Of a DNA stretch of 64,000 nucleotides, positions 1-64,000 are shown piece after piece; positions within the stretch are counted from its first letter, which is position 1, and every line of letters begins with the position of its first letter. The stretch comes from a virus. A program made the translations under genes and the position numbers. The notes beneath the pieces were generated by a model, which searched no databases, was not told where the DNA came from, and saw nothing but the letters and a program-made list of their open reading frames with translations. The stretch is from IMG/VR virus record IMGVR_UViG_3300045988_173694, one strand, 5' to 3'.

Positions 1-8
1 CAAAAAAA

Positions 9-105
9 ATGTTGAGTGTTGAATGTTGAATGTTAAATTGCCTAACGGACTCAATGGCGCTAGCCTAATTCAACACTCAACATTCAACATTCAACATTCA
101 ACATT
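9..105. repeat. Heptamer-armed palindromic element (HAP) copy 1
   Basis: (TGTTGAA)n left arm, about 30-nt core TTGCCTAACGGACTCAATGGCGCTAGCCTAA, (TTCAACA)n right arm. Confidence 0.9.
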
Positions 106-109
106 GGCT

Positions 110-1393
110 TTAGCCGCGATAGAATACCGGAGCCAGCGAGCCTTTACAGTCAAAGAACTCCTTAGCCTTCTCCTCGATACCTAACTTCCGTATCATATCA
201 AAGTCATCATCGCTGCACTCTACACAGAACCTTCCGTTCTTCATGCCGATGAAGGAAATGCGGGAAACCAGTGATTTCTCAGCGTCGCCTATAATGAGCT
301 TGCAGAATGCCTTCCACTTATCGGTACCCTCGCCTACCTCGGTCTTAATCTTGGTGGATGCAGGCTGCACGTTCTTCTTAACATCGTAAGCCTTCGCATC
401 GAACAGCTCACCTTCAGAATATTTTCCTGCCTTATGCAGTTTGCCGAGCGGCGTATAGAAAACCTCAAAGGTGATATAATCAGGGTTGCCACGCTTTCTG
501 CCTTTAGGATAATGTTCCGTATAATCAAAGGTAATATCTATATCATTCTTCTTTGCCTGTGCCACCAGGTCAGCTTTTGCCTTATCCAGAACGTCCTTCT
601 TAAACTTAGAGTACTTAGCATACTGATAAACCTTTTCCTTCGTTTCCGGGTCTATCTCATAGCACCCCAGGAAGTCCTTCAGCTTCTCTACCGTAACCGA
701 TAAGGGGTCGCTCTGTCCCTTCTTGCGTGGGCGGTCCTTATTCTCCATCAGCCAGAGATAAACCCTCGGTGTTACTCTTCGCTTACTGGTCTTCGCTACA
801 CGCGCCATGTGCGGCACATATCCCTTGCTCAAGTCAAAGGCATAGTCGGCCACAAAATGATTGATGTTTAACTCGACAACACCCGAATAAACATCCTTGA
901 TGGTACCATCCTTGCCTACCCACGTTTTCTTGGGCAGCGAAATGCGGTCGAATACAGGGTAGAAGTCTGAAATCTTATCTTTCTTTACGAACACCCTCAA
1001 AGCGCCAATTTCTTCTACGATAGGAACCTTACCATCGGCAAACTCCTGAAACATTTCCTTGTAGTTGCTATGATTATCTACAAGTTCTGACATATCTATA
1101 CGGATATGAAGAGCTTCTCTCTTCTGTTCCTCAGATAGGAACGGAGATTTAGGATAAGTCTTTTCCTTATATCGCATCTGGTCGTAGTACTGGTTGATGT
1201 ACTCCTGCAACTTTGCGCTTACCTGCAACATAATATCCTGTTGCAGGAGTGAGAAGGTGCTACCCAGCGAAGCATAAGAGCATGGTGTCTTGATCCACCG
1301 CAAATTACAAAGCTGCTGTTCTGTTGGCTGGTTTTCCAAGTCACGGAAAGTAACCTGATTTTCATTTATTCGCTTGTCTTCTTTTGCGCCCAT
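110..1393 (-). CDS. Plasmid-type replication initiator (Rep_3/RepB-like)
   Basis: 427-aa ORF. The C-terminal half resembles iteron-binding Rep_3 initiators (YAKYSKFKKDVLDKAKADL...ITFDY...GRKRGNPDYITFEVF). It lies next to 22-bp iterons at 1522-1666. Confidence 0.7.
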   Translation of the reverse strand: MGAKEDKRINENQVTFRDLENQPTEQQLCNLRWIKTPCSYASLGSTFSLLQQDIMLQVSAKLQEYINQYYDQMRYKEKTYPKSPFLSEEQKREALHIRIDMSELVDNHSNYKEMFQEFADGKVPIVEEIGALRVFVKKDKISDFYPVFDRISLPKKTWVGKDGTIKDVYSGVVELNINHFVADYAFDLSKGYVPHMARVAKTSKRRVTPRVYLWLMENKDRPRKKGQSDPLSVTVEKLKDFLGCYEIDPETKEKVYQYAKYSKFKKDVLDKAKADLVAQAKKNDIDITFDYTEHYPKGRKRGNPDYITFEVFYTPLGKLHKAGKYSEGELFDAKAYDVKKNVQPASTKIKTEVGEGTDKWKAFCKLIIGDAEKSLVSRISFIGMKNGRFCVECSDDDFDMIRKLGIEEKAKEFFDCKGSLAPVFYRG

Positions 1394-1521
1394 AACTGTT
1401 ACTTATATATTTTCTTTCATTTTTTATATATACAGACATAATAAATAGTATCAGTATCAGTATAGAGACTTAAAAATCTCTCGAAATGCCGATAAACACT
1501 AAGGTTTCCGAAAAATCGAGG

Positions 1522-1666
1522 TTCCAAGAACTATACCTTTTGGTACCGAAAACTATACCCTTTGGTACCGAAAACTATACCCTTCCAAATTTTAGAACTT
1601 CGTACCAAGAACTATACCCTTTGGTACCGAAAACTATACCCTTTAGTACCGAAAACTATACCCTTC
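1522..1666. repeat. Iteron array (six ~22-bp direct repeats), putative oriV
   Basis: GGTACCGAAAACTATACCCTT-type units repeated head to tail. Two more copies at 1747-1768 and 1950-1976. Directly upstream of the Rep gene. Confidence 0.85.
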
Positions 1667-1719
1667 AGTAAAAGACTTTAGTAAGAAGGTAAAAGAGTTT
1701 AGTAAAATTTTACCTCAAA

Positions 1720-1809
1720 CTTAGCCACAAATGTAGTGACTTGTTAGGTACCAAGAACTATAACCCTCTTGTACCTTTTGGTACGAAAGTCACTACATTT
1801 GTGGCTAAG
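1720..1809. repeat. Perfect 21-bp inverted repeat flanking one iteron
   Basis: CTTAGCCACAAATGTAGTGAC (1720-1740) and its reverse complement (1789-1809). A third near-identical direct copy at 1927-1947. Confidence 0.85.
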
Positions 1810-2066
1810 TTTTTATCGTAACTATCTGAAAATCAATCATTAAACCTTTTGGTGCAATGAGGATTACATTAGTACAACGTATTTCCAAAGCATAAACGCT
1901 TATAAATCAGCGTTTTATGATATAAACTTAGCCATAAATGTAGTGAGTTGGTACCAAGAACTATACCCCTCGGTACTATTTCGGCACCTCAGAAGGTAAA
2001 AGACTTCAGTAAGATTTTACCTAAAACCACTTTTCAGTTTACCTTCAAATCTGACTTTTCGTTTAC

Positions 2067-2405
2067 CTACTCTTTTCCGAAATGATCCACGAAGTCCATA
2101 ACGGCCTGTGCTGCCAGGTCTTGAAGGCTCTTGTCGGTACAAGCCTTAATCTGCACCAGCTTGAAATAATACTCCATGGGGAGTATCAGCTTTACGGTCT
2201 TCGTACTCTTCATCGGTTTCATATCGACGGCAGGAGCAATGCGCTGTTCTGCTGCTGGCTGCTCTGCACTACTGTCCACAGGAGCAGGGACGTTCTGTTC
2301 CTGCTCTCTGCCCTGCTCCAGGATAAGTTTGTTTTCCTGAACAATAGGTGCATCATCGAAATCTTTATCAAAAGACTTAGCTTTCTTATTTTGTTTTACT
2401 GCCAT
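2067..2405 (-). CDS. Putative ParG-like ribbon-helix-helix partition adaptor
   Basis: 112 aa, immediately downstream of parA. The C-terminal VKLILPMEYYFKLVQIKACTDKSLQDLAAQAVMDFV has a strand-helix-helix pattern. Confidence 0.45.
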   Translation of the reverse strand: MAVKQNKKAKSFDKDFDDAPIVQENKLILEQGREQEQNVPAPVDSSAEQPAAEQRIAPAVDMKPMKSTKTVKLILPMEYYFKLVQIKACTDKSLQDLAAQAVMDFVDHFGKE

Positions 2406-2445
2406 AACTGCTAAAAATTAATCATTAATCACTAATCACTATCCC

Positions 2446-3381
2446 CTACTCCGGCATACTCTCAAGTATCTCCTTCGTAAGCTGCTCATAATCGATGCCT
2501 ACCCTGCAATAAGGCGCATACTCGAAAATGTCCTTATTCAGCGATTGCGCCTCTACCATTTTGGTATCTCTTCGGGTATAGGCATTGAACACATAATCGC
2601 CAAAGGTTTCAATAAGATAATGCTTAAATTTCTTCGTCGCCTTGGTCTGGTCGTTACTCATTACCATCAGTAAGCCACGCACAGCCAAATCCTCGTTCAG
2701 ATCCTCACGCGTTTCTTTGATGGCGTTGATAATTTCAGCAATACCTTTGGTTGCTAAAGGTTCCAACTGCACAGGCAGCACAGCACTCGATGCTGCGGTC
2801 AGCGCATTATAGGTAAGCAGTGACAAAGCTGGTGGGCAATCAATAAAGACGAAATCGAAAGCCTCAGTAATCTTCAGCATACCTTTATAGTTGGCATAAT
2901 CGCAGGATGTATCTCCAAAGCTGGCGTTGCAGTCTATCCCATCACTAGCCAAATCGCCACCGTCATCAGTCATCAGAGCCAGCGGTTTTGACAGCAACTT
3001 ATAGAGCGCTTTCCTCGGCACCGCTCTCTGATTCAGGAAAGGCTCAATAGAGATTAATTTTTTTGAAGCTGGAGCAAGATACACTCCTTCTCGCACCTGA
3101 TAGATAGGTACCTGCTTCTGCTCCACCAGTGCATCGTATACGGTAGGCAACCTTCTGTTTGCCGTTTCGCTCCATCCGAAGAGGAAGGAAAGCGAACTCT
3201 GAGGGTCCAGGTCGATAAGCAGGATGCGAGGCTTACGCTCCTTCCCTGCAACGTTCTGTCCGAAATGTCCCTTACCATAACGGCGCAAACCTGCCGCCAA
3301 ATTCTGTACTGATGTAGTCTTACCAACACCGCCCTTGTGATTGACAAAGGCAAGAACTTCTTTCAATCTATTTTCTGCCAT
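2446..3381 (-). CDS. parA: ParA/Soj-family partition ATPase
   Basis: Deviant Walker A VNHKGGVGKTTSVQNLA near the N-terminus, ParA-like length and a downstream small adaptor gene. Confidence 0.85.
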   Translation of the reverse strand: MAENRLKEVLAFVNHKGGVGKTTSVQNLAAGLRRYGKGHFGQNVAGKERKPRILLIDLDPQSSLSFLFGWSETANRRLPTVYDALVEQKQVPIYQVREGVYLAPASKKLISIEPFLNQRAVPRKALYKLLSKPLALMTDDGGDLASDGIDCNASFGDTSCDYANYKGMLKITEAFDFVFIDCPPALSLLTYNALTAASSAVLPVQLEPLATKGIAEIINAIKETREDLNEDLAVRGLLMVMSNDQTKATKKFKHYLIETFGDYVFNAYTRRDTKMVEAQSLNKDIFEYAPYCRVGIDYEQLTKEILESMPE

Positions 3382-3442
3382 AATCTTTATGATGTATTAA
3401 ACGTAAACTAATATATTTATTTCTAATTTCTAAACGCTGAAT

Positions 3443-3967
3443 AGTACCAAAGTACTAACGTACCGAAGTACTACGGTGCAAAAGTACTAAAAAATATTCA
3501 TTCTCACAAATAATTACCCTATTATTTTCTAGATTTTAATCATATTTAATTATTAGTATTTGTAATAGTACTTTAGTACTAAGGTGCAAACGTACCAAAG
3601 TACGAAAGCACCGAGGAACGAATGAACCAAAGTATCAAGGTACATTTGTACGTTGGTACGAAGGTTTATTTGTACGTTAGTACCAAAGTGTATTTGCACG
3701 AAAGTTTATTAGTACCAAGGTATAAATGTACGTTAGTACAAAAGTACAAACGTACCAAAGTGCAAATGTACTCATTTATCTTCTCATTTATCTTTTCATT
3801 TATCCTCTCATTTATCTTATCATATATGAGAACAGATGTATTAAAGTACCTAAGTACAAAAGTGCAAAGGTGTATTTGTATCTTTGTACGAGAGTACTAA
3901 TGTATCAAAGTACAAAGGTGCAAACGTACAATAGTACGAAAGTACTAAAGTACGAATGCACCTTTGC
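3443..3967. repeat. Centromere-like array of GTACNAAN 8-mers
   Basis: Dozens of phased GTAC(N)AA(N) octamers upstream of parA, for example GTACAAAAGTACAAACGTACCAAAGTGCAAATGTAC. An internal 12-bp TCATTTATCTTC x4-5 block lies at 3771-3826. Confidence 0.8.
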
Positions 3968-3971
3968 TAGA

Positions 3972-4003
3972 GAACCAGCGATAGAATCGCTGGGAACGGA
4001 AGT
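3972..4003. repeat. SL element copy A (GGACCAGCGATAGAATCGCTGGGAACGGAAG family)
   Basis: Hairpin CCAGCGAT-AGAA-ATCGCTGG with conserved flanks, followed by TTTTTACC repeats to 4050. Confidence 0.85.
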
Positions 4004-4053
4004 GGGTTAAGGTTCTTTTTACCTTTTTACCTTTTTACTTTTTTACCTTTAAA

Positions 4054-5046
4054 TTAGAACTCCACCGTGCTCTGCTCTTCCCCCCACGCATCATTCAGCG
4101 TGAGCTGAAAGGTAGGCTGGCGGTTATAGAAGGAGCCGCTTATCATCGTAACATGATTGCGCTGCAGGGTGATACCCGATAACTTAAACGAGGTATAAGG
4201 CTCAGTACTGCCCTTGCGGTCCATGGTGAATGTAATATCGGTGGTGTAACCTTCCTCGGGTACCAGGAAGTAATAGAAGAAAGGAGCAGATGTCTTGCCG
4301 GCACACTTCGTAACATCTAAGATACGCTGGTTAGATACCTTACCTATAGCGGAAAAACTCTGCCAGTCCCACTGCTTATATTCATCTATCTGAAACCGCA
4401 GGGTACTGCAATCTTCCGGAAACTTACTCGTGTTTTTTACGGACAGTTTAGCGATGATACGCTCCAACTGGATATTGATGCTCTGGTTCTGCCCAACGCC
4501 TATGCTCACGTCCTGCACGGCTCCGAAGCTGTCAGAAGTCTTGCTGCTCGTCAGTACAGCAGGGGCAGCAGCGTCCGCAGTCATCGCAAAGGCAGTATTA
4601 TCTGCGAGGTTCCATAATGAGCCGTCAGCCGACTGTAGGGTAGGGGTTTCGCTCCTCGTAGCTATCACCTTCAGCGTATGATCGCCATAATCAAAACTCA
4701 TGGTAGGTTCGGCGAAGTCCTCGGCATCGGCAGACTGGTGCAATACCTGGAGCAGCTTTTTCGTTGCCTTGTTGTAATCGAAGATGTAGAGGTCAGTCAT
4801 CGCCTTGCCGTTGGCAACCAGTTCGGCACGCGTGATAGGGTAGGCGAATTGTCGGGTAGACTGGCTCACGCTCACGTCATCGCCTTCTGGCGAAGTAAAC
4901 CGCAGTTTCACCGTAGCCTTGTCAGCCATCTGCTGGCTGCCTCCGTCCACTGCCTCGTCCACATACTCGGTGCATGAGGTGTTCATCATCATGCACGCTG
5001 CCATCATCGCAAAGGTGGTGGCAAACAAAAACTTTTTCGTTCTCAT
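4054..5046 (-). CDS. Putative surface lipoprotein
   Basis: 330 aa. Signal peptide plus lipobox (FATTFAMMAACMMMNTSC). Confidence 0.6.
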   Translation of the reverse strand: MRTKKFLFATTFAMMAACMMMNTSCTEYVDEAVDGGSQQMADKATVKLRFTSPEGDDVSVSQSTRQFAYPITRAELVANGKAMTDLYIFDYNKATKKLLQVLHQSADAEDFAEPTMSFDYGDHTLKVIATRSETPTLQSADGSLWNLADNTAFAMTADAAAPAVLTSSKTSDSFGAVQDVSIGVGQNQSINIQLERIIAKLSVKNTSKFPEDCSTLRFQIDEYKQWDWQSFSAIGKVSNQRILDVTKCAGKTSAPFFYYFLVPEEGYTTDITFTMDRKGSTEPYTSFKLSGITLQRNHVTMISGSFYNRQPTFQLTLNDAWGEEQSTVEF

Positions 5047-5198
5047 AAGCCAAAAATTTTAAAGTTGTTATAGTTATATTTTAAAGCTCTATTTTCTTTT
5101 GCATCGGCGAAACTCAGTGATATTTCGCCGATGCTATAACGTAGAAATTCCTATTCCATCAGGTTCGGATCTTTATCGTATTTGCTGGCGGCTTCCTG

Positions 5199-5960
5199 CT
5201 ACCACTCGTCACGCTCTTTCTTATATAGTTTCATCTCATTCTCTTTGCCCAGAACATCGTTCCAATCCTTTTCAAATTCCTCCTTCACAAATTTCCTTAT
5301 CGGTCCGAGATACTTCTTTTCTTCCTGGCAGATGAAACGGTTTTGCTTTTTGCGGTCTTCAGCTCTCAGATAAGTTGATTTCCGGAAGAATATTCCAAAT
5401 TCAACCCTGAACCCTATCTGCTCGCTATATACTATAAGGAAAGAAACCAGGTAGTCTCTCAACGTCCTTAATATATCCTCTTTCTCATCCTTTAAACCGA
5501 GTTCCGTAAAGTGTATATCCTTAGACAAAGACATAACTATTACGCCCTCGTCGGTTTCTACCGTCAGTTTATAGGACGAGTATTTTTCGCCCCAGTCACG
5601 GTCTAGAAATACCTTCAAGGAATCGGTCATGTTCGATTTATCTATATGAACGTCGTAACTCTTCAGGTCAGGAATAACCGATGGAATATATTGGGTATAT
5701 CCAAAGACGTAACATAGATCTTCAAAAGGTATCGTTTCTCCACGATGAGCGACGATAGAAGTTCCAGTATATTCATCCACATATTCAGGAATCTGCCAGG
5801 AACCCTCTCTGTCAATGTAATAAGACTCTTTAGAACCTTCTAAACTGTCCTGGTCTTTCTTCCATGCAAGACCAATGCGCTCATAAAATATGCCATAATG
5901 ATCAAGAAAGATGGCATGATCGCTGCAGGGGATAGTAACTACTACATCATTATCTTTCAT
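5199..5960 (-). CDS. Hypothetical protein
   Basis: ORF shortened to MKDNDVVV, which is preceded by an L2-like pre-start block (5961-5992). Confidence 0.55.
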   Translation of the reverse strand: MKDNDVVVTIPCSDHAIFLDHYGIFYERIGLAWKKDQDSLEGSKESYYIDREGSWQIPEYVDEYTGTSIVAHRGETIPFEDLCYVFGYTQYIPSVIPDLKSYDVHIDKSNMTDSLKVFLDRDWGEKYSSYKLTVETDEGVIVMSLSKDIHFTELGLKDEKEDILRTLRDYLVSFLIVYSEQIGFRVEFGIFFRKSTYLRAEDRKKQNRFICQEEKKYLGPIRKFVKEEFEKDWNDVLGKENEMKLYKKERDEW

Positions 5961-6065
5961 GTTTTTAGTTTTAAAATTGTTCTTTATATATATATCTAAG
6001 TAACGCAAAGGCCTCCGGAATTATTATATACCCTTACGTTTTTTTATTAAATCTCCTCAAGTAGC

Positions 6066-6155
6066 ACGCCCTGAAGGGGCAGCAACTCCTAGCCCAGGGC
6101 AACACCCTGGGTAATCATAGGCGCACCCCTCTCGCCCTGTAAGGGCAAAAGCCTT
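6066..6155. repeat. Triple-hairpin element (THE) copy 1, reverse orientation
   Basis: GCCCTGAAGGGGC, CCCAGGGCAACACCCTGGG and GCCCTGTAAGGGC hairpins. Homologous to 44041-44130 and 59367-59457. Confidence 0.85.
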
Positions 6156-6276
6156 ACTTGAATGCTCCAGCCAACAAAGGCAGGAAGAACACTGCTACGC
6201 CGATGGTAGAGAAGAGCAGCACAGCTACGCCTACCAGGGCGATGGCTGCAACGGAATATGTAATTACTTTTTTCAT
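6154..6276 (-). CDS. Small hydrophobic membrane peptide (40 aa)
   Basis: Hand-translated MKKVITYSVAAIALVGVAVLLFSTIGVAVFFLPLLAGAFK. Below the ORF-track size cutoff. Confidence 0.4.
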   Translation of the reverse strand: MKKVITYSVAAIALVGVAVLLFSTIGVAVFFLPLLAGAFK

Positions 6277-6315
6277 ATTGCTATAATCTTTTTAAAGTAT
6301 TAATATTTATGTTTT

Positions 6316-6615
6316 TTATTCCATATCACTAAGTACCCAGTTCTGCGTCAAGCCTGCAATATCGTTTGCAGCAAGGAGCCAAATCAGATTGATGAGCACA
6401 CCCACATAAGGCTTTTGTTTCTCCAACGGTTTGTTTTCGAGTTTGTGCGAGTTGAACCAGTCGATGACCGGCGACATCGCAATGATGCAAGGTTGCAGGG
6501 TACCGCATTCGTTGGTAATATCCGTGATGGTTTCCTGGCGAATCTGCATTTCATTCCAATTCAGATCATTTGCAAGCTTCTTGCAAACAAGCTCCTTGAT
6601 TTCTTCTTTATTCAT
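6316..6615 (-). CDS. Hypothetical protein
   Basis: 99-aa ORF in the unidirectional array, with an L2-like block at 6616-6648. Confidence 0.55.
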   Translation of the reverse strand: MNKEEIKELVCKKLANDLNWNEMQIRQETITDITNECGTLQPCIIAMSPVIDWFNSHKLENKPLEKQKPYVGVLINLIWLLAANDIAGLTQNWVLSDME

Positions 6616-6679
6616 AATATCTAAGTTTTAAAATTGAAGTATATAATTTTGTCGCAGCATCAATGAAGTTTTACCGATG

Positions 6680-6865
6680 CTATAACGAAGGGCTTTCCTG
6701 AGCCTTTAAGGTCGCAGCCTCGATAGCGCGTATAATATCCGTGATATATCTGCTGCCTCCATGCTTTTTGATCCAATCGTGAACGTCATCGGGTACCACA
6801 TATTTATGCACGCTGCCCTCTGCAGCTCGTCTGCCTTTCTTATTCGTTGTTTTATTAATCTCCAT
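6680..6865 (-). CDS. Small protein, possible ribbon-helix-helix DNA binder
   Basis: 61 aa. A basic N-terminus is followed by HKYVVPDDVHDWIKKHGGSRYITDIIRAIEAA. Preceded by the L1 leader. Confidence 0.45.
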   Translation of the reverse strand: MEINKTTNKKGRRAAEGSVHKYVVPDDVHDWIKKHGGSRYITDIIRAIEAATLKAQESPSL

Positions 6866-6903
6866 ATCTTTTCCGCTTATCCGTGATGCGTAGGGCTGAA
6901 TGA
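6866..6903 (-). promoter_or_regulatory. L1 conserved 5' leader hairpin
   Basis: mRNA sense TCATTCAGCCCTACGCATCACGGATAAGCGGAAAAGAT followed by ATG. Confidence 0.7.
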
Positions 6904-6908
6904 TTATA

Positions 6909-7187
6909 TTACTTTTTCTTCTTTAGCCAGGGAAAGAACCAAGAACCTTCCAAATGTTGTTGCGCCCTGATAACGGCATACTCCCTGGTATGTATGCGCA
7001 AATCGGACGGAATCTTCTCTATTATCTTCCCTTCTAACTCGTGGTCATAATTCACCCCGCACTCTTTCAGAAGCCCATAAAGAGAATCATCGAAGAATGA
7101 AGCAAATATATGATCCTGAGTGTCGAGATTCAAAAACTCGAAAGAGCAGAAGGGATAATCTAGGAAGGCGTGCAATATCTTAAACAT
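6909..7187 (-). CDS. Hypothetical protein
   Basis: 92-aa ORF preceded by the L1 leader. Confidence 0.55.
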   Translation of the reverse strand: MFKILHAFLDYPFCSFEFLNLDTQDHIFASFFDDSLYGLLKECGVNYDHELEGKIIEKIPSDLRIHTREYAVIRAQQHLEGSWFFPWLKKKK

Positions 7188-7222
7188 CTTTGTTCCGCTT
7201 ATCCGCGATGCGGTAGGGCTTT
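7188..7222 (-). promoter_or_regulatory. L1 conserved 5' leader hairpin
   Basis: AAAGCCCTACCGCATCGCGGATAAGCGGAACAAAG followed by ATG. The stem is CCGC/GCGG. Confidence 0.7.
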
Positions 7223-7295
7223 AAAAACTTAAAAATCTATAATATTTCGTGTAAATTGATACATCGTATTGTTTTATTTCTTAAATTTGCACTCG

Positions 7296-7500
7296 TCTTC
7301 GGAAGGCTTTTAATCGTACCTTTATGGATATTGATTCAATCGTACCTTTATGGAATAGAAAGAAACATAAAACTTCCGTTGACGGTCAGACTTTTCAAAG
7401 TCTGTGGATTCAAACGCTCTTAAAGAGCCAAATTTCTACTATAGTAGATTCGAGCCAGAAGGCTCGCAGTGCCCCGGCTTAGGTCGGGGCTTTTCGTTTT
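7296..7500 (+). ncRNA. Candidate ~200-nt antisense-oriented small RNA
   Basis: -7 box TAAATTTG at 7282-7289. Internal direct repeat CAATCGTACCTTTATGGA x2 and hairpins at 7387-7404 and 7452-7465. Intrinsic terminator GCCCCG-GCTTAGGT-CGGGGC plus a T-run at 7471-7500. Confidence 0.4.
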
Positions 7501-7870
7501 ATGCGTAAACGCCAATTTTATGAAATTCCAAAGTTGTATGGTTATCAGGATAACTACAATCCTCAAACATAACCCAATAACCTTGCTTATCCAGGAATAT
7601 CTGACCGATTGAGCTTGCACTGTCTTTCGGCTCGCCCGCCAATCTATTGCATATTATCCTAGTCAGGTCTTTATAAGGTTGACGTTGTTCGTCTATGATA
7701 CGGAAAGAATATATATTCTTATCTCTTCCCGTAATCGTCAGCGTGGTTATTAAACCCTCAATCGTTCCAACTCTCTTGTACGTATCACCCTTACACACCA
7801 AAGACTCGCCATTATCAAACAATCGTCTCGCAAGAAACGTTGTTGTATTGTTACAAATAATCTCCGACAT
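7499..7870 (-). CDS. Hypothetical protein
   Basis: 123-aa ORF in the array. Confidence 0.55.
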   Translation of the reverse strand: MSEIICNNTTTFLARRLFDNGESLVCKGDTYKRVGTIEGLITTLTITGRDKNIYSFRIIDEQRQPYKDLTRIICNRLAGEPKDSASSIGQIFLDKQGYWVMFEDCSYPDNHTTLEFHKIGVYA

Positions 7871-7872
7871 AA

Positions 7873-8460
7873 TTATTCCTCCTCTTCTTCTTCCTCCTCA
7901 TCCTCGTTGCTATTCTGATAGTCATCGCTATGTGCGACCAAATCATCGAGAGCTGCCTTGAAGTTGAAATCCTTTCTCGGATAATCTGCTTCGTCATTTT
8001 CCAAATCATCATAAAAGAAATAAGATCGCTCATCGTCAGAAGCTCGAAGGATTCCGCCTTCAGGGTCTATCCAGAAACCAAAAGAGTAGGAATCCTTACC
8101 CCAGCTATAAACGTTTATCTCGTAGCCTTCATAATCAAGTGTAAGATAATCAACCTCTGATATAAACCTAATACTCTCAGAATCACCGGCAACAATGTAG
8201 AGACCTTCATTCTCGCCCTCTCGCAAATCATACCAGGCTTTATCTTCGTTCTTCTTTTCCCACTCTGAAAACTCCTTCCATCCGTTTTCGTGTACCGAAA
8301 AAGACTCAAAGCGTTTACGGACAATATCCTCCAAGGTATCACTGCCTTCAAAGGCTTCACTATTTAAAAAACCTTCACCAAACTTCGTGTACTTAGTATC
8401 ACAAAGAGGAATATTTACGCAGGATAATATATTATGTCCACCATTGATTGTAATTCTCAT
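7873..8460 (-). CDS. Acidic hypothetical protein with poly-Glu tail
   Basis: 195 aa ending NSNEDEEEEEEEE. Preceded by an L1 leader variant. Confidence 0.6.
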   Translation of the reverse strand: MRITINGGHNILSCVNIPLCDTKYTKFGEGFLNSEAFEGSDTLEDIVRKRFESFSVHENGWKEFSEWEKKNEDKAWYDLREGENEGLYIVAGDSESIRFISEVDYLTLDYEGYEINVYSWGKDSYSFGFWIDPEGGILRASDDERSYFFYDDLENDEADYPRKDFNFKAALDDLVAHSDDYQNSNEDEEEEEEEE

Positions 8461-8495
8461 ATCTATTGACTTAACCGTGCTGTCGAGGGCTGAAA
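8461..8495 (-). promoter_or_regulatory. L1 conserved 5' leader hairpin (variant)
   Basis: TTTCAGCCCTCGACAGCACGGTTAAGTCAATAGAT followed by ATG. The stem covaries to GAC/GTC. Confidence 0.6.
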
Positions 8496-8526
8496 ATAAT
8501 CTATAACCAGTGAAAAATCTCCGATG

Positions 8527-9117
8527 TTATAACGAGTAAATATCATTACCGAGAAGACGGGGAATGATTTCAGCATCAAGGATGGAATCGTAATCCCAGA
8601 GATGGGCACCGAAATCTTTCTTCAGCTTCACTACCGCCATTTTGTATGCCTCCTCGCCATTCTCGGCATAGCCTACGTACTCATAATATTTATATGTAGA
8701 ATTGACGGTGGCATGAAGACAGACGGTAAAGAAACCCTTCGGCATCGCAGCCAGCTCCTTGCGGCGCTCGTTGATCTCTCTGGCGATGCGCTGCTTTACC
8801 AGGATTTCATTGTCTTGTCTGCGCTTGCGGTCTGCTGCCTCCTTCGCTATCACGGCCTTCTCGCACTCCTCTGGAGTATCAGCGAGGGCAGGGTAGCAAT
8901 AGATGAAGGATGAAGGGCTGCAGCCTGTAGTCTGCAATTTTCTGCCTGCCTGCTCGTCCTGATAAATCTTCTTCAGAAGGGCGTGAACGTTGTAGTTAAC
9001 CTCCAACTTTCTGCCGCCCGGCTCGTTCTTATCAGTCAAACTATTAATAAACTTCTCGGCTTCTACTGCTGAGTCAATGATTACTTTCTTGTCAAAATAT
9101 ACAAAAAACTTCTTCAT
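8527..9117 (-). CDS. Hypothetical protein
   Basis: 196-aa ORF preceded by the L1 leader. Confidence 0.6.
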   Translation of the reverse strand: MKKFFVYFDKKVIIDSAVEAEKFINSLTDKNEPGGRKLEVNYNVHALLKKIYQDEQAGRKLQTTGCSPSSFIYCYPALADTPEECEKAVIAKEAADRKRRQDNEILVKQRIAREINERRKELAAMPKGFFTVCLHATVNSTYKYYEYVGYAENGEEAYKMAVVKLKKDFGAHLWDYDSILDAEIIPRLLGNDIYSL

Positions 9118-9156
9118 ATTGTCTGCGCTTCACCGCGATGCGCCTAGGGCTGAACT
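9118..9156 (-). promoter_or_regulatory. L1 conserved 5' leader hairpin
   Basis: AGTTCAGCCCTAGGCGCATCGCGGTGAAGCGCAGACAAT followed by ATG. Confidence 0.7.
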
Positions 9157-9165
9157 ATAAATATA

Positions 9166-9531
9166 TTATTGATTATTAGCTTTTGCCTCCAAAGCTATAA
9201 CAGGCGTTCCGTCTGTCTTATATAGCATTCTTACTCGTACCCATACATACCGCCCCTTCAGCCAGAAGGCTTCGTGTTCGTCCTGCCACTCTCCCGTATA
9301 TCCTCGGTTTTCCAAGGTATCGCGGGTCTTGTCGGTGATATTGTCTAGGTCGTAGGCTAACACGCCCATCGCCTTCAATTCGATGGCAACCGCAATTTTT
9401 ACCTCCTGCGGTGTTCGTGGATAGTCTTGATCTGAACAATCATGCACACCCATTAACTTGTCTATATTGATAATAGATGTAAGCAAGGATTGGATTTCTA
9501 CAAAATTCAAATTAAAGGAAATTGTTTTCAT
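9166..9531 (-). CDS. Hypothetical protein
   Basis: 121-aa ORF preceded by the L1 leader. Confidence 0.6.
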   Translation of the reverse strand: MKTISFNLNFVEIQSLLTSIINIDKLMGVHDCSDQDYPRTPQEVKIAVAIELKAMGVLAYDLDNITDKTRDTLENRGYTGEWQDEHEAFWLKGRYVWVRVRMLYKTDGTPVIALEAKANNQ

Positions 9532-9572
9532 ATTGCTTGCGCTTAACCGTGATGCGCCTAGGGCTGAATGTG
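9532..9572 (-). promoter_or_regulatory. L1 conserved 5' leader hairpin
   Basis: CACATTCAGCCCTAGGCGCATCACGGTTAAGCGCAAGCAAT followed by ATG. Confidence 0.7.
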
Positions 9573-9573
9573 A

Positions 9574-9975
9574 TTACTTATTCTCTTTATAGATATTCTC
9601 CTGGTCCTCGATAGCCTTCTCCAGCGTCCAACCTACCTTGGGATAGATACCCGCGCCCAGACCAGTGTTGAAGTTAACGTAATAATTTTCGCCATCCTCG
9701 CGAACTGTAATCTTGGTACCATTATGGTCAATATCCTGTCCTTCGTTCTCGAACAACTCCCAGCCGGTAGAAACAAGAGAAAGAATGTGTTCGCCATCGG
9801 TGGCGAAATCCTCATCATCATAACTGATGCTTTCAGAATCACCAGTATATACCCATCCGTTCTCCTTGCAGATGCCACGAACCAACTCGCAGCAATCATC
9901 CTCCGGATTCTCCTCCTGGTAGGCTGTCAAAAATACCTTGAGATCATCTAATGTTTTAATGTCTTCTTTCTTCAT
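9574..9975 (-). CDS. Acidic hypothetical protein
   Basis: Track ORF 9574..10086 shortened to MKKEDIKTL. That ATG is directly preceded by an L1 leader, and the longer form would overlap the promoter at 10056-10087. Confidence 0.6.
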   Translation of the reverse strand: MKKEDIKTLDDLKVFLTAYQEENPEDDCCELVRGICKENGWVYTGDSESISYDDEDFATDGEHILSLVSTGWELFENEGQDIDHNGTKITVREDGENYYVNFNTGLGAGIYPKVGWTLEKAIEDQENIYKENK

Positions 9976-10012
9976 ACGTTCGTCGCTTAACCGTGATGCG
10001 CTAGGGCTAAAA
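9976..10012 (-). promoter_or_regulatory. L1 conserved 5' leader hairpin
   Basis: CATTTTAGCCCTAGCGCATCACGGTTAAGCGACGAACGT followed by ATG. Confidence 0.7.
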
Positions 10013-10055
10013 TGATTATTATTGTTTTTATTTATCTTCTTGTTTTTATCTGATG

Positions 10056-10087
10056 CAAAGGTACGGATAATTTTTGAAACTACCAAA
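10056..10087 (-). promoter_or_regulatory. Bacteroidota-type promoter for the 9975-to-6680 gene array
   Basis: Minus-strand TTTG-N20-TACCTTTG (plus strand CAAAGGTA at 10056-10063, CAAA at 10084-10087). Confidence 0.6.
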
Positions 10088-10340
10088 TAAAATGCACTTT
10101 AATTATGCTTTTAGGTGCATTTTTAACGTTTGTTTTATTTGCAAAGTAAATTCTCAACACCTTTTTATCTTCTTTTCTTCTCTTGCCGCCCACCAGGGAT
10201 TCGGACCCTGAAGGATGAAGCATATCATCCTCGGTCAACCATAGGCGAAATTGCTGCTGCTATCCTCACAGACCGCAGACAGCGTGTAAACTAAAACAAA
10301 TGCGGACGCTTCCGCGAAACAATTAAAATCTTAAAGTTAT

Positions 10341-10402
10341 GTTTAAAATAACGCACCCCGTGGTGGTGTCGCTCCACGCTTTGCCGGTCTGCCGGACGGG
10401 GT
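10341..10402 (-). terminator. Intrinsic terminator ending the 16.6-to-10.4 kb array
   Basis: Long-range stem ACCCCGT/ACGGGGT with inner hairpins, followed on the minus strand by TTATTTT. Confidence 0.55.
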
Positions 10403-10410
10403 AGGGATTT

Positions 10411-10971
10411 CTATGCTACATCAGCAGGGAAATAGTGTTTGTTGTAATACTCCTTGTATTCCTCCTCGGTCATACTATTCAAGGCAAGAAAACTCTTCCA
10501 GTTACCTTCCCGAACGTATTCCTCTTTCGTCTCCTCAAAGGTATGAGGAGCGATGTAACCGGCAGGATAAAAAGCCTCATGCCGCAATTCGATTGCATCG
10601 CCAATCAAACACCCTGATAGGTTCAGGTTCTCTTCGTCCGGAGTGTTCTCGCTCTCCTCCAAAAGCTTGTCGTAGTTCTCAATACTATGCTTAATAATCG
10701 TGCGGATGTCCTTTGCCCAAGAGCAGGTATCGTCCGACTTGATATTGCATTCCTGCAGTACCATATTCACCAGCTCGTCGATGCTCGCGCGGCTCATGAT
10801 ATATGCGTTGTGATAGAAATCGAAAGGGATAACGTGATCCAGCTTCCATCCCTTCTCCTCGTTAACAGATGGTCTGCCGTATGCCTTGCGGCTCTCTTCT
10901 GTCACCTGCACTTCGTTCTCTACATTCTCTATAACGTTCATACCGTTCTTATTATTATTCTTTGCTTCCAT
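10411..10971 (-). CDS. Acidic hypothetical protein
   Basis: 186-aa ORF preceded by an L2-like block. Confidence 0.6.
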   Translation of the reverse strand: MEAKNNNKNGMNVIENVENEVQVTEESRKAYGRPSVNEEKGWKLDHVIPFDFYHNAYIMSRASIDELVNMVLQECNIKSDDTCSWAKDIRTIIKHSIENYDKLLEESENTPDEENLNLSGCLIGDAIELRHEAFYPAGYIAPHTFEETKEEYVREGNWKSFLALNSMTEEEYKEYYNKHYFPADVA

Positions 10972-11037
10972 AATTTCTAATTTTTTAATGTTGTTATAAA
11001 ATTTGTGATTGATATATTGCCCTATAATAGGTGAGAT

Positions 11038-11361
11038 TTAGAAATCTCCCTCCATATAAACTTCGCCTTCCTGGGAGTAATCTCGATATAATTTCTTTGT
11101 GATAGTCATTCCAGATGTTTCTATCTTCACAGGGATGATTAATCGGGAATCAATATCGCAATCATCGCAGAACACCCACAGGCCGGAATCTTTTTCCTTT
11201 TCGTACACCAGTATTCCCGCCGTTTTTCTGAAGGCTCTGGCTGCCGTGGCCATGCCGCACCTGGTTGTTACCATTTGTTCCTCAGTTGACCACCAGCCTA
11301 CAGCCACCGGCTTCACTACTTTGTTGCCGATAGTCAATATATAAGTATATTCTTTTCTCAT
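11038..11361 (-). CDS. Hypothetical protein
   Basis: 107-aa ORF in the array. Confidence 0.55.
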   Translation of the reverse strand: MRKEYTYILTIGNKVVKPVAVGWWSTEEQMVTTRCGMATAARAFRKTAGILVYEKEKDSGLWVFCDDCDIDSRLIIPVKIETSGMTITKKLYRDYSQEGEVYMEGDF

Positions 11362-11366
11362 GATTT

Positions 11367-11723
11367 CTAATTTTTCAGACGTTCTATGATATTGCTATAA
11401 TACCAAACCACTGCCTGCGCCATTGCATCCTTCAATGCCTCCAGATACTTATCAATAGCCGCTGGCGTATCAGTATTGATATGCTTATCAGGATATTTTC
11501 CGTTCTGATCTCCGCTGCAAAGGTGGATGATGCAGAAGGAGCGGTCCTTATCGTGTGTGGCTACCATACCACGGCGCTTGCAAAGCGCCACCACCTTGTC
11601 GAAATATTGTGGCTCGAAGGTGATAACCTGGAGCACGCTCCAGGGATATTCTTGGGCAGTCAGCAGGATTTTACCCTGCTGCTGCGATATAGCGAAATTA
11701 TATATAACTGATGATTTCTTCAT
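11367..11723 (-). CDS. Hypothetical protein
   Basis: 118-aa ORF. An L2 box is embedded in its 3' end. Confidence 0.55.
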   Translation of the reverse strand: MKKSSVIYNFAISQQQGKILLTAQEYPWSVLQVITFEPQYFDKVVALCKRRGMVATHDKDRSFCIIHLCSGDQNGKYPDKHINTDTPAAIDKYLEALKDAMAQAVVWYYSNIIERLKN

Positions 11724-11785
11724 TTTCTACATGTTCTATAATGAGTGATTTCTAATTTTTCCGATGGGCAATAATAGGGCAGCGG

Positions 11786-12430
11786 TTAGGCTGCCTTGCC
11801 CTTGTCTATATCGTCGATAAAGTTTAATGTGCTCACCTGGTCACTAACCTTATAATAGGCGTAAATCTCAGGGCGCTCATCGGTATATCCTTCTGCCTCT
11901 AATTCTGCCTTCACGATATAATAGAGCATGTAGGCCAGATAGTTTGCCTGGTGATAAGCATTCGTATTGAATAGTACCCAGCCTCCCCAGTCGTCGATGT
12001 CGTTACTAAGGAGGGAGATAAAACCACTTGAGCTGGTGTGATTCTCCTTGATCCAGCCGGCTATCTTATCACGGTGATTTATCACCTTCTCTATAATTGC
12101 TTTCTTTGCCTGATGAGTAAGACTGATACGAACTTCGCAAGCATCATTCACGTAATTATAGAAACGTGGCTGCCATACCTGGAGAAATTCAAGTTTAATA
12201 TCCTCGTGGATATATTCTTGCATCCATTCTTCCCAAACGTCGGTGTACTTCTCGCAAACCGCCTTCTGATACCCCTTGTAATCGACGGTGAAATCCTTAT
12301 CCTCCTCCGCGCCTTCCTCAACGCTATAATTATAAACATCATCGTCCGGGCTCCAGATGGAGCAATAAAAGCCTTCAAAGCTGGCTAAACGTGCTTTGCA
12401 CACTGTTGTAAATTTCTTTTTCTTTTCCAT
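11786..12430 (-). CDS. Acidic hypothetical protein
   Basis: 214-aa ORF with an L2 block upstream and a hairpin GGCAGCGGTTAGGCTGCC downstream. Confidence 0.6.
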   Translation of the reverse strand: MEKKKKFTTVCKARLASFEGFYCSIWSPDDDVYNYSVEEGAEEDKDFTVDYKGYQKAVCEKYTDVWEEWMQEYIHEDIKLEFLQVWQPRFYNYVNDACEVRISLTHQAKKAIIEKVINHRDKIAGWIKENHTSSSGFISLLSNDIDDWGGWVLFNTNAYHQANYLAYMLYYIVKAELEAEGYTDERPEIYAYYKVSDQVSTLNFIDDIDKGKAA

Positions 12431-12483
12431 AACCTTAAAATTTTAAATGTTCTATAATATATTCTTTTTATTCCCAGGGAATC

Positions 12484-13194
12484 CTATTTTTGAGGATTCC
12501 CTGATACGATACGCACGCTATAATAAGGCGTGATAAACGGATATTTCACTTCGTTTATGTAAAACGTTGCCGTTGGTTTACTCATCACCAAAGTGTCCTG
12601 GCAGATAACGACGCCGTTCATACCGTGTGCCATCATGTTCAGGGCGCACATCTTACATGCCAGCGGATCTGAATCCTGGGCAATATATTTATAAGTTCTA
12701 CCAACTGAAGGATCAGGGCTGCTCATCTTTGCGAAATGAGAAAGAAGAAGGCGGCCGCTACCTGCTGCACAATCATTTACCATTTTACCCGAAATAACGG
12801 GGCTAGAAGCCTGTTTTTCTTTCGAGCCTATAATATCACTCACCAGGTCAGACACACTCTTAGGCGTGAAAAATTGCCCTGTCTGAGAAGCTTTGCCGCG
12901 TGTTAGATACATATCCTCATAGAGAATGCCAAAAGCATCGAGCCAGGTGCCCTTCTGGAGTGCCGTGCTAACATCTACCAGCCAGTTAGTAGCCAGCAGC
13001 CCGAAATCAGGCTTTTTGCTGATACGTTCATCGAACCAGTTTTTCAAGCCGTCTGCACCTTTGCCCTTGAATGCCTCCACGCTGAACAAATCAAGAAGGA
13101 AGTCGCAAAAATCACTCAGTGCCATTTCGTGTGGCCGGCCATCCTTCTTTGCCTGGCGGCTCAGAATATCTACATACAATTTGCTGTTTATCAT
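12484..13194 (-). CDS. N6-adenine methyltransferase-like protein lacking motif IV
   Basis: GQFFTP (motif X-like) and VNDCAAGSGRLL (motif I) are present. No NPPF/Y-type motif; the ORF ends about 60 aa after motif I-III. Confidence 0.55.
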   Translation of the reverse strand: MINSKLYVDILSRQAKKDGRPHEMALSDFCDFLLDLFSVEAFKGKGADGLKNWFDERISKKPDFGLLATNWLVDVSTALQKGTWLDAFGILYEDMYLTRGKASQTGQFFTPKSVSDLVSDIIGSKEKQASSPVISGKMVNDCAAGSGRLLLSHFAKMSSPDPSVGRTYKYIAQDSDPLACKMCALNMMAHGMNGVVICQDTLVMSKPTATFYINEVKYPFITPYYSVRIVSGNPQK

Positions 13195-13281
13195 AAATCC
13201 TCAAAAATTTAAACGTTCTATAATAAGTAATATTTCACACGTTCTATAATAGATGCCCTGGATAGCGTCCAGGGCTAGCTG

Positions 13282-14106
13282 CTAACATATCCAGATGTGA
13301 CTAAAAAGTGGGTACTTCTTCAGGTCATGCTCACGTGCCCAAATTCTAATTGTACCGTCTGTTTTTACCAGCTCATGAACTGAAGCCTCGATTTTTCGTA
13401 CCTGGTCCACGTACTTTGCGTAAAGTTTGATACTATCTTTATATTTAGCAATATCCTGGCTTTTATCTAATATATACCCGTCGATCACCCCGATGGCTTC
13501 AGCTGCATTCATACGGTCGCCGGTAAACCATTCCCACTCCTTGCCCTTCTGAGAGTTCCAGGAGCCGTAAACCGTAATACCCGGTGCGTATTCTCCGTAT
13601 GAATTAATAGCGCTTAATTCCATGCAGCCTTCATAAAAGCTGCAATAAAAGCCCGTCGCCTTCTTTGCAGCATCCAGAAAACGCTTATTTACCACCTTAC
13701 TGTCAAAGGTACGACACACGGCTTTTAATGCCTCCATTGCTATTATTTCTTTGTTCGAGCGATCCACAAGCTTATCGACGTGTTCGCGGTATTTTCTTAC
13801 CTCCTCGTTTTTCTTGCGACGTTGCCAGGCCTTCACGGCCTTCTGGTAATCTTTTTCCGTGCCTATAATATAGGCTATCGGCTCATCGCGTTTTACTATA
13901 CCACGGCGCATGTAGTATTCATTTTTCAAAATTCCGTACTCCTTCGCGTTTTCTTCGCTGCTGAAACGTCCTGGCTTTTTGGTTGGAATAGAATCACCGG
14001 TCCACAAGAAAACGTCTCCAGGATCGTCGATTAAATCACACAGGCGGTCTTCAATTTTACCGATTTTTTCTTTCTCTAAATTGTTTAAATCTATCTTAGT
14101 ATTCAT
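13282..14106 (-). CDS. Hypothetical protein
   Basis: 274-aa ORF with L2 boxes upstream. Confidence 0.6.
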   Translation of the reverse strand: MNTKIDLNNLEKEKIGKIEDRLCDLIDDPGDVFLWTGDSIPTKKPGRFSSEENAKEYGILKNEYYMRRGIVKRDEPIAYIIGTEKDYQKAVKAWQRRKKNEEVRKYREHVDKLVDRSNKEIIAMEALKAVCRTFDSKVVNKRFLDAAKKATGFYCSFYEGCMELSAINSYGEYAPGITVYGSWNSQKGKEWEWFTGDRMNAAEAIGVIDGYILDKSQDIAKYKDSIKLYAKYVDQVRKIEASVHELVKTDGTIRIWAREHDLKKYPLFSHIWIC

Positions 14107-14198
14107 AAAGCCTAAAATTTAAAATGTTCTATAATAGAGTAATATTCTTTGCAGCCTATAAAGAAGGCTCCAGGGGTACCCTGGAAGCCTTTACAGGC

Positions 14199-14477
14199 TT
14201 ATTTTCCGTATTTGTCGTAATCGATAAAAATCTGTTTGATAACATCAAACTGAAATGAGAAGTACACCTGATCATAAATACACTCATTATTTGCGAAAAA
14301 GTGTACCTCAAACGTTCTGCCTTCATGCCAGATGTCCCAGTGGCAGTTTGCTAAATCGACAGTGGCAAAGATATTATCATATACGGCACCGTCGCCAAAA
14401 CTAATTGTTTCATTTTCCACGTTCACCTTAAAACCAAGTGCACGTAATATGATAGCTAATTTATTTAATTCTTTCAT
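14199..14477 (-). CDS. Hypothetical protein
   Basis: 92-aa ORF with L2 boxes upstream. Confidence 0.55.
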   Translation of the reverse strand: MKELNKLAIILRALGFKVNVENETISFGDGAVYDNIFATVDLANCHWDIWHEGRTFEVHFFANNECIYDQVYFSFQFDVIKQIFIDYDKYGK

Positions 14478-14572
14478 ATCCTTAAAATTTCAGTTGTTCT
14501 ATAATAAGTGATATTTTACACATTTTATAATAGTGGGTACCCTGAAGCCTCCAGGGGTACCCCGTTTTGCGT

Positions 14573-15241
14573 TTATGCTGCCTTGTTAGGCTTCGTTTCG
14601 TCTACTTCTTGATAGAGTCTTTTTTCGATTCTGCTGTAGCCTGTTTCCCCGTTACTACAGTGGTATGCAACGGCCAACTCTTCTCCACAATAGCAAGAAA
14701 AAACGTACTCTGCTTCATTTCTCAGATCCTCTATAATAGCGTTTAATTTCTTGATAATGTTCTTTGCCTGAAGGTGATCTAAACCGGCGTTCCCGGTCCA
14801 GTTGTCTTCGATAACGTACGACTCATCGAAATCCTCAAACAGATCATATTCAGGGCTTCCGGTCCAGTAATCTCCGGCAGAGTCTATAATAACTTTGCCC
14901 GAAAGATCCATACAAGCGCCTTCGTAATAACCTGAACGCACGAGCGCGTTTATTTTCAGTGAAATATCACAGCCTCCATAATGGATACCTTTTGTTTTGT
15001 ATGCAATTACGCGCGCCTCGCCTTCGTACCCGTCGAAGTATTCCCAGCCCTTATTCTGAAGGCCTGAAACTATTTCATTTTCTTGGCAATCATAATCGAA
15101 TTCCGTTTGTGACTCGTTGAACTCGCCGACAAGTTCCGGGTCCATCTCGTTTGCCTCGATGTCCTCCTGGGTGTAGTACTTATTCATACCCAATACAAAA
15201 TAGCGTGAACAATTCGCATTATAAAAATTACCTGTAGCCAT
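14573..15241 (-). CDS. Acidic hypothetical protein
   Basis: 222-aa D/E-rich ORF with L2 boxes upstream. Confidence 0.6.
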   Translation of the reverse strand: MATGNFYNANCSRYFVLGMNKYYTQEDIEANEMDPELVGEFNESQTEFDYDCQENEIVSGLQNKGWEYFDGYEGEARVIAYKTKGIHYGGCDISLKINALVRSGYYEGACMDLSGKVIIDSAGDYWTGSPEYDLFEDFDESYVIEDNWTGNAGLDHLQAKNIIKKLNAIIEDLRNEAEYVFSCYCGEELAVAYHCSNGETGYSRIEKRLYQEVDETKPNKAA

Positions 15242-15326
15242 AACTCTAAAAATTTAAATGTTCTATAATATGTTTATTTGTTCCGTGATATTTTACACCC
15301 GCTATAATAGCGGTTATTATCACTTA

Positions 15327-15384
15327 TTAGAAGGTGCAGGCGGGAATGATCCACCGTGAAGGCCTGTTTACCTTTGCACCTTGA
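15327..15384. repeat. 57-bp hairpin repeat, copy 1
   Basis: TTAGAAGGTGCAGGCGGGAATGATCCACCGTGAAGGCCTGTTTACCTTTGCACCTTGA. Near-identical to 15692-15748. Stem AAGGTGC/GCACCTT. Confidence 0.85.
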
Positions 15385-15409
15385 TATTAAAAGTTTAGAA
15401 AAAGAATAT

Positions 15410-15664
15410 CTAACAGAAAGATAATACCAGACACACAGCCGCGGCAATTAGATTAATACCTATTAATTGCAGCCCGTTGGCCGTGACTCCTTCGCCGTCC
15501 GCTGCAAAATACGTTTTGGGTGCAAATAACCACACCCAGGCGCTTTTTGCGGCTGCAAAGGTACTTTTATAAAGGCGCACAAATAAAAGCGCAAACACTG
15601 CAAATAAAATGCTTACCAGGTCCGCCGTACTGGTACGGCGTGAAATATTGATACTATTATTCAT
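15410..15664 (-). CDS. Small integral membrane protein
   Basis: 84 aa with two hydrophobic segments (LVSILFAVFALLFV; LIGINLIAAAVCLVLSF). Confidence 0.55.
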   Translation of the reverse strand: MNNSINISRRTSTADLVSILFAVFALLFVRLYKSTFAAAKSAWVWLFAPKTYFAADGEGVTANGLQLIGINLIAAAVCLVLSFC

Positions 15665-15691
15665 AACCTTATATTTTTAAATGTTCTATAA

Positions 15692-15748
15692 TTAGAAGGT
15701 GCCGGCGGGAATGATCCACCGCCAAGGCCTCAAACCTTTGCACCCTGA
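15692..15748. repeat. 57-bp hairpin repeat, copy 2
   Basis: TTAGAAGGTGCCGGCGGGAATGATCCACCGCCAAGGCCTCAAACCTTTGCACCCTGA. Confidence 0.85.
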
Positions 15749-15759
15749 AAATATCATTA

Positions 15760-16197
15760 TTAGATAGCCGCCAACACTGAAACGACCGCGTTAACCGTTT
15801 TAGCCTGGTCCATATTGGTAACAACTGGAGTATATTCCTGTATAAATTTCTTTTGTTCAGTACTCAGCGCCGCGAAGTTAGCTGCAAACGCCGCGCAAAA
15901 AGCCTCTGCTTTTTCATGCTCATCTTGTGCTATTGCCTGAATCTCCAGGCGCAAAGGTTCGCGCAAACTTTTGCGGAATTTTGCAGCCGCGCTTTTTAGC
16001 GCCGTTTCATACTCGAAAGTTTCCCAAGTCCTATTTAAATAAGATACGCGGGTATGCTCGTAATCTTTGCCGCCGCCAACGGCCCAAACATGATGGCAAA
16101 AGCCGTTTTTTGTTTTTGTTGTGTCACAATAAAAACGTATTACTTCAGCGTTAACGGTAAACTCAAAAGTTTTGCTGTTATATCTTTTTGTACTCAT
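15760..16197 (-). CDS. Hypothetical protein
   Basis: 145-aa ORF with an L2 block upstream. Confidence 0.55.
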   Translation of the reverse strand: MSTKRYNSKTFEFTVNAEVIRFYCDTTKTKNGFCHHVWAVGGGKDYEHTRVSYLNRTWETFEYETALKSAAAKFRKSLREPLRLEIQAIAQDEHEKAEAFCAAFAANFAALSTEQKKFIQEYTPVVTNMDQAKTVNAVVSVLAAI

Positions 16198-16272
16198 AAT
16201 TTCTAAACTTTAAAATATTTCTATAATAGGGACCGCCGGAGCGGTCCCCGCTTATTACTTACTATCTATATA

Positions 16273-16641
16273 TTACAATCTGATCTCCTCCAGATTTGCA
16301 AGATCAAAAATTGCAATCTGCTCATTTGCGCGGCCCGCCTCGATAGCCTCGGCGCGATCCTTGAAAATTACTGTAGCATCATAATAATAAAGGCCGCTTT
16401 CTGAATCATACCAACCGCCGAAAGCTAACGTACGGCCGTTTAAATTACCTGAAGCCTTGAGCTCATCGATAACGTTTGCAACCTTTGCCAAACCTTCAGC
16501 GCCGAAACTGTTTTGTGTGCGCTTCAGCGCTACAGCGAAGCCGCTTGTAACGGGCTGCAAGTTGGCAGCGTTAACGGTAAAACCTTCAGGATTAAGTGCT
16601 GCAAATGCAGCGACGCTTGAGATAACTAAATTCTTTTTCAT
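16273..16641 (-). CDS. Hypothetical protein (first gene of the array)
   Basis: 122-aa ORF downstream of the consensus promoter at 16689-16720. Confidence 0.55.
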   Translation of the reverse strand: MKKNLVISSVAAFAALNPEGFTVNAANLQPVTSGFAVALKRTQNSFGAEGLAKVANVIDELKASGNLNGRTLAFGGWYDSESGLYYYDATVIFKDRAEAIEAGRANEQIAIFDLANLEEIRL

Positions 16642-16688
16642 AACTTTAATTTTTTATTTGTTTATACTTTGTTTCTGTTTTACGTTTG

Positions 16689-16720
16689 CAAAGGTAATAC
16701 TTTTATTTGTTCCGTGCAAA
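16689..16720 (-). promoter_or_regulatory. Bacteroidota-type promoter for the 16.6-to-10.4 kb array
   Basis: Minus-strand TTTG-N20-TACCTTTG (plus strand CAAAGGTA 16689-16696, CAAA 16717-16720). Confidence 0.6.
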
Positions 16721-16895
16721 TAATTTCCGCAAAAAGTTTATATTTTCCTTTATTTTTAACCGTTAGTTATAAATAAACACCTTAAATTTACATATATTTG
16801 CAAATAAATTTATTTGTTACGTGTTTTTTTTAGTTTGCGCGGGATAATTTCTTATTATATAGTATACCTTATTATATATAGGGAAAAAATAAAAC

Positions 16896-17267
16896 GGTGC
16901 AGCCTGGTATCTCGTGGGTGCGTTCCTCATCTCGGGGGTGCAGTCTGGTATCTCGTGGGTGTGTTCCTCATCTCGTGGGTGCAGCTTGGTATCTCGTGGG
17001 TGCGTTCCTCATCTCGTGGGTGCAGCCTGGTATCTCGTGGGTGCGTTCCTCATCTCGTGGGTGCAGTCTGGTATCTCGTGGGTGTGTTCCTCATCTAGTG
17101 GGTGCAGTCTGGTATCTCGTGGGTGCGTTCCTCATCTCGTGGGTGCAGCCTGGTATCTCGTGGGTGTGTTCCTCATCTCGTGGGTGCAGCCTGGTATCTC
17201 GTGGGTGTGTTCCTCATCTAGTGGGTGCAGTCTGGTATCTCGTGGGTGCAGCCTGGTATCTCGTGGA
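16896..17267. repeat. Tandem array, 41-bp unit x9 (two ~20.5-bp half-units each)
   Basis: Unit starts at 16896, 16937, 16978, 17019, 17060, 17101, 17142, 17183 and 17224. Half-units are GGTGCAGCCTGGTATCTCGTG and GGTGCGTTCCTCATCTCGTG. Confidence 0.95.
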
Positions 17268-17601
17268 GGCGGGGGCATATATCCAGACGGATCCAGGCAG
17301 GCGGGCAGGGGACAAACGTCTCAGGGCGGCGGGGGTCTCGCGGCTGAATGAAGGTTCTCGGGTTTTCCCAGAGATTGGGATTTCTCTAATTATCAATTAT
17401 TTATCTTCTCCTCTCGGGCGCTAAAAACAAAATGTTATCTCTTGTAAAACCTTAAATGCCAATAGTTTATAGGGGATTTAAAATTATTCAAAAATAATTT
17501 ATACTATCTGAAATCTTAAATAAAAAATACCTAAAATATATACTATCTCATCAAAAAATATATAGAAAAATAAATAAATATATAACTTTTAACTAGAAAT
17601 A

Positions 17602-17633
17602 TTTGCAAAAACCAAATAAATATATTACCTTTG
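17602..17633 (+). promoter_or_regulatory. Consensus Bacteroidota promoter for the XRE gene
   Basis: TTTG (17602-17605) - N20 - TACCTTTG (17626-17633). Confidence 0.65.
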
Positions 17634-17670
17634 CACTGAAAATTAAAGAATATATATAACTAAAGAGATA

Positions 17671-18108
17671 ATGGAAGGAAATAATAAACCAAAATCGGAA
17701 ATCAATCTCCGTAAACTGATGCAGAAATTAGGCTTGGGCACAAATGCTTTTGCCGAGAAATGCGGCATGTCATCGCAATCGATGTCGCAGTTCCTCCGCA
17801 ACAAGTCGTTAACGACAAACACCATCTATCGCATAGCCACAGCTTTGGATATAGACCCTCGTGATATGTTCTTCCCGACAGAGGAGAAGAATGATCTTTT
17901 CTCGAATGCTGATAAGAAAGAGCATGAGGGCGAAACTCTGAATGCTACGCTGGGGGGCGATTTGCCGGAAGGTGTCACCTGCAGAGACGTGAAGTTTGTG
18001 CAGCAGGCAGAAGAAAATCAGCAGCAGATGATTCAGACTTCCACCTTCTGCCCTCACTGCGGCAAGAAAGTAAGAGTGGGAGTGGTACTACTATCGGGGG
18101 AATGTTGA
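17671..18108 (+). CDS. XRE-family HTH regulator with C-terminal zinc-ribbon-like CxxC
   Basis: INLRKLMQKLGLGTNAFAEKCGMSSQSMSQFLRNKSLTTNTIYRIATALDIDPRDMF is a typical HTH_3 domain. C-terminal CPHCGKKV. Confidence 0.75.
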   Translation: MEGNNKPKSEINLRKLMQKLGLGTNAFAEKCGMSSQSMSQFLRNKSLTTNTIYRIATALDIDPRDMFFPTEEKNDLFSNADKKEHEGETLNATLGGDLPEGVTCRDVKFVQQAEENQQQMIQTSTFCPHCGKKVRVGVVLLSGEC

Positions 18109-18175
18109 GTGTTAAATGTTGAATTGCCTACGGACTCAATGGCGCTAGCCTAATTCAACATTCAACATTCAACAT
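18101..18175. repeat. HAP copy 2
   Basis: Same arms and core. Overlaps the XRE stop codon. Confidence 0.9.
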
Positions 18176-18216
18176 AATGATTGATAATGTATAACTCTTA
18201 AAACAAAAATGAAGAA

Positions 18217-19059
18217 ATGAAAAAGAACTTTTTAATGAAGATGAAACGTTCCATGATGGCTATCTTCTCGGTGGTAGCCATGGGAATGATTACGGCTTCG
18301 CTCACGGCTTGCAGCAGCAGCGAGGATGAGAGCGAGAAGGAGGCGGCTAAGGTGAAGGAATATCTTGCCGGAAACGAGTGGACCATCAACAGCACCAGAG
18401 GTACTTATTTCTACTATAAGAACCACATGGTTTACTATGAGGATGGTGGCGATCTGACTCCAGGCGGTTATGTTATCGAGCCTAACACTGCCTTCGGCTA
18501 CTGGCAGATGGAGGGCGACAGGCTTACTACCCGCTTCGAGGTGGGCACACCGAAAAGCTTCAATATCAAGAATCTGCTGAACGAAACTATCTCGGGGGTG
18601 CATCTACAGGAGAGCAACAAGCTTACGGGCAGCGGGACATCGGCGAGCATTGATATGCGTCCGCTGATTGTGGGCACCTTCGCCAACGGCAATGAATGCC
18701 AAATGAGATGCAGCAGAACGCTGGATGATGTTTCTGACGAGACGGACCACGATGTGGCGATAAGGGGCACATGGTATTGCGTCATCACCATTACCAAGGA
18801 CGGAAAGAAAGATCAGCGTATGGGTTCCATGACATTTAATGAGGACGGCACCATGCACATGGTGATAGAGGGTAAGAAAGACTTCACTACCACCTATTCC
18901 ACCAAGAACGGAAAGGTTACTATCAATGGTTATCTGGTAGAGAACCATGTGGCCACCTTCTATTATACGCACCATTACTCTTTCATCAATCTCTATAACT
19001 GCGAAAACGGCTATCTCTCGTCGATATGGAGAAAGAACAGGGATGAAGCATATCAATGA
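18217..19059 (+). CDS. Putative lipoprotein
   Basis: Signal peptide plus lipobox (GMITASLTACSSSEDE). Confidence 0.6.
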   Translation: MKKNFLMKMKRSMMAIFSVVAMGMITASLTACSSSEDESEKEAAKVKEYLAGNEWTINSTRGTYFYYKNHMVYYEDGGDLTPGGYVIEPNTAFGYWQMEGDRLTTRFEVGTPKSFNIKNLLNETISGVHLQESNKLTGSGTSASIDMRPLIVGTFANGNECQMRCSRTLDDVSDETDHDVAIRGTWYCVITITKDGKKDQRMGSMTFNEDGTMHMVIEGKKDFTTTYSTKNGKVTINGYLVENHVATFYYTHHYSFINLYNCENGYLSSIWRKNRDEAYQ

Positions 19060-19075
19060 AAAGGTAAAAAGGTAA

Positions 19076-19182
19076 ATTGAGTGTTGAATGTTGAATGTTG
19101 AATGTTGAATGTTGAATTGCCTGACGGACTCAAGGGCGCTAGCCTAAATCAACACTCAACACTCAACATTCAACACTCAATT
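19076..19182. repeat. HAP copy 3
   Basis: Longest arms. Followed by a T-run on the plus strand, so probably a terminator for the lipoprotein gene. Confidence 0.9.
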
Positions 19183-19183
19183 T

Positions 19184-19657
19184 TTAGGCATCGCCGCCGT
19201 CACCATCGGTTGTGCCGCTGCCTTGAGTGCCGCTGCCCGTTGTGCCGCTACCAGCCGATGAGCCGCCACCTACAGAAGGAGTAACACTGCCCGTGATGTC
19301 GAGGTCGCCCAGCTTCACCTTCATATCATCGGTTACGAGGGTACGGAGGTAGCTATAGGAATTGCCAATCTTGTGCTGGCTGCGGTAAGCCTTCATCACG
19401 AGCTTGTAGCTGTCGCTGCCCTTAGGCTGCTCGGTAGACGGCTTGTTGGCCTTCCACCAGGCTGCGGAAAAACTGCCCTTCGTAGCAAAGAGCTTGCGTA
19501 CCTGCTGCTGCGCCTCGGTATTGGCATCGTGGTAGCCGTGGCGGTCGGAACGGTAGGTCTTGCCCGTCTGCTTGTTTACTGAATAAACCACGCCTTCTTT
19601 AGAGCAGAGCTTGCCGGAAATGGACTGAACGTCGGATGTAAAATTAACTGTTGCCAT
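19184..19657 (-). CDS. Hypothetical protein with Gly/Ser/Thr-rich tail
   Basis: 157 aa. C-terminal GGGSSAGSGTTGSGTQGSGTTDGDGGDA. Confidence 0.55.
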   Translation of the reverse strand: MATVNFTSDVQSISGKLCSKEGVVYSVNKQTGKTYRSDRHGYHDANTEAQQQVRKLFATKGSFSAAWWKANKPSTEQPKGSDSYKLVMKAYRSQHKIGNSYSYLRTLVTDDMKVKLGDLDITGSVTPSVGGGSSAGSGTTGSGTQGSGTTDGDGGDA

Positions 19658-19782
19658 AATCGTAAATCTTTAAATAGTTAAACATTAAATTTACGGAAAA
19701 AGGGGTGCGGGGGAATCGGGCAGACATCCGTGAAACAATTCGCTGCTTTTGCGTGCCGGATGGCTCGGAAACGGGTTCTGGG

Positions 19783-19826
19783 CGAAGCCTATACGAAGCC
19801 TATTCGAAGCCTATTCGAAGCCTAGT
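19783..19826. repeat. 11-bp tandem repeat x4
   Basis: CGAAGCCTATA / CGAAGCCTATT / CGAAGCCTATT / CGAAGCCTAGT, about 130 nt upstream of the ORF starting at 19657. Confidence 0.9.
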
Positions 19827-19983
19827 ATGAGATACCTGAATATCACATCTGATTTTCCATAAGCAAAGATACGAAAAAACTGCGTGAAACATCGGACAAC
19901 ATCTGCAAGAATACTAATAAAAGCCGCTGTTTTTCTCCGATATTCTCTACATATCTCGTTTTTTCTTCGTATCTTTGCACCCG

Positions 19984-20092
19984 CTATTCCCCGTGCGGTC
20001 CACTGCATAGGGGAAAATAATCTTTATAAAGTATTAAAAAACGATGCAGCCCTGCCGTCTGAGATAGATAGCAGGGCTTTTATCGTTTTTTT
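19984..20092 (+). ncRNA. Candidate ~110-nt small RNA
   Basis: -7 box TATCTTTG at 19970-19977. Intrinsic terminator AGCCCTGC...GCAGGGCT (20048-20078) plus a T-run to 20092. No convincing ORF. Confidence 0.4.
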
Positions 20093-20126
20093 GTAACAGA
20101 AACATTGCGCTTTCAGATTATTTTCG

Positions 20127-20134
20127 TAACTTTG
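20127..20134 (+). promoter_or_regulatory. -7 promoter box TAACTTTG
   Basis: 25 nt upstream of the ORF start at 20160. The -33 element is not obvious. Confidence 0.4.
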
Positions 20135-20159
20135 CGGCATAAATCAAAACATTAAGATT

Positions 20160-20447
20160 ATGAAAAAGTTAGAACCATACGAAAATCAAATGGGATACCT
20201 AGTAGGTGGCAGTAGGTTGCCATCTACTCCTGGAGAGCGAGAGTTGGAGCACAAGTGTAATCCGCACCCTAACGACTGGATAGATGGTATCTCTGGTTTC
20301 AACAAACTTCCTTTCGCTGTTAGAATGCAGAAAGGTCTAGTAACGCAAGCAGAAGAGGAACGAAGAAAAGGTAGATATGGCTATCTTAGTGATTTAATTC
20401 CATCTTTCCCTGACGGACGAGAAAAGAATATGGCGGTCACTATGTAG
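20160..20447 (+). CDS. Hypothetical protein
   Basis: 95-aa ORF with its own -7 box. Convergent with the minus-strand genes. Confidence 0.5.
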   Translation: MKKLEPYENQMGYLVGGSRLPSTPGERELEHKCNPHPNDWIDGISGFNKLPFAVRMQKGLVTQAEEERRKGRYGYLSDLIPSFPDGREKNMAVTM

Positions 20448-20465
20448 TAACCGCCTTATCTATTC

Positions 20466-20792
20466 TTATCCTTCGAGTAAATCAACAATCTGACCATAGC
20501 CGCCAACCGCCATGACAGGACAGAGTATATTCTTGATAAGAATAATGTCCTCGGCTTCGATGTCTACGTTCTCAGCATCCTTGCCTATCTTGCAAGCTAC
20601 CCGATAAGCACGCAGCTTGTCTTCACCCGACAGCTGCATGCTCTGATTGTCTATCACTTCGAAGAGCACCTTGGCTACAATATCGCCAATAATCTGCGGC
20701 TTGTAGGTTTCCTCTCCGTTCTCGTTCTTTACTGGTGACACTATCACCTCACCCTTCCAATTCTTGAAAGGCACATTAAAATTCTTTTTCAT
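20466..20792 (-). CDS. Hypothetical protein
   Basis: 108-aa ORF, last in the fibre operon. Confidence 0.55.
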   Translation of the reverse strand: MKKNFNVPFKNWKGEVIVSPVKNENGEETYKPQIIGDIVAKVLFEVIDNQSMQLSGEDKLRAYRVACKIGKDAENVDIEAEDIILIKNILCPVMAVGGYGQIVDLLEG

Positions 20793-20813
20793 ATTTATTG
20801 TTTTTAAAAAAAA

Positions 20814-21986
20814 TTATACACCAATATTCCACATCAGCCTCCAGTTGTATCCTGTATACACGACACATACCATCTCGTTCTGTGTTTTTAACGTAAAAAA
20901 TGTGGTAACGCCACCAGGAGTATAAATCTGCGTACCGTCGGTCGTCTTCATAGAGTAATCGTGCCTGGTTGACCTTATAATCCAATACATCTGTCCTATT
21001 TCCGGGTTCGTGGGCAGACTGATTGTTACCGGACCAACCTCCACTGATGTATCTTCGCCTGTAATACTGTTGTGCTTCTTCCAGGTTTCAACAATTTCTA
21101 CTACTACATCATATTTTGACAACGTCTGGCTTGACGTAATAATCCTGAAGCAAGGTCTGAATCCGGCAAAATCACCTTTATCACAAAATATTGCATGATT
21201 ACCGCAAGGATATACCGAGTTAACGATGCCTGTATCTCTCGAAAGCCTATCTATATTACCAGAGGCTGAAACATACAATGCGATATTCTTTAAATTTGCT
21301 ATGCCAATATTACCGCCATAAGATGGTGTTGCATGGTCGTACTTAACAACTATCTGCTGACCAACATAGTCCAATCCATATTTCCAGTTAGCTCCGATTA
21401 TATTATCAATGCCATGAGTTTTGTTATCGAAGGAAATATACCCTGGTGTAAGCATGACTTTGTTTTGTCCGTTGATTCCATCTATACTGGTCTTTCCTAT
21501 ATTGAATCCACCTATATATCCGCTCGTAGCATACATTGCTCCCTCGCTCGATACGTAGAACGAAGCATTTTTAGCATTATCCGCACCAACAAAGAGAGGG
21601 GCATAGGTATTATCATCTATCTTACAAGCATCAATATTCTCGATATTGCCGAAATATCCCACCTTGGTCGTTCCATCCTCAGACTTCGCCCAAAGATGCT
21701 TAACCTCGATAGCATCCGCATCAATAAGGTTAGCATTGAGTTTGCCATCTTGCGCAAAAAGGGCAACAGAATCTTTATTGTAAATAGTAACTTTATCGCC
21801 CTTAATAGCAACTTGATTTTCGCTAATAACAATACCAGCCGCCCCCAAGTCCTTAACCAACTGAGTAAAGTTCCCAATAGGCGTGCTCTCATTCGTAGCA
21901 GTAATGAGACGGACAATCTCCGTCTCACTGGCTGTCTTAGGCTTTCTGCCTACCCTTACAACACCTTGCACACTATGTCCTGCCAT
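20814..21986 (-). CDS. Tail-fibre-like protein
   Basis: 390 aa. KLNANLIDADAIEVKHLWAKSEDG-type motif and repetitive beta-rich composition typical of fibre proteins. Confidence 0.5.
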   Translation of the reverse strand: MAGHSVQGVVRVGRKPKTASETEIVRLITATNESTPIGNFTQLVKDLGAAGIVISENQVAIKGDKVTIYNKDSVALFAQDGKLNANLIDADAIEVKHLWAKSEDGTTKVGYFGNIENIDACKIDDNTYAPLFVGADNAKNASFYVSSEGAMYATSGYIGGFNIGKTSIDGINGQNKVMLTPGYISFDNKTHGIDNIIGANWKYGLDYVGQQIVVKYDHATPSYGGNIGIANLKNIALYVSASGNIDRLSRDTGIVNSVYPCGNHAIFCDKGDFAGFRPCFRIITSSQTLSKYDVVVEIVETWKKHNSITGEDTSVEVGPVTISLPTNPEIGQMYWIIRSTRHDYSMKTTDGTQIYTPGGVTTFFTLKTQNEMVCVVYTGYNWRLMWNIGV

Positions 21987-22004
21987 AGTATACCTCCTTT
22001 CTTT

Positions 22005-22427
22005 TTATACGTTAGCGTTAATTAACTCAACTGCCTTTCTCGCAATTTCCTTGGCATGTATGCGCCATTCCTGCATCTCCTTATACTCTGCAAGATACTC
22101 CTCACACTTGCTTTCGTCCAAGTCAATAGATGCCACAGCACTATTCTGAGCCAGCTCGAAGTTAAGACGAATAGCATCCATCTTGTCGGAAGGGTACTTG
22201 TCTTCGATGATGGCAGACACGATAGCGTCATAGCTGCGGATGCCGCCACGAAGCTCGATGTATTCACCTTGACAAGAGTTCTCTAACATCATGTGCATAC
22301 CATCATTACTATCTTCTGATTTCTGCTCGATACGAACAAAATCATAAGCTACTTGAAGGTAGTTACCCGAAACTAAAACCTTCACATTATCCTTTGGCAA
22401 TTCTGCCATTGTGCATTGTATCTTCAT
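22005..22427 (-). CDS. Hypothetical protein downstream of the RT
   Basis: 140-aa ORF. Does not look like a four-helix-bundle Avd. Confidence 0.55.
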   Translation of the reverse strand: MKIQCTMAELPKDNVKVLVSGNYLQVAYDFVRIEQKSEDSNDGMHMMLENSCQGEYIELRGGIRSYDAIVSAIIEDKYPSDKMDAIRLNFELAQNSAVASIDLDESKCEEYLAEYKEMQEWRIHAKEIARKAVELINANV

Positions 22428-22447
22428 AATCTGATAATTTAAAATTG

Positions 22448-23929
22448 TTAATCCAAATCATAAGTATATCTGCCACCTTTGTCTACTCTAAAGAGGAAAG
22501 TATCATTAACCGGCAGCAGATTCTTCTCCCTTACTTCTTTGAGCTTCAGTCTTATGAGCTTCGAAGACGTACAGAACTTATATTCTGTTCCAGGAGCATC
22601 TTTCATTTCGTACAGAACCCAACATCGGCCGCTCTTGCCGTTCACTTCAACATCATCTTCAAAGTCTAATATATTGATGATGGAGTGATTCTGACACAAC
22701 ATCGTCTGATTATACTCTGGTACAGAAAATATACGTTTTCCGTTCTTGTCTACCGAGTATTTCGGTGATACAATTCCAATATCCTTAAAACTCATATTCT
22801 TTTTTCTTTTAAATTCGTTTTTATAATTTTCGGGGTAATCTCCAACAATCTTCTTCCAAAGATGCTTGCACTTGCCCCACCTTGCTATTCCCCAATACGC
22901 TCCGATAAGTTCCTGTCGCCTTTTACGGCTCTTAACCCTACCGAAAGACTTTGCCGCCTTAACCTTTGTCCGTCTGCGCATCCTTATGTTATTTCGAGAA
23001 TAGACGTAACCGACAAAATCTAGATTTCTGCCTTTCACGCCTTTCTCTTCGTCATGCAGCTCCGCTACGTGACCGCTAGCTTTCAGACAGAACCCATATT
23101 GATTGCACCAGTAATCCAATCTTCCGAGTAATCGAATAGCTTCTTCCTTTGTTTCAGCGAAGAAGGTAATATCGTCACAATGCCGATGATAGCCTTTTGC
23201 ATGCTCGATATGTACCATAGCGTAGTCTACCAAGCTCAATGCAAGATTGCCTAGCATCTGACCGATAGGATTACCGAGTGTTACACCTCGCCTGCATCCA
23301 AGGTACTTCATTCCACCCTTATCTGCCCAAATGCAGTACTTCTGCTTGCGCTCGTATTCTTCTATCATCAGAGGTTCAATCTCTACAGAATAATCGAGCA
23401 TGGTCTGCTCTATCAAGTCGATGAATAAATCATCGTCTATATACCGCCTGAGTATTATAAGCAGAACAGGATGAGGTATTGTCAGATAATACTTTCTGAG
23501 GTCTCCTTGCCCATAATAAGCCCATTTCGGATGCCTTCTGATAGCTCGTTGTGTTCTCAATGCACCGAATACTTGACCTTTACCTTTTCTGCCAGCACTC
23601 GAATCGTATATAAGCACTCGTTCAACTATCGGTTCGAGCACTATTTTGATAGCGTGAAAGAGAACATTCCAAGGGTCGAAGTGCATAGGGCATATCTTTC
23701 TTGCCTTATTCTCAGATACTATGTCAACCTCCTTATATTCCTTCTTAGGATAAATGCCGAGAATGAGCATATTCTGTATGCGGTCGATAATCTTATCCTT
23801 ATCTCGGATATATCTCCTAGCGAACCATGTGTTCTTATCATCTAACGCATTATAGGCATCATCACCGCCCTGTTCCAATGTTTCCCTCTTTACGAGTTCA
23901 TTCATCAGATTCTTTACCTTTGCTGTCAT
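22448..23929 (-). CDS. DGR reverse transcriptase (atypical, with C-terminal extension)
   Basis: RT motifs RKICPMHFDPWNVLFHAIKIVLEP, GDLRKYYLTIPH, GVTLGNPIGQMLGNLAL and HCDDITFF (where YxDD is expected). 220 nt downstream of the TR on the same strand. Confidence 0.85.
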   Translation of the reverse strand: MTAKVKNLMNELVKRETLEQGGDDAYNALDDKNTWFARRYIRDKDKIIDRIQNMLILGIYPKKEYKEVDIVSENKARKICPMHFDPWNVLFHAIKIVLEPIVERVLIYDSSAGRKGKGQVFGALRTQRAIRRHPKWAYYGQGDLRKYYLTIPHPVLLIILRRYIDDDLFIDLIEQTMLDYSVEIEPLMIEEYERKQKYCIWADKGGMKYLGCRRGVTLGNPIGQMLGNLALSLVDYAMVHIEHAKGYHRHCDDITFFAETKEEAIRLLGRLDYWCNQYGFCLKASGHVAELHDEEKGVKGRNLDFVGYVYSRNNIRMRRRTKVKAAKSFGRVKSRKRRQELIGAYWGIARWGKCKHLWKKIVGDYPENYKNEFKRKKNMSFKDIGIVSPKYSVDKNGKRIFSVPEYNQTMLCQNHSIINILDFEDDVEVNGKSGRCWVLYEMKDAPGTEYKFCTSSKLIRLKLKEVREKNLLPVNDTFLFRVDKGGRYTYDLD

Positions 23930-24150
23930 TTTGTTTTGTATTTAAAGCCTATTGCTTTTTTGCCGCTTTGCCCGTGACTTTGTTCTGCTCGTACAACTGA
24001 GCCGATTACTTCACCACGCTTGCTCTCCATTCAGCGAATACAGAGAGCCTTTCCGCTGTTATTTTCTGACTAGGCTATTGAAACCCACGTCAAGGTTTGA
24101 GAGACTCGCTTCTTCATATATCCATACCCCATAGATTATTGATTCAGCGA

Positions 24151-24260
24151 TTATAAATAAGTGAGACGCACACCGTAGTTCGTATTGCGATTGCCGAAGT
24201 CGTTATTCGAATTGACGTAGAACGAGCCGCAGTTAAGCGCATTCCTGGCGTTACCACCAA
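24151..24260 (-). repeat. DGR template repeat (TR)
   Basis: 110 bp, gapless match to 24411-24520. All 15 differences lie at TR adenines (coding-strand sense). Confidence 0.9.
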
Positions 24261-24360
24261 AGAGGAGCAAAATGTCTCTCGCCACCTTTTTTATTTATTT
24301 TTCTTTATTCTCTATTGACACCATTTTTGCTTCGGTGGAGCAAGCTCCACATCGGGTGTC

Positions 24361-24379
24361 GCAGACCCTACAGGTCTGC
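24361..24379. other. GC hairpin at the 3' end of the DGR target gene
   Basis: GCAGACC-CTACA-GGTCTGC, straddling the stop codon 24368-24370. Confidence 0.7.
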
Positions 24380-25642
24380 TCCGTTTACGTATGTCGGATT
24401 TCCGCAAAAAGCGAGACGCACACCGAAGCTCGGATTGCGACAGCCGAAGCCGTCACCCGAATTGACGCAGAACGAGCCGCAGAGAAGCGCATTCCAGGCG
24501 TCACCACCAAAGAGGAGCAACTGCCCAGTGCTGTTTGCCCATGAGTAGTCACAATAGTAGTTTGCGCTGTTCGAATTATCAACGTTGATATTCTTAGGCA
24601 TGATGTCGAAGAAGTCTCCGAGAACAAGGCTCAGTACACCGCCACTTCTAGTGTTACGTGTGAACGTGCGATAATCACCGACAGGATGACCAGTAAGCTC
24701 AGAAGCAGAAGGCATTCTGTTGCCTTTGTAGACGAAGGCTTCCGAACCAGTCTGACCGCTATTGTTGCTACTACCGAAGTAGATGCCTTGTATCATCTGC
24801 CAATACCATCCCCAAGGGTTCTCGATACCGAAGAGGTTCACATGGCATGCGTCAGCGTTTCCTGTTAACTCAGCCAAGCTGATTTTACCATTATTATCTC
24901 CAAGGCTCTTAGTAGCACCCGTTGTAAGACCATTAACCTTATCCCATAAATTAGCACTACCTGTAGGACCACAACCGAACTTAGCCTGTGAGTTGCTGTT
25001 TTCGCTCTCCCACAAAACGAGCATAGGAATAATCTTCAATGTCTCATAGTCGAGCAGACCGAAGTTCTTACCGTTGTTACGTGCATAAGTAAAGAAATCA
25101 CTGATTGATATATTGTTCGATACGCCAAGTCCACTACGGCTTACAAGCTTATTGTTAACAATACTAGCCATGTATGCGCCAAAGGTAGGATGGTCGATAT
25201 AATGCTCAGAGATAGGATAAGTAGAACCCCACAGGATATTGCATCCTGCTGACGCATCGTACTTCACAAGATAGTAGAGACGATGAGGGGTATGGAACAT
25301 GATATGACCCTTAGTCTCATCAACGGTTGTGCCATCCTCGAATACAGCAGAGTTGCTACGAGACAATTTAGCCATTCTTCCATCGTTAGTAAGCAAATAT
25401 CGACCGAGTGATGATTTGAACTCATTCCACTTTGTCTGATTACCGCAAACTCCCCATTGCGTATCGTCTGTCTCTTTAAGATATGTTCCCCAAGCAATAA
25501 GCGAGAGGTCAAGCTGGTTAGTACTGATAGAGTTAGCCAAGTCAGACAGCTTGATACGTCTGAGAGAGCCGCCAACCTCTATCAATAAGGTATCACCCTT
25601 AACCATTGATGATACCGATGCTACAGTTGCAAGATTTTTCAT
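24368..25642 (-). CDS. DGR variable target protein (putative receptor-binding tail protein)
   Basis: The VR encodes the C-terminal FGGDAWNALLCGSFCVNSGDGFGCRNPSFGVRLA, which resembles the C-type-lectin-fold ends of DGR targets. Located in the fibre module. Confidence 0.85.
   Translation of the reverse strand: MKNLATVASVSSMVKGDTLLIEVGGSLRRIKLSDLANSISTNQLDLSLIAWGTYLKETDDTQWGVCGNQTKWNEFKSSLGRYLLTNDGRMAKLSRSNSAVFEDGTTVDETKGHIMFHTPHRLYYLVKYDASAGCNILWGSTYPISEHYIDHPTFGAYMASIVNNKLVSRSGLGVSNNISISDFFTYARNNGKNFGLLDYETLKIIPMLVLWESENSNSQAKFGCGPTGSANLWDKVNGLTTGATKSLGDNNGKISLAELTGNADACHVNLFGIENPWGWYWQMIQGIYFGSSNNSGQTGSEAFVYKGNRMPSASELTGHPVGDYRTFTRNTRSGGVLSLVLGDFFDIMPKNINVDNSNSANYYCDYSWANSTGQLLLFGGDAWNALLCGSFCVNSGDGFGCRNPSFGVRLAFCGNPTYVNGADL
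24411..24520 (-). repeat. DGR variable repeat (VR)
   Basis: See TR. Ends 40 nt before the stop codon. Confidence 0.9.
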
Positions 25643-25669
25643 ATTTTGCTATTTTTATATGTTACTAAA

Positions 25670-26875
25670 TCAGTTACCAATTAAGTAATCTCCGTTCTCA
25701 TCAACGAGAGGTTCAGAGCCATCGGAGAAGAAATCGAAGGTCGGCTTATACTCAGCATCACATCTTATCTCCAGCTCATCATCAGCAGTCTCACCTAGAC
25801 CAGTATCAGAGATATTGAAGATTGCCGTATCTCCCTCTTGCCATTGCCTTGTTGTCGTAGCACCGCCATTCTCGGCAACAGTACTCCAATTAAGTTTCAG
25901 CACGTTGGCAGGGCATTCCACGATATTGCCCTCAGAATTGACAAGAGCAACCTGCTGTCGGTTATCAACTCCAGGAGATATATCTACGTTCTGTCCTGCC
26001 GATACGCTGTATCTCGGGTATGTTCGGGAAACAGAGATTTGCTTGTTGCATACTTCCGTATCGCCAACAAAAGCCCTGATAACGTATGATGCAGAATTAA
26101 TCAGTCTAAGGTCAAGTGTGATGTAGCTATTGCTGATTGCTACCACCTCATTCATTCCTACGCTAATCTGAGCCATCGAAGAACCGCTCATCTTGTAGAG
26201 CTTGATAGTGTAGCCAGAAGTAATGCTCTTTGCACCCTTATAGATGTGGAGAGGAATCTTTCTGAGATAAGCCTTCTCGTCAATGCAAGCGTTCCTTACA
26301 GCATCAGATGCTGCTATCATTCCATGTGCCACCTTGTAGTCGTACAGAAGCAACTTGTCTGTCATTGGGTTGTAGACGATAGTCTCATCATCATCCAATG
26401 CCATAGAGTAGGCATCATCGCTCTTAGCAACCGTGTTCAGAACCACTTCATCGGTAAGGATAGGAACATTGACGTTGGTTCGATAGTCTACGATTTCAGC
26501 CTTGAATCTCAATGCAAATCGTTCTGCTACTGCCACGTTACGAAAGATGGTGAGGTCTCCACGGGTAGCACCATCCTGATTGATTGAGTAATCTGATGCT
26601 GCCCACACCTTGCTTATATCCTTGCCGTTAACGAGCCATACCATATTGGCAAGTACCGCATTGGATTGCTGATACTTCCATGTACCATCGCTTGCGTAAG
26701 CTGTAATGTCTGGGTGCAAGACACAAGGTGTGTTGGCTCGGTTCGGCTCGTAGCTGCTGTTAACCACGTTATATACTTGCGTGGTAGGAGAACCACCCGA
26801 TACGCACACGATTGATTGTGCTGTATTGAGTAGAGCGAAAGACCTTCTAATTCTTACTGCGCTGTTTGTTGCCAT
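25670..26875 (-). CDS. Putative tail fibre/baseplate-associated structural protein
   Basis: 401-aa beta-rich ORF in the unidirectional tail module. Confidence 0.5.
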   Translation of the reverse strand: MATNSAVRIRRSFALLNTAQSIVCVSGGSPTTQVYNVVNSSYEPNRANTPCVLHPDITAYASDGTWKYQQSNAVLANMVWLVNGKDISKVWAASDYSINQDGATRGDLTIFRNVAVAERFALRFKAEIVDYRTNVNVPILTDEVVLNTVAKSDDAYSMALDDDETIVYNPMTDKLLLYDYKVAHGMIAASDAVRNACIDEKAYLRKIPLHIYKGAKSITSGYTIKLYKMSGSSMAQISVGMNEVVAISNSYITLDLRLINSASYVIRAFVGDTEVCNKQISVSRTYPRYSVSAGQNVDISPGVDNRQQVALVNSEGNIVECPANVLKLNWSTVAENGGATTTRQWQEGDTAIFNISDTGLGETADDELEIRCDAEYKPTFDFFSDGSEPLVDENGDYLIGN

Positions 26876-26892
26876 AATTCGTTCCTCCTATT

Positions 26893-27903
26893 TTACCAAG
26901 TTGCCGTGAATAAGACATAAGCATCATGCTCTGTGCCGCCATAATCACTCTCAGATTTTGCGATTGTGATAACATTAGAGTTTACTTCCTTGATAAGCTC
27001 GTTATTGTCTTTGTAGGCTTTAGCGTTCCACGAAACATTTGTTGGCGTTACAATAGCATTTGTTTTTGTGTTCTTGATACGCCCTGTAATCGTTGCAGCC
27101 TTATCGCCTATGAGATTTGATACTTCCCCGACAATTACGTATTCGTCCGCATTATCGGTCATTACCTTACCAGCACGGAAACAAGCATTCTGAGCATCTT
27201 TGTGGTAGAACTCGCAAGTAATGAGGGTAGAGCCGTTCACCATATCACGAGTAACCGTGAGGGTCTTATCACTTCCGAGTACTTCACCTGCCGAGTTCTT
27301 CCACTTGACAGAGAAATCGGTAAGTTCCGTGGTGGATAACCACAATCTTGCCGAGAGTGTAGCCGTATTCTCATTCGGCGCATCTGTCAGAATCGAGCGG
27401 TTAGCTGTTATCCATCCCATATACGAGTTATTACCCATTGGCTGTATGAGGATAGTGACGAATCCACTAACGTCCTGAGTGCTGCTGTCACCAATCTTTG
27501 CAGTTCCGCTATACGTGAGTGTATCTGAGCTTGTAGAGCTACTAGATGCAAGGTTTTTGAATATCTTCAATCTTCCGTTTGCATCCATACCGAACTTACC
27601 ATCACTCGTAAGTTGGAAAGAACCGCTAGTACTGCCATTGAATACAAGTAGAGTATCACCATACTTCCAATGATGATCACTGAGAGATACGATATTACCC
27701 TTTGCACTCTTGACAACAGGAGTAAGGATAGGTCTGCTAGCATCATCCGTTTCCCAGTTAGGAAATGGAGTAGCACTATCATTGTTGGCATCCACACCCT
27801 GGAATAGGGGCTGAGTGCTCTCAATGGATATGGATAACGAATCGTTGTTACGAACTCTTCGTACAGGTATACAGCCTTGTGCTGAGTAATTTGTTTCTGC
27901 CAT
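26893..27903 (-). CDS. Putative tail fibre/baseplate-associated structural protein
   Basis: 336-aa S/T/N-rich ORF in the tail module. Confidence 0.5.
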   Translation of the reverse strand: MAETNYSAQGCIPVRRVRNNDSLSISIESTQPLFQGVDANNDSATPFPNWETDDASRPILTPVVKSAKGNIVSLSDHHWKYGDTLLVFNGSTSGSFQLTSDGKFGMDANGRLKIFKNLASSSSTSSDTLTYSGTAKIGDSSTQDVSGFVTILIQPMGNNSYMGWITANRSILTDAPNENTATLSARLWLSTTELTDFSVKWKNSAGEVLGSDKTLTVTRDMVNGSTLITCEFYHKDAQNACFRAGKVMTDNADEYVIVGEVSNLIGDKAATITGRIKNTKTNAIVTPTNVSWNAKAYKDNNELIKEVNSNVITIAKSESDYGGTEHDAYVLFTATW

Positions 27904-27905
27904 CT

Positions 27906-28121
27906 TTATTCCTCCGTCTTTTTAAATTGTTCCAACTCTTGCTCGGTCATAGCCTTGCCACCGATATTCTTAACACGCTCATCCAAGGTATCACCTTGAA
28001 TGTTGTTGCTCATCAACACTTCCTTCTCGTTGAGAATCATCTTTCCGTGAGCAGTTATGTGGGTGTGCAGGTTGAATCCTAGACTCAGAGCCTGCACCTT
28101 GTCTAATATTACATACATCAT
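27906..28121 (-). CDS. Small hypothetical protein
   Basis: 71 aa. ATGA overlap with the upstream ORF. Confidence 0.5.
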   Translation of the reverse strand: MMYVILDKVQALSLGFNLHTHITAHGKMILNEKEVLMSNNIQGDTLDERVKNIGGKAMTEQELEQFKKTEE

Positions 28122-30178
28122 ACGCTTATCGTTCCTTTTGCTAATTCAACTTTATTTCCCCAAAAAGCTGTGATGGTGAAGATACAGCTAGTAGAATCAC
28201 CGATGTCATCTTCTTCATCCGTCCAAGCAATATCTATCGTTCCATCAAAGTTCTTGACCTTATCTTTGTTCTGCCAAGCCGCATCATTAACAGCATCACC
28301 ACTATCACGCACGATGTTCCATGATGTTACTTGGTCTGTAATGTCCTCGAAGCCACGTATCACGGAACATACTACATGATTTGTTTCGCCCTTGTCTATC
28401 CACTCTCCTGTACTCAGAGTGATGTTGAGTGTTGCATCTAGGATGGCTGTCTGAGCCTTCCAGAAATCGTTACCCCTTGCAGGTTCACTCGTTACCTCAG
28501 TTCCTTCTGGTGCAACACAGAGCCATGTCGTTCCGTTGTGCGTAACTTGGTCGTAGTACGTGTAGGTATCGCCTTGTTTCCAATCGCCACGATAGTTGAT
28601 GGTCTTTATAGGCAGCCCCTCGATGGTCACAAGCTCGAAGTACTGAGAGTAGAACCGAACCTTCTTAGGGCTTATCTCATAGACAAGATTACCATTACCA
28701 AGTGTGTAGCTATGAACGTTAGTGTAGCCCACCTCACGAGGAGCATTGTCACCATAGGTTTCCTTAACCACGAAGCTCATTCGGTCGGTGTTCGTTCGGT
28801 TTCCCATGAGCACGATGGTATCACCTGCCGCAGGGTTATCGCTGCCAATATCCTTATCAGTAGCAGAAATGATGATCCACGCATACTTCTTGCCATCGTA
28901 GAGCACATTGCCTTCTGCATCGGTTATCACCTCGTTCTCGGTAGATACATCCGTTACAAGTCGCCAATAATACTTGTTACTTACATGCTCGTATACACCC
29001 GCCTGAATATTGAAGGTTTCACACTTCACCTGGTCGTACTTCTCCCACATGTTCGTAGTAGCAGTTGTACCGTCATCAGCAAGGAGATAACACTTCCAGC
29101 CTGTTACTTCGCCTTGAGCATCTGTTATCTCTCTTACCTCAAATATCTTTCCGGCAGAAGGAGAGAATACAAGATTGCCGCCTACATAGGTCAGCTCACG
29201 GATAGTAAGGTTATTGAAGTATGCCTTGCCCCAGACTGATATGTCGGTAACATTAAGTCCGTATTTACCATCCTTGCGCTTATAGAAGCCGAAACCCGAC
29301 TGAGTGGCATCATCATAATCGGCAGAGTTGAGCAAGTTGATGGTTACGTTTCCATCGGCATCTATGTAGTATTTAGTCGATTTACCTAAACGCAAGCCTT
29401 TCAGGAAGGTGATTAAGCCTGCAGCCGTATCATCCTTATCCTTGGCAAGGAAATGCTTTACGCCAAACTGACCGAGATAATGAGGGGTAACTACGGTATC
29501 ATTGCTTGTTTCCAGGGTGCCGTTGCTGTCAGCAACGCCCCTCAGTTCATGCTCACCCAGGAAAAGACTGGTAATATGTGCCACCTTTGCCGACAATTCA
29601 TTAAAGGTTGCCTTCAGAATTTCCTTGAGGAAGGTGATGGTATCTGATACGGAATTATACCGCCACCATGCGCCTTCACCGCCGCTGGCTATCGCCTCGT
29701 CGGTAGCCAGTTTACCGCATTCAAAATGCTGTTCCCATTCTCGCTTTCTGGTATTGTCGGCATCGGTCTTTACAGCAGATATGATACCGCCTGTAAAGAT
29801 ATAGTAATAAGCCTCATTGCCTATCTGCACACCTTCAGTTCCGGAAGATGGAATAGTCTTACCATATATATCTATCTTCTCACCAGGGAACACGACGGTA
29901 GCCTGGTTATTATCCGTGGTAGGCTGTCGGGGGATAGCGATATACACATACTTCCGTTCGCTATCAGGGAAGATAGAAGGGTAGGCAGCAAGCGTCCAGC
30001 GCTGATAGTTGTGACCGGCATCATAGCCCAAGCCTGGCACATCGCTCATATAGCAGAGGACCGAAGCGCCCGATACTACACTACACTGAATGTAGTCAGG
30101 CTCTCCCATCGCATTTAGTTGGATATAGAGCGCAGTGCTCGAGATCCAATAATTTGTACTTTTTGCTTCTGTTGCCAT
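28118..30178 (-). CDS. Large tail fibre/baseplate protein
   Basis: 686-aa ORF, first gene after the promoter at 30210-30247. Confidence 0.55.
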   Translation of the reverse strand: MATEAKSTNYWISSTALYIQLNAMGEPDYIQCSVVSGASVLCYMSDVPGLGYDAGHNYQRWTLAAYPSIFPDSERKYVYIAIPRQPTTDNNQATVVFPGEKIDIYGKTIPSSGTEGVQIGNEAYYYIFTGGIISAVKTDADNTRKREWEQHFECGKLATDEAIASGGEGAWWRYNSVSDTITFLKEILKATFNELSAKVAHITSLFLGEHELRGVADSNGTLETSNDTVVTPHYLGQFGVKHFLAKDKDDTAAGLITFLKGLRLGKSTKYYIDADGNVTINLLNSADYDDATQSGFGFYKRKDGKYGLNVTDISVWGKAYFNNLTIRELTYVGGNLVFSPSAGKIFEVREITDAQGEVTGWKCYLLADDGTTATTNMWEKYDQVKCETFNIQAGVYEHVSNKYYWRLVTDVSTENEVITDAEGNVLYDGKKYAWIIISATDKDIGSDNPAAGDTIVLMGNRTNTDRMSFVVKETYGDNAPREVGYTNVHSYTLGNGNLVYEISPKKVRFYSQYFELVTIEGLPIKTINYRGDWKQGDTYTYYDQVTHNGTTWLCVAPEGTEVTSEPARGNDFWKAQTAILDATLNITLSTGEWIDKGETNHVVCSVIRGFEDITDQVTSWNIVRDSGDAVNDAAWQNKDKVKNFDGTIDIAWTDEEDDIGDSTSCIFTITAFWGNKVELAKGTISV

Positions 30179-30209
30179 TTTTTGTTTGGATTTTTATTTA
30201 TTTATAAGG

Positions 30210-30247
30210 CAAAGGTAATGCGTTTTTAGCTATCGGTGGGGACAAAG
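30210..30247 (-). promoter_or_regulatory. Promoter with upstream GGGGACAAAG box (family P-late)
   Basis: Plus strand GGCAAAGGTA...N...GGGGACAAAG, giving minus strand CTTTGTCCCC-N20-..TACCTTTGCC. Confidence 0.5.
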
Positions 30248-30269
30248 AAATGTTGAATGGGATTGTAAA

Positions 30270-30353
30270 ATGTTGAGTGTTGAATGTTGAATGTTGAATT
30301 AGCCTAACGGACTCAACGGCGCTAGCCTAATTCAACATTTAACATTCAACATT
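30270..30353. repeat. HAP copy 4
   Basis: Arms plus core AGCCTAACGGACTCAACGGCGCTAGCCTAA. Confidence 0.9.
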
Positions 30354-31404
30354 AATTAAAGGGGTCGCCGTTAATACCTAGGGTGGCGGTAAAGGAAACG
30401 GAATACATATTCCTGTTGGTATCGTCCTTAATGGTAAGCTCATCTTCAAGATTGATGGTGCAAGGAAGCCAGGCATCATTCGCTTTCAGCCATACGTGCT
30501 CAGACATCAGGAACTCATGGAGATACCACTGCTGCCATGCCTTGGTAAGCGGGTCGCTCTGATAGAGCCAGCTTTCACGATCATTCTGCTTCTTGATAGC
30601 GGCACGGGAGAACTGATTGAAGGTTTCCTGAATAGCTTTCGTATATTGCGTGCTCTCGACATTCATCTTCTGAGAGTAGGATTTCGGCACGCTGATACTC
30701 TCCAGGCAACCGAAGCGGTTAATGAAACGGAAGGTGGTACGGTCTTCAGCTTCAGAGGACGGTAGAGCATAGATAGGGTGCCCCTGAATGCTCTGCGCAC
30801 CTTCCTTCGTGATTTCCTGCTCCCTAGATACAGGGGCGGTCAGTGAGCTGCTGGTAGCTAAGTTCTGCCCTGCGCTATAGGAGACTGGATAAACAAAGCT
30901 CTCGCCTACAACGGCTATTTCGTGGGTATCAGTCGGTTTGCAGGAGAGAATGGTGACAGCCTTCGTTACGCCCGATTTCAGGCGCTCTATATCGCTGAAG
31001 GCTCCGGCTATACAGCGGAGGTTGGTACTCCCACCCGATACGGGTTTCTGTGGGTAATAGACTTCACCCACATTGGTATGCACCTCACCGTTGTTATCCA
31101 TATACTCATCGAAGGCTTTGATATACCAACTTACCACTGGGTAGGTGGATGGTGTAGCGGTATACTTGTAGCTATCCAGCGTAATGCGAAGAGCAGAGGA
31201 AATATCGAGCGATACATCTCTTCCCTCGGTGGTAACAGGAATGGTAAGCTTATTGGTTTCGTAACTGCCCGTGCCATCATCAAAATGCACTTCTACGATG
31301 ACACGATGAAAAGATGGCTTTGTAGCCACGGAAGGGGTGATGGTAAAGGTTATCGGGTTTCCTGCAAAGACAGAACCCGATGTGAGATTGATTTTCTGTG
31401 CCAT
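30352..31404 (-). CDS. Putative virion structural protein
   Basis: 350-aa ORF directly downstream of the ACP gene. Confidence 0.5.
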   Translation of the reverse strand: MAQKINLTSGSVFAGNPITFTITPSVATKPSFHRVIVEVHFDDGTGSYETNKLTIPVTTEGRDVSLDISSALRITLDSYKYTATPSTYPVVSWYIKAFDEYMDNNGEVHTNVGEVYYPQKPVSGGSTNLRCIAGAFSDIERLKSGVTKAVTILSCKPTDTHEIAVVGESFVYPVSYSAGQNLATSSSLTAPVSREQEITKEGAQSIQGHPIYALPSSEAEDRTTFRFINRFGCLESISVPKSYSQKMNVESTQYTKAIQETFNQFSRAAIKKQNDRESWLYQSDPLTKAWQQWYLHEFLMSEHVWLKANDAWLPCTINLEDELTIKDDTNRNMYSVSFTATLGINGDPFN

Positions 31405-31406
31405 AG

Positions 31407-31679
31407 TTATTTAGTGTTGAGTGTTGAATGTTGAATGTTGATTTTCTGCTCGGTGAGCGCAATTACATCCGAAACGAGCTTGCAATCTTTCGCCTCTTCC
31501 GGGGTAATCTTGATATGGAACATCATTTCCACCTGCTGAATCATATCGAGGAAATCAATAGACTCCAGTTCTACCTCGTCTCTGATATTAGAGGCAGTGG
31601 TTACTTCGTGCTTTACCCATGATGTTTTCAGGCTGTTCACGATAGCGATAATGCGAGGAGTTATTTCTTCTTTTTTCAT
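31407..31679 (-). CDS. Acyl carrier protein-like
   Basis: 90 aa. ELESIDFLDMIQQVEMMF matches the (D/E)S(L/I)D phosphopantetheine site plus helix II. The C-terminal INIQHSTLNTK is encoded by a HAP half-arm. Confidence 0.65.
   Translation of the reverse strand: MKKEEITPRIIAIVNSLKTSWVKHEVTTASNIRDEVELESIDFLDMIQQVEMMFHIKITPEEAKDCKLVSDVIALTEQKINIQHSTLNTK
31411..31441. repeat. HAP half-element (left arm only), copy 5
   Basis: GTGTTGAGTGTTGAATGTTGAATGTTGA inside the 3' end of the ACP ORF. Confidence 0.8.
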
Positions 31680-31695
31680 ATTACTTATTATTAAT

Positions 31696-31736
31696 GGACC
31701 AGCGATAAAATCGCTGGGAACGGAAGCTTAAAGGGG
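31696..31736. repeat. SL element copy B
   Basis: GGACCAGCGATAAAATCGCTGGGAACGGAAG between the KS stop and the ACP start. Confidence 0.85.
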
Positions 31737-31761
31737 TAAGGTTCTTTTTACCCTTTTACCT

Positions 31762-32967
31762 TTAAAAAGCCTTTGAGATGACAAATGAGGAGTTTGTACC
31801 CCCAAAACCAAAGGCATTACAGAGGATATGATGAGGATCATAATACTTAGGGCGCATCACCAGGTTAAGATGAGAGAAGGCGTTCTCCTCGGTGGTGGCT
31901 GCATGAAACAGACGGCCATAAGTGAACATGATTACGGCTTGCACAGCTTGCGATACACCTGCCATCCAACACTCGTGGCCAGTCATACCCTTTGTAGCTA
32001 CTACGTTCGGACAGATAGGGAAGATATTCTCTATCGCCTTCGCCTCGGCTTCATCGCCCATCGTGGTACCTGTAGCATGAGCAAGTACTACGTCTATCAT
32101 GCCTTCATCCAATCCTGCGTTCTCGATAGCATTCAGCATAGATACTTCTTCCTGATAACTATCAGGGGTAGTGATAGCTTTTCCATTGGTAGAGAAGCCA
32201 TAGCCGGAAAGGGAAGCGAATGAATGCACCTTCTCTTCTTTCAATCGAAGACTATCCGATGATTCGAGGATGATGCAGGCTGCGCCACCAGATGGTGCCA
32301 ATCCGTTTCTGCCTTTACCAAACGGCTGTACTTTATCAGGTGAGAAGACACCGAGGGCATCGAAAGCCTCCATACAATAATTACTTGTTGTTTCCTGCGC
32401 GCCAATCACAATTACCATTTCAGTCTGTTTGCTATCGAGCAACATCTTTGCCAGTCCGATGGCGTGGCCACCTCCTGCACAGGCTGCGCTTACGGTGAGC
32501 GATAAACCATGAATGCCGAGGATAGTAGCCAGGTTCATGCTGATAGTGGAATTAAGTGAACGAAACAGGGTTGTTACCGGAAGTCTACGATTAGAGATGT
32601 TCTTTTTTACGTGAGAGACCACAACTTTGCTTTCATAACATTCTGAGTCGTTACTTACGATAAGTGAAACATTATGGTTTTCAAGAAACTCCTTACTGAC
32701 CTTTGCTTTCTTCAGCGCCTCGAATACCGCATCGAGCACATAAAAACCATGTGCAGGCATACATTCGTATTGCGCATGGGTAAGTATATCCAGACACTCT
32801 GCTTTCCAACTAGGTACATTGCCACATAAATCGGAATTGTATTTATCGCGGCATTCGTCGTGATGTAATCCGCATTTACCCTTATAGAGGTTCATGGCTA
32901 CTTCTCTGGTACTTCTGCCTAGGGCAGAATGAATACCGGTTCCGGTAATCAAAATTTCTTTATTCAT
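31762..32967 (-). CDS. Beta-ketoacyl-ACP synthase (KAS I/II type, Cys-His-His)
   Basis: TVSAACAGGGHAIG (active-site Cys), AHATGTTMGD (His), GMTGHECWMAG (His) and NAFGFGGTNSSFV. Confidence 0.8.
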   Translation of the reverse strand: MNKEILITGTGIHSALGRSTREVAMNLYKGKCGLHHDECRDKYNSDLCGNVPSWKAECLDILTHAQYECMPAHGFYVLDAVFEALKKAKVSKEFLENHNVSLIVSNDSECYESKVVVSHVKKNISNRRLPVTTLFRSLNSTISMNLATILGIHGLSLTVSAACAGGGHAIGLAKMLLDSKQTEMVIVIGAQETTSNYCMEAFDALGVFSPDKVQPFGKGRNGLAPSGGAACIILESSDSLRLKEEKVHSFASLSGYGFSTNGKAITTPDSYQEEVSMLNAIENAGLDEGMIDVVLAHATGTTMGDEAEAKAIENIFPICPNVVATKGMTGHECWMAGVSQAVQAVIMFTYGRLFHAATTEENAFSHLNLVMRPKYYDPHHILCNAFGFGGTNSSFVISKAF

Positions 32968-33008
32968 TTTTATTTCATTTTTATGTTATAAAACATATTT
33001 TCTATTTA

Positions 33009-33033
33009 AAAGCTTTTGCCCTTACAGGGCGTA
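33009..33033. repeat. THE partial copy (first hairpin only)
   Basis: AAAGCTTTTGCCCTTACAGGGCGTA, overlapping the stop codon of ORF 33022..35823. Confidence 0.75.
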
Positions 33034-35823
33034 TACCGTTAACTCTACTTCGCCCATGCCCGTCTTGGCATCGATGGTGGTATTCACCCTGTCTATGAGG
33101 CATTTCATACCGCCTATGTTCCACCATTCCTGCCAGTGGTTCGGTATATCGGCCACTTGCGCTACGGTAGTGGTACATCTTACCATAAACTTCTTTCTGT
33201 TCAGAAGAAAATAGGCGTAGGGGAGGACGAAGGTATCAAAGAGACCACGGGAGCGAATCTTCTTAACTACCTTACCGTTTTTATCTACCTCATCTTTATC
33301 ACAAAGTACTACATTTTGATACTTCGGATCACTTAACCACGATGGTTCCTTGAAAGCACGTATCTTGAGCGAGAATTTTTCACCTTCGCCCGTTCCTTCC
33401 TGAATACCATTATAGTCAAATTCATTGCCCATCATATCCAGTGAATCGCATGCCAGGGCATACTTACCAGATACGGTACGCCATTTGGACGTTCCGAAGT
33501 GGTCGTAATTATAATCGTAAGACTGGCGGGTAGCATCGCTACCACCACCTCGCATCAAAGCAACCGCATATCCCCAGCGTGAATCATCCTGCAACGGAGA
33601 ATTGCCATCATCGGTGCTCGACGGGTCGTAGCTTTCTACGAGTGATAGTGTCTGCTGCATGTAGAAATCACAGAAAGCAGTAGAGATAGTCTGATTGATA
33701 ATCTGCTCCACAAACTCATGCTCCATATCCTCATCTACATAAGCACAGAGGATAGGCTGACTATCGGTGATGGTTACACCATATTTCTTGCCGTTGTAGG
33801 AGTCGATTGCCTCGTGAGAGCCATAGGCAGCTTCTATCTCCTTGAAATAGTTCACATCATTGAACGGAACAGGAGTAAAATCTACCGAAATATCGTGAAT
33901 AAAATCTTCGTTCTCATTGCTGCAATCTCCATATTCTACACCCTTAAACTGACCTACCTCAAAGAGTACCGGTTTCAAGTCGGCTGTCGTGGTTGCATCG
34001 CCATTTACCTTTACTCGGTAAGCATTGCCCGTCTTGCGGTCGATATAACAATGCTTATCTCCACTACTCAGATTATGGAAGAAATCGATGTAGTCGAGAT
34101 TATAGACGGTGGAGTTATCGCCACTATCAGGCGCAGGGTAATCGATGTAATCATAATCGGTAGAATAACCCATGTTCTTGTTTCTACGGCTATCGAGTAC
34201 ATTCTGCCGCTGATCTTTTGCATCACCTTCTGCAGAATAGCGCATACGCACACCTGTAATCTTCTCGGTCATCGGAGTCATAGAATGGATATTGGCATGA
34301 AATGTTCTTGCCTCATTACCGCTCTTGCGCAGCACATCACGAGTAAGATAAGCTGTCACCTTCTTCTGCTCGTAATCATACGAAAACTTGATACCGAAGG
34401 CACTCTCAAGAGATGAGATTACGGTGCTCACACTCTCGTCAGGGAAGTTGCCGCTATTGGCTACCATATTGAGCACGTTTGCCTGAACATTGAACTTGCT
34501 GATTTTTGCCTCAATGCTAATACCGGTAACTTTGCCTCCATCATCACGAACCTCACCAACCTGTATATGCTCGGTGGTGCCTTCAGGTGTGTGGAGTGTT
34601 AATTCCTGCACGTCCTTATTCTCTGCCTTCACGATGTTTATCTTTCCACCGCAACCACGGCTTTCCAGCCATGAATTGATATGCTCCTGACTTTGGAAAT
34701 AACCCGTCTTGATTTCGCCAGCTTTCTTCTTCTTGGCGATAACTTCCGCATCGGTTTCGCTGTAATAAGTACCGTGATGAGGGTGCTGAATGGTATCGTA
34801 GCTGCATACGGTCGTGAAGAAGCAGAGATGCTTCAAATCCTCTATCTCCATCAATGCCTTCTTGTCGAAAGTTACGCCCAGATAGGCAAAAAGGCAATCG
34901 AGGAAATAGAGCACATAGAAGCAGATACCCGACTGCGGACGTTTTGCATCCAATACCCAATAAGGATAAAGGTCTTCGTTCGTCCAGGTACAATCCTTCG
35001 TGCTGATTACACCACTATCTGTTTTTCCGTCATCATCCAAGCCATGATGCTTATAGCAGATGCGGGCATTGCAATAGGTAGCGGCGCGCCCTGCTCCATC
35101 AGTCTCACCATAAGCGGCAGCTGTATTGATATAGTTACCGTTGCTGGCGATAGCTGGCTCATTCACCTTATGGTTCTGAGGATAGGAGCGCTCAGACAGA
35201 ATCTTAGCATCACCTTTTTTATGCCGGGTATCGGTAGAAGTCCATTCTACACAGTTTGCAGGATAAGAGAAACCCAAGGCTTGCGGCTCCAATACCTTAC
35301 TTACGCTTACATGGGCTGCCCTAATTTCGTGAGTTTCGGTCTTATCGTCCTTATGTTTGCCTCCAGTAACAAAAACATTTACTTTCACCACAGGATCACT
35401 CTCAATATCCACCCTTACATTACCGATTTTCTCACCAATAATAATCTGGTCCTTTACCTGGATATCACGACACTGCAGGTCGCTGATAAGCTCGCTGAAA
35501 CTCTGCGTGCTGGCATCGATGTTCATAGAGAGAGAATTGGTTATCTCCTCACCATCCTGCATTACCAGGGTTCCGCTGCGGAAAGGCAATCCATCGGCAT
35601 GAATACGGGTAGGAAGATGCTCCATGTTCACGGCTTTTACCGCTGCATGAACATCTTCGATGTTCTTTACCAGCCATCGGTTGCCGTCTAGCGGAATAGA
35701 GAAAGGATAGGAGAACATTTCCGTATCGTTGAACACGGGGTTCTGGTCCTCAATATCTATTGAGAAATCATCGGGCAAAGCTACCGGCTTGTCGTTTATC
35801 AATATCGTAAGATGTGAGTTCAT
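33022..35823 (-). CDS. Large baseplate/tail-associated structural protein
   Basis: 933-aa ORF. ATGA overlap with the upstream ORF. Confidence 0.55.
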   Translation of the reverse strand: MNSHLTILINDKPVALPDDFSIDIEDQNPVFNDTEMFSYPFSIPLDGNRWLVKNIEDVHAAVKAVNMEHLPTRIHADGLPFRSGTLVMQDGEEITNSLSMNIDASTQSFSELISDLQCRDIQVKDQIIIGEKIGNVRVDIESDPVVKVNVFVTGGKHKDDKTETHEIRAAHVSVSKVLEPQALGFSYPANCVEWTSTDTRHKKGDAKILSERSYPQNHKVNEPAIASNGNYINTAAAYGETDGAGRAATYCNARICYKHHGLDDDGKTDSGVISTKDCTWTNEDLYPYWVLDAKRPQSGICFYVLYFLDCLFAYLGVTFDKKALMEIEDLKHLCFFTTVCSYDTIQHPHHGTYYSETDAEVIAKKKKAGEIKTGYFQSQEHINSWLESRGCGGKINIVKAENKDVQELTLHTPEGTTEHIQVGEVRDDGGKVTGISIEAKISKFNVQANVLNMVANSGNFPDESVSTVISSLESAFGIKFSYDYEQKKVTAYLTRDVLRKSGNEARTFHANIHSMTPMTEKITGVRMRYSAEGDAKDQRQNVLDSRRNKNMGYSTDYDYIDYPAPDSGDNSTVYNLDYIDFFHNLSSGDKHCYIDRKTGNAYRVKVNGDATTTADLKPVLFEVGQFKGVEYGDCSNENEDFIHDISVDFTPVPFNDVNYFKEIEAAYGSHEAIDSYNGKKYGVTITDSQPILCAYVDEDMEHEFVEQIINQTISTAFCDFYMQQTLSLVESYDPSSTDDGNSPLQDDSRWGYAVALMRGGGSDATRQSYDYNYDHFGTSKWRTVSGKYALACDSLDMMGNEFDYNGIQEGTGEGEKFSLKIRAFKEPSWLSDPKYQNVVLCDKDEVDKNGKVVKKIRSRGLFDTFVLPYAYFLLNRKKFMVRCTTTVAQVADIPNHWQEWWNIGGMKCLIDRVNTTIDAKTGMGEVELTVYAL

Positions 35824-36473
35824 TTTCTGATTTCTATTTTAGCGTTATCGTATAAATCTATGAGGCGATTGGTGAAGGTATCAATGGTTGCCGTACCAAA
35901 AGCATTGATTTTCTGATGCCCATGGTCGTGAAGGGTGCCATCGGTGATGAAGACTACACTCTGGTCGTAGCTTTCTGCCTCGTTTCCCGTTACCAGGTGG
36001 GCATAGTTTCGGGCGATGCCGTAACCTGCCTTGATGGTTGCCTTGCTGCCATCCAGGAGTTCTACCTTGCAGCCTTCGTTCATCACGAGGGCGGTAGCCG
36101 CATTATGGAGGATAACGTGTGCCTTGCCTAAGACGTATATCTTTCGGGAGGAGTAGAGGTGGATTTCCTCGTCTGTATCGCCTACAAGGACGGTACCGGT
36201 GGGCGAATCTTCATTATAGAAAATACCGCCCTTGTTAATATCTGATTTAAACTCCGGATATACGGCTTTGAAGGCATCGATTACCTGCTGCGGTACCTCG
36301 GTGATTAATCCATGCCAGTATTTACGCCATGCCTCGCACATATCTGGAATGCTCTGTGTGCTTTTGAAGGCATGCTGGGATTCCTGGCAGTTGCCGCTCT
36401 GGGCGAGGATATTGACGCAAAGGGTCTTGAAACGCTGCGTGCGCTGTTCTGGGGTTTCTTTATTCTTTGCCAT
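35820..36473 (-). CDS. Hypothetical structural-module protein
   Basis: 217-aa ORF, first gene after the promoter at 36500-36538. Confidence 0.55.
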   Translation of the reverse strand: MAKNKETPEQRTQRFKTLCVNILAQSGNCQESQHAFKSTQSIPDMCEAWRKYWHGLITEVPQQVIDAFKAVYPEFKSDINKGGIFYNEDSPTGTVLVGDTDEEIHLYSSRKIYVLGKAHVILHNAATALVMNEGCKVELLDGSKATIKAGYGIARNYAHLVTGNEAESYDQSVVFITDGTLHDHGHQKINAFGTATIDTFTNRLIDLYDNAKIEIRK

Positions 36474-36499
36474 ATTGCTTTTCTTCTTTGTTTATAGGG

Positions 36500-36538
36500 C
36501 AAAGATAGGAGGTTTTTTCTTATTAGGGGGGACATAAA
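36500..36538 (-). promoter_or_regulatory. P-late family promoter
   Basis: GGCAAAGATA...GGGGGGACATAAA at the same spacing as the other family members. Confidence 0.5.
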
Positions 36539-36539
36539 A

Positions 36540-36630
36540 ATGTTGAATGTTGAGTGTTGAATGTTAAATTAGCCTAGCGGACGCAAGGGCGTATGCCTAA
36601 TTCAACATTCAACACTCAACATTCAACATT
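36540..36630. repeat. HAP copy 6
   Basis: Arms plus core AGCCTAGCGGACGCAAGGGCGTATGCCTAA. Confidence 0.9.
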
Positions 36631-36640
36631 ACGCATAGCG

Positions 36641-37753
36641 CTACGCTTCGGGATCCTCTTTGGCTTCTTCTATAGTTTTGGTGAGAATAGCTTCATAGCC
36701 GGAAAGCTCCTCTTCGGTCACGATGTCAGAATAATCCTGGCGAAGTTGATCTATACGCTCCTTGATGCCTTTCACTCTCGTCTGGGTAGATGGCTTATCC
36801 TTGCGAAGGATATACTTAATGCGAGCATCGGCTTCTGCCTTGTGTTTAGCGGCTGCATCACGAGCTGCCTTTACTTCTGGGCGGTCGTTGGCAATCTTCT
36901 CGGCTACCTGCTCGGCAAAATGAGGGTCACGGGATTGCGCCTTCTCGTAGAAAGGCTTAAACTGAGTGCGGAGAGTCTGAGGATCCACAGTAAAGGTCTT
37001 CTTTACATAGGCGATATATTCAGGGTCTCCGGTCTTCTCGCTCAGTCGCAGATAGCACTCGCCCATCTCTCTATCTACAGCCTTAAAGATTTCTGGAAGA
37101 ATATCGCTTCCGATTTCTACGGCTCTTGTGGCGAGAGCGGCAATCTCATCCTCGGTGTAGACGGCACTTTTGCCTTGAGAGATGGCTTTCTCGTTGGCTT
37201 CAGCCCTGGTCTTAGCCTGTTCTGCCTTGCTTGCCATTTCGCTACGGAGGTCACGCACGGTGTTCACCTGCTCCTGAAGGGCGGTAGAGAGGAACGGACG
37301 CAACTGCATCAGGTTGGGCATGGTGGCAGCGATACTTTCGCCGTTAGGGTTGGCTACGATACCATTATAGGTAAGCGGCTGCAGGGTGGTGTCCGGTTTC
37401 AGCATAGGGAAGAGAGACTGCTTCGCCTCTTCCAGGGCTTTCTTTTTCTGAAGTTCGGCATACTCAGCCTGTTCCTGCTTGGTAGGTCGGCCAACACGTC
37501 GCTTGTCGGTAGCAGATGATGCAGCGTTGGCTTGAGAGTTGCTGTAGCTGTTCAGATAGGCTATCATCTGTCGGGTACGGCGATGATAATCTTTAAACTT
37601 GCGTGAGTTCTCGATAAACGAGTGTGCATTACTTGCACCTTCCAGGAGAGACAATCCCTGCTCATAAGCATCCTTCTGTTCCTGGGTAAGCATTCTTGCA
37701 CCAATGGCAGGTTTCAAAATGTTGATGATTTCCTGTAATGATAAATTTTCCAT
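36641..37753 (-). CDS. Hypothetical virion-module protein (K/E/A-rich)
   Basis: 370-aa ORF bracketed by HAP elements. Confidence 0.55.
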   Translation of the reverse strand: MENLSLQEIINILKPAIGARMLTQEQKDAYEQGLSLLEGASNAHSFIENSRKFKDYHRRTRQMIAYLNSYSNSQANAASSATDKRRVGRPTKQEQAEYAELQKKKALEEAKQSLFPMLKPDTTLQPLTYNGIVANPNGESIAATMPNLMQLRPFLSTALQEQVNTVRDLRSEMASKAEQAKTRAEANEKAISQGKSAVYTEDEIAALATRAVEIGSDILPEIFKAVDREMGECYLRLSEKTGDPEYIAYVKKTFTVDPQTLRTQFKPFYEKAQSRDPHFAEQVAEKIANDRPEVKAARDAAAKHKAEADARIKYILRKDKPSTQTRVKGIKERIDQLRQDYSDIVTEEELSGYEAILTKTIEEAKEDPEA

Positions 37754-37800
37754 AAATCCTTGTTTTTGTTGTTTATTTGAAAATTAAGAATAGTTTTTTT

Positions 37801-37890
37801 AATGTTGATTGTTGAATGTTGAATGTTGAATTGCCTCACGGACTCGATGGCGTACGCCTAATTCAACATTCAACACTCAACATTCAACAC
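37801..37890. repeat. HAP copy 7
   Basis: Arms plus core TTGCCTCACGGACTCGATGGCGTACGCCTAA. Confidence 0.9.
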
Positions 37891-39002
37891 AAGATAGGGG
37901 TGACGAAGATACGAGAACCTTTTTGGTTGTTGTCGTAACCTTCGCTGCCGTCCCTGCTATCCGATGATGAAGCGCTGGAGGCGTTACTCGTTGATGATGA
38001 AGGGGTGCTGCCTTCTGCAGCGCTATCGGCTTTGGCTGCATCGAGTTTCGCTTGCGCTTCGGCTTCCTCCTTCTTCAGCAACCGATGAATGCTTTCCCTT
38101 ACGGTGATGGCATCGTTATGCGCCGTGGATCGGGTCAACTTATCGAAGTTGATAACTGATGTACGCTCCTTGAGATAGGCGGCTACAAGCTGACGTGCCT
38201 TCTTCAGCATCTTGTCGTTCTCATCGGCTTGCAGGAGACGAGGTATGAAATCTTCGCCAAATGCTTCTTCCAGGTATTCGCTCTGAATGAAAAGCATATC
38301 GGGGATGAGACGCACAAACTTATCTCTGTTGCCGTAAATATCGAGATACGGCTGCAAAGACTCGCAGGTAGGGAAAAGCAGATCTCGATGGTAGTAATAG
38401 TACTTACTCTCCTGCCAAAGGGTTACGATTTCCTCTATCGCTTCATGCCGTTTCTTCTCGGCTTCGGCTGCATCATCTTTACCGCTATCGGTTCCTTCAT
38501 CTGTTCCTTCTGTATCATCGCCCGCTGCCTCGATAGGCATAGGAGTATTCACTTCCTTTGCCCATCCCTCCAAGAGGGAAAGCAGGTTATTGAGCGAGGT
38601 CATGGCCGACTGGCGGTAGCTTTCCTTGCCCTGCGCTATCTGCTTGTCGGTGGCTACGGCATAGTCGTTGCTGGAGGCTACGTTGATACCGGAGCCATTC
38701 ACAGAAAGTGCCTGCTTCTCGATGTTCTGTGCCATCGCATCATTCACAATCATGCGCTGCGCATAAAGCAGAAGCTCATTCCATGGGTCGTTGACGTAGG
38801 TACCATCACCGACAGCATCGCAGAAGACTGAGGGTTCTATGCTCGCATACTGCTTGCTGAGACGGTCGTATAGAGATGCTCCCAGGCGAGGTTTCAAAAA
38901 GTCCTTTTCGCTATTGTCGAGCATACCCTGCAGGTTGGCTACATCGTCCACGGCATTGCTGGGGAGGTGAAGCCTGAGTTCTTGATTCGTGAAGAGTATC
39001 AT
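37884..39002 (-). CDS. Hypothetical virion-module protein
   Basis: 372-aa ORF with a Ser-rich C-terminus. Confidence 0.55.
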   Translation of the reverse strand: MILFTNQELRLHLPSNAVDDVANLQGMLDNSEKDFLKPRLGASLYDRLSKQYASIEPSVFCDAVGDGTYVNDPWNELLLYAQRMIVNDAMAQNIEKQALSVNGSGINVASSNDYAVATDKQIAQGKESYRQSAMTSLNNLLSLLEGWAKEVNTPMPIEAAGDDTEGTDEGTDSGKDDAAEAEKKRHEAIEEIVTLWQESKYYYYHRDLLFPTCESLQPYLDIYGNRDKFVRLIPDMLFIQSEYLEEAFGEDFIPRLLQADENDKMLKKARQLVAAYLKERTSVINFDKLTRSTAHNDAITVRESIHRLLKKEEAEAQAKLDAAKADSAAEGSTPSSSTSNASSASSSDSRDGSEGYDNNQKGSRIFVTPILC

Positions 39003-39010
39003 ATCTTTTT

Positions 39011-39134
39011 AATGTTGAGTGTTGAATGTTGAATGTTTATTTTAATGTTGATTGTTGAATGTTGAATGTTGAATTGCCTCACGGACTCGATGGCGTATGC
39101 CTAATTCAACATTCAACACTCAAAATTCAACATT
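39011..39134. repeat. HAP copy 8 (with an extra left arm)
   Basis: Additional arm at 39011-39037, then the full element. Confidence 0.9.
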
Positions 39135-40953
39135 ATTCCTGCCCCTGTTTCGCCACTCCGGTCTTCGAGTTATCGAGGGTAGTCAATACCTCTCTATCTA
39201 TCTGCCATACCAGATGCTCGTCCCAATCGTTGAAGCGGCTCAAAACTTCCAGTGGGCGTATCATCAACTGCTGCAATGGAGCAAACTGGATTTGCTTCAC
39301 CAGGAAACGCTCTCTCAGGTCGGTACCGCCCGATGATGCTGTATCGCCAGGAGTATTACCGATGAGCTTTGCATCAAGACCCATGGCAAAGAAGATGATG
39401 CTGCTTATTTCCTGCAACTCGGTTTTGTCGGCATTCGCCTGATCATTTGCCTTGGTTTCGATTTCCACGATTTCCCAAGCTTTGTGCTCTTTCCCATCGC
39501 TGCCCGTGAAGGCAGAAGAGATGAGCGCCTGACCTGCATTATCGGGGTTAGAGAGCCAGGTGTTGATAGAGGTAAAGATTTCGTTCTGAATCTCGCCCTG
39601 GGTTTTCTTTTTCTTCTCACCCTGCTGCTGATAGAGCCTGCTGATATAGTCCTGATGGATATAGATAACTCTACCGATGATGTTGCTGTTGCGCTTTCGG
39701 GTAAGGCGGTCATCTACGATGGTGAAGGCATACTCGAAGATGCTGCCGGCAAAGATAGAGTGCCAAAGGGCATCGGCATAGTAGGGGCCGCCGAAATCTC
39801 TTGGCGACATGATGAAGCGGGTAGGGCGTTTCTTGCGGCTTACGTTCTTCTGACGTGCCTCGCGTATCTTGCGCTGCAAATCCTTCACGGCTGATGTGGT
39901 AGGGAGATAAGGGATAGCGGCTATCTTGCGGTCTTCCTCTTTCTGCACACCGACGTATTGGGTTGGGTCGAGCCATTGGTTGCTGACGTAGGCATAGTTG
40001 ATGCGGTAGTTTTCGTCCATGCGCTCCAGTCGGGTAGTGAAGATGCTGCGGTGCTTCAGACCGATCACCTTCGGAGTCCACTGTGCAGTAGGAACGGCCT
40101 TGCCGTTCTCGTCGAGGGAACGCTGATTGAGCTGGAGCTCTACAAAGCATTGTGACATCAGAGCCATATCTCCTGCCAGGTCGAGGAAGGTCTGCATAAG
40201 ATCGTTGTTTTCCAGGAAATCACGAAGCTGGGCATTGGTTTCTTCCCATTTGCGGAGAGCTTCTTTCAGAGATTTCATCTCCTCGCTTTCCCCTTCATCG
40301 GAGGATGAGGAAACCTGCGATGAAATCGCAGGGAACGGTGACTCCTCCTGCTGAGACTGCCCGTTCTGGTTCTGCTGCTCGTTCTGGCGCTTGGCTTCGG
40401 CGGCTGCCTCTTCCTTGGCTTTCAGGTCAGCTATCTGACCTCGGAGCAGGACTCCTGCGCTCTCGTAAGGGATATATTTTTCTGTGATGTTACCGCCAAC
40501 GTACTGGGTGTAGTGATACTTGGCTGCGGGACCGCGACCTACCAGTATCTTCTTGATGTAATCTACTCCTGCTGCGGTAAAAGGCGACATGCGGGAGAGC
40601 AGCCAGATAAGATTTGGCAGTCTGTTGGCCATACCCCATTCCATAAAGCCTAAGCCTTCGGTACCTACGCCTTTTGGTTTGCCCAGGTTCTCGCCGCCAC
40701 TTGATGCAAAGATAGAGGAGACTTGCTGACGTGCTGCAGAACCGCTTGCGTTGCCACCGCTTGCCGACATACCGGCTGTGGTAAGGAGCATGCTGTGGAC
40801 GTAGTCGTTCCAGGAGAAGACTTTACCGCCGCCATTTTTAAGCGGTGTAAAGGCATCCGGGCGAACGGCTACATAGCCTGCATCTTTCAGTTCCTCACTA
40901 CGATTTTGGAGCTGCTGCAGGTTGGTTACTCTGTTTTTGTTTTTGCTTGCCAT
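39133..40953 (-). CDS. Large virion protein, possibly portal
   Basis: 606 aa. The size and an internal acidic/Q-rich insert are compatible with a portal, but no diagnostic motif was recognised by eye. Confidence 0.35.
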   Translation of the reverse strand: MASKNKNRVTNLQQLQNRSEELKDAGYVAVRPDAFTPLKNGGGKVFSWNDYVHSMLLTTAGMSASGGNASGSAARQQVSSIFASSGGENLGKPKGVGTEGLGFMEWGMANRLPNLIWLLSRMSPFTAAGVDYIKKILVGRGPAAKYHYTQYVGGNITEKYIPYESAGVLLRGQIADLKAKEEAAAEAKRQNEQQNQNGQSQQEESPFPAISSQVSSSSDEGESEEMKSLKEALRKWEETNAQLRDFLENNDLMQTFLDLAGDMALMSQCFVELQLNQRSLDENGKAVPTAQWTPKVIGLKHRSIFTTRLERMDENYRINYAYVSNQWLDPTQYVGVQKEEDRKIAAIPYLPTTSAVKDLQRKIREARQKNVSRKKRPTRFIMSPRDFGGPYYADALWHSIFAGSIFEYAFTIVDDRLTRKRNSNIIGRVIYIHQDYISRLYQQQGEKKKKTQGEIQNEIFTSINTWLSNPDNAGQALISSAFTGSDGKEHKAWEIVEIETKANDQANADKTELQEISSIIFFAMGLDAKLIGNTPGDTASSGGTDLRERFLVKQIQFAPLQQLMIRPLEVLSRFNDWDEHLVWQIDREVLTTLDNSKTGVAKQGQE

Positions 40954-41101
40954 TTTGCGTTTCTTTTTTTATATGTTATCCTGAATGTAATGGAAGAGAG
41001 AAGGGCGGCGATATACGCGCGCCCGCTTTTCTCTTTTTCCGAGTGTAAAATTAGGGCTTTTTATGGTTTTAGCGGGGACAAAGAGAGATTGGGACCAGCG
41101 A

Positions 41102-41132
41102 TAGAATCGCTGGGAACGGAGGCTAGAGGGGG
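41102..41132. repeat. SL element copy C
   Basis: GGACCAGCGATAGAATCGCTGGGAACGGAGG, preceded by GGGGACAAAG. Confidence 0.85.
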
Positions 41133-41308
41133 ATAAGGACATAGGCTACATTACCGGAAATGACGGAATAAGCTGGATAGGATGGGGTATTGATTACCAT
41201 TTCGCTTACGCCTCGCTTATCGGACACATCGCGGTAAAAGCGGATAGTATCATCCTCTCTCCACTTCATTCTTATTAAGTCCTTTCTGTTGCTTCTTTTT
41301 CTACTCAT
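41123..41308 (-). CDS. Small hypothetical protein
   Basis: 61-aa ORF. Its start overlaps the preceding frame's stop (TATGAGTAG). Confidence 0.4.
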   Translation of the reverse strand: MSRKRSNRKDLIRMKWREDDTIRFYRDVSDKRGVSEMVINTPSYPAYSVISGNVAYVLIPL

Positions 41309-41361
41309 AATTAATGATGATCATAAAATCCTTGGCGATGGAGGAGATGGCGTTACTGATA

Positions 41362-41370
41362 CCCCCCCCC
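41362..41370. repeat. C9/G9 homopolymer tract
   Basis: Nine consecutive C on the plus strand, inside a broken micro-ORF. Confidence 0.95.
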
Positions 41371-41441
41371 GATTTCTAACCTTTGGGAGTGAGGATTGGA
41401 ATACCAATCTCCATCTGCTCTGCCTCTGCTTGCGCAGGTTC

Positions 41442-41624
41442 TTATTCGTATTGCTGCCATAAAAGATTATCTTTTGTTACGGTGGAAATGCAGTTACTCC
41501 AGGGGGATGGGCTTGGACGATGGTATTTATCCTGATAACGGCAACCGCCTCTGTCGCCGTGTATCTTACGATATGCCTTCGCTTCCTCGGTTCGATAGTG
41601 GGTAATAATTGCTTGCCTAATCAT
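41442..41624 (-). CDS. Small protein, paralog of 41792..41968
   Basis: MIRQAIITHYRTEEAKAYRK...TKDNLLWQQYE compared with MIKILAIHEARTEHAKEVRK...TKDNLLAFRYE. Confidence 0.4.
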   Translation of the reverse strand: MIRQAIITHYRTEEAKAYRKIHGDRGGCRYQDKYHRPSPSPWSNCISTVTKDNLLWQQYE

Positions 41625-41791
41625 ACTCCACAAATATCTTGGGCTGAAGTCCACCACCCCCACATGTATTACAAGCAGGTGCTATGCCTTTTACAGCATA
41701 CACTCGTTTTTCCAGCTGGAAACGCTTATCAAACGGAGGCGTATTCAGCATACCTACTACTATCGTATGTATTTCCGTTCATAACTTTTCT

Positions 41792-41968
41792 TTATTCATA
41801 TCTGAAGGCAAGAAGATTATCTTTTGTATGGAAGGTACCGATACACTGCATCAGGAAGCTGTCACGAAAGAAGATGGCTTTATCACGATAATCGTTGGTG
41901 CCAGTCTGCTTGCGTACTTCCTTGGCGTGCTCTGTTCTTGCCTCGTGAATGGCTAATATCTTAATCAT
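41792..41968 (-). CDS. Small protein (58 aa), paralog of 41442..41624
   Basis: Hand-translated. Its start overlaps the upstream stop (ATGATTAA). Confidence 0.4.
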   Translation of the reverse strand: MIKILAIHEARTEHAKEVRKQTGTNDYRDKAIFFRDSFLMQCIGTFHTKDNLLAFRYE

Positions 41969-42062
41969 ATTCTATTAATACGAAAGGTGGCATATCATTA
42001 GGATCATCCTCTTTCTCTTCAGAAGGAGGAATGCTGCCTTTATCTATTATAACCTTATTCAT
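41961..42062 (-). CDS. Micro-ORF (33 aa)
   Basis: MNKVIIDKGSIPPSEEKEDDPNDMPPFVLIEYD. Translationally coupled at both ends. Confidence 0.3.
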   Translation of the reverse strand: MNKVIIDKGSIPPSEEKEDDPNDMPPFVLIEYD

Positions 42063-42204
42063 ACTCTAATAATATTTTCGGTTTATCTACATCGTTCCCT
42101 TTGCCACCACCAGTAAGGCAAAGGGCAATACCTTTCGGGTGCACGATAATGCCATTTTGGGATGGACTATAAGAGCCGAGGATGATAATGCGATTACTAT
42201 TCAT
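42055..42204 (-). CDS. C5-methyltransferase TRD-end-like fragment (49 aa)
   Basis: SQNGIIVHPKGIALCLTGGGKG resembles the conserved segment preceding motif IX in C5 MTases (M.HhaI GERIYSTRGIAITLSAYGGG). Confidence 0.4.
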   Translation of the reverse strand: MNSNRIIILGSYSPSQNGIIVHPKGIALCLTGGGKGNDVDKPKILLEYE

Positions 42205-42208
42205 AGTT

Positions 42209-42382
42209 CTATATTTCTACAATTACAGCACCCTCACGATTACACCTACGTTTTAAACCAGGAAGAATATCGGATAATGCCAGCTTATGATAATGAGTGC
42301 AGACCGGACAGTGAAAGCAATCGTTATCTACGTTTATCGGCATTAAATGATGTATGCTTAATGAAAATAAACCTTTAATCAT
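42209..42382 (-). CDS. Micro-ORF (57 aa) with CxxCxxC
   Basis: Hand-translated. Contains DCFHCPVCTHYH. Confidence 0.35.
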   Translation of the reverse strand: MIKGLFSLSIHHLMPINVDNDCFHCPVCTHYHKLALSDILPGLKRRCNREGAVIVEI

Positions 42383-42524
42383 ATCTTACTATTACAGCCG
42401 TTGCAGCCCTACCGCCTGTAGCCTTCAGAAAGTTTACTATCGAGGTTCGCTGATACTGTGATTTCAAACATCTGCTTACTACAAGATAGATAGGGTCCGG
42501 GTTTAAAGAACTTACCTTTATCAT
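42375..42524 (-). CDS. Micro-ORF (49 aa)
   Basis: ATGA overlap with the zinc-ribbon ORF upstream and a TATGATTAA overlap downstream. Confidence 0.35.
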   Translation of the reverse strand: MIKVSSLNPDPIYLVVSRCLKSQYQRTSIVNFLKATGGRAATAVIVRYD

Positions 42525-42712
42525 TGCCAAAATGGATATTGGGGTTTATCTTCTTCCAAAGGTTCAAAAACCTCTAAGTCTGCACCGCAATTCGGACAAT
42601 GATAAAGATACTTATAACCATTATCTCCATACTCTTCATTACCAACGAAATTAAGAGATGCAGAGCACTGAGTGCATTTCGGCATCTTATTGCGAATCTT
42701 TTTCTTGCTCAT
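42521..42712 (-). CDS. Zinc-ribbon protein
   Basis: 63 aa. CTQC...CPNC. Confidence 0.5.
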   Translation of the reverse strand: MSKKKIRNKMPKCTQCSASLNFVGNEEYGDNGYKYLYHCPNCGADLEVFEPLEEDKPQYPFWQ

Positions 42713-44010
42713 TTCTTCTCCAAAAACTGATGATACATACTTTCCAACTTAGAATTTGCGAACTTGCCGTTCTCTTTCCAGCCATTGAACAGCGGCATGA
42801 TGATGTCCTCGTGAGCAGAAGAAATCTTCTCCTGCAGTTCTTTTGGAGTGCAATTCCAAAGATGCGCCTCTTCTATATAAAGAGTGAGGATGGCTTTCAA
42901 TGCCATTGCATTCTCGTGGCTCGGCTCTATCTCGAACTGATGGAAGACGCAGGTGTCTTTATCGTTTGCCTGGAGGAACTTGCTGACGGCTTCATCTTTC
43001 AGGAAGAACCTTGTATCTACTTCTTCCTGCAACACATCTTCCAGCTTTCTTTTCAGCGGAACTGGGTCGGGAAACTGGTAATCGAAGGCTACATCTTTTC
43101 TCATTGAGAGGCAGAAAACTCGGTCGCGGTTCTGCGGAACACCATAGTCTTTGGCATTGAGTCTTGCCCATCGGCTTACGTAGCCGAGAGAAGAAAGTTT
43201 ATCAAGCCACTTCAGAAAATCTGGCATAAACTTTTCGCTTACCAGGGCTGCCACATTCTCTTGAAGCAGATACTTCGGATGCAACACTTCCACGGCATCG
43301 GCTACTCGCCACAATAATGCCGAACGGGTATCGGAACCTTCCTTCAAGCCCATCTGCTTGCCGGCTTGCGATATATCCTGACAAGGTGAAGAATAGGTAA
43401 AAAGGTCGATTTCTTGCCCCCCCACATTATTCTTTACTTGCTGCCAGTCGATTTTAGTTATATCGCCCAAGGCTTTGTCAGCAAACTGCGGAAAGATGAG
43501 GTTGTGCATCTGACAGGCATACTTATCTATATCGCTCCAGCCTACGCACGTCCAGCGGAAATCAGGGTGCTGCTGGGCGAGAACATCGGCTGCCATCAAC
43601 TGCGAGTCGTAACCGGAGAAGGTGGTGAGGATAAGTTTCTCACCATGGTTCTTATCTACCGGATAGGTAGGGAGTTGGTCTTCTGGGAAGAAATCGGCAA
43701 AGAATGAGGTCTGTGCCTCACGCTTTGGCTCTTTCGGATACCAGAGTTGCTGATAGATGGCTGCGAGCACATCTACCACGATAGAATTTCCAGCTTGCTT
43801 GTATTGCTGACTAGCCGATACCGCCATATCCTCTGCCTTTCCCTTGCTCTTATAGCCAGCTACTCGCTCGGCTGCCTGGGCATTGGTACTCTGCATCATG
43901 CGGATAACGTCATCACGCACACCCATCAATCTGAAACACTCGAAAGGTGTCAGCTTTCGGATGGCATAAGACTTAATGGTCTTATCCTTGAAATTGAATT
44001 TTGTTATCAT
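42709..44010 (-). CDS. Circularly permuted DNA cytosine-5 methyltransferase
   Basis: Motif order IX (RKLTPFECFRLMG), X (GNSIVV), then I (LTTFSGYDS), IV (SSPCQDIS), VI (LLQENV), VIII (QNRDRVF), then about 130 aa of C-terminus. Confidence 0.75.
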   Translation of the reverse strand: MITKFNFKDKTIKSYAIRKLTPFECFRLMGVRDDVIRMMQSTNAQAAERVAGYKSKGKAEDMAVSASQQYKQAGNSIVVDVLAAIYQQLWYPKEPKREAQTSFFADFFPEDQLPTYPVDKNHGEKLILTTFSGYDSQLMAADVLAQQHPDFRWTCVGWSDIDKYACQMHNLIFPQFADKALGDITKIDWQQVKNNVGGQEIDLFTYSSPCQDISQAGKQMGLKEGSDTRSALLWRVADAVEVLHPKYLLQENVAALVSEKFMPDFLKWLDKLSSLGYVSRWARLNAKDYGVPQNRDRVFCLSMRKDVAFDYQFPDPVPLKRKLEDVLQEEVDTRFFLKDEAVSKFLQANDKDTCVFHQFEIEPSHENAMALKAILTLYIEEAHLWNCTPKELQEKISSAHEDIIMPLFNGWKENGKFANSKLESMYHQFLEKK

Positions 44011-44040
44011 CTTGTTTTTGCTCTATAAATCGTTTATTTT

Positions 44041-44130
44041 AAAGCTTTTGCCCTTACAGGGCGACTTGCTGATTGCTATGATTACCCAGGGCGCTGCCCT
44101 GGGCTAGGAGCTTCTGCCCCTTCAGGGCGT
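44041..44130. repeat. THE copy 2
   Basis: AAAGCTTTTGCCCTTACAGGGCG...CCCAGGGCGCTGCCCTGGGCTAGGAGCTTCTGCCCCTTCAGGGCGT. Confidence 0.85.
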
Positions 44131-44144
44131 ATTGTTGCTACGGG

Positions 44145-44471
44145 TTATAATTCTACAAACACAAACGGGTTGCTGCTTGCAGCCGTGAGTGCATTTACCA
44201 ATTTACCATCCCCAACGGTGCGGCTACGTCTTAATGCGGAGGTAGGGTAATTCAAATCGGCTGCACCTGGTGCAGGACAATCGGTATAACCTAACTCTGT
44301 TGCCTGACGGATGCGCAGAAAGGTCTTACCTTCTATATCCACGATTTCAAGAAACGGACGGTCAGAGGTGGAGTATATCCGATAGAGAGAACCATCGGGA
44401 TAAAAACCATACCGCTTTCCGGTCTTGATAATCGTGCCTCGCTTGTATTGAGGTTGATTTTTATTATTCAT
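44145..44471 (-). CDS. Small protein with MTase TRD-like C-terminal segment
   Basis: 108 aa. PTSALRRSRTVGDGKLVNALTAASSN resembles the RRGRV...TLT segments of C5-MTase target-recognition domains. Confidence 0.45.
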   Translation of the reverse strand: MNNKNQPQYKRGTIIKTGKRYGFYPDGSLYRIYSTSDRPFLEIVDIEGKTFLRIRQATELGYTDCPAPGAADLNYPTSALRRSRTVGDGKLVNALTAASSNPFVFVEL

Positions 44472-44595
44472 ATTTCTTTATCAGAAAAACGTTCTGCTCC
44501 CACGAATTAATGGTAATGGTAGGGCAGAGATCTGTATCTAGAATACCGCCCTTATTCTCGCCTCGTGGATATTGGTAAAAACGATGGTTATTCAT
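44464..44595 (-). CDS. Micro-ORF (43 aa), TRD-like
   Basis: MNNHRFYQYPRGENKGGILDTDLCPTITINSWEQNVFLIKKYE. TATGAATAA overlaps at both ends. Confidence 0.35.
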   Translation of the reverse strand: MNNHRFYQYPRGENKGGILDTDLCPTITINSWEQNVFLIKKYE

Positions 44596-44710
44596 ACTCT
44601 ATCCTTATGCAGTGTGGGCATTTGTAATCGGTGGCTCTGAGTGCAGGAGAAAGCCCACCATTTCTTCCATTCCTGCTTATGACTCAAAGGATATACAGAT
44701 GCCTTAACAT
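44588..44710 (-). pseudogene. TRD-like fragment interrupted by in-frame TGA
   Basis: MLRHLYIL*VISRNGRNGGLSPALRATDYKCPHCIRIEYE, with the TGA at 44684-44686. Confidence 0.35.
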
Positions 44711-44713
44711 CTA

Positions 44714-45820
44714 TCATTTGCTTCTCCTCATCTTTTCCATTTCTTCATTCTCTTTTGATAACCTCTCTAAGTGTTCGAGAACGAGAGAATAGGATTGGGT
44801 GTTGACCTGGTCTTCCGTTAAGCCGGCATACTTCTGCATCGTGGCGGTGGTGGCTGTGTAGATTTCCATCGGGGTTTGCGGCTTTTTATTATCTACCTTC
44901 TGCACCTTAAAAACGTGAGGGTAGCGATGGGCTAGGGTGTGCATGATGCCGCTCCACCAGAAGAGGATAACCTGCCAGTTGGCTTCCGGGTATTTGACGA
45001 AATAACCTGCGTTCTCGGTGAACTGCTTCGACTCATAATGAAAATCGTACTTCGTGATGCCTGTTGTCGGGTCGATGTACTGGGTGGTGGTGTTGAAGAT
45101 GGTGGCAAGGAACATGTTTCTGGCGCTGGCTACACTCTGGGCTTGCGTCTGGAGTTGTTCCTCGGAGAATTTATCCATCTTCTTCATCTTTATCAGATTA
45201 TTGTCCAAACGGGTGTAGGTCTGCATCATATCGCTAGCGAAACGGTATTGCTGCCAGGAGAAACCATCGAGGTCGGGGTTAGGACCACGGAAGGCTTTTG
45301 CGCGACGGTACCACTTGGATTTCTGCCGGATAGATGGATAGGGGAAGCGGGTGAGGAAGTTGCCGCTATCTGCATCCAGCCAGTCGAGAAGACCTGCACC
45401 CTGAGCGATATACTCAGGGGAGGTCTTATCATCGGTCTTGGCTTTCGGGGAGAGCCAATAATTGAGCTGCCAAAGATAGAGGGGGAAGTGGATAGCCGAC
45501 TGGGGACCAGCGATGGAATCGCTGGAAACGGGGGCGCAAAGGTAGAGGAGCTTCTTCAGGAGGCTCTTCTTCTGCGGCTCTATGCTTACCAGGTAGTGCT
45601 GCTCATTGATAGGCAGACGAGGGTCGGGGTAGGCATTGATGCTTATCCCGGCAAAGAGGAAGAAGACGGCTATCTTCACCTTCTGCATATCGAAAGGATG
45701 GTAGCGGTCTGCCTTGGCTTTCTCTATCTGCTCCAGCATGATAAGGGCTATCTGCTCTAGCTGGGAAGGGGTGCATTGGTTCCAGCCCTTTGGAATTGTA
45801 AGATTTATTTGTTCTTGCAT
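44714..45820 (-). CDS. Hypothetical protein carrying an in-frame SL element
   Basis: 368-aa ORF. The SL element at 45504-45535 is translated as APVSSDSIAGPQS. Confidence 0.55.
   Translation of the reverse strand: MQEQINLTIPKGWNQCTPSQLEQIALIMLEQIEKAKADRYHPFDMQKVKIAVFFLFAGISINAYPDPRLPINEQHYLVSIEPQKKSLLKKLLYLCAPVSSDSIAGPQSAIHFPLYLWQLNYWLSPKAKTDDKTSPEYIAQGAGLLDWLDADSGNFLTRFPYPSIRQKSKWYRRAKAFRGPNPDLDGFSWQQYRFASDMMQTYTRLDNNLIKMKKMDKFSEEQLQTQAQSVASARNMFLATIFNTTTQYIDPTTGITKYDFHYESKQFTENAGYFVKYPEANWQVILFWWSGIMHTLAHRYPHVFKVQKVDNKKPQTPMEIYTATTATMQKYAGLTEDQVNTQSYSLVLEHLERLSKENEEMEKMRRSK
45504..45535. repeat. SL element copy D (inside a CDS)
   Basis: GGACCAGCGATGGAATCGCTGGAAACGGGGG. Confidence 0.85.
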
Positions 45821-45833
45821 AAGCGTTAAATTT

Positions 45834-45917
45834 AATGTTGATTGTTGAATGTTGAATGTTGAGTTGCCTCACGGACTCAAGGGCGCTAGCCTAATTCAAC
45901 ACTCAACATTCAACATT
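45834..45917. repeat. HAP copy 9
   Basis: Arms plus core TTGCCTCACGGACTCAAGGGCGCTAGCCTAA. Confidence 0.9.
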
Positions 45918-45928
45918 TAATAAAACCT

Positions 45929-46540
45929 TTAGAATGGCAGGTCGCTGTTCGGATCATCGTAACCTGGCATTGATGAATAATCATTGCCTCCATCTGCTGG
46001 CGGTACATAGGCGGTAGCATTGCCGGCGGCTCCGTAGGCTTGCTGTGGGTACGTCTGCTGCTGGGCGGTAGGCTGTGGCTGATAGAGGCTGGCGATGCGC
46101 TTATTCATGCGGGTGCGGATTGCCTTGAAGAGGTGAGAGTTCTCGTCGTTGAAATCCTGATTTACGATTTCAGGGTCTCGCTCCTTGTTGGCTTCCTTCA
46201 CCAGTTCTACGAGTTTCGGGAATGCCTTGGCTACTGCTTTGACGTACTCGGTGGAGAACGAGAGCTGCATTTCGTGGGTTGGTACACTCACCTGGGTATC
46301 GCCACGCTCGGCTGCACTCTGGCGAATCTTATTCTTATACGCCTCATTGAAAGGCCAGATGTTAACTCTCAGTTTTGCCTGAGTTTTACTTGCATCATTC
46401 TTTGATGTATCTACTCGAATTTCGTTCACATCGATAGGAATGCAGACGTAAGGACGCTGCGCATTCTTCTCATCGATACCTACTAAGACCTTGGCTCCAT
46501 TCAGTGCCAAAAGGTCAATGTTTCCATTGTAACTTGCCAT
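45929..46540 (-). CDS. Putative single-stranded DNA-binding protein (non-canonical)
   Basis: 203 aa. A Q/P/G-rich linker and a C-terminal acidic tip DDPNSDLPF resemble the SSB DDDIPF tail. Confidence 0.4.
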   Translation of the reverse strand: MASYNGNIDLLALNGAKVLVGIDEKNAQRPYVCIPIDVNEIRVDTSKNDASKTQAKLRVNIWPFNEAYKNKIRQSAAERGDTQVSVPTHEMQLSFSTEYVKAVAKAFPKLVELVKEANKERDPEIVNQDFNDENSHLFKAIRTRMNKRIASLYQPQPTAQQQTYPQQAYGAAGNATAYVPPADGGNDYSSMPGYDDPNSDLPF

Positions 46541-46561
46541 AAATCTTTTATTATTTTATTT

Positions 46562-47116
46562 TTAAAAACTTATTTTCTTTCCGCCATTGGCGATGAGACT
46601 GCCGTAACTGATGGCATTGAGGCGACGGAGCCAGCCTGCCTCGAAAACCTTCTGACTAGGGTGCTTGGCGATGATGCCGGCGATGTATTGCTTGCGGCGT
46701 GCCTTGATGCGCTCGAAGAACTGCTTGGGGTTCTGACTATTGAGGGCAGCGAGGGTTTTCTTGCCTACGATGCCATCGGCTGTTACGCCTAACATGGCTT
46801 GCACGATGGTGATGCCAGGGGTACCGCTGCTCCATACCCAATCTACCAGGATGTTGGCGATGCTCTGGTCTTTGATACCGTCGGCTTTCCATCGGTTCCA
46901 GTAGCAACGGCGAAGGATGGAGATAGCATCGGCTTTTGTGATAAGCTTCACGTCCTTTGCGTCTATGCGGCCATCATTATTCTTGTCGTAGCCTTGGGTC
47001 TGCCAGGTTTTGATGGTTACACCCATGTTGGTAGGACCGCCCTTGTCATTGGGGTGGTTGACGTAACCTCCCTCGAAAGAGAGAATAAAATCTGCAAGAG
47101 GTTGAATCTTTGCCAT
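46562..47116 (-). CDS. Endolysin, GH108 lysozyme plus peptidoglycan-binding domain
   Basis: ILSFEGGYVNHPNDKGGPTNMGVT is the GH108 N-terminal signature. The C-terminal LGVTADGIVGKKTLAAL is PG_binding_3-like. Confidence 0.8.
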   Translation of the reverse strand: MAKIQPLADFILSFEGGYVNHPNDKGGPTNMGVTIKTWQTQGYDKNNDGRIDAKDVKLITKADAISILRRCYWNRWKADGIKDQSIANILVDWVWSSGTPGITIVQAMLGVTADGIVGKKTLAALNSQNPKQFFERIKARRKQYIAGIIAKHPSQKVFEAGWLRRLNAISYGSLIANGGKKISF

Positions 47117-47148
47117 ATCTTTTCTGTTTTATCGTTTTTATTCTGATG

Positions 47149-47186
47149 GCAAAGATAGCAAATTCTAAAAAGATGATGGGGACAAA
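47149..47186 (-). promoter_or_regulatory. P-late family promoter
   Basis: GGCAAAGATA...GGGGACAAAG upstream of the endolysin. Confidence 0.5.
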
Positions 47187-47306
47187 GAAAGCCTCCCTGC
47201 GGCTTTTGTAGGCGCAAAGAGGCTTCAAAAAATGTTATCCCAATCTTTTTACTTTTAATACTTGCACTCGCTAGTGCGAAATACATATTACCTACATCAA
47301 AACAAA

Positions 47307-47807
47307 CTACATCGTAGCGTGAGCGGACATATAGTCCCATATCTTGGTACAATCGTCTTCTTCGGGTTGCCAGTCTGCATCCTGGAAATAGAAGAGATAA
47401 GCTGCCTTGATAATTTCATCTTCTGTCATATCGCTGCACAGGTCAGCGTACATGGCATTGAAGGCAACATACTTATCCCAATCGTTCACCTTTTCACGGA
47501 ACTTCATACCCTTGGTGGCATTCGCTATCTGCGATTTGGTCCAATGCGCCCCGGTTCCTGCCAATTCGCCATTCTCACCTTTCTTGCTGTACACAAGATG
47601 GCAGACATCATGGTTGGCCATTTTCTCACTGTAATGGCGATCATAGAACACTGCGTGCTGGTGACGGAGGATGCACCAGTACAATTCCGGATTTGTTTCC
47701 TCTAAGGAGGCGAGGTCGCAACTCAACTGCTCCATCGCCTCCATCATCTTCTTCTCGGTAGCCACGCCGTGAGCACGGGCTTCATCTATCAACTGAATAT
47801 ACTTCAT
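47307..47807 (-). CDS. Hypothetical protein
   Basis: 166-aa ORF. Confidence 0.55.
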   Translation of the reverse strand: MKYIQLIDEARAHGVATEKKMMEAMEQLSCDLASLEETNPELYWCILRHQHAVFYDRHYSEKMANHDVCHLVYSKKGENGELAGTGAHWTKSQIANATKGMKFREKVNDWDKYVAFNAMYADLCSDMTEDEIIKAAYLFYFQDADWQPEEDDCTKIWDYMSAHATM

Positions 47808-47839
47808 CGTCTTTTACCTTTCCTTTTGTTAGTGGATAG

Positions 47840-48262
47840 TCATGCGATGGTGAGCGTTAAAGGAGCATCGCACACGAAAGTCTTACTGCAGGAACAACAG
47901 GCTACCTTGACAAGACGGTTTTTCACGCTGCCAAGAGATGTGGTAACGTTAGTGATTGCCGTAGCAGAGAAAACAGGAATGGTGAAATCCTGACTTACTA
48001 CCTGCGAGCGGGTGCAGCAGGAGCCGCAGTTACAAGGCACGTAACTGATAACACCCTCTAAGTGAATGGTTATGAGATATTGCGAAGTACCCACGTTGGC
48101 AATACTCTTTACAGAGAACTGAGGGTTGAAAACCGGAGTCTCGTCCACGCATGAAGGAGCACAGAGCTGCTGCGTGATATTTACATCATAATATGGAGCA
48201 GTGGCGGTTGCACCTACTGCAAGCGTAGCCATGATGCAGGCTGGAATTGTTCTTTTATTCAT
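47840..48262 (-). CDS. Secreted cysteine-rich protein
   Basis: Signal peptide MNKRTIPACIMATLAVGATA. Clusters CNCGSCC and ACCSCS. Confidence 0.5.
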   Translation of the reverse strand: MNKRTIPACIMATLAVGATATAPYYDVNITQQLCAPSCVDETPVFNPQFSVKSIANVGTSQYLITIHLEGVISYVPCNCGSCCTRSQVVSQDFTIPVFSATAITNVTTSLGSVKNRLVKVACCSCSKTFVCDAPLTLTIA

Positions 48263-48303
48263 AGTCTTTTCTGTTTTAATAGAGCGACGACTTCACCGCC
48301 GCA

Positions 48304-48726
48304 TTAATGTTTCACCTGATAGCCCTGCGCATTCTCTACCGGAAGGTTCTTCTGAAGAAGGTCGGCGAGTTCGTCAAGATCCTCCTCGTCAAATGTTATT
48401 ACACCCTCCAGGATAGAGAGCGGTCCTTTGTAGCGAAGCTGCTCTACCACATCGTGCGCCATCTGCGGAATGCTCTCTTCGGGAATGTTCCCGAAATACT
48501 TGGCGAGCATCGGAGTAACAAGCGCATTGACCACAGGCTGAATCATCGGTTCTATATCGGCTTGCAGAGAATAGTTGCCGCTCACCAGTCCCATGCTGCC
48601 GATGGTAGCCTGGAGAGACTGGAGCATAGGCAAGTGCATCAGATTGCCAGCCGCTATCTGAGAGATGGCAGGGCGTGCCCATTCGGACACCACCGCTGCC
48701 AGGATTTGCGAGTTCTTGTAATCCAT
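48304..48726 (-). CDS. Hypothetical protein
   Basis: 140-aa ORF. Confidence 0.55.
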   Translation of the reverse strand: MDYKNSQILAAVVSEWARPAISQIAAGNLMHLPMLQSLQATIGSMGLVSGNYSLQADIEPMIQPVVNALVTPMLAKYFGNIPEESIPQMAHDVVEQLRYKGPLSILEGVITFDEEDLDELADLLQKNLPVENAQGYQVKH

Positions 48727-48756
48727 ATCGTTTCTTCCTTTTATCCGAAAATACGG

Positions 48757-49269
48757 TTACTGGTTACAAGCGCATCCGCATCCCATCTGACAAACATTGC
48801 CCGATGGAATCATCAACTTAGTAACATTCAAAAGTGAAGCCACCTGCGATTTCAGCACGTCGATGTTGGCGTTGGCAGCGGCATTATATGCCATCTGCTG
48901 TGCGTTGACCGCCTGCTGTGCATCCTTGTTGGCATCCACCTTGTTTTCGAGCTGGCGAATCTTACCGTCAAGATACTGAGTAACATCTACCATCTTCTTG
49001 TCGGTATAGTTCTCACTCTTCTGGATAGCCAGTTCCGTCTTCAATGTAGAGTTCTCCTGAATAAGGTTGGTCTCACCCTTGGTTACAAAGCGTGCATCCG
49101 GATCACTCGGATTGGCAGTCATACCATTGTTGCCTCTACCGAGGTTAAACAAGGATGCACCGCCACCCAGCAAACTGGTAGCCAAACCTGCGATACCAAG
49201 TCCAAGGGCGGTATTACCAAGCCCTTTGCTGGCAACATCATAGTTGCCATCATTCGTTTTTACCTGCAT
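48757..49269 (-). CDS. Membrane-anchored coiled-coil protein with Cys-rich C-terminus
   Basis: TM-like ALGLGIAGLATSLLGGGASLF, a Q/N/A coiled-coil region and a C-terminal CQMGCGCACNQ. Possibly lysis-associated. Confidence 0.45.
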   Translation of the reverse strand: MQVKTNDGNYDVASKGLGNTALGLGIAGLATSLLGGGASLFNLGRGNNGMTANPSDPDARFVTKGETNLIQENSTLKTELAIQKSENYTDKKMVDVTQYLDGKIRQLENKVDANKDAQQAVNAQQMAYNAAANANIDVLKSQVASLLNVTKLMIPSGNVCQMGCGCACNQ

Positions 49270-49408
49270 AGTTTTTTGTGTTTAAATTCTTCCAATATCG
49301 GAATCGTATGCAAAGGTAACATGAATGAGGTAAACAGAAAAGTGGTTTTCATTAGATGTTCTTGCGGAAAAATCAGAAAGCAGGAACACTAATAGACAGA
49401 TAAGAAAA

Positions 49409-49457
49409 AGTACTAACGTACTGAAGTACTGAAGTACAGATGTACCTTTGTACTAAG
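49409..49457. repeat. Second cluster of GTAC 8-mers
   Basis: AGTACTAACGTACTGAAGTACTGAAGTACAGATGTACCTTTGTACTAAG, the same motif as the parA-proximal array. Confidence 0.8.
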
Positions 49458-50363
49458 CTACATGGTTTCTTCCAAAGCCTTGATATACGGAATGGCTTCA
49501 TCCCTGATAATGTCGAGAAAGAGTTGTGCCGAACGTTTCATAGGCACATCCCGCATCCAGTGGGCATTGCTCATCAATCCATCGTCTATGCCCAGGATAG
49601 GACGGGCTATAAGGGTAGGGTGGTTCTTCAGATACAGCTTCGGCATGAAAGTAACCAGGTGGGTATCTTCTACGATGGCAAGGTCTTCGTCGGGGTCGCT
49701 GACGATACATTTTACGTTTAATTTGGTGAGATCGTTCTGCAGGTATTGCTGAAAAGTGTTGAAAACACGTTCGCCTACATCGGGCATGATGATGCCGTGC
49801 TTCAGCAGGTCATCGTATGTTACCTTGTCTTTCCTGGCAAGGGGGTGTGTATTTCGCATGATGGCACAAATGCTGAATGGGATGCAGGGCTGGGTCTCGA
49901 TACCCTCGTTGGTATAAGCTTCGTTCATCGTAAAGGCGAGATCCAACATGTGGTCTCTTAACAGGCGGTTCAGACTCGTTGCCTTGGAAAATTCGGCATT
50001 CACTCTTACGTTAGGGTATCGCTCCATGAATATAAGTGCAGCCACACGGATATAGGGAGCAATAAAGGAACCTACACCGATGCGCAGTTCTCCGGTCATG
50101 CAGTTGTTGAGTGCATTGATATGCTCCTTGCAGTCTTCCGTCAACTTCAGTATTTCCTTGGCACGGGGCAGAAGTGCCTCCCCGTTCTCGGTGAGCATGA
50201 TGCTGTGCGATGTGCGTATCAGCAGCTTGCAGCTCAGTTCGTCCTCCAAAGCCTTGATGTGCTGACTGATGGCTGATTGGGTAACAAAGCATCGGGAGGC
50301 GGCGATGCTGAAAGAAAGCGTCTCTGCCACATACGCAAACGAACGTAAATGTCTTAGTTCCAT
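49458..50363 (-). CDS. LysR-family transcriptional regulator
   Basis: MELRHLRSFAYVAETLSFSIAASRCFVTQSAISQHIKALEDEL is a canonical LysR HTH. 301 aa. Confidence 0.85.
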   Translation of the reverse strand: MELRHLRSFAYVAETLSFSIAASRCFVTQSAISQHIKALEDELSCKLLIRTSHSIMLTENGEALLPRAKEILKLTEDCKEHINALNNCMTGELRIGVGSFIAPYIRVAALIFMERYPNVRVNAEFSKATSLNRLLRDHMLDLAFTMNEAYTNEGIETQPCIPFSICAIMRNTHPLARKDKVTYDDLLKHGIIMPDVGERVFNTFQQYLQNDLTKLNVKCIVSDPDEDLAIVEDTHLVTFMPKLYLKNHPTLIARPILGIDDGLMSNAHWMRDVPMKRSAQLFLDIIRDEAIPYIKALEETM

Positions 50364-50727
50364 AATCTCTTACTCTTTTAGTTCCATTATATATATTAAA
50401 ATTTCATGCTGCAAAAATAAGAAAAATATTCTATGCGGAAACGCATCTTGCATTAAAAAATCTAATTATGGAATAAGAGATTTAAAAAATGAAAGATATG
50501 TGCAGTTTTAAATACGAAAAGCCCCGGTATCTTGCCTTATTTTACTAAGGATCAATACCGAGGCTTCGATTTATAGAGTAAATTGCCAATGGAATTCATT
50601 GGATAGGGGAGCGATTATTCATCGTTTGCGTCAGGCAAGGTAGTTTCATCGTTGATGGATGCTACCTGTTTGCTGCGCTTAGATGGCTGCTCAGAGGCGG
50701 AAGCGGTTTCGCTCTCATCAGTTCCGC

Positions 50728-51306
50728 CTACACTTCCCCCGCTGTGCCTACGCCGTTGCAGAGAGAATCCCAGCCAGCTTCTGGTGTGGCAATCTCATAA
50801 CGGCCATACATTGTAGGGCTGAGGGTGCCGCTCAGGGTGATGGTACGGTCATCTTCTGGCTTCTTACCTGTATCACCCTTGATATTACCTGAGTCGTACT
50901 TGAAATCGTGCTGCTTGTCATAAACGATGATAGATTTATCACCATCCTCGATGATGTAACCACACTTGTTGTTATTGATACCACGAGCCACATACGCAGA
51001 AGCAGCACTTACGCTCTCAAGAACGTAGTCCAAAGTCTGCTTAAAGCCCTTTCTGAAGCCCAAGTTTTCCCAGGTGTGACCCTGACCGCCATCCTGGCAC
51101 TCAAACTTGTAGAGACCCTTACCTTTCTTGAAGGACGCAGCAGTCAGCGCTGCATAGGTGTTCTTACCTGCCTCTGGTGTGAGAGGGGCAGCAAGGTCAC
51201 TCTTGATAAAGACATATACGTTTACGCCAAGACCGCCGAAGTTTTCCAAGCACTCATTCTCGGAGAGAATATCCTTGATCTCTGGGCATGTTACAGTTTC
51301 TGTCAT
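50728..51306 (-). CDS. Hypothetical virion protein downstream of the capsid gene
   Basis: Start moved to MTETVT because the longer form begins inside the hairpin at 51337-51378. Confidence 0.5.
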   Translation of the reverse strand: MTETVTCPEIKDILSENECLENFGGLGVNVYVFIKSDLAAPLTPEAGKNTYAALTAASFKKGKGLYKFECQDGGQGHTWENLGFRKGFKQTLDYVLESVSAASAYVARGINNNKCGYIIEDGDKSIIVYDKQHDFKYDSGNIKGDTGKKPEDDRTITLSGTLSPTMYGRYEIATPEAGWDSLCNGVGTAGEV

Positions 51307-51336
51307 AATTGTATCTTTTTGATGATTAAACGAAAT

Positions 51337-51378
51337 GGCGGCGGAAGCCATATTCCGCCAGGTCAGGCGACCGCCGCC
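51337..51378 (-). terminator. GC-rich hairpin after the capsid gene (attenuator/terminator)
   Basis: GGCGGCGG...CCGCCGCC, followed by ATTTCGTTT on the minus strand. Confidence 0.4.
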
Positions 51379-51410
51379 GAGGATTTATAGAGGACTGCCT
51401 TTTCCCGGTT

Positions 51411-51441
51411 GGACCAGCGATGGAATCACTGGGGACGGGGG
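51411..51441. repeat. SL element copy E
   Basis: GGACCAGCGATGGAATCACTGGGGACGGGGG. Confidence 0.85.
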
Positions 51442-51455
51442 CAGGAGAGGGAGGG

Positions 51456-52757
51456 TTAGGCCTTCTTGAAGAATGCGGTGACACCCATGCTTGCGCCGGT
51501 AGCAGCAAACTGAATCTTCTTATCCGTAATCTTCTTGTTGCCGAAGCTCCAGTAAGAGAAGGTATCGGTTGTGCCGTTCTCTGCCTCCAGGGTGATAACC
51601 TGGTTAGGGGTTGTGGCTACTGGCTTAGTGTACTCTGCGCCGTTTATCTTTACCTTACCATCTGTAACCGTAGAAGCATCCTCCATTGCGGTTGTTACTA
51701 CGAGGTTAGAGTTGGTGTAGTCACCAGCCACATACTCGGTAGATGCAAGGTCGCCGTCTGACATTGCAAAAGCGTACTTGAACGGATTGCGGACACCTGC
51801 ACCCTGGATTGACTGAATCTGGAACTGGATGTCGCGCATATCGTCGTCTGTGCCGACCTTAACGCCTACGTAAGTCTTGTTACCCTCAGAGTCAACTGCG
51901 TAAACGAAGTTCTTAGGGATGGTAACGTACATACGATCACCCTCACCGAAATCTGCGATAGGGCAGAGAGTTACACGAGAGAGACCTGGAAGCTTGAAGT
52001 TACCGCCGTCCTCGTACTCAACCTTGAAGTTGCCGTGGAACTTGTTGGCGTAACCTGCAGCGATGTACTGAGCTGTCAACTCGCTCATGTAAACGAAAAC
52101 GTTCTGCTTGCGCAGACGAGCATCCCACTTCAGGTGCCATGCCAGGAAGTTGTCGTATGAAGTAGAGTCGTTGTTGTCAGAAGGCTTGTCGATTGACTCA
52201 CAATGAATCAAGTTGCCGTTAGCCTCGCTGATAAGACCGTCCTCGATGTCGTGCTTGATACAGGTATGGAAACCATCATAGAGAGCCATAGCCTGCTCTG
52301 AAGCTGGTGTGTTCTCATCACCCTTATCAAGAGCAATATCACCATTCCACAAGCAAGCGGTCAAGTTGTCGGCATAGTTGGCGAGGATAGCAGTAGCAGC
52401 CTCGGTAGCGAGAGGGTACTGACCCTGTGCGTCTGTGCCGAATACAGTTTCGCAGTACTTGTCGATGTTATCAGTGTAATGATCCCAAGCGAGCTTCACT
52501 GTAATTGTGCGCTCCTTCAAGAAACCTACCTCGCTGTTCACCTTAGTGTGAACGTCCTTACGGCGGGTGGTACCACCCTTGCGGAGCAGAATATGGATGG
52601 TGCGCTTATACTGAACACCGGAAACGATGTCGATACCCAAGCGGTCCATCTCCTCTGCATCGGTGTAACCTGGACCCATGAGGATTTCCTTAGTTACCTG
52701 CTCGGCTACGTGCTGCAAGGCAGTAGTGCCGATAAAATCTTTAGGAAGTGTTGCCAT
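51456..52757 (-). CDS. Putative major capsid protein
   Basis: 433-aa ORF immediately downstream of the protease/scaffold gene. The call rests on position and size. Confidence 0.55.
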   Translation of the reverse strand: MATLPKDFIGTTALQHVAEQVTKEILMGPGYTDAEEMDRLGIDIVSGVQYKRTIHILLRKGGTTRRKDVHTKVNSEVGFLKERTITVKLAWDHYTDNIDKYCETVFGTDAQGQYPLATEAATAILANYADNLTACLWNGDIALDKGDENTPASEQAMALYDGFHTCIKHDIEDGLISEANGNLIHCESIDKPSDNNDSTSYDNFLAWHLKWDARLRKQNVFVYMSELTAQYIAAGYANKFHGNFKVEYEDGGNFKLPGLSRVTLCPIADFGEGDRMYVTIPKNFVYAVDSEGNKTYVGVKVGTDDDMRDIQFQIQSIQGAGVRNPFKYAFAMSDGDLASTEYVAGDYTNSNLVVTTAMEDASTVTDGKVKINGAEYTKPVATTPNQVITLEAENGTTDTFSYWSFGNKKITDKKIQFAATGASMGVTAFFKKA

Positions 52758-52833
52758 AATTTCAAATAATAATTAAAAAATGAATAAGAATGTTTTAACC
52801 TGAATACTTAGTGTTATCCTGATGCTGGAGGGG

Positions 52834-54456
52834 TTACTCCTCGCCTCGCTTGAAACGCTCGAAGGCTGCCTTGCGCTCGGCATTGGTCTTATACTTCGAT
52901 GGGTCGAACTCACGGAGGTTCTGAGCCTTTGCGCCCTCACCGTTATTCTGAGGTGCTGCACCCTGTGCTGGCTCCTCACCTGGGTTCTCATTCAACTCAG
53001 CGATCTGAGCGTCCTTGTCGGCGATGGTCTGCTGGGCAGTAGCGAGTGAAGCCTGGGCGGTCTTCAACTCCTCATCTACCTTAGCCTTCTCCTCATCAGC
53101 CTTTGCCTTTGCATCGTTGAGGGCTTTGATGTCCTCATCGGCTTTAGCCTTTGCCTCTTTCAGGTTCTTGATTTCCTCGTCCTTCTGGGCGATGGTCTCA
53201 GCGAGTGCGTCGTGCTTTGCCTGAAGGTCAGCAAGACTCTGCTCTGCTGTGGTGGCTTTCTGCTTTGCATCAGCCACAGCCTGCTCCTGCGATGCGAGAT
53301 GAGCTTCGAGGGTGTCGAGCAATGGGGCATTCATGAATGCGCCATCCTCCTTCACCTCAATCTGCTGACCATCCTGCATACCGCAAGCGGCGTTGATCTT
53401 TGGATAATTTGCCATATTGATTTGATTTTGGTTATTTGATAAATGTTGATTGTTGAATGTTGAATGTTGACTTTCCGGGGTGTTCTCTTCCGGTTCCGGC
53501 TTTTGGATAGAAGCCTCTCGGTTGATAGGCTCGGCGGTGCCGTTGTAGAGAGCGAAGCAGCGCTGAACGCAACCCATAAAGGTAGACTGGTCGTCCATAA
53601 GGATTCCCTTCACGTCTTCAGCACTGAATATCTTTCCATGAAGATGCTCATCTTTTGCGTTAGGGCAAGCCTTTTTTACATCAGCTCTGAACTCAACACC
53701 CAGTTCGGCAAGCTCTTTTACGAGTTCCTTGCTGTTGTTCTTGTTGGCGATGTCACGGTAAGCCTTATTCTTGTCGAATGACTCCGGGTCATACTCCTCG
53801 TGATAAGTCTCATCTGTGTATTTATCCTTTGAGCCATTAGCCAAAGTATAGAAGGCAGCCATCACGCCGATACAACCAATTTCATCCTTCGGGTTCATGT
53901 AATATCGCTCATCGCAAAGAGAAGCGAGATACATACCTGCGCTGTCACACATACCATCTACCAGGGCGATGGTCTTCTGACCCTTGGAGTGGGCATAGTC
54001 GATAGCAAGTGCATAATCGTTCTTAGCCCAAGCCGAACCGCCAGGAGTATTGATGATAAAAAGATGACCTCGGCAAAGCGGATGATCAGCTGCACGCATC
54101 ATCATATCGCGATGGTCGATAGAACCATAAGAGCAATATCCACCATTCCGGGTGATAGGACCATCTACAGTGAGAACCGAAACGAACGGGAAGTTCTGCG
54201 CCCGCTCATCCTCTTCCGGATAGTCGAGCTGATAGTTACCCTTCACCTGCTTGCCATCCTCAGAAATCTGATATTCCTCCGGATAGTAGGTGTTGCCTTT
54301 TTCATCCTCTGCAGTGACGAATCCACAAGTCTTTTCCGGTTTGGTAAACACTGTATGAGTATTTAGGTTCTGCTCAATCGATTTGCGAATGCCATGCACA
54401 AAATCGGGGTTCACCATCCACTTCTTTTCGGTCAGAATTTCATAAAGACCTTTCAT
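52834..54456 (-). CDS. S49/ClpP-like prohead protease fused to a coiled-coil scaffold domain
   Basis: FIINTPGGSAW...VDGMCDSAGMYLASL...IGCIGVMAAF (S49-like). The C-terminal 170 aa is A/K/E/D coiled coil. A HAP half-arm is embedded at the junction. Confidence 0.7.
   Translation of the reverse strand: MKGLYEILTEKKWMVNPDFVHGIRKSIEQNLNTHTVFTKPEKTCGFVTAEDEKGNTYYPEEYQISEDGKQVKGNYQLDYPEEDERAQNFPFVSVLTVDGPITRNGGYCSYGSIDHRDMMMRAADHPLCRGHLFIINTPGGSAWAKNDYALAIDYAHSKGQKTIALVDGMCDSAGMYLASLCDERYYMNPKDEIGCIGVMAAFYTLANGSKDKYTDETYHEEYDPESFDKNKAYRDIANKNNSKELVKELAELGVEFRADVKKACPNAKDEHLHGKIFSAEDVKGILMDDQSTFMGCVQRCFALYNGTAEPINREASIQKPEPEENTPESQHSTFNNQHLSNNQNQINMANYPKINAACGMQDGQQIEVKEDGAFMNAPLLDTLEAHLASQEQAVADAKQKATTAEQSLADLQAKHDALAETIAQKDEEIKNLKEAKAKADEDIKALNDAKAKADEEKAKVDEELKTAQASLATAQQTIADKDAQIAELNENPGEEPAQGAAPQNNGEGAKAQNLREFDPSKYKTNAERKAAFERFKRGEE
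53442..53470. repeat. HAP half-element inside a CDS, copy 10
   Basis: AATGTTGATTGTTGAATGTTGAATGTTGA, translated as STFNNQHLSNN. Confidence 0.8.
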
Positions 54457-54558
54457 GTGGGTAATAAATTTTTAAAAATAAATGTATGTTATCGTTATCC
54501 TGAATACAAATCTCCTTACCTTATTTAGTAAAAGAAAACCTTTCAATATTTCTGAGGG

Positions 54559-54597
54559 CAAAGGTAATGGGAAAACGTGGGCATATAGGGACAAAAT
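54559..54597 (-). promoter_or_regulatory. P-late family promoter
   Basis: GGCAAAGGTA...GGGACAAAAT upstream of the protease gene. Confidence 0.5.
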
Positions 54598-54633
54598 AAA
54601 GGTAAAAAGGTAAAAAGGTAAAAAGGTAAAAAA
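54597..54633. repeat. (GGTAAAAA)x4 microsatellite
   Basis: The same octamer in reverse orientation occurs at 4015-4050 and 31738-31762, and shorter at 19061-19076. Confidence 0.9.
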
Positions 54634-54668
54634 CAAAAAACCCTGCGATCCTCACGGACAGCAGGGCT
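54628..54668 (-). terminator. Intrinsic terminator
   Basis: CCCTGC...GCAGGG stem, followed on the minus strand by a T-run. Confidence 0.6.
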
Positions 54669-54757
54669 AAAATTAATATAAATATAAAATTTCGATACTT
54701 ATGAATTACATGATTTCAAAACTAGAAGATAATTAAGTACTATAAATTTATGATTGA

Positions 54758-55246
54758 TTAAGCAATCGTTATCGGAATAAACTCTGACATCGCCTGACAG
54801 GTAGCCGTAATGCTACGGGTCTCTACATCATTCTGAGCGGTCACGGAATCGGTAATACTGAAGGTACCAGGCAGCGTATGGCAGAGATAAAGCGAATCAT
54901 CCTGCTTACGCAAGACTATATAATAGTCCTTTCTGTGCATATTCTTGATGATTTGGGGTATATTCTCCTTTCCGTCGCTGATATTGGCGGTAATCTCAAA
55001 CTTAAAGACGGTACCATTGCCACCTTCTGAGGAAGTCTGCTTGGCGGTAATGCCATCAGATATGACATAATTGTCGCCCTCGCTGGTGGCAACATGGAGT
55101 GCTTCGCCAGCAAACTTGCAGCCGCTTATCTGCAATATCATCGGTATGCTGAAGGGAATAGGAACGGAACTTTCAAATACAGCATAGAAATAAGCATCGG
55201 TTACTCCGTCAAGAAATAACTCTCTGCAACTATCAGGTAATTTCAT
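54758..55246 (-). CDS. Hypothetical protein
   Basis: 162-aa ORF. Confidence 0.55.
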   Translation of the reverse strand: MKLPDSCRELFLDGVTDAYFYAVFESSVPIPFSIPMILQISGCKFAGEALHVATSEGDNYVISDGITAKQTSSEGGNGTVFKFEITANISDGKENIPQIIKNMHRKDYYIVLRKQDDSLYLCHTLPGTFSITDSVTAQNDVETRSITATCQAMSEFIPITIA

Positions 55247-55320
55247 AACTTTTCCTTGATTTATCTATTATTTAACTTTTGTTTATATGTGAATTAACAC
55301 CTATTATATAAGGTGTAAAA

Positions 55321-56052
55321 TCATAGCCACTGCACTTCATCGATGCGGTTAGGCTTATCACGGCTGTCCTTATACTGCATATCCACGCAGGAATAGGACT
55401 TGAAGAAGCAGTGTTCCGTGCGAAACCATCGCCCGATGATACGGCGCAATACGTCTTTCTCTTCCTCGCTGGCTTCTATGCCGTAGCGCATCAGATAACG
55501 CTCCAGCATGGCGTTATGCGAGCGGGCGATAACCTTGCCTTTTGCGGTACAGAAATCGAAGGTGGAGAGTGCCCATTCTACCAGACTGCGCTTAAAATCA
55601 TTGTTCAATGATACCACCAGGGCACGTATGCCGTGCGTATCGAGTGTAAAGGTAGGCTTTACAGGATAAACGGTATCGACAACTTCTACCTCACTCGGCA
55701 AGCGGATGCAGAGATAATCATCGTGTGAACCCTTGCCGTCGGTAAGGCGGCCGTTGAGCTGCTGCACCTCCTGGAAAGTGAGCCAGCTTCCGGCATCACG
55801 GCGCATCACTACCTTACCTCCTGCAGGGTGCTTGCCCGACAGCATATTGCACCACTGCTGCTGCGAAAAACAGCCGAGGTCGATACGGCTGCTTTTCGCA
55901 GGGGCGCTGATGAGGGAATTGCGCATGATAAACTGCTCGTGTGAGTAGTTGCTGAACACCACCGGCTCATCCTTGGCCAGGGTGAACTTGGGGTCGCGGT
56001 GCCGGAAAAACTGGCAGCGGGAGGTTGGGAGACGGAGATAGATATTTGGCAT
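55321..56052 (-). CDS. Hypothetical protein
   Basis: Start moved to MPNIYLRL. The N-terminus of the track ORF is encoded by the HAP element. Confidence 0.55.
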   Translation of the reverse strand: MPNIYLRLPTSRCQFFRHRDPKFTLAKDEPVVFSNYSHEQFIMRNSLISAPAKSSRIDLGCFSQQQWCNMLSGKHPAGGKVVMRRDAGSWLTFQEVQQLNGRLTDGKGSHDDYLCIRLPSEVEVVDTVYPVKPTFTLDTHGIRALVVSLNNDFKRSLVEWALSTFDFCTAKGKVIARSHNAMLERYLMRYGIEASEEEKDVLRRIIGRWFRTEHCFFKSYSCVDMQYKDSRDKPNRIDEVQWL

Positions 56053-56059
56053 CTTAAAC

Positions 56060-56167
56060 AATGTTGAATGGTTTGATGAATGTTGAATGTTGAGTGTTGA
56101 ATGTTGAATTAGGCTAGCGCCCTTGAGTCCGTGAGGCAACTCAAAATTCAACATTCAACACTCAAAA
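56060..56167. repeat. HAP copy 11 (core in inverted orientation)
   Basis: The core reads AGGCTAGCGCCCTTGAGTCCGTGAGGCAA, the reverse complement of the core in copies 3 and 9. Confidence 0.9.
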
Positions 56168-57136
56168 TTACCGCCGAATGTGGTAATTTAACATGATGGC
56201 ATCGGTGATGTAGAGGAAGTATTTCTGCATGCTGTTTCCTTCCTTCGGGCGCGGTACCAGCTTATCGAGCTTGGCAGTCTGCTCCTCGTTGAGATTAGGG
56301 ATGAGTTTCATGCCGTCGATATAGCGGCCACCTGATTCCGTCTTGGCGATGAAGCTCTCATTGAACTTATCTTTCTCACCGAAGAAGAGATTGATGGCCT
56401 CTACCATCTGTTCCTGAGTGAAACCAGGAAGGGTAGGATGCAGCTTGCGGTACTTCTGCGAATAGGTCTGCATACGCTTATCCATATAGTTATTGATGCT
56501 GTCGGCATACTCATAGTAGAGGGCGTAATCTTTCGATTTCTCGTCTTTCTTGCGGGCGAAATCGAAGAAACCGCTCAACTGACGGAGGCTCGCCATTACG
56601 CCATCAAACTGCTGGAACTCGCTGGCACCTTTGAAGATTTCCAGCATATCGCCCTTCACCTGGGTAAGAAGGTTTTCGAGCATTTCGGAGAGGAACGTGA
56701 TCTTATCAAGATTAATGTTCAGATGGTCTACCTTTTCCTGCATACCCGGCTGGCTGTAGTCTACGTAGTAGCGTGACAGATGACCGAAACTGAGGAAATC
56801 GTAAGTTATCTCACTGTGCAGATTTACCTGCACAAGCAGGGCATAGATGGCATTGGCCAACTTTGCATCTTTTTCCTGGATAGCCTTGATGAGGGGTGCC
56901 ATCTGAGGTGCGCCCTGCGGTATGCGGTTGGCAGCACGTACCAGTTCGTTGCGGTTGCGCACGGCATCGGCAAACTGAGGATCAGCGAAGATTGTCTCCA
57001 GGGTTTTGGCGTATACTTCAGATGGCACATCTTTGAAGTTGAAGGTGTAGATGGTAGGGAGCTGACAGATTTTAGCATCCCGCCTTGCCAATGCCTCCAT
57101 CTGGTGTTGCTTTTTATTTTTGTTTTTATTTCCCAT
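56168..57136 (-). CDS. Hypothetical protein
   Basis: 322-aa ORF. An A13 run (plus-strand T13 at 57142-57154) lies just upstream. Confidence 0.55.
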   Translation of the reverse strand: MGNKNKNKKQHQMEALARRDAKICQLPTIYTFNFKDVPSEVYAKTLETIFADPQFADAVRNRNELVRAANRIPQGAPQMAPLIKAIQEKDAKLANAIYALLVQVNLHSEITYDFLSFGHLSRYYVDYSQPGMQEKVDHLNINLDKITFLSEMLENLLTQVKGDMLEIFKGASEFQQFDGVMASLRQLSGFFDFARKKDEKSKDYALYYEYADSINNYMDKRMQTYSQKYRKLHPTLPGFTQEQMVEAINLFFGEKDKFNESFIAKTESGGRYIDGMKLIPNLNEEQTAKLDKLVPRPKEGNSMQKYFLYITDAIMLNYHIRR

Positions 57137-57155
57137 TGCTATTTTTTTTTTTTTA

Positions 57156-57242
57156 ATGTTAAGTGTTGAATGTTGAATGTTGAATTGCCTGACGGACTCG
57201 ATGGCGTATGCCTAATTCAACACTCAACATTCAACACTCAAA
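57156..57242. repeat. HAP copy 12
   Basis: Arms plus core TTGCCTGACGGACTCGATGGCGTATGCCTAA. Confidence 0.9.
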
Positions 57243-57295
57243 TTACCCCTATTTACCATAATGAGCGTTAGAGATAGCGAGTAGTGATTTTACCT

Positions 57296-58222
57296 TTAAA
57301 TCTCGAAGTCCTTATCATATTCCATCATTCTCTCGGTAATGATGCGATGAATCAGATAGCCTATTTCCTTGGCGTTAGGATGTGCCTTGCCGGTACTTTC
57401 ATGGAAGCGGAGGTCCAGGATATGTTTCCACTCCTTGAGGGTATAGGTATAGGCTACCACCGTATAGGTATCGAGAGGGAGAATGCCGCGGGCATCCTGC
57501 GGCTTCATGCCCGATTTCAGCAATCGGCGATAGAGCCAGTCAGCTATCTTGCATCCGGTAAGATAGAGGAACTTCTGCCAGCGGGTGCCCTCGTGCAGCC
57601 AGTGCGGACGGGCAATCTGTACGCCACCTTTCTTCTCCAGGTTCACATAGCGGGTGCTCTGTTCGCTGATGCTATTAGGCGATGTGCGGTTCAGCTCACG
57701 GCTGGTACTGATTTGCGTGGTAACAACCATGGTCATGCGGAGGAGATAGAGAGCCTTTTTGCAATCATACTTCAGCGCCTTCTCGATGAACTCATCTTCC
57801 TTCACATCGTATGAGTCGAGGATGTCGAGGATTTCGTCATGCTCGGCAAGGAACTGCATGTTGCTGCTGATCCATACCTTCTTATCCTTCACCGCATAAT
57901 TGATGTAAGGTGAAGCCACGAGGAGAGACCAGAGAGACCTCGGCAGCTTGTTGTCATTCTTGACGAAGAAATAGATGGTACCATGACGGAGCATAGAGCG
58001 ATGACCGCTCTTCCAGAAATGGTTAACCAACTTTGCTGCCTGTACTTCCCGAAACTCCTCTTTCTTTTCTTCAGAAAGTTTCTCATCAGGCTGTTTGGCT
58101 TTGCTCTTGTAGCAGATTCTTCCTACTCGTGCAACCTGTTGAGTGCCGGTCTTCTGAGGCCACCACTCAACACCAGGAATTATCATTTTCATATTGTTTC
58201 TTATTTGATGTTTATATATCAA
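57296..58222 (-). CDS. ThyX-like (flavin-dependent thymidylate synthase family) protein, divergent motif
   Basis: RELNRTSPNSISEQSTRYV aligns with the ThyX RHRxxSxxxxSxRY signature, but RHR is not conserved. LDLRFHESTGKAHPNAKEI resembles the ThyX C-terminal motif. Confidence 0.45.
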   Translation of the reverse strand: MIYKHQIRNNMKMIIPGVEWWPQKTGTQQVARVGRICYKSKAKQPDEKLSEEKKEEFREVQAAKLVNHFWKSGHRSMLRHGTIYFFVKNDNKLPRSLWSLLVASPYINYAVKDKKVWISSNMQFLAEHDEILDILDSYDVKEDEFIEKALKYDCKKALYLLRMTMVVTTQISTSRELNRTSPNSISEQSTRYVNLEKKGGVQIARPHWLHEGTRWQKFLYLTGCKIADWLYRRLLKSGMKPQDARGILPLDTYTVVAYTYTLKEWKHILDLRFHESTGKAHPNAKEIGYLIHRIITERMMEYDKDFEI

Positions 58223-58239
58223 AAAACAGATGGTTTCTT

Positions 58240-58848
58240 TTAAAAGAAGGAACTGAAAATGCGGATAGCGTTTTCAGCTATCATTCCTCCCTTTTTCAGT
58301 TTCTCTTCTATCTCTGCTGCATACTCCGGCACTTCTCCATTGTCAGTTTTGATGCACCTTACTAAATTCAGCGTAGTAGTCAGCAAGCGATAGAGTGATG
58401 AATTATTGCTGATGATATAATCGAAGGAGTTAATATCCAGCGATACACGATATTCATCACGGTTGGTTCTTTCAGGAGCGATACCGCGAGCCTTCAGCGT
58501 TTCTGGCTTGGCAGCCACATAAATACTCACCAGTTCAATATCCGGAAAATGCTCACAGATGCTCAGAAATCCTCTTTCATCAATCACGTAGATGGCAGTA
58601 TCTTCTATCTGGGCGAGTTCCGTCCAATACTCGTAGCCACCATATTCGGTGTAGGCAAGCATATCCTCCTTGGGAGTCTTGCACTCCTTCACGAAAAAGT
58701 GCTCTCTACCATTTACCTCGCCATCCCTCATGGGACGGGTGGTGAAGGAACAAAGCAAGGGGATGTTTAGGGCGATGGAAAGGATATTTGCCACCGTGTC
58801 TTTGCCTGCTCCAGATGGACCCATAATTGCAATAATCTTCTGTTTCAT
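58240..58848 (-). CDS. Guanylate kinase-like nucleotide kinase
   Basis: GPSGAGKDT P-loop and TTRPMRDGEVNGREHFFV. Start moved to MKQKIIAIMG. Confidence 0.7.
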   Translation of the reverse strand: MKQKIIAIMGPSGAGKDTVANILSIALNIPLLCSFTTRPMRDGEVNGREHFFVKECKTPKEDMLAYTEYGGYEYWTELAQIEDTAIYVIDERGFLSICEHFPDIELVSIYVAAKPETLKARGIAPERTNRDEYRVSLDINSFDYIISNNSSLYRLLTTTLNLVRCIKTDNGEVPEYAAEIEEKLKKGGMIAENAIRIFSSFF

Positions 58849-59061
58849 ATCTTTTATTTTGTAAAGTTTTTTATATATAAATAGAGGGATAAACGAACAA
58901 TACCGAAACAATCGCAAAACATTCCCAAAACATCCATAAGACTCTCGTAAGACTCTCGCAAAAATTTTGCAAAAGTGTAAAGCCTTTATTATCAGCTACT
59001 TACAAAAAGTATAAATTTTAACTTTCAGGGTTCTGCTGAATCGTTTTGTAAATTTATTTCA

Positions 59062-59341
59062 TTATCTCAAAACCTTGTTTCCCATAGGGAAAAACGTGAG
59101 GTTCCTCAGGCGTTCCAGCGAAGGATATTGCTGATTTACTCTGTCTCTGAAATCGTCCATATCGCCCATATCTACCATGTATTTTCCCAATGCAATTTCA
59201 AAGTTCACCGGGAACGTCATCACTATCTGCCGGAGGAATTTACCCCCCCCCAATCATTACATCAAACACTACTTTCATCCATCGCTGACCATTCTGGTCG
59301 AGCCATGACCCCTTCGGGATTTTTACTTTTCTTTTTGCCAT
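59062..59341 (-). pseudogene. Small ORF split by a G9 tract (frameshifted or phase-variable)
   Basis: MAKRKVKIPKGSWLDQNGQRWMKVVFDVMIGGG* stops right after G9 (plus-strand C9 at 59243-59251). Loss of one G would fuse it to KFLRQIVMTFPVNF... Confidence 0.4.
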
Positions 59342-59366
59342 AATCTTATATCTTTAAATGTATTAA

Positions 59367-59457
59367 AAAGCTTTTGCCCTTACAGGGCGTATTTTTTTAT
59401 CTGTTCTAAAACCCAGGGTGTTGCCCTGGGCTAGGAGCTTCTGCCCTTTCAGGGCGT
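59367..59457. repeat. THE copy 3
   Basis: The same three hairpins as 44041-44130. Confidence 0.85.
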
Positions 59458-59463
59458 GCTATT

Positions 59464-59493
59464 GGACCAGCGATAGAATCGCTGGGAACGGAG
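59464..59493. repeat. SL element copy F
   Basis: GGACCAGCGATAGAATCGCTGGGAACGGAGG, directly after the primase-like gene stop. Confidence 0.85.
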
Positions 59494-59500
59494 GCGCTTT

Positions 59501-60628
59501 CTAAGTATTCTGATATATCTCTTTCCAGTCTTCCCTGGTGAGGAAGATGCCCGACCGCTTGCAGTAGTCGAAGAAAGTTGCCTCAGAAATCTTGTTGTAA
59601 TTAGCGAACTGGTTCCATCGCTTGCGGAAATCCATCTCATTGTGGCCGCAGGTAGAGTCAGCAGGACGGAAGCGGGAAACTCTTCTCCATAGGTCATAAC
59701 CCGCCGTTCTATCCACATGGTAAAGCGACATGCCGCATTTCACCCAACCCAGATAACCGCTATTAGCATCCTTTCCGGCACAAATATCAATGCCTTGAGC
59801 CTCTATCTTCTCAACAAGGCGCAAAGCTTTGCGATAGATGATTTCCGGTGTGTCCCGTCTGTAGGTGCCCTGTCCGCTATGCGGATAATTGCCTCCATAG
59901 CCAACACCAGTCGGATAACTGCCACTGAAATATGTGTTGGCATAGTTCATCACGGGCATTGGTGTAGGTACATTATTGGGCAGTTTGGTATATGGTATCA
60001 CACGTTCATTAATATATATATGCGCAGGATCATCCCATGAGGCAAAGCGCACGCGTCCGATGTTTCCGCAGGAGCCATCGAGCATGATACCCATTGCAGC
60101 ATATTCATGCAGTAATGCCTTGAACTGCTCTTTATGATGGTCTGGATAAGCCAAACGGACCAAGCCAAACAGTCCCGTTCCGGAGCAGGAGCGCATCAGC
60201 AGGGCTACTTCGGGGCGAAATGCCAACACCCTGCGGATATTTTCGAAATCGGCAATACCCTCGTTGTCCTGAAGGTCAATATCTATCGCCAGCCATCCGG
60301 TATGCTGCTGAAGGTGGCTTTCTCTTCTAGAAACCATCACACGCTGGCCCGGATGGGTAAGGCTATCGTCCTCGTAGGTAGCGAAGAGACCGCTCAGTGT
60401 GGCACCTGGAAGCATCTTCTTCGTGTCGATATACTCCGGCATCTTCTTCGCCTTGCTACCATACTGCTGCCGCATGGCTCTCAGTTTCTCTACATACGGC
60501 TTCCATCTGTCCGTAAGACAGAACTCACGGATAGACATCTGCGTGATGCACTCGCCAGTCTCCATATCGACGTACCTTCCGAGTGCATCTTTCGCATCCC
60601 GATAGATGGAACATATCTCGTCAAACAT
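59501..60628 (-). CDS. Primase-polymerase-like protein (BT4734/VirE N-terminal-domain-like)
   Basis: 375 aa. WLAIDIDLQD acidic motif followed by SCSGTGLFGLVRL, as in Bacteroides primase-like replication proteins. Recognised from memory only. Confidence 0.45.
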   Translation of the reverse strand: MFDEICSIYRDAKDALGRYVDMETGECITQMSIREFCLTDRWKPYVEKLRAMRQQYGSKAKKMPEYIDTKKMLPGATLSGLFATYEDDSLTHPGQRVMVSRRESHLQQHTGWLAIDIDLQDNEGIADFENIRRVLAFRPEVALLMRSCSGTGLFGLVRLAYPDHHKEQFKALLHEYAAMGIMLDGSCGNIGRVRFASWDDPAHIYINERVIPYTKLPNNVPTPMPVMNYANTYFSGSYPTGVGYGGNYPHSGQGTYRRDTPEIIYRKALRLVEKIEAQGIDICAGKDANSGYLGWVKCGMSLYHVDRTAGYDLWRRVSRFRPADSTCGHNEMDFRKRWNQFANYNKISEATFFDYCKRSGIFLTREDWKEIYQNT

Positions 60629-60758
60629 ACCTTACATATATTATTATATTCATTTTTCGCTGCAAAGATACAAAAATAAATCGGAAAAAGTATAGGTAAG
60701 CTATATTATATTTGAAATAAGTTATATTTTTAACATTTAATATAGATTTGAGAGGGGG

Positions 60759-60788
60759 AACCAGCGATGGAATCACTGGGAACGGAGA
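60759..60788. repeat. SL element copy G
   Basis: GAACCAGCGATGGAATCACTGGGAACGGAGA. Confidence 0.85.
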
Positions 60789-60997
60789 CGCAAAGGGTGT
60801 TTTTTCAAAAATGGGACCAGGATGCGAAATCTGGTCTCATTTTGCCCATTCTGGTCTCATTTTAATTTTATTAGCAGAAATGTTAAAGTCCCCTAATGAG
60901 GAAAACGGCGCATTTTGTCCCCCTGCTGCCACACCATTGTCCCACTGCTAGCCCACACTGATTTTTTGCTATCTGCTTATTTTTCAGCAACTTACTA

Positions 60998-61285
60998 TAT
61001 CTTGGTCTCATTTTTATATAAATTTCTATAAACAGATGTACGCAGGAGATACAAAATATTTCAGAAATATGTAGAATATATGTAGAAAATCACGCATTTT
61101 TCTCGCTAGCTGCCACTCCCCTATATCCACATAACTACCTTATTGTCTGATGTTTACGGCATAGCCGTTAATGCTACTAACTCCTAGTTTGGGGTTAGGG
61201 GATTTTGTTTTTAGGGAAAAGAAAAAATACACGGAAAATTTTATATATAGGTAGTAAAACCGACGAAAAATGAGACCAAGATATA
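60998..61285. repeat. Perfect 19-bp inverted repeats flanking a 250-bp segment
   Basis: ATATCTTGGTCTCATTTTT (60998-61016) and its exact reverse complement (61267-61285). Extra GGTCTCATTTT copies at 60831-60844 and 60851-60864. Confidence 0.9.
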
Positions 61286-61361
61286 CTTTTGAGACCAAAA
61301 AGCCCACTAAATCAAAGGGTTAACGTTGGTACGGAAAAATAATAGCTTTATTACAAAATGG

Positions 61362-61392
61362 GACCAGCGAAAAAATTCGTTGGGAACGAAGA
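61362..61392. repeat. SL element copy H (divergent)
   Basis: GGACCAGCGAAAAAATTCGTTGGGAACGAAG. Confidence 0.7.
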
Positions 61393-61403
61393 CCCAAAGG
61401 CGA

Positions 61404-61442
61404 TAGCCTAATTCAACATTCAACACTAAACATTCAACACTA
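61404..61442. repeat. HAP half-element (right arm), copy 13
   Basis: AGCCTAATTCAACATTCAACACTAAACATTCAACACT. Confidence 0.8.
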
Positions 61443-61477
61443 AAAAAGGCTGCCTCGCTTCACAGCGAAACAGCCTC
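61443..61477 (-). terminator. Intrinsic terminator after the tape-measure-like gene
   Basis: Minus strand GAGGCTGTTTCGCTGTGAAGCGAGGCAGCC followed by TTTTTT. Confidence 0.65.
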
Positions 61478-61536
61478 GAAAAACAAATAACTAATAAACT
61501 TAAAAACTAACAACTAATAATCAACAAAACCTTCTT

Positions 61537-64000
61537 CTATTTATTCTTCATAAACCGATTAGCCTTATTCAGGCTATCATGCAGTCCGTCACGACCGTAC
61601 ATGTTAATCTGGGCGTTGATAGGCTGATTGAGGCGCTGAATGAGCGCATTCACAGCTTGCAGGAGCGCCGCATTGCTTGCTGCGCTGGCTGCAATCAGGT
61701 CGCCTGCCGCTGACGCGCCAGACGAAAGATTACCATTGCCTGCTTGCGTGCCTGCTGCAAGAACATCACCCACGTTGCCATTATCAAATGCCCTTCTTGC
61801 TGAGTTTCTTCCGGAATAGTTGCGGTCGTAGTTGACGAGTGCTTTCAGCAAGCCAGGGTTATTCATCATCATGGCATGAGTGGTTTCACGGCCAATCACG
61901 ATTTCCGGTCCCTTCTCAGCAACGAGAGACGGCTGCCCGTTCACAGAGGTAGCGGTAGGTGTCGTGAGCATCTTCACGCCCTGCATCTGCTTGCCATCAT
62001 CCTCCTTTGCCCAATATACCTCGCCATTATCAGCCACAAATGGCTTCAAATCCTGCACGTTACCGCTATCGTAGGTAAGCATACCGGTTACGAGCTTGGT
62101 ATTGGAGGAAGAGGTATTTTTACTCTTTCCACCGCTTCCGATCTTACCGATAGCGAAGTTAAGTAATCCCATCAGGATAGCCATCATAGCGCTGTAGGCG
62201 ATTGGTCCGGCAATAGGACCCAAAGTACTGACACACCAGCCAAAGATACCGGCAGAACGGAGAGATGCCATTACTTGCTGGTGAACACCTTCCATTTCCT
62301 CTTCTGACAGATGAGTAGCTTGCTGCGCTCCGAGAATTGCGGTGCCTGTGGCGATTTCAGCGCCAACCTTTGCGGTACCAAATGCCTGCTGCATCAAAAG
62401 CAACTCCGTGTAATGTGCCGTTGTCTGCGCGCGGTCAATCTGCTGCTGACTGATCATCTGCAGGGAACTTGTGGCAAACTGCTTAATCATTTGCTTCAAT
62501 GCCGTTCTGAGTGCCTTGCGGCCTTCTGCTGCATTCTCAGTCATGGTAGCGAAAGCATCGCCTACCGACTCTCCAAACGTTTGCAGCGGACCCATAAACG
62601 TAAGGAGAGAGTTATACTGACTGAACGTATCAGACGTGAGCTTCTGCACATAGCTAGCCTGCTCCGACATGATGTTCTTTCGGGCTTCAGCAAGCTGCTG
62701 CTCGGTAGCCTGATGCTCTTCGAGGAATGCGTAATAGGTTTCTGCATACTCCATGCGCATCTTCATCATTTCCAGTTCAGGGTCGGTAGCAGATATGGAT
62801 TGCATACCCATCATCTGAGCGGTGGTACGATAATTGCCGGCAATAGACACTTCCTGCTGCATACCAGGCAAACGTTGCTGATATTCCTTATCTACAGCAG
62901 TCTGCGACCAGGAATAATCAATCAGCTTCTTGCGTTCATCATCACGCTTCTTGCTTGCAGCATCATATTCGTCATTATATTTAATCAGTTCGACATACAA
63001 AGCCTTCAACTGCTGTGCCGTGAGCTTGGTGAAATCGAAACCGTTATTAGCTACGGAAAGGAAGCCTAAGAATCCCTTCTGGAAATCTTCACTTTCTGGA
63101 TTCAGCCTATACAACTCGACGATGGCGCTGCGAGCCTTCGATGTAAGACTATCGAAGGCATCATTCATCTTCTGAAGACCTTCCTCGGTAGCCGCATCTA
63201 CTCCACTCGCTGGGCGAAGGAATCCGAGCTTGTCGAAATCACTGCGGGTAGATCGGTCAACTGCGCCCGTATAGTCGTGCTCATTGAGTATCTTCTGAAT
63301 TTCCCGCTGCTGGGCAAGGAGTTTTTCTGCTGCCTCACGCAACTCCTGGGAACCGTTGGCAAAGATTTGATCAAGAAGGGCACCCAGGTTCTCTGAGAGC
63401 GTCTTATTGTTCTCTCGTGATAAATCACCCGATAGCTTTTGGAAAAGATCGTGCAGCTCACTAATATCCGATTTGCCGATAGACTCCAACAAGGACTTGG
63501 AAGTTTCATCTTTATAGATAAGCACATCCTCATCCATGTGAGAGAAAAACTTCTTAAAATCATCACTCATCGTTGCGATAGACTTACGAGCCGTACCGAG
63601 TGCCGTCTTCGTCTTAGCGTCGAGAAGAGCAAGCATCTGCTGCTGTTGTCCCTCGCTTACCTTTTCACCATCAGCATTCATCTGCGTTACCCATTCCAGG
63701 TACTTGCGTTTCTGCTCCTCATAGAAAGCCTTGATGTTTGCGATAAGGGCATTTGTACGAGTCTTTGCTTTCTGCTCCTCCTGCTTGGCAGTGTTATCGG
63801 TTTTCGGGGTATTCTTACCACCACCACCGGAATTGCCTTTACCGCCACCACCTCCACCAAGGTCTTCATTTGCGGCAGCATCTATAGCCTTCAGATAATC
63901 ACTGATCTCATCCTGAGCACCAGCAAACTTATTTTTGATGCCAGCGAAGACATTATTAGCAGAACGAGCCTGACGGATATAGCGAAGCGCACTGAAAAGG
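61537..64000 (-). CDS. Tape-measure-like protein (5' end outside the window)
   Basis: The frame stays open to the window edge (hand-translated ...GGGGGGKGNSGGGGKNTPKTDNTAKQEEQKAK...WVTQMNADGEK). Long helical protein with hydrophobic segments GIFGWCVSTLGPIAGPIAYSAMMAILMGLLNFAIG. Confidence 0.55.
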   Translation of the reverse strand, partial: LFSALRYIRQARSANNVFAGIKNKFAGAQDEISDYLKAIDAAANEDLGGGGGGKGNSGGGGKNTPKTDNTAKQEEQKAKTRTNALIANIKAFYEEQKRKYLEWVTQMNADGEKVSEGQQQQMLALLDAKTKTALGTARKSIATMSDDFKKFFSHMDEDVLIYKDETSKSLLESIGKSDISELHDLFQKLSGDLSRENNKTLSENLGALLDQIFANGSQELREAAEKLLAQQREIQKILNEHDYTGAVDRSTRSDFDKLGFLRPASGVDAATEEGLQKMNDAFDSLTSKARSAIVELYRLNPESEDFQKGFLGFLSVANNGFDFTKLTAQQLKALYVELIKYNDEYDAASKKRDDERKKLIDYSWSQTAVDKEYQQRLPGMQQEVSIAGNYRTTAQMMGMQSISATDPELEMMKMRMEYAETYYAFLEEHQATEQQLAEARKNIMSEQASYVQKLTSDTFSQYNSLLTFMGPLQTFGESVGDAFATMTENAAEGRKALRTALKQMIKQFATSSLQMISQQQIDRAQTTAHYTELLLMQQAFGTAKVGAEIATGTAILGAQQATHLSEEEMEGVHQQVMASLRSAGIFGWCVSTLGPIAGPIAYSAMMAILMGLLNFAIGKIGSGGKSKNTSSSNTKLVTGMLTYDSGNVQDLKPFVADNGEVYWAKEDDGKQMQGVKMLTTPTATSVNGQPSLVAEKGPEIVIGRETTHAMMMNNPGLLKALVNYDRNYSGRNSARRAFDNGNVGDVLAAGTQAGNGNLSSGASAAGDLIAASAASNAALLQAVNALIQRLNQPINAQINMYGRDGLHDSLNKANRFMKNK

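Follow-up and report, generated by a model that had tools for sequence, protein, structure and literature searches.

Positions 110–3967 of the window (the whole 64,000-nucleotide stretch of IMG/VR record IMGVR_UViG_3300045988_173694 that was analysed) raise the question of why a tailed phage should carry genes of the kind that replicate and segregate plasmids. The original prediction, that the phage is maintained outside the chromosome as a plasmid-prophage, is well supported by our inference from the sequence, and the core features on which it was based are all present and far in excess of chance. We consider it likely that the segment is a two-part plasmid replication and partition cassette on a tailed phage of ~103 kb, inherited as a low-copy plasmid prophage. 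The phage-plasmid lifestyle is known in itself but has received little documentation in the Segatella/Prevotella group.

Replication initiator and candidate origin

The rep ORF (110–1393, minus strand, 427 aa) encodes a predicted iteron-type replication initiator. The protein matched PHROG 4402 ‘replication initiation protein’ (E = 4e-8), and a profile of its family matched the R6K π protein (2nra; E = 1.1e-5), the match falling in the WH2 domain of π. When the AF2 model of Rep (pLDDT 76.5) was compared with the PDB using Foldseek, all 44 matches at E ≤ 0.001 were π, RepE54 or Rep–iteron complexes (target TM ~0.6–0.66; best E 5e-8). Model and family profile together suggest the tandem winged-helix (WH1-WH2) fold of Rep_3 initiators at residues ~30–320, followed by a conserved C-terminal domain at residues ~345–427. 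The window Rep reached neither Pfam gathering cut-off, scoring 20.1 bits against Rep3_C (PF21205; cut-off 21.1, E = 7e-4) and 12.8 bits against Rep3_N (PF01051; cut-off 22.4, E = 0.16), while among distant family members at E ≤ 0.01 Rep3_C was matched by 25 of 40 and Rep3_N by 21 of 40. The proposed Rep_3-like initiator therefore holds, with scores just below the Pfam Rep3 cut-offs, and its sequence places it as a divergent relative of Rep_3 initiators, outside membership by Pfam's own threshold. Among annotated proteins, those closest to it initiate the replication of Segatella plasmids found in cultured strains (32–36% identity), and tblastn against GenBank phages returned no match. Rep resembles R6K π, mini-F RepE and related Rep_3 initiators in the WH1-WH2 fold and in the tandem 22-bp iterons adjoining its gene, but identity to them is ~13% and the C-terminal domain (~80 aa) is absent from them. 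This domain is possibly like DnaA domain I; in some family members a DnaA_N domain proper sits at its position.

Eight 22-bp iterons lie 128–580 bp upstream of rep. The six expected in phase are present on the plus strand, though as two triplets 15 bp apart (1521–1586, with units GTACCGAAAACTATACCCTTTG, and 1602–1667) rather than as one run, and the first copy is degenerate; five of the triplet copies have three or fewer mismatches to the consensus, with none expected from 100 shuffles. The two outlying copies were also confirmed, iteron 7 (1748–1769) being bracketed by an inverted repeat and iteron 8 (1951–1972) lying beside a third copy of the repeat arm (1924–1949). This inverted repeat (1717–1742 and 1787–1812, the whole element spanning 1717–1812) is perfect, as originally described, but its arms are 26 nt long rather than 21, and both contain the DnaA-box-like sequence TTAGCCACA. 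A 37-nt direct repeat occupies 1684–1720 and 1991–2027. On the iteron side of the rep start codon, an A+T-rich stretch (1394–1470; 80–88% in a sliding measure of A+T content) is the probable site of the rep promoter and a candidate for the DNA-unwinding element. Just 3′ of the rep stop codon lies a large hairpin (8–105; stems made of the heptamer repeats AATGTTG and CAACATT, loop TTAGGCTAGCGCCATTGAGTCCGT). It belongs to a dispersed element with six copies and probably acts as a terminator.

Comparison of ~65 related viral contigs showed that the iterons covary with the initiator. Window-type iterons number 6–12 at loci with a Rep identity of 93% or more and 0–2 in a class of loci with ~39% Rep identity, which carries 6–9 copies of another iteron at all loci but one. 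Iteron sequence thus follows Rep type across the ~65 loci and the pairing is specific, so that the locus has the tandem, cognate-specific iterons of 17–22 bp adjoining rep that characterise Rep_3 replicons. In the mechanism that we propose, Rep, as an initiator of the π/RepE kind, would bind the eight iterons just upstream of its own gene and presumably melt the adjacent A+T-rich stretch, leading to origin firing, with the conserved C-terminal domain recruiting the helicase.

Partition genes and centromere-like field

The original prediction of a ParA-type ATPase is borne out by the parA gene (2446–3381, minus strand, 311 aa), whose product matched Pfam AAA_31 (E = 1.6e-35) and PHROG 164 ‘ParA-like partition protein’. 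The Walker A motif KGGVGKT lies within NHKGGVGKTT at residues 14–23, and the Pfam and PHROG matches begin at residues 6–10 of 311; a deviant Walker A motif with no N-terminal DNA-binding domain is the configuration of small type Ib partition ATPases. The best NCBIfam model was ParA_partition, at 75.8 bits far under its equivalog cut-off of 180, and the best annotated ParA matches (38–39% identical) are on the same Segatella plasmids as the best Rep matches.

A gene for a predicted small centromere-binding protein (2067–2405, minus strand, 112 aa) starts 41 nt past the end of parA. Its product begins with a basic tail, continues through a linker rich in Pro, Glu and Gln, and ends in a predicted ribbon-helix-helix (RHH) domain. 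The protein alone had no match in Pfam, but its family profile matched the RHH protein ORF56 of pRN1 (2k9i; E = 1.3e-5), in line with the RHH-like adaptor first proposed, and the C-terminal strand-helix-helix pattern is conserved among 11 diverse aligned homologues. A small putative RHH protein encoded just downstream of parA is again the arrangement of type Ib systems. By eye, the small protein seems to differ in its N-terminal motif from one ParA type to another.

The centromere-like repeat field, put at ~520 bp in the original prediction, extends over ~530 bp upstream of parA (3436–3967) and comprises ~49 units of 8 bp, each a GTAC box and a 4-nt spacer (29 with exact GTAC), in three blocks (3444–3491, 3568–3772 and 3838–3965) that are interrupted by a 12-bp repeat of 4.8 copies (3771–3827). 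GTAC occurs at 54 per kb in the field vs 3.1 per kb in the whole window, and the parA promoter is expected within the field or next to it. All 15 loci with a class-A RHH protein have 9–30 GTAC boxes upstream of parA, whereas all 38 class-B/B2 loci have only 0–5 and none of the 38 has a GTAC array; ParA is ~67–69% identical in both groups. The repeats upstream of parA therefore follow the RHH class of the small protein and not ParA identity, and a repeated site beside the operon, specific to the binding protein, is a further feature of type Ib partition.

A close parallel in design is ParF–ParG–parH of plasmid TP228, which likewise combines a small Walker ATPase with a small protein whose N-terminal tail is flexible and whose C-terminal domain is of the RHH type. 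The parH centromere lies upstream of the operon and consists of many 4-bp boxes with 4-bp spacers. The TP228 box is ACTC rather than GTAC and the phage field is much longer; the phage ParA, at 311 aa, has insertions, and ParG (1p94) aligned weakly to the family profile of the 112-aa protein, over the RHH domain (E = 0.64). By analogy with this type Ib system, the RHH protein would coat the GTAC boxes at their 8-bp spacing, its basic tail may stimulate the ParA ATPase, and ParA would move sister copies apart on the nucleoid.

Genome state and competing explanations

The element is a tailed phage of human-gut Segatella/Prevotella with a genome of 103–104 kb, present in IMG/VR and labelled ‘Siphoviridae sp.’ in NCBI. 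Its phage genes include a large terminase, tail proteins and a diversity-generating retroelement (DGR) that targets the tail fibre; the head protease (PHROG 53) and tape measure reported earlier were both recovered, the latter through a full-length homologue above the PhageMin_Tail cut-off. The AF2 model of a 433-aa capsid candidate has a pLDDT of 40.8, and no endolysin was recognised among the ORFs scanned, which included only some of the small ones. Virion and packaging genes thus share one replicon with the Rep/ParA cassette, as in phage-plasmids such as P1, N15 and SSU5, and this synteny recurs in ~65 contigs. In a scan of 185,579 species genomes, the element occurred only as short fragments in metagenome bins, with no cultured isolate.

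Two related full-length contigs close on themselves, with terminal overlaps of 99 bp and 77 bp at different points, so that the circularisation check suggested with the original prediction came out in its favour in these relatives. A circular assembly fits an episome but is not decisive, as it is equally expected of a circularly permuted, terminally redundant virion genome. No integrase or recombinase family was detected by Pfam and PHROG scans that covered all ORFs of at least 250 aa, and some of the shorter ones, both within the window and, for the remainder of the genome, on a close relative (contig 150239). The absence of a visible integrase, first noted for the window, therefore extends at this scope to the whole element. 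The suggested search for host junctions found no host flanks in the stretches read, and the IMG/VR contigs of Rep relatives, among those listed, do not exceed 110.7 kb. One database entry reports a 181-kb contig with a related gene.

Persistence as a phage-plasmid is the most likely reading because a complete plasmid-style replication and partition cassette is combined with the lack of an integrase; with a circular genome, this would allow inheritance as a low-copy plasmid prophage. The episomal state in the host cell is inferred from these sequence features.

The alternative that survives best, although we judge it unlikely, is a virulent or pseudolysogenic phage in which Rep and the iterons form a lytic origin and its origin-binding protein, with ParA and the RHH protein positioning or segregating genomes only transiently in a carrier state, short of true plasmid inheritance. 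In favour of this reading, the phage encodes much of its own replication machinery (a beta clamp, an exonuclease, a primase-like protein and a 1226-aa protein with, by eye, a zinc-finger-like CxxC and a Walker A motif but no profile match). The constant C-terminal domain of Rep beside variable DNA-binding domains also recalls the lambda O protein, which binds the lytic origin ori-lambda, and the one candidate for a repressor or lysogeny switch is a Cro/C1-type HTH gene at 17671–18108. A full type Ib system with its long centromere-like field, however, is not known to serve a cycle that is purely lytic, and stable Segatella plasmids have a basic replicon homologous to this one in Rep, in ParA and in overall layout. 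Moreover, replicon and partition specificity diversify on a constant backbone, as incompatibility between co-resident, stably inherited elements would be expected to select.

Far less probably, the element integrates, either as a prophage or as an integrative element that carries phage genes, and its integrase or junctions lie beyond the part examined. Reading part of the genome from a relative, the partial scan of ORFs below 250 aa and the existence of the 181-kb contig count for this reading, but no Phage_integrase, Resolvase or Recombinase match appeared in any scan or among the recorded Pfam matches of flanking genes, dozens of independent contigs cluster at 93–110 kb with differing start points, two have exact terminal overlaps, and host genes are absent from every flank examined. 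Misjoining of a small plasmid replicon to a phage contig, which the resemblance of the replicon and partition genes to those of Segatella plasmids might suggest, is very improbable, since the same ParA–RHH–iteron–Rep block with the same backbone neighbours occurs in ~65 contigs of IMG/VR as well as in ENA and Logan assemblies from different assemblers, with phage backbone on both flanks.

Relation to known elements and cassette exchange

The maintenance cassette has a close counterpart in the basic replicon of Segatella copri plasmids (NZ_CP085934.1, 59 kb, from DSM 18205; NZ_CP137558.1; NZ_CP137560.1), where gene order and parts are as in the phage cassette. In the DSM 18205 plasmid, ParA is followed by a 99-aa protein with a C-terminus that is RHH-like by eye, by six to eight 22-bp repeats that stop directly ahead of rep, and by Rep; the plasmid Rep (~430 aa) matches the phage Rep over nearly its full length, C-terminal domain included. 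The iteron and upstream-repeat sequences of these plasmids are nevertheless unlike those of the phage, NZ_CP137558.1 differs in carrying a relaxase, MobC, integrases, transposases and ErmG, and the 433-aa phage protein had no match in the plasmid collection.

Phage P1 is a tailed phage that persists as a low-copy plasmid, with an iteron-type initiator (RepA, incC/incA) and ParA-driven partition and without chromosomal integration. Like P1 and P7, relatives of the present phage differ from one another in the specificity of their replicons and partition systems. Partition in P1 is of type Ia: its ParA is large and has a DNA-binding domain at the N-terminus, its ParB is an HTH protein, and parS is bent by IHF. 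The present phage has a type Ib-like system made up of a small ParA, an RHH protein and arrayed 4-bp boxes, and it is unrelated to P1 in both host phylum and phage backbone. For Carjivirus communis (the prototypic crAssphage), a Bacteroidales gut phage of ~100 kb, extrachromosomal persistence as a phage-plasmid without an integrase has been proposed on the basis of a pair of RepL-like genes together with expression data and dynamics in culture (PMC10983915). In the passages considered, ParA appears only in a description of phage P1, and the word ‘iteron’ is absent from the article's text. The case made here comes instead from the sequence of a complete Rep_3-like/iteron and ParA/RHH/centromere cassette.

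Both the rep and the par cassettes have been exchanged on a backbone that is ~99% identical. A backbone protein keeps 99% identity in contigs where Rep identity is down to 39%, and the nucleotide alignment to one relative stops at 2068 and picks up again at 5137. At this breakpoint between the rep and par cassettes lies a relic iteron (2047–2067), a single copy of the iteron of the other Rep type (AAATCTGACTTTTCGTTTACC). The swapped par cassette (2069–5136) also contains a gene for an Mfa/fimbrillin-like lipoprotein (4054–5046, minus strand), which is not a maintenance function.

We raise tentatively, as a possibility that may well not hold, that these genomes belong to a widespread, unrecognised family of ~100-kb Segatella/Prevotella phage-plasmids in which rep and par cassettes are interchangeable incompatibility modules, repeatedly swapped so that iterons and binding-protein genes remain as relics at the breakpoints, and in which the initiator joins variable iteron-binding winged-helix domains to a constant, DnaA domain I-like C-terminal module that recruits the helicase. 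To our knowledge, the latter combination is not known from studied plasmid initiators. If this is true, the swapping would be driven by competition among related elements in the same host lineage.

Replication and partition cassette

Five elements occupy positions 110–3967 of the window, with leftward transcription throughout: the rep ORF, encoding an initiator of 427 aa (110–1393), a repeat-rich intergenic region of 673 bp, an ORF for a candidate ribbon-helix-helix (RHH) centromere-binding protein of 112 aa (2067–2405), the parA ORF, encoding an ATPase of 311 aa (2446–3381), and, upstream of parA, a repeat field of ~530 bp (3436–3967). The original prediction of a Rep_3-like initiator held for profile and fold, although not at the Pfam Rep3 cut-offs, which Rep narrowly misses (Rep3_C 20.1 vs 21.1 bits; Rep3_N E = 0.16). 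Rep matches PHROG 4402 'replication initiation protein' (E = 4e-8), a profile of 21 Rep homologues matches the R6K pi protein (E = 1.1e-5), and every one of the 44 PDB matches of its AF2 model (pLDDT 76.5) at E ≤ 0.001 is pi, RepE54 or a Rep–iteron complex. The Rep family numbers 482 members in a search of 1.84 billion representative proteins, with Rep3_C in 25, Rep3_N in 21 and a DnaA_N domain in 6 of 40 distant members. The C-terminal domain of Rep (~80 aa, residues ~345–427, window 110–370) is highly conserved, including conserved cysteines, and is 78–87% identical in a 485-aa relative matching just the last 21–25% of the window Rep; it gave no PDB-sequence or Pfam match. Because of this conservation, the presence of a true DnaA_N domain at the same position in other family members and a weak similarity to DnaA domain I (hhalign E = 1.7e-4, probability 49%; Foldseek 4tps_B, TM 0.56), a helicase-recruiting role is suggested for this domain, as a lead rather than a finding.

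The predicted ParA Walker-A ATPase and small RHH-like adaptor were both borne out. ParA matches AAA_31 (E = 1.6e-35) and PHROG 164 and carries the motif KGGVGKT. The 112-aa protein alone has no Pfam match; its homologues share a basic tail at the N-terminus, a linker of low complexity and, at the C-terminus, a conserved strand-helix-helix pattern, and their family profile matches the RHH protein ORF56 of pRN1 (E = 1.3e-5) and can be aligned to ParG (E = 0.64).

Upstream of rep, six 22-bp direct repeats (iterons) form two triplets (1521–1586 and 1602–1667) set 15 bp apart, with extra copies at 1748 and 1951, so that the number of copies predicted from sequence was right while their continuous phasing was not. 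Five copies match the consensus GTACCGAAAACTATACCCTTTG with ≤3 mismatches (0 expected in shuffled sequence), and the consensus has no match elsewhere in the 64-kb window. The seventh copy is flanked by a perfect 26-nt inverted repeat (1717–1742 and 1787–1812), given earlier as 21 bp, a third copy of whose arm sits just before the eighth iteron, and the stretch from the rep start codon to the iterons is 80–88% A+T. All copies of the arm contain DnaA-box-like 9-mers (1721–1729, 1800–1808 and 1928–1936), two being TTAGCCACA (one mismatch each to TTATCCACA) and one TTAGCCATA (two mismatches); these are possible origin sites for host DnaA, and are by themselves not statistically meaningful. The field upstream of parA, predicted as a centromere-like array of ~520 bp, is made up of 8-bp units in strict register, grouped in three blocks (~49 units, 29 with an exact GTAC), and GTAC density is 54 per kb in the field vs 3.1 per kb window-wide. 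It is broken up by 4.8 copies of a 12-bp repeat, CTCATTTATCTT (3771–3827), and 4.5 copies of an 8-bp repeat, CTTTTTAC (4015–4050), lie between it and a lipoprotein gene. A sigma-70 promoter scan gave results at or below chance, the sigma-70 model being ill-suited to Bacteroidota, an Rfam scan of the window found no match, and a nucleotide search with window 1–4100 found nothing in GenBank phages or PLSDB plasmids beyond the heptamer hairpin and a short repeat.

In the proposed mechanism, Rep would bind the iterons and open the A+T-rich stretch, while the RHH protein would coat the GTAC field and activate ParA through its N-terminal tail, the two systems together allowing the phage to be passed on as a low-copy circular plasmid prophage. 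The partition system resembles ParF-ParG-parH (type Ib), whose parH centromere likewise consists of 4-bp boxes with 4-bp spacers.

Covariation of proteins and repeats across related loci

A scan of IMG/VR yielded 70 loci with a Rep relative, mainly on contigs of 88–110 kb, and the order ParA, small protein, repeats, Rep is kept in nearly all of them. Cassettes are mosaic, combining for example a Rep 98% identical to that of the window with a ParA of 67%, or a Rep of 80% with a ParA of 99%. Where Rep is at least 93% identical (11 loci), there are 6–12 window-type iterons and 1–3 iterons of an alternative sequence (GGTAAACGAAAAGTCAGATTT); at ~79–80% (4 loci) the counts are 1–6 (a variant differing by 2–3 nt) and 0–3, at ~38–40% (34 loci) they are 0–2 and, in all but one locus, 6–9, and at 27–37% they are 0–3 and 0–2, with other repeats in the loci inspected; as the loci are mutually related, neither these counts nor those of GTAC boxes are independent events.

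The repeats upstream of parA are predicted by the RHH-motif class of the small protein. Within 680 nt upstream of parA, GTAC boxes number 9–30 in the 15 loci of class A (that of the window), 5–12 in the 10 loci of class C and 0–5 in the 38 loci of classes B and B2, which have different repeat words with 8-bp periodicity in most, and each class is found with several Rep and ParA types. Since ParA is ~67–69% identical to the window ParA in class-B/B2 loci and many class-A loci alike, repeat type tracks the DNA-binding protein and not the ATPase. This is how a centromere and its binding protein are expected to behave, and such covariation in many natural recombinants provides a specificity map for RHH–centromere and Rep–iteron recognition. 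A second GTAC array (six boxes with 8-bp spacing, 49410–49457) lies between a LysR gene and a 170-aa gene. It was considered as a second site for the partition protein and rejected, since most close relatives share it irrespective of RHH class, with no covariation, and it is not part of the swapped partition system.

Traces of exchange are visible at the cassette borders. The backbone protein encoded 5 kb downstream of rep (1226 aa) keeps 98–99% identity in contigs with a Rep of just 39% identity. In the nucleotide alignment with contig 150239, a close relative, window 108–2068 (rep and iterons) is 95% identical, the alignment ends precisely where the small gene has its stop codon and it resumes at 5137; the partition cassette, together with its fimbrillin-like lipoprotein gene, has been replaced as a unit. 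A single iteron copy of the other Rep type persists at the breakpoint (2047–2067) as a relic, and three related loci (L032, L036 and L038, ~9388–9654) contain, past a class-C small-protein gene and before rep, a stretch that shares 71–73% identity with the class-A binding protein of the window and is apparently a relic gene. Both are probably scars of recombination.

Plasmid homologues and the phage genome

A tblastn search with Rep found no match among GenBank phages. PLSDB contains four matching records, all from Segatella or Prevotella, the best three covering 93–96% of Rep at 32–36% identity; the four best ParA matches are Segatella plasmids (38–39% identity), three of them the best three Rep records. 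NZ_CP137558.1, a record matched by Rep and ParA, is a conventional plasmid that carries a relaxase, MobC and ErmG. In S. copri DSM 18205, a 59-kb plasmid shows the layout of the window too: ParA, a 99-aa protein (its C-terminus RHH-like as judged by eye), six to eight 22-bp repeats, which end directly before rep, and Rep. This shared homology and layout show the module to be a basic replicon of plasmid type that belongs to the host genus. Judged from these plasmid homologues, Segatella is the best available candidate for the host; a genome scan for the host returned only fragments in metagenome bins, possibly mis-binned. Prevotella and Segatella are the dominant bacteria of many human guts in non-industrial settings, yet there are few cultured phages of these bacteria and few genetic tools for them.

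The portion of the phage genome beyond the window was read from contig 150239 (positions 7471–61954). A 667-aa protein matches annotated large terminases by tblastn (E = 1e-36), with no PHROG, Pfam or PDB-sequence match, and a 2013-aa tape measure scores above the Pfam cut-off for PhageMin_Tail; the window ORF at 61537–63681 (714 aa) is the truncated end of a 1623-aa version of the tape measure. Tail proteins match PHROG 5302 (7.5e-36) and a LoVEphage tail collar fibre (46% identity), and an S49-like head maturation protease and a holin-like gene are present. The protease, tape-measure and tail-fibre genes noted originally were recovered, while the capsid candidate (433 aa, 51456–52757) has no PHROG, Pfam, NCBIfam, PDB-sequence or phage tblastn match, and its AF2 model (pLDDT 40.8, shallow alignment) is confident only in a C-terminal beta-rich domain. 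A diversity-generating retroelement (DGR, 22448–25642) is aimed at the C-terminus of a 424-aa tail-fibre-like gene, with a reverse transcriptase on the minus strand (22448–23929), a template repeat at ~24211–24270 and, within that C-terminus, a variable repeat at ~24461–24520; the two repeats differ at 5 positions in a 60-nt comparison, all A in the template.

Several other features were observed. Six dispersed copies of a hairpin element (8–105, 18119–18189, 19113–19176, 30300–30366, ~45871–45894 and ~56109–56132) have stems of heptamer repeats (AATGTTG/CAACATT) and a conserved loop, TTAGGCTAGCGCCnTTGAGTCCGT (0 expected by chance). The element has no Rfam match, and part of it also matches gut phage contigs and a plasmid of S. 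copri DSM 18205; those copies that were compared with ORF positions lie at gene ends, which suggests terminators. An opposite-strand block (16642–19059) with a Cro/C1-type HTH protein (17671–18108, plus strand) and a local GC-skew reversal is a candidate lysis–lysogeny switch region. Phage-atypical accessory genes (4054–5046, 31762–32967, 49458–50363, 12484–13194, 42709–44010 and 57296–58848) include the Mfa/fimbrillin-like lipoprotein of the partition cassette, a beta-ketoacyl synthase, a LysR regulator, ThyX and a guanylate kinase. They also include two DNA methyltransferases in the window, and two more ORFs outside it were judged methyltransferase-like by eye.

Probable phage-plasmid lifestyle

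The reading of this ~103-kb phage as a phage-plasmid, as originally proposed, is well supported by the Rep and ParA cassette, the phage genes, circular assemblies and the lack of any integrase found, and an episomal state is predicted. Close relatives in NCBI are metagenome assemblies labelled 'Siphoviridae sp.' or 'Caudoviricetes sp.'. Independent assemblies of 103,208 and 103,272 bp have different start points, a check for circularisation was positive for two IMG/VR contigs, whose ends overlap exactly by 99 and 77 bp and fall at different points of the genome, and contigs with a Rep relative listed in IMG/VR reach 110.7 kb at most. A circular assembly fits a permuted, terminally redundant virion genome too. 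The absence of an integrase from the window extended to the remainder taken from contig 150239: scans of ORFs of at least 250 aa found no integrase, resolvase or large serine recombinase, and no integrase or recombinase families are on record for the called flank genes. A database contig of 181,166 bp, well above the ~103-kb genome, carries P0077, a relative of the 433-aa protein, and might represent a concatemer, an assembly error or an integrated copy.

The main rival, that the cassette serves a lytic or carrier-state cycle, is unlikely, since the partition system is complete and has its homologue in stable Segatella plasmids, and since specificity has diversified in the way that incompatibility would select. 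The preferred phage-plasmid reading likens this phage in function to P1, as an iteron initiator and ParA partition are carried by a tailed phage without an integrase, whereas the Segatella plasmid replicon is closest in parts. The literature searched yielded general surveys and a proposal of crAssphage as a phage-plasmid (PMC10983915), and no description of this lineage as one; the large extrachromosomal elements of Segatella (PMC10635906) are different from it. Phage-plasmids are a known kind of element, with hardly any documented in this host group.

If a common phage lineage lives as a plasmid, this would help to explain long-term phage persistence without integrases. The phage would then also be a vehicle for accessory genes (the fimbrillin-like lipoprotein, LysR regulator, ketoacyl synthase and several methyltransferases), and its relatives would offer naturally diversified replicon and partition cassettes for compatible Segatella/Prevotella vectors.

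Follow-up and report, generated by a model that had tools for sequence, protein, structure and literature searches.

The minus-strand cassette of the 64-kb window (the whole stretch of viral DNA that was analysed) is, with high probability, a functional phage diversity-generating retroelement (DGR) of the Avd-less 'target-VR-TR-RT' type. The element, carried by a human-gut phage, is apparently active and rewrites the tip of a tail fibre at 24 template adenines; for the window phage itself we infer this activity from its relatives. The original prediction had interpreted the region as a DGR, and the analysis bears this out, since an adenine-specific pair of template repeat (TR) and variable repeat (VR), an intact DGR-like reverse transcriptase (RT), a C-terminal VR and a conserved hairpin are all present. 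The elements discussed below are as follows.

24368..25642, minus strand: target (variable-protein) gene, 424 aa, predicted tail-collar-fibre-like receptor-binding protein with a C-terminal CLec-type variable domain
24406-24520, minus strand: variable repeat (VR), 115 nt, encoding LLLFGGDAWNALLCGSFCVNSGDGFGCRNPSFGVRLAF, with substituted sites at 24408-24502
24361..24379, minus strand: GC-rich hairpin, GCAGACC-CTACA-GGTCTGC, with a 7-bp stem and a 5-nt loop, 27 nt downstream of the VR
24335..24350, minus strand: second hairpin, GTGGAGC-TT-GCTCCAC, between the target gene and the TR, terminator-like, without a T-run
24156-24270, minus strand: template repeat (TR), 115 nt, 25 adenines, 24 of them inside the mutagenised zone
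23967..24111, minus strand: structured RNA element within the 226-nt TR-RT spacer (23930-24155)
22796..23929, minus strand: RT core, aa 1-378, predicted fingers, palm and thumb plus a basic linker, with catalytic motif HCDD and motif 4 LGNPIGQ
22448..22795, minus strand: C-terminal RT module, aa 379-493, starting at a conserved Met-Ser-Phe, stop codon included
22005..22427, minus strand: small acidic ORF, 140 aa, pI 4.66, 20 nt downstream of the RT

The TR and VR form a gapless near-repeat with a start-to-start spacing of 250 nt. The VR core had been placed correctly at 24411-24520, near the C-terminus of the ORF at 24368-25642 on the minus strand; the whole VR codes for target residues 375-412 of 424. 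The TR, however, had been assigned to 24151-24260, and at that offset (260) its identity to the VR core is only at chance level; because the true partner of 24411-24520 is 24161-24270 (110 nt), the earlier coordinates were 10 nt off. With the coordinates corrected, the predicted 110-nt gapless alignment was reproduced, including its 15 mismatches (nine T>C, four T>A and two T>G), every one of them at a plus-strand T of the TR, which is an A on the minus coding strand, together with nine further TR Ts that are unchanged and a complete lack of differences at G, C and A positions. In fact the homology runs to 115 nt, where position 24158/24408 adds a 16th T mismatch; for 16/16 mismatches to fall by chance on the 24 Ts among 111 positions has a probability of ~9e-14. 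The peptide readings of both repeats were exactly as given before, and the variable codons are of the AAY/ANN type that had been described, 15 TR codons containing adenines and nine of these being AAY. As computed, mutagenesis of the TR adenines gives 1.2e14 protein variants and no stop codon can be reached. An A-free, GC-rich stretch, GGTGTGCGTCTC, is common to TR and VR, and homology stops 6-7 nt beyond it; a fixed TR-A/VR-T difference at column 113 was seen in 14/14 genomes. A putative IMH/IMH* distinction would amount to a short 3' divergence only. Scans of both strands of the window with the full-length TR and with 40-mers, adenine positions being ignored, revealed no second or remote VR.

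The RT ORF expected after the TR on the same strand exists at 22448-23929, is intact and full length at 493 aa and is separated from the TR by 226 nt. Its best PDB sequence match is the BPP-1 bRT (8ub7), and the BPP-1 DGR RT (8ub7/8ubd) is also its best predicted fold, 8ub7 giving an E-value of 1.7e-14 and a TM of 0.86 on the target structure. A match to phrog_1423 (E 5.7e-43) and the A-biased TR/VR pairs at 66/79 homologous loci likewise place the protein with DGR RTs. The RVT_1 profile scored 28.5 bits, 1 bit under the Pfam cut-off, and group II intron, Drt and retron models were matched weakly. Among 26 homologues, residues K75, R77, D143, G219, Q224 and D252 are invariant and D253 is nearly so. 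The hallmark motifs [I/L/V]GxxxSQ and YxDD are replaced by LGNPIGQ (Ser to Gly) and HCDD (Tyr to His); the family consensus reads IGxxISQ and HRHCDD, and HCDD is kept in relatives down to ~40% identity. Since relatives with the same residues have diversified VRs, we regard HCDD and GQ as a deviation in letters and not as an obvious loss of function.

The target protein has more than 393 homologues and matches phrog_5302 ('tail protein', E 7.5e-36). Comparison of its AF2 model (pLDDT 80.5) with C-type-lectin-fold DGR proteins, a check that had been proposed, showed the model to be closest to TaqVP (5vf4, E 2.6e-7) and Mtd (1yu0, E 0.018) among PDB folds. The best viral folds are tail collar fibre and crAss-like tail fibre proteins (TMq 0.65-0.74), and BFVD matches include proteins labelled Treponema variable protein and sulfatase-modifying-factor-like; by sequence, no Pfam CLec, FGE or DUF1566 domain was found. 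The model supports the VR being the C-terminal part of a CLec-type domain in a tail-fibre protein. As for the tail-fibre module in which the target had been placed, PHROG and structure labels agree with it for the target and one neighbour, and extend no further. A near-DNA search of GenBank phages gave a single match, an unannotated faecal contig with the target gene at 90%. The GC hairpin announced for the target gene's 3' end is there at 24361-24379, and the target stop codon TAG (24368-24370) sits in its loop. Relatives keep this hairpin with compensatory stems (GCAGACC/GGTCTGC, GCTGACC/GGTCAGC and GCAAACC/GGTTTGC); it is a candidate target-recognition hairpin or cruciform. Relatives also have a hairpin at the site matching 24335..24350, followed by TTTT in one related locus (L030).

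The cassette had been called complete, which is accurate for an Avd-less cassette; Avd itself is missing. No Avd homologue was found in Pfam, NCBIfam or PHROGs among the small ORFs within ~5 kb or in the RT extension, and the stretch from the VR to the RT contains no ORF. To our knowledge, Avd is essential in the only well-studied DGR system. About a quarter of DGRs are without it (PMC5758913), so that Avd is not strictly defining for these elements. The 115-aa C-terminal RT module matches phrog_19665 (E 5.4e-5), with no match in Pfam and no significant match of its profile to PDB sequences. It was seen only fused to, or directly beside, such RTs: in three related loci (L080, L082 and L086) it is a separate ORF of 114-115 aa directly after an RT of 365-373 aa, and from their sequences the two ORFs look translationally coupled. 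A programmed frameshift joining them was considered and rejected; in L082 the RT frame contains an A-AAA-AAG heptamer a few codons ahead of its stop, but a -1 slip there meets a stop, and it is the +1 frame that holds the module ORF. The acidic ORF, which has no Pfam, PHROG or NCBIfam match, comes directly after the RT or module ORF at every close-family locus, even though different genes stand behind it, and its most divergent homologues likewise follow an RT plus module ORF. With phmmer, hmmsearch and hhalign, the window's acidic ORF showed no detectable homology to its 158-167-aa acidic counterparts in Hankyphage-like loci.

The module and the acidic ORF are candidate Avd substitutes. We tentatively suggest, as a possibility that stays short of probable, that in a large Bacteroidales-phage DGR lineage (the window group, LoVEphage/PV4-TP1-like phages and Hankyphage) Avd has been replaced by another, uncharacterised accessory system, namely the ~115-aa alpha/beta module phrog_19665, either fused or as its own ORF. 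In such a system the module may work together with the small acidic protein and a lineage-specific structured spacer RNA. There is, however, very nearly an even chance that the DGR works while neither protein has a part in it, the RT extension being a lineage-specific decoration, the acidic ORF a fibre-assembly chaperone serving the structural gene that comes next, and Avd being replaced by host factors or by the RNA alone. Typically, a small acidic protein encoded downstream of a fibre gene is a chaperone, and the acidic ORF is a candidate either for a DGR accessory gene or for a fibre chaperone. Against this alternative, the succession RT, module, acidic ORF persists where the genes behind it change (from 390 aa to 1457 aa, or to 74 aa + 344 aa). 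The module's exclusive association with such RTs also speaks against it, whereas the lack of any known function for phrog_19665, the undetectable homology of the distant acidic ORFs and the existence of crAss-like RT relatives that have TR/VR pairs yet no extension (PMC7290462) speak for neither protein having a part in the DGR.

Hypervariability restricted to the TR-adenine sites had been proposed as a test, which we approximated by comparing the window with 11 close relatives (12 near-identical phage genomes), that is, between genomes and not within a read set. Across these genomes, 24/25 TR-adenine columns of the VR vary, compared with 4/90 other columns (Fisher p 1.4e-19). The TR varies at 2/115 columns against 16-19% in the flanking genes, and the non-A columns of the VR are 4% variable against 19% in the rest of the target gene, as expected if the VR is repeatedly overwritten by the TR. 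Non-A changes private to individual TRs are mirrored in the cognate VR (G77T in L003, T36A in L004 and columns 12, 15, 39 and 105 in L012). In genomes 6-7% diverged in the RT, the VR differs at nearly every adenine site while the TR is fixed. Differing VRs, a fixed TR and recent TR mutations copied into VRs require activity on the time-scale of strain divergence. These data leave little room for a fossil DGR, in which the TR/VR differences would be relics of past activity and the RT would now be dead. We consider such a fossil improbable: the non-canonical HCDD and GQ motifs, the RVT_1 score slightly below threshold, the missing Avd and the RT ORFs broken in some relatives (L037 and PV4-TP1) would fit it, but the window RT is full length with a motif conserved to ~40% identity, and both the differing VRs of closely related genomes beside a fixed TR and the already copied TR point mutations run counter to it.

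The spacer between TR and RT holds a structured RNA in which 12/17 pairs show compensatory changes; 91.5% of cells are paired, compared with 24-41% when the structure is slid. The covariance model built from it (R1) scored 108.8 bits on the window (E 2e-27) and matched once per related locus, always between TR and RT. By analogy, this RNA is presumed to be the counterpart of the 'Sp' region of the BPP-1 DGR RNA. No relevant Rfam family was found, either in the whole window at the gathering threshold or in 23850-24600 at E<=1. A scan for sigma-70 promoters and intrinsic terminators gave no site upstream of the TR, the sigma-70 model being uninformative for the presumed Bacteroidota host. An ordinary duplication, or recombination between paralogous fibre tips, that diverged normally beside an unrelated RT (retron, group II intron or defence RT) can be dismissed as extremely improbable, for although receptor-binding tips are often hypervariable through recombination and the RT has its weak group II intron, Drt and retron matches, all mismatches fall on a single kind of base in the template (P ~1e-13), the TR copy does not code for protein and hardly varies, 66/79 IMG/VR loci with a homologous RT have the same VR-TR-spacer-RT layout and A-biased mismatches, the best RT fold is a DGR RT, and Rfam gave no intron RNA or retron msr/msd match.

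For a functional DGR, we propose that minus-strand transcription would cover the TR (24270-24156) together with the structured spacer RNA (24155-23930), and that the 493-aa RT would bind this TR-spacer RNA and make cDNA from the TR, putting in a random nucleotide wherever it meets one of the 24 template adenines. The cDNA would then take the place of the tail-fibre gene's 3'-terminal VR (24520-24406), homing being guided by the A-free 3' repeat end GGTGTGCGTCTC and the conserved hairpin 27 nt downstream. The outcome would be up to ~1e14 variants of a 38-residue surface on a C-type-lectin-fold receptor-binding domain, with no stop reachable, and such surface variants could change or broaden host or ligand recognition. 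Transcription, priming from the spacer RNA and the homing steps are proposed by analogy with the BPP-1 and Hankyphage literature, from which binding specificity would also be the trait under selection and the module and/or the acidic ORF might take the role of Avd.

Gut-phage DGRs are already familiar, and this one brings nothing new in principle. Its value is as a record of programmed diversification of receptor binding in a group of human-gut phages that is abundant yet almost unannotated. The mechanism of Avd-independent mutagenic retrohoming has been flagged as open (PMC5758913), and the cassette and its relatives offer three separable candidates for it: the fused-or-split RT module, the linked acidic ORF and the compact covarying spacer RNA. 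A compact system of a single RT protein and an RNA could also interest builders of DGR-based targeted mutagenesis tools.

Compared to the DGR of Bordetella phage BPP-1 (mtd-avd-TR-brt), the cassette shares adenine-specific TR-to-VR transfer, the predicted RT fold, a predicted CLec-fold receptor-binding target, a structured RNA lying downstream of its TR, and a GC hairpin that follows the VR. The residues tuning adenine mutagenesis in BPP-1 are conserved in kind, bRT R74 corresponding to R77 and I181 to L218 of the window RT (PMC7826257). Unlike BPP-1, the cassette has no Avd, its RT is 165 aa longer, the RT follows the TR with nothing between VR and TR, the hairpin lies 27 nt after the VR with the stop codon inside it, and no sequence similarity could be detected for the spacer RNA. 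TaqVP and Mtd resemble the target in having the VR at the C-terminal end of a CLec-type domain, but identity is only 12-16%, global TM 0.3-0.45, and the N-terminal halves differ.

Wu et al. (2018) defined Architecture A1 by the order target-TR-RT on a single strand, with avd, HRDC and MSL genes all absent (PMC5758913). The cassette fits A1 by gene order, and its likeness to Lineage 3 is one of layout, judged apart from any RT tree. The crAssphage LMMB DGR and the Lineage 3/Architecture A1 CLec3 DGRs have the same TG-VR(IMH)-TR(IMH*)-RT organisation without avd, a 'tail-collar fibre protein' target and a C-terminal VR of ~35-38 residues (PMC7290462, PMC5758913). The crAss-like tail fibre proteins cr55_1, cr7_1 and cr85_1 are fold matches of the window target, and the ...GVRLA end of its VR resembles the SRL[CA] end described for CLec3. 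The crAss-like RTs, in contrast, align only to aa ~52-365 of the window RT, at ~24-26% identity, and lack the C-terminal module. In the CH1-containing DGRs (Architecture E, Wu et al. 2018), an acidic gene (pI ~4.7, 160-169 aa) flanks an Avd-less DGR; the window ORF is close to it in pI (4.66) but shorter, at 140 aa. Distantly related loci have 158-167-aa acidic ORFs in the same place, and no homology was detected between the two size classes.

The closest parallel is Hankyphage (Bacteroides phage p00, BK010646). The two differ in several respects: the RTs are only ~25% identical, that of the window having an insertion of ~37 aa between motifs 3 and 4 and carrying HCDD and GQ where Hankyphage has YCDD and SQ, the window target is 424 aa against more than 2200 aa, the acidic ORFs have no detectable homology, the window's spacer RNA model scores weakly in Hankyphage-like loci, and the backbone of the window group consists of largely unannotatable contigs of 45-105 kb. 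The order and spacing of elements are nevertheless the same, Hankyphage having a target with a C-terminal 116-nt VR, 254 nt, a 116-nt TR, a 208-nt spacer, the RT and then a small acidic ORF (161 aa, pI 5.0). The two RTs are homologous over their full length (aa 4-490 of the window RT, 24% identity, BLASTP E 2e-28), and that of Hankyphage carries the C-terminal module (module profile, hhalign 99.3%, E 5e-20). Both targets are CLec-fold tail-fibre proteins, by prediction for the window, and both hosts, presumably also that of the window phage, are human-gut Bacteroidales. We conclude that the cassette is an ordinary member of the known Avd-less Bacteroidales-phage DGR lineage, in which the activity of the Hankyphage element has been measured in culture (PMC12135933).

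The window very probably encodes a working diversity-generating retroelement (DGR) that diversifies a tail-collar fibre at its receptor-binding tip. It comprises a template repeat (TR), a variable repeat (VR) at the 3' end of a target gene and a reverse transcriptase (RT), arranged with their neighbours as follows.

22005-22427, acidic ORF after the RT, 140 aa, pI 4.66
22448-23929, minus strand, RT ORF, 493 aa
23967-24111, structured spacer RNA (covariance model, 108.8 bits)
24156-24270, TR, one copy of a 115-nt direct repeat
24335-24350, second hairpin, terminator-like, after the first hairpin
24361-24379, first hairpin, GCAGACC-CTACA-GGTCTGC, 27 nt past the VR, with the target stop codon (24368-24370) in its loop
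24368-25642, minus strand, target ORF, 424 aa
24406-24520, VR, the other 115-nt copy, start-to-start spacing 250 nt
25670-26875, gene upstream of the target, PHROG tail protein match

The original prediction paired a TR at 24151-24260 with a VR at 24411-24520, an offset of 260 nt at which the two match only at chance level. A gapless alignment is obtained at an offset of 250, indicating that these TR coordinates are off by 10 nt and that VR 24411-24520 pairs with 24161-24270. With the coordinates corrected, all of the predicted counts were recovered: over 110 nt there are 15 mismatches, each of them where the TR has a T on the plus strand and thus an A on the minus strand, which codes for the target, while nine more TR Ts are identical in the VR and the G, C and A positions show no difference at all. 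The full 115 nt contain a 16th mismatch, likewise at a TR T (24158/24408); with 24 Ts among 111 positions, all 16 would land on Ts by chance with a probability of ∼9e-14. Both predicted repeat translations are exact, and the two ORFs and the first hairpin are present as described. No other TR copy was found in the window when any change at adenines was allowed. The TR carries 25 adenines over 15 codons, nine of which are AAY; no adenine substitution can create a stop codon, and ∼1.2e14 protein variants are reachable. Apart from the 10-nt slip, the predicted DGR is real and was interpreted correctly.

The RT ORF scores 28.5 bits against RVT_1 (cut-off 29.6) and matches the PHROG reverse-transcriptase family at 5.7e-43. 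The solved structure that ranks first, by sequence (E 4e-6) as well as in a Foldseek comparison of its AlphaFold model (pLDDT 85.8; E 1.7e-14, TM 0.86 on target), is 8ub7, the DGR RT of Bordetella phage BPP-1 (bRT), with group II intron, retron and defence RTs ranking below it. The catalytic box is HCDD, not YxDD, and homologues down to ∼40% identity retain it as HRHCDD. Motif 4 reads LGNPIGQ, not [ILV]GxxxSQ, most relatives having SQ. Between motifs 3 and 4, the window RT, like others of its close family, has an insertion of ∼37 aa (window 23300-23400, aa ∼178-214; helix 185-198) that Hankyphage-like RTs and bRT lack. The residues for catalysis and template binding (K75, R77, D143, G219, Q224, D252 and D253) are invariant or nearly so when 26 homologues are aligned. 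We consider it very unlikely that the cassette was recently inactivated.

Scanning IMG/VR with the RT alignment yielded 79 loci, each of which was self-compared for repeats. The layout VR, 125–300 nt, TR (111–124 nt), spacer of ∼190–230 nt, RT is common to 66 of them, with mismatches lying nearly all at TR adenines. Thirteen loci are close kin of the window phage (RT identity 82–94%); their TRs are almost the same and the VR differs in each. We aligned the window with 11 of these close genomes and found that 19% of columns are variable in the rest of the target gene, 16% in the RT gene, 8% in the TR–RT spacer and 1.7% (2/115) in the TR. Within the VR, 24 of the 25 TR-adenine columns vary compared with 4 of the 90 others (Fisher p 1.4e-19), a result that approximates the population test proposed with the original prediction, with genomes rather than reads being compared. 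The non-adenine VR columns are more conserved than the surrounding gene, the outcome expected if a conserved template overwrites the VR again and again. Moreover, private non-adenine TR changes (G77T in locus L003, T36A in L004 and four positions in L012) recur at matching columns of the cognate VR, a natural marker transfer showing that information passed from TR to VR once those mutations were in place. An origin of the repeat outside a DGR is scarcely credible. Some distant relatives possess a second, remote VR ∼5 kb downstream of the RT (L059 9328-9419, L062 9781-9894, L067 9893-10006 and L068 10672-10785; on the opposite strand in three of the four), and thus two target genes per TR.

At its 3' border the repeat closes with a GC-rich stretch that is free of adenine, GGTGTGCGTCTC. 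Its last variable adenine is column 109, and column 113 is A in all TRs and T in all VRs, making this position a candidate, from the aligned repeats, for the distinction between IMH and IMH*, the 3'-end elements of VR and TR. The hairpin past the VR is kept in relatives with compensatory stem changes; their loops hold TAG or TAA too. On the other side of the TR, the 226-nt spacer contains the conserved blocks GAGTC..AACCTTG, CA.AA.AT...G.GGAAAGG-stem-CAAGC and AAAG....GGGC. A covariance model built from seven spacer sequences gave exactly one match per close-family locus, in the TR–RT interval every time, and weaker matches at the same position in loci further away in the family, among them that of the isolate Phocaeicola phage PV4-TP1. 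Compensatory changes occur in 12 of the 17 modelled pairs, and 91.5% of cells are paired compared with 24–41% when the partner is slid by 1–3 columns, the alignment itself having been fitted to the model. No Rfam family matches this RNA. Its location matches that of 'Sp' in the DGR RNA of BPP-1, the part that primes cDNA synthesis in that phage, and by analogy it may have a priming role here.

There is no coding content between VR and RT, and no protein resembling Avd, the accessory variability determinant, was found among the small ORFs near the cassette. Behind a disordered basic linker, the RT ends in an alpha/beta domain of its own, ∼115 residues long. The sole match of this module is a PHROG family whose members, ∼105 aa in length, have no known function. 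Several relatives have an RT that ends at 365–373 aa, with the module as an independent ORF (114–115 aa), starting at the same conserved Met-Ser-Phe, 3 nt past the RT stop or overlapping it. In an exhaustive phmmer search the module turned up almost exclusively fused to such RTs or as a ∼115–128-aa protein, the few remaining matches being fragments or multi-stretch matches to long proteins. Such gene fusion and fission is typical of physically interacting partners. Since the module shows it and is strictly linked to the RT, it is the best candidate for how this lineage dispenses with Avd. In every close-family locus the acidic ORF keeps its position even though the gene that follows differs, and its most divergent detectable homologues likewise lie behind an RT and module ORF. 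Hankyphage-like loci have a 158–167-aa acidic ORF in the equivalent place, with no detectable homology to that of the window. The window's acidic ORF may encode a second accessory factor or simply a chaperone of the fibre; that the module, with or without it, is a true Avd substitute is possible, if somewhat doubtful.

Two features of split or interrupted RTs were also seen. In L082, where RT and module are split, an A-AAA-AAG heptamer (region 5099-5122) lies in the RT frame a few codons before the stop, just upstream of the overlapping module start; since a -1 slip would meet a stop, a programmed frameshift is unlikely here. The RT frame is broken in L037 (5001-6454; 267 + 170 aa) and in the cultured isolate PV4-TP1 (L085, PQ571302; 2734-4277, annotated as three ORFs), which could reflect DGR decay or assembly errors.

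The target contains no Pfam domain and matches a PHROG 'tail protein' family, with several hundred homologues. Its model (pLDDT 80.5) is nearest in the PDB to the DGR variable proteins TaqVP (E 2.6e-7) and Mtd (E 0.018), and among viral folds to 'tail collar fibre' and crAss-like tail-fibre proteins (TMq 0.65–0.74). Placing the target in a tail-fibre module, as predicted, is reasonable, the assignment being based on the labels of the target and its upstream neighbour; most other window genes have no annotation.

Elsewhere, the heptamer AATGTTG or its reverse complement forms short tandem arrays of 4–9 copies in at least 14 places, apparently mostly intergenic, including:

7-38, 68-105, 19077-19180, 30249-30299, 36600-36630, 37801-37889
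39011-39074, 45834-45862, 53442-53470, 56077-56109, 57215-57241, 61415-61444

The pattern suggests a regulatory or transcription-boundary signal dispersed through the phage. At 16896-17249 lies a tandem array of 8.6 copies of a 41-nt unit (94% matches), overlapping the plus-strand ORF 16897-17424 and adjoining an HTH Cro/C1-type regulator gene (17671-18108). The 22-nt iteron-like and GTAC-rich repeats at 1529-1670 and 3631-4050, beside a replication-initiation PHROG gene (110-1393), are probably the replication origin. The few recognisable genes include a DNA methyltransferase, an endolysin and a head maturation protease (42709-44010, 46562-47116 and 52834-54456). Most large ORFs (e.g. 33022-35823 and 39133-40953) have no PHROG match, and the window contains no tRNA.

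A DGR of this kind is ordinary for a human-gut phage, and its value lies mainly in the covarying spacer RNA and in the testable handle it offers on Avd-independent retrohoming. About 29% of DGRs lack an accessory gene ('Architecture A', core order TR-RT), RT 'Lineage 3' is without avd, ∼20% of DGR RTs are extended at the C terminus by up to 150 aa in which no motif is recognisable, and CH1, an acidic accessory protein of 160–169 aa, is confined to Avd-less DGRs (Wu et al., PMC5758913). The crAss-like phage LMMB carries a TG-VR-TR-RT cassette without avd whose target is a tail-collar fibre protein (PMC7290462). By tblastn against GenBank phages, the named phages with RTs nearest to that of the window are Phocaeicola phage PV4-TP1 and 'LoVEphage' (both 34%) and the Bacteroides phage Hankyphage p00 (25%). 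Hankyphage has the same part order and spacing, a C-terminal RT module like that of the window RT (hhalign 99.3%) and an acidic ORF behind the RT, and culture experiments showed its DGR diversifying the tail fibre (PMC12135933). From these comparisons, we conclude that the window element is an Avd-less DGR of Bacteroidales phages, an already known type.

Follow-up and report, generated by a model that had tools for sequence, protein, structure and literature searches.

A long-retained ketosynthase and acyl carrier protein pair among the virion genes of ~100-kb phages, most likely an accessory cassette

Why should a phage carry a condensing enzyme and an acyl carrier protein in the midst of the genes for its virion? 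The question is raised by a viral DNA of 64,000 nucleotides (IMG/VR record IMGVR_UViG_3300045988_173694; this whole stretch is referred to below as the window), in which an initial annotation had noticed a ketosynthase (KS) and an acyl carrier protein (ACP) between a large baseplate-like gene and further structural genes, and had regarded them as part of a morphogenesis operon. The genes concerned are the following.

33022..35823, minus strand: p933, a conserved 933-aa protein and the upstream flank, placed by synteny and found in both KS-bearing and KS-less relatives
31762..32967, minus strand: KS, 401 aa, KAS I/II fold, 'TGHECWMAG' subfamily, assigned from Pfam, PDB alignments, orthologue conservation and dN/dS
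31407..31679, minus strand: ACP, 90 aa, acidic (pI 5.3), with the phosphopantetheine serine in LESIDFLD, assigned from Pfam, PHROG and NCBIfam
30352..31404, minus strand: p350, a conserved, mostly beta protein of 350 aa and the downstream flank, described from synteny and an AF2 model

As far as its sequence can tell, the KS is a catalytically competent type II condensing enzyme. The N-terminal (PF00109, 1.2e-25, residues 3-237) and C-terminal (PF02801, 8.2e-18, residues 251-353) ketoacyl-synthase domains of Pfam together cover the entire protein, and the best PDB match aligned KS residues 3-399 with residues 2-400 of the FabB structure 4xox (3.1e-38), the E. coli FabB structure being matched as well (1e-35). 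The reading frame and all the motifs quoted in the initial annotation were found on the minus strand, namely SAACAGG (Cys163), HATGT (His297), GHECWMAG (His331, preceded by Lys326) and NAFGFGGTN, and in alignment Cys163, His297, Thr299/301, Lys326, His331 and Phe386/388 occupy FabB-equivalent positions. The concern that the active-site residues might prove non-conserved on proper alignment was not borne out, as Cys163, His297, Lys326, His331, Thr299/301 and NAFGFGG are invariant in 61 orthologues at 58-98% identity. The gene has a dN/dS of 0.09-0.17, a GC content of 45.6% (window mean 45.2%) and unremarkable codon usage. A housekeeping FabF or FabB equivalog was rejected on model scores far under the cut-offs (TIGR03150 fabF, 167 versus 494; NF005935 fabB, 165 versus 630). 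In addition, PHROGs holds no KS family, and PADLOC gave no defence-system match for KS, ACP or p933.

For the ACP, PF00550 (PP-binding) gives a marginal match (21.0 bits, gathering score 20.8), PHROG 5934 'acyl carrier protein' matches it at 1.7e-7, and the NCBIfam ACP models match it end to end, the best being NF002150 (1.3e-10, residues 1-79), all of them under their cut-offs. The serine of its LESID motif aligns with Ser36 of E. coli AcpP and is invariant in 61 orthologues, with a dN/dS of 0.16-0.30, and the proposed ESID site can be upheld. The ACP reading frame was found at the stated coordinates, on the minus strand. KS and ACP co-occur without exception in the loci compared and, by these measures, they are an intact pair under purifying selection.

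The closest chromosomal relatives of the KS (34-40% identity) come nearly all from Bacteroidota; identity then falls sharply, to 25-29% for proteobacterial FabB. The gene order around these relatives is ketoreductase (KR)-KS-ACP plus an ApeP-like dehydratase (DH), a 4HBT thioesterase, more KSs, ApeI, LolA and MMPL. An annotated Aureispira plasmid reads PPTase ... ammonia-lyase-FabG-KS-ACP ... CLF-deacetylase-LolA, and the published layout of the flexirubin cluster agrees with this order (PMC3992019). All phage and Bacteroidota cluster KSs carry the signature TGHE[C/M/F]WM(A/S)G after the second catalytic His (TGHECWMAG in the window copy), and its TGHE[C/M/F]WM part is missing from FabB, FabF, ApeO, ApeR and the paralogous KSs of the clusters; it offers a clean signature by which to recognise a KS subfamily that existing family models do not tell apart from FabB/FabF. 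In a tree built by neighbour-joining only, with 300 bootstraps and deeper nodes at 43-82%, the KS subfamily was supported at 83%, FabB as its sister group at 80%, and the window-phage clade and the chromosomal Bacteroidota clade at 100% each. The KS phylogeny that the initial annotation had called for hence places the enzyme in the Bacteroidota flexirubin/aryl-polyene-cluster subfamily, sister to FabB. An ApeO or ApeR orthologue was also considered, and was discarded on motifs and tree.

With these Bacteroidota KSs the phage enzyme shares 35-40% identity over its full length, the 83% grouping, the motif AHAT(S/G)T and a directly adjacent ACP gene. Named comparators are the FlxB-FlxC position of Chitinophaga pinensis, where the chromosomal gene is 'FlxC' by gene order and published description rather than by direct sequence comparison, and WP_264793619 of Aureispira pAUEa; in gut Bacteroides the corresponding cluster reads KS-ACP-ApeP-ApeI-MMPL-FADox-KR-LolA-4HBT. 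The phage copy differs in that the ACP alone adjoins it: KR, DH (ApeP/ApeI-like), thioesterase, LolA/MMPL and aromatic starter enzymes are not beside it. It also differs in that the phage KSs fall outside the fully supported chromosomal clade, forming separate clades that are not nested in host sequences. The ACPs themselves are far apart, with only ~33% identity over 36 residues between the phage and Bacteroides cluster proteins. We consider, as one part of the main reading given below and with the same confidence, that the phage KS and ACP may descend from the KR-KS-ACP core heading Bacteroidota flexirubin/aryl-polyene-type clusters. Since GC content and codon usage match the window and the phage KSs stand in clades of their own, the acquisition by phages appears not to have been recent.

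The pair lies within a portal-to-tail virion module. A portal homologue is located upstream, and downstream are PHROG 'tail protein' matches (24368-26875), a DGR-targeted tail gene and p686, which matches tail-fibre-sized PHROGs lacking functional annotation. As had been described, KS and ACP run in the same direction as their neighbours, in fact as all of them; they are also tightly packed between conserved virion-module genes. Neither flank has a lipid-related family match. For p933, whose baseplate label stays putative, searches of Pfam, PHROGs, NCBIfam and PDB profiles returned zero matches, and its AF2 model is poor (pLDDT 27.8) because the homologue search gave only sequences of at least 93% identity. 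For p350, the PDB profile search gave no match, and an AF2 model (pLDDT 62) yielded in Foldseek only weak, low-TM similarity to Ig/FN3, complement and tail-tube/Dit-like folds.

Is the pair, then, a working part of that module? All 60 full-length KS-bearing IMG/VR loci have the order p933-KS-ACP-p350. In a sister clade of 19 loci (e.g. L123, L125-L141), however, p933 is followed directly by p350 at a gap of 12-90 nt, with neither KS nor ACP. The gene order there is otherwise the same (portal-p372-p370-p217-p933-p350-p686), with p933 at 45-51% identity and the portal at 43% in L123 and at 70-85% in the 17 others holding a portal; the comparison with this KS-less clade covered parts of the genomes, and in one KS-less contig the pair was absent from the alternative site too. 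This alternative site is seen in more distant ~100-kb phages (L062, L145, L501-L511), in which ACP then KS have on one side a tape-measure-like gene, accompanied in some by a p368 homologue, and on the other primase-ThyX. One phage-like contig has the arrangement KR-KS-ACP. Because a sister clade lacks the pair and distant phages carry it elsewhere, the pair is most likely an accessory cassette (a moron or auxiliary metabolic gene, AMG), long retained, and not virion-building machinery; a functional part in the morphogenesis operon appears unlikely. It is not a recent, strain-specific moron either, as it is kept in every close relative, and its upstream junction shows no integrase scar. Invariant active sites, low dN/dS and ameliorated GC and codon usage likewise led us to exclude a recent acquisition or a pseudogene.

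This group of ~100-kb phages is known only from metagenome contigs. When the region was compared by megablast with GenBank phages and PLSDB plasmids, no match was obtained, and neither set thus contains a close cultured or deposited relative of the phage. A tblastn search with the KS in GenBank phages yielded for the most part records resembling bacterial contamination or prophage fabB at 23-28%, with 38% identity reached only by one 6.8-kb faecal contig. Literature searches turned up no account of a KS-ACP pair in this phage group.

KS and ACP by themselves cannot complete an elongation cycle. The initial annotation had stated that the window encodes no acyltransferase, reductase, dehydratase or PPTase, and this holds: no Pfam match to PPTase, acyltransferase/FabD, KR, DH or thioesterase was obtained among the 69 other window ORFs. 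The same enzymes were missing from 52 ORFs covering nearly all of the remaining genome of a close relative (KS ~89% identical), a scan that took in all but ~1.1 kb and the ORFs <60 aa. The sole acyl-group transferase detected in the window and the relative's remainder is a GNAT without an assigned target.

The reading that we favour, at a probability of roughly 0.55, is that the pair is a long-retained moron/AMG which depends on host AcpS, FabD, KR and DH and with their help builds or redirects an acyl chain of an envelope lipid. A host PPTase of AcpS or Sfp type would turn the phage apo-ACP into its holo form, and host FabD would load it with malonate, much as some type II PKSs rely on the malonyl transferase of FAS. 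The KS, as a homodimer, would then accept an acyl primer on Cys163 and carry out decarboxylative Claisen condensation with malonyl-ACP, a step for which its sequence shows it to be competent. The beta-ketoacyl chain would be processed by a host ketoreductase and dehydratase, drawn from FAS II or, if present, from a host ApeP/ApeI/KR cluster. This scheme presupposes that host KR, DH, FabD and AcpS accept the divergent phage ACP. In effect, the phage would control an elongation channel that runs on a private carrier protein and may make, boost or redirect an envelope-associated acyl/polyene lipid during infection or carriage. Taken as a whole, the evidence suggests that the phage alters a host envelope lipid with the pair rather than building its own tail.

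The gene arrangement counts against this main reading. The cassette is packed into a co-directional string of structural genes, and no promoter of its own was recognised, nor any separate terminator demonstrable, in a screen run without a Bacteroidota-type promoter model; for these reasons the pair is probably expressed late, together with the virion genes, and this is odd timing for a lipid-synthesis helper.

It is tempting to speculate, more tentatively, that the private KS-ACP plugs into a host aryl-polyene/flexirubin-like outer-membrane lipid pathway, or replaces a rate-limiting elongation step in it, and so remodels the outer membrane of Bacteroidota; in this specific form we regard the idea as rather unlikely. 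In Gram-negative bacteria, aryl-polyene/flexirubin clusters rank with the biosynthetic clusters that occur most widely, and their products reside in the outer membrane, the surface that a phage has to cross. If the speculation is true, remodelling of the outer membrane during infection or plasmid-like carriage of Bacteroidota hosts could block superinfection, change vesiculation or oxidative-stress tolerance, or prepare the envelope for release, and this would be the first virus with a type II polyketide/aryl-polyene synthase core as a conserved gene. Action of the pair on such a lipid would also provide a testable handle on phage remodelling of Bacteroidota envelopes, and a handle on the product of the poorly understood gut Bacteroides KS-ACP-DH-MMPL-LolA cluster.

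The alternative that survives best, although we doubt it, is a takeover or sink of host fatty acid synthesis, in which phage ACP and KS compete with AcpP/FabF for malonyl units, AcpS or partner enzymes, and so slow down or divert the synthesis of host membrane lipids while making no specific product. Such a role would suit a phage that encodes no downstream enzymes, and an ACP divergent from both housekeeping and cluster ACPs, as is expected of a private, non-exchangeable carrier; phages with an ACP gene only are also common (PHROG 5934). A decoy, however, would not require low dN/dS throughout the KS or the strict retention of its Cys, both His, Lys, both Thr and both Phe residues, and the ancestry of the pair points to a specialised-lipid cluster rather than to housekeeping FAS.

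Considerably less probable is a link to the virion, in which the pair would make an acyl chain for a tail or baseplate protein, or a lipid cofactor for envelope penetration, as the initial annotation had proposed. The location between two conserved virion-module genes in 60 full-length relatives speaks for it, as do the very short intergenic gaps, which imply probable co-transcription with the late structural genes. The sister clade, however, has the same module with p933 and p350 joined directly, distant phages have the pair beside a primase, and neither p933 nor p350 matches a lipid-related family. KS chemistry is C-C condensation and involves no acyl transfer onto protein, so the enzymes at hand offer no basis for acylating a virion protein, and an ACP-to-protein acyltransferase is found neither in the window nor in the relative's remaining genome, the only acyl-group transferase detected being the GNAT.

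Very little speaks for neutral cargo, that is, a recently hitch-hiking moron or a functionless gene pair in decay. The sister clade without the cassette and the variable junctions populated by hairpin repeat elements would suit such an origin, but the cassette is present in all 60 full-length loci even though the KS has diverged to 58% identity, its active site is invariant under purifying selection, its GC content and codon usage are ameliorated, and the phage KS clades are old and separate. An assembly or binning artefact, with bacterial DNA mis-joined to a phage contig, can practically be dismissed, for although several GenBank 'phage' KS matches resemble bacterial contamination, at least 60 independent IMG/VR contigs, as well as ENA/Logan contigs of 85-110 kb from many samples, show the same junctions, and the nearest bacterial KS is only ~40% identical.

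How does the cassette, read as a host-directed accessory pair, compare with known systems? With FabB/FabF, the phage KS has in common the fold, the length, the Cys-His-His triad, the Lys, Thr-x-Thr and the Phe-Gly-Phe gate; it differs in identity (27% to FabB, 24% to FabF) and in having GHECWMAG in place of GH(S/L)LGAAG. In E. coli CFT073, ApeO/ApeR and the ACPs ApeE/ApeF form a type II, ACP-dependent system dedicated to an outer-membrane lipid pigment, and that locus and the chromosomal relatives of the phage KS have ApeP/ApeI-like DHs, LolA, MMPL and thioesterase in common. ApeO/ApeR themselves are only 21-22% identical to the phage KS, group in other clades of the tree and do not have the HExWM signature.

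That phages carry metabolic genes is well established; to our knowledge, however, condensing enzymes of specialised lipid/polyketide pathways do not count among the recognised classes of phage genes, and here a large clade of ~100-kb phages has an intact KS-ACP pair as a fixed feature, represented by 60 full-length IMG/VR loci and many more sequences in other public assemblies. Classical morons sit in tail-gene regions of tailed phages, as do lom and bor of lambda. The cassette resembles them as an optional insertion between conserved structural genes, missing where the gene order is otherwise identical, and is unlike them in showing no compositional deviation, no demonstrable promoter or terminator of its own, and a retention that is ancient rather than sporadic. 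A precedent is the fabG-acpP-fabF trio, which has been described as a set of AMGs of predicted Rhodobacteraceae prophages (PMC8224337). Like these trios and the PHROG 5934 ACPs, the pair consists of type II FAS-like parts of an incomplete pathway and can be read as a modifier of host metabolism. The Rhodobacteraceae trios, however, are housekeeping-type fab genes in host gene order in predicted prophages, whereas the phage pair comprises a divergent Bacteroidota cluster-type KS and an ACP, has no KR, is a fixed feature of a large clade of ~100-kb metagenome-derived phage contigs, and is found at two alternative genomic sites.

The edges of the cassette are marked by short, variable intergenic regions, bordered in some strains by hairpins.

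32968..33021, minus strand: p933-KS intergenic region, 54 nt, AT-rich, the upstream cassette junction, described from sequence and junction comparison
31680..31761, minus strand: KS-ACP spacer, 82 nt, two hairpins, described from sequence, fold and its lengths in relatives
31413..31440, minus strand: single arm of a CAACAYT heptamer-array ('SL') element at the ACP/p350 junction, described from pattern search and junction comparison

The p933-KS region varies among relatives (the gap is only 33 nt in L045), and transposase, att site and integrase scar are all absent from it; at the other end, 2 nt separate the ACP stop from the p350 start. The SL element that the initial annotation saw between KS and ACP stands in part: the 82-nt spacer does fold (-22.5 kcal/mol, z = -3.0), with one imperfect GGTAAAA-type hairpin and one perfect hairpin, CCAGCGAT/ATCGCTGG, but its length is not fixed, ranging in relatives from a 4-nt overlap (-4) up to 83 nt, with a single case of 363 nt. 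The spacer is a variable insertion and no integral part of the pair. We ruled out that the SL elements are cassette-specific scars, since they recur at over 10 intergenic sites of the window, where the CAACAYT pattern has 70 matches against 0.11 expected, and in other strains different heptamer hairpins occupy the same cassette junctions. The last ~11 residues of the window ACP (INIQHSTLNTK) are a readthrough of half of such a heptamer-repeat element, and this tail is missing in relatives.

The two genes of interest lie on the same strand as every large neighbouring open reading frame (ORF):

31762-32967, minus strand: ketosynthase (KS), 401 aa, with both ketoacyl-synthase Pfam domains
31407-31679, minus strand: acyl carrier protein (ACP), 90 aa, with PP-binding, PHROG 5934 and NCBIfam ACP matches

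The KS domains score 1.2e-25 and 8.2e-18 (Pfam), and residues 3 to 399 can be aligned with solved FabB and FabF structures, the top match being V. cholerae FabB (4xox, 3.1e-38), with E. coli FabB at about 1e-35. In these alignments, SAAC163AGG, H297ATGT, ATK326GMTGH331ECWMAG and NAF386GF388GGTN correspond to the FabB catalytic Cys, His, Lys and His, and Phe gate. The ACP, an acidic protein, passes the Pfam PP-binding model marginally (21.0 bits; gathering score 20.8), and matches PHROG 5934 'acyl carrier protein' (1.7e-7) and, end-to-end, several NCBIfam ACP models (up to 1.3e-10); in alignment, the serine marked in LES*IDFLD falls on E. coli AcpP Ser36 and on the corresponding serines of ApeE and ApeF. 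Folding of the 82-nt KS-ACP spacer gives two hairpins (-22.5 kcal/mol, z = -3.0). The initial annotation, which had read here a co-directional KS and ACP with KAS catalytic motifs and an intervening hairpin element, therefore holds on each of these points; the exception is its 'baseplate-like' label for the 933-aa neighbour, a putative assignment.

The KS phylogeny that it had proposed gives a clear answer. Scores against the NCBIfam fabF, fabB and several 'beta-ketoacyl-ACP synthase' models are nearly tied (154-167 bits) and all far under their cut-offs. When one genome per GTDB species was scanned, relatives at 34-40% identity were almost exclusively Bacteroidota, including Chryseobacterium, Flavobacterium, Chitinophagaceae, Dyadobacter, Alistipes, Prevotella and B. 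fragilis, with a sharp drop to 25-29% for proteobacterial FabB. The window KS is 35-40% identical to Bacteroidota cluster KSs, as opposed to 27% for FabB, 24% for FabF, 21% for ApeO and 22% for ApeR (E. coli K-12 and the CFT073 aryl polyene (APE) locus). All phage and Bacteroidota cluster KSs compared share TGHE[C/M/F]WM(A/S)G, whereas FabB, FabF, ApeO and ApeR have GH(S/L/T)LGA(A/C)G at this position. In a neighbour-joining tree, a distance method only (73 sequences, 397 columns, 300 bootstraps), the subfamily with this HExWM signature has 83% support and is sister to FabB (80%); the chromosomal Bacteroidota clade and the window-phage clade each reach 100%, and the latter joins a second phage group (L062/L145) at 82%. 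By neighbour joining, the window KS thus groups with the KSs of Bacteroidota flexirubin/APE clusters.

In nearly all of those Bacteroidota loci a ketoreductase (KR) precedes the KS and an ACP follows it, with an ApeP-like dehydratase, a thioesterase, further KS paralogues, ApeI, LolA and MMPL nearby. Aureispira plasmid pAUEa carries phosphopantetheinyl transferase (PPTase) ... aromatic ammonia-lyase-FabG-KS-ACP ... thioesterase-KSs-CLF-polysaccharide deacetylase-LolA, the published layout of the Chitinophaga pinensis flexirubin cluster, in which FlxA is a TAL, FlxB a reductase and FlxC a KS (PMC3992019). An exhaustive representative search also returned stand-alone KSs at 34-45% identity to the window KS, one of which, from a 66-member cluster, adjoins SusD/E/F genes and heads the operon KS-ACP-ApeP-like-ApeI-like-MMPL-FAD oxidoreductase-KR-LolA-4HBT thioesterase. 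Gut Bacteroides carry this string as a compact operon, with ApeP, ApeI and a single HExWM-type KS, for whose product we found no description in the literature searched:

L142 and L143, 8001-16387: gut metagenome contigs, operon next to SusD/E/F
L175: B. fragilis, same operon

The gene order portal-p372 (DUF6712)-p370-p217-p933-KS-ACP-p350-p686 recurs in 60 IMG/VR loci with a full-length KS, p933 and p350 being the 933-aa and 350-aa ORFs that flank the pair, and KS and ACP always travel together. Across 61 KS sequences (57 distinct, 58-98% identical to the window KS), the catalytic Cys, both His, the Lys, both Thr and the FGFGG motif are invariant, as is the ACP serine. By the Nei-Gojobori method, pairwise dN/dS ranges from 0.09 to 0.17 for the KS and, in most comparisons, from 0.16 to 0.30 for the ACP. 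Invariant active sites and low dN/dS argue that both genes probably encode working proteins.

No match to a PPTase, malonyl/acyl transferase, short-chain reductase, FabA/FabZ/ApeP-type dehydratase, thioesterase or adenylating enzyme was found among the 69 other ORFs of the window, in agreement with the earlier remark that acyltransferase, reductase, dehydratase and PPTase are missing. The same functions are absent from 52 further ORFs, outside the window-equivalent part, of a related 104-kb contig (IMGVR_UViG_3300045988_150239; KS about 89% identical; walked via L301, L365, L428 and L272); these ORFs represent all but about 1.1 kb of the relative's genome outside the window, and stand in for the window's own genome. 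Encoded there are a GNAT, two radical-SAM proteins, a PAPS-reductase-like protein, a pol III beta subunit, methylases, an exonuclease and a 2013-aa minor-tail/tape-measure-like protein. The GNAT, radical-SAM and PAPS-reductase-like genes, together with several DNA methylases, lie at 18.7-58 kb (L365, L428, L272) and could be a DNA-modification module.

By sequence, the KS is a condensing enzyme whose decarboxylative-Claisen active site is complete, and the ACP is its cognate carrier; both are under selection. A host PPTase would activate the ACP and host FabD would malonylate it; the FAS malonyl transferase is commonly borrowed by type II PKSs. The beta-keto product would then be handled by host KR and dehydratase, from either FAS II or a host ApeP/ApeI/KR cluster. 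In E. coli, APE products are reportedly exported to the outer membrane by LolA-/MMPL-type proteins. Flexirubin-type products are exported there by proteins of the same types (PMC3992019). Because of the pair's ancestry and the outer-membrane fate of flexirubin and APE products, an envelope-lipid role is the most economical interpretation. In addition, two window genes raise the possibility of plasmid-like carriage, under which the pair would act as a conversion factor:

110-1393: Rep3-like initiator, plasmid-type
2446-3381: ParA-like partition ATPase

Together with the lack of an integrase among the window's Pfam hits, these genes suggest a phage-plasmid or carrier-state lifestyle. We give the overall picture, a host-served KS-ACP pair with an envelope-lipid role that is a conversion factor if carried, a probability of roughly 0.55. 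What chiefly weighs against it is the placement of the pair in a tightly packed, late-looking string of structural genes, with no demonstrable promoter of its own. Alternatively, by acting as a sink or decoy, the pair might throttle fatty-acid synthesis in the host, but this seems unlikely, as it leaves the conservation of every catalytic residue unexplained.

The initial annotation had suggested, among other roles, that the pair might acylate a virion protein or make a lipid or polyketide cofactor for host-envelope penetration; what speaks for a virion-linked role is the pair's position. We consider this very improbable, since a sister clade lacks the pair, more distant phages carry it at another site next to the primase, and an ACP-to-protein acyltransferase was not found in the window or the relative's remaining genome. 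Querying with p933 rather than the KS uncovered a sister clade (L123, L125-L141; p933 45-51% identical; portal 43% identical in L123 and 70-85% in the 17 other loci holding it) that has no KS or ACP between p933 and p350, the latter starting 12-90 nt past the p933 stop; this clade was inspected around two loci only, and one of its contigs also lacks the pair at an alternative site beside the primase. At that site, more distant phages of about 100 kb carry the pair in opposite order, ACP then KS, between a tape-measure-like gene (with or without a p368 homologue) and the primase; identities to the window are 26-36% for the tape-measure-like gene, 39% for p368, 41-45% for the primase, 39-41% for ThyX and 46-48% for the p686-like gene. 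The cassette junctions are variable, with short hairpin elements and no integrase, transposase or att-like repeats, and KS base composition and codon usage agree with the rest of the genome. The KS-less clade, alternative site, scar-less variable junctions and matching composition point to an old, mobile, selectively retained cargo module, an accessory cassette that is apparently no part of the morphogenesis machinery. Neutral or decaying cargo is effectively excluded by the 60 full-length loci, invariant active site, low dN/dS and genome-like composition, as is an assembly artefact by recurrence of the gene order across those loci and other public contigs.

One phage-like contig (L144 7318-9423; Logan ERR2144946, 55.5 kb) carries KR-KS-ACP, the trio that heads Bacteroidota chromosomal clusters; its KR is adh_short, with a glucosaminidase gene upstream and OmpA-like and Band_7 genes downstream. 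A distant KS-bearing viral contig, L510, has an ACP gene beside the KS and a second ACP-like ORF about 4.7 kb downstream (11963-12184), whose matched stretch is 52% identical to E. coli AcpP. At L001 9866-10000 (also L003, L010 and L017), a GC-rich hairpin insert of about 66 nt, absent from the window, lies just upstream of the KS, flanked by a direct duplication of the p933 3' end (final ~14 nt and stop codon, GCCCTGTAAGGGCA).

Phage ACPs are already known (PHROG 5934 is an annotated ACP family), and predicted prophages reportedly carry fabG-acpP-fabF trios (PMC8224337); the auxiliary metabolic cassette is therefore an established category. In the literature we found no description of a KS-ACP pair of flexirubin/aryl-polyene lineage that is fixed in a large group of ~100-kb phages, sits at two alternative genomic sites and defines a KS subfamily signature. 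The pair, with its putative function, is a solid lead, open to testing, into how phages may manipulate the envelope lipids of Bacteroidota.

The window itself looks like a tailed phage, with an S49-type head-maturation protease, a portal homologue matching that of Polaribacter phage Leef_1, two PHROG 'tail proteins', a reverse transcriptase (RT), DNA methyltransferases, ThyX, a BT4734-like primase and a GH108 lysin besides ParA and the Rep-like initiator. A close relative was found neither among the phages of GenBank nor among the plasmids of PLSDB; public metagenome assemblies have many near-identical contigs, 85-110 kb long, some labelled 'MAG TPA: Caudoviricetes/Bacteriophage sp.'. A 714-aa ORF at 61537-63681 corresponds to the C-terminal part of the relative's 2013-aa ORF (L272 6722-12763), most likely the source of a PhageMin_Tail (tape-measure-like) match in that contig's ORF set. 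The tape-measure-like gene adjoins primase and ThyX, far from the portal-to-tail block, an unusual module order.

In the window's intergenic hairpins, each arm is a tandem array of 3-4 CAACAYT heptamers, and the two arms are inverted relative to each other and about 40 nt apart (70 pattern matches; 0.11 expected):

8-105, 18101-18176, 19080-19177, 30269-30353, 36539-36630, 37801-37891, 39011-39134, 45834-45917, 56079-56169, 57155-57238, 61414-61441: CAACAYT hairpins
31413-31440, 53442-53469: single CAACAYT arms

At the same junctions, related strains carry analogous hairpins made from arrays of other heptamers (GGTAAAA or TATAAAC), which makes these elements a fast-evolving repeat-hairpin family; they may serve as terminators or as binding sites for regulators, or may be small mobile elements. 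The window also holds a complete diversity-generating retroelement (DGR):

22448-23929, minus strand: DGR RT
24156-24270: template repeat (TR)
24406-24520: variable repeat (VR), inside the 3' end of tail gene 24368-25642

The 115-nt TR and VR are 86% identical, and every mismatch within the repeat falls on a TR adenine in the coding-strand alignment, the adenine-specific pattern of DGR mutagenesis, whose target here is the C-terminal end of a PHROG 'tail protein'.
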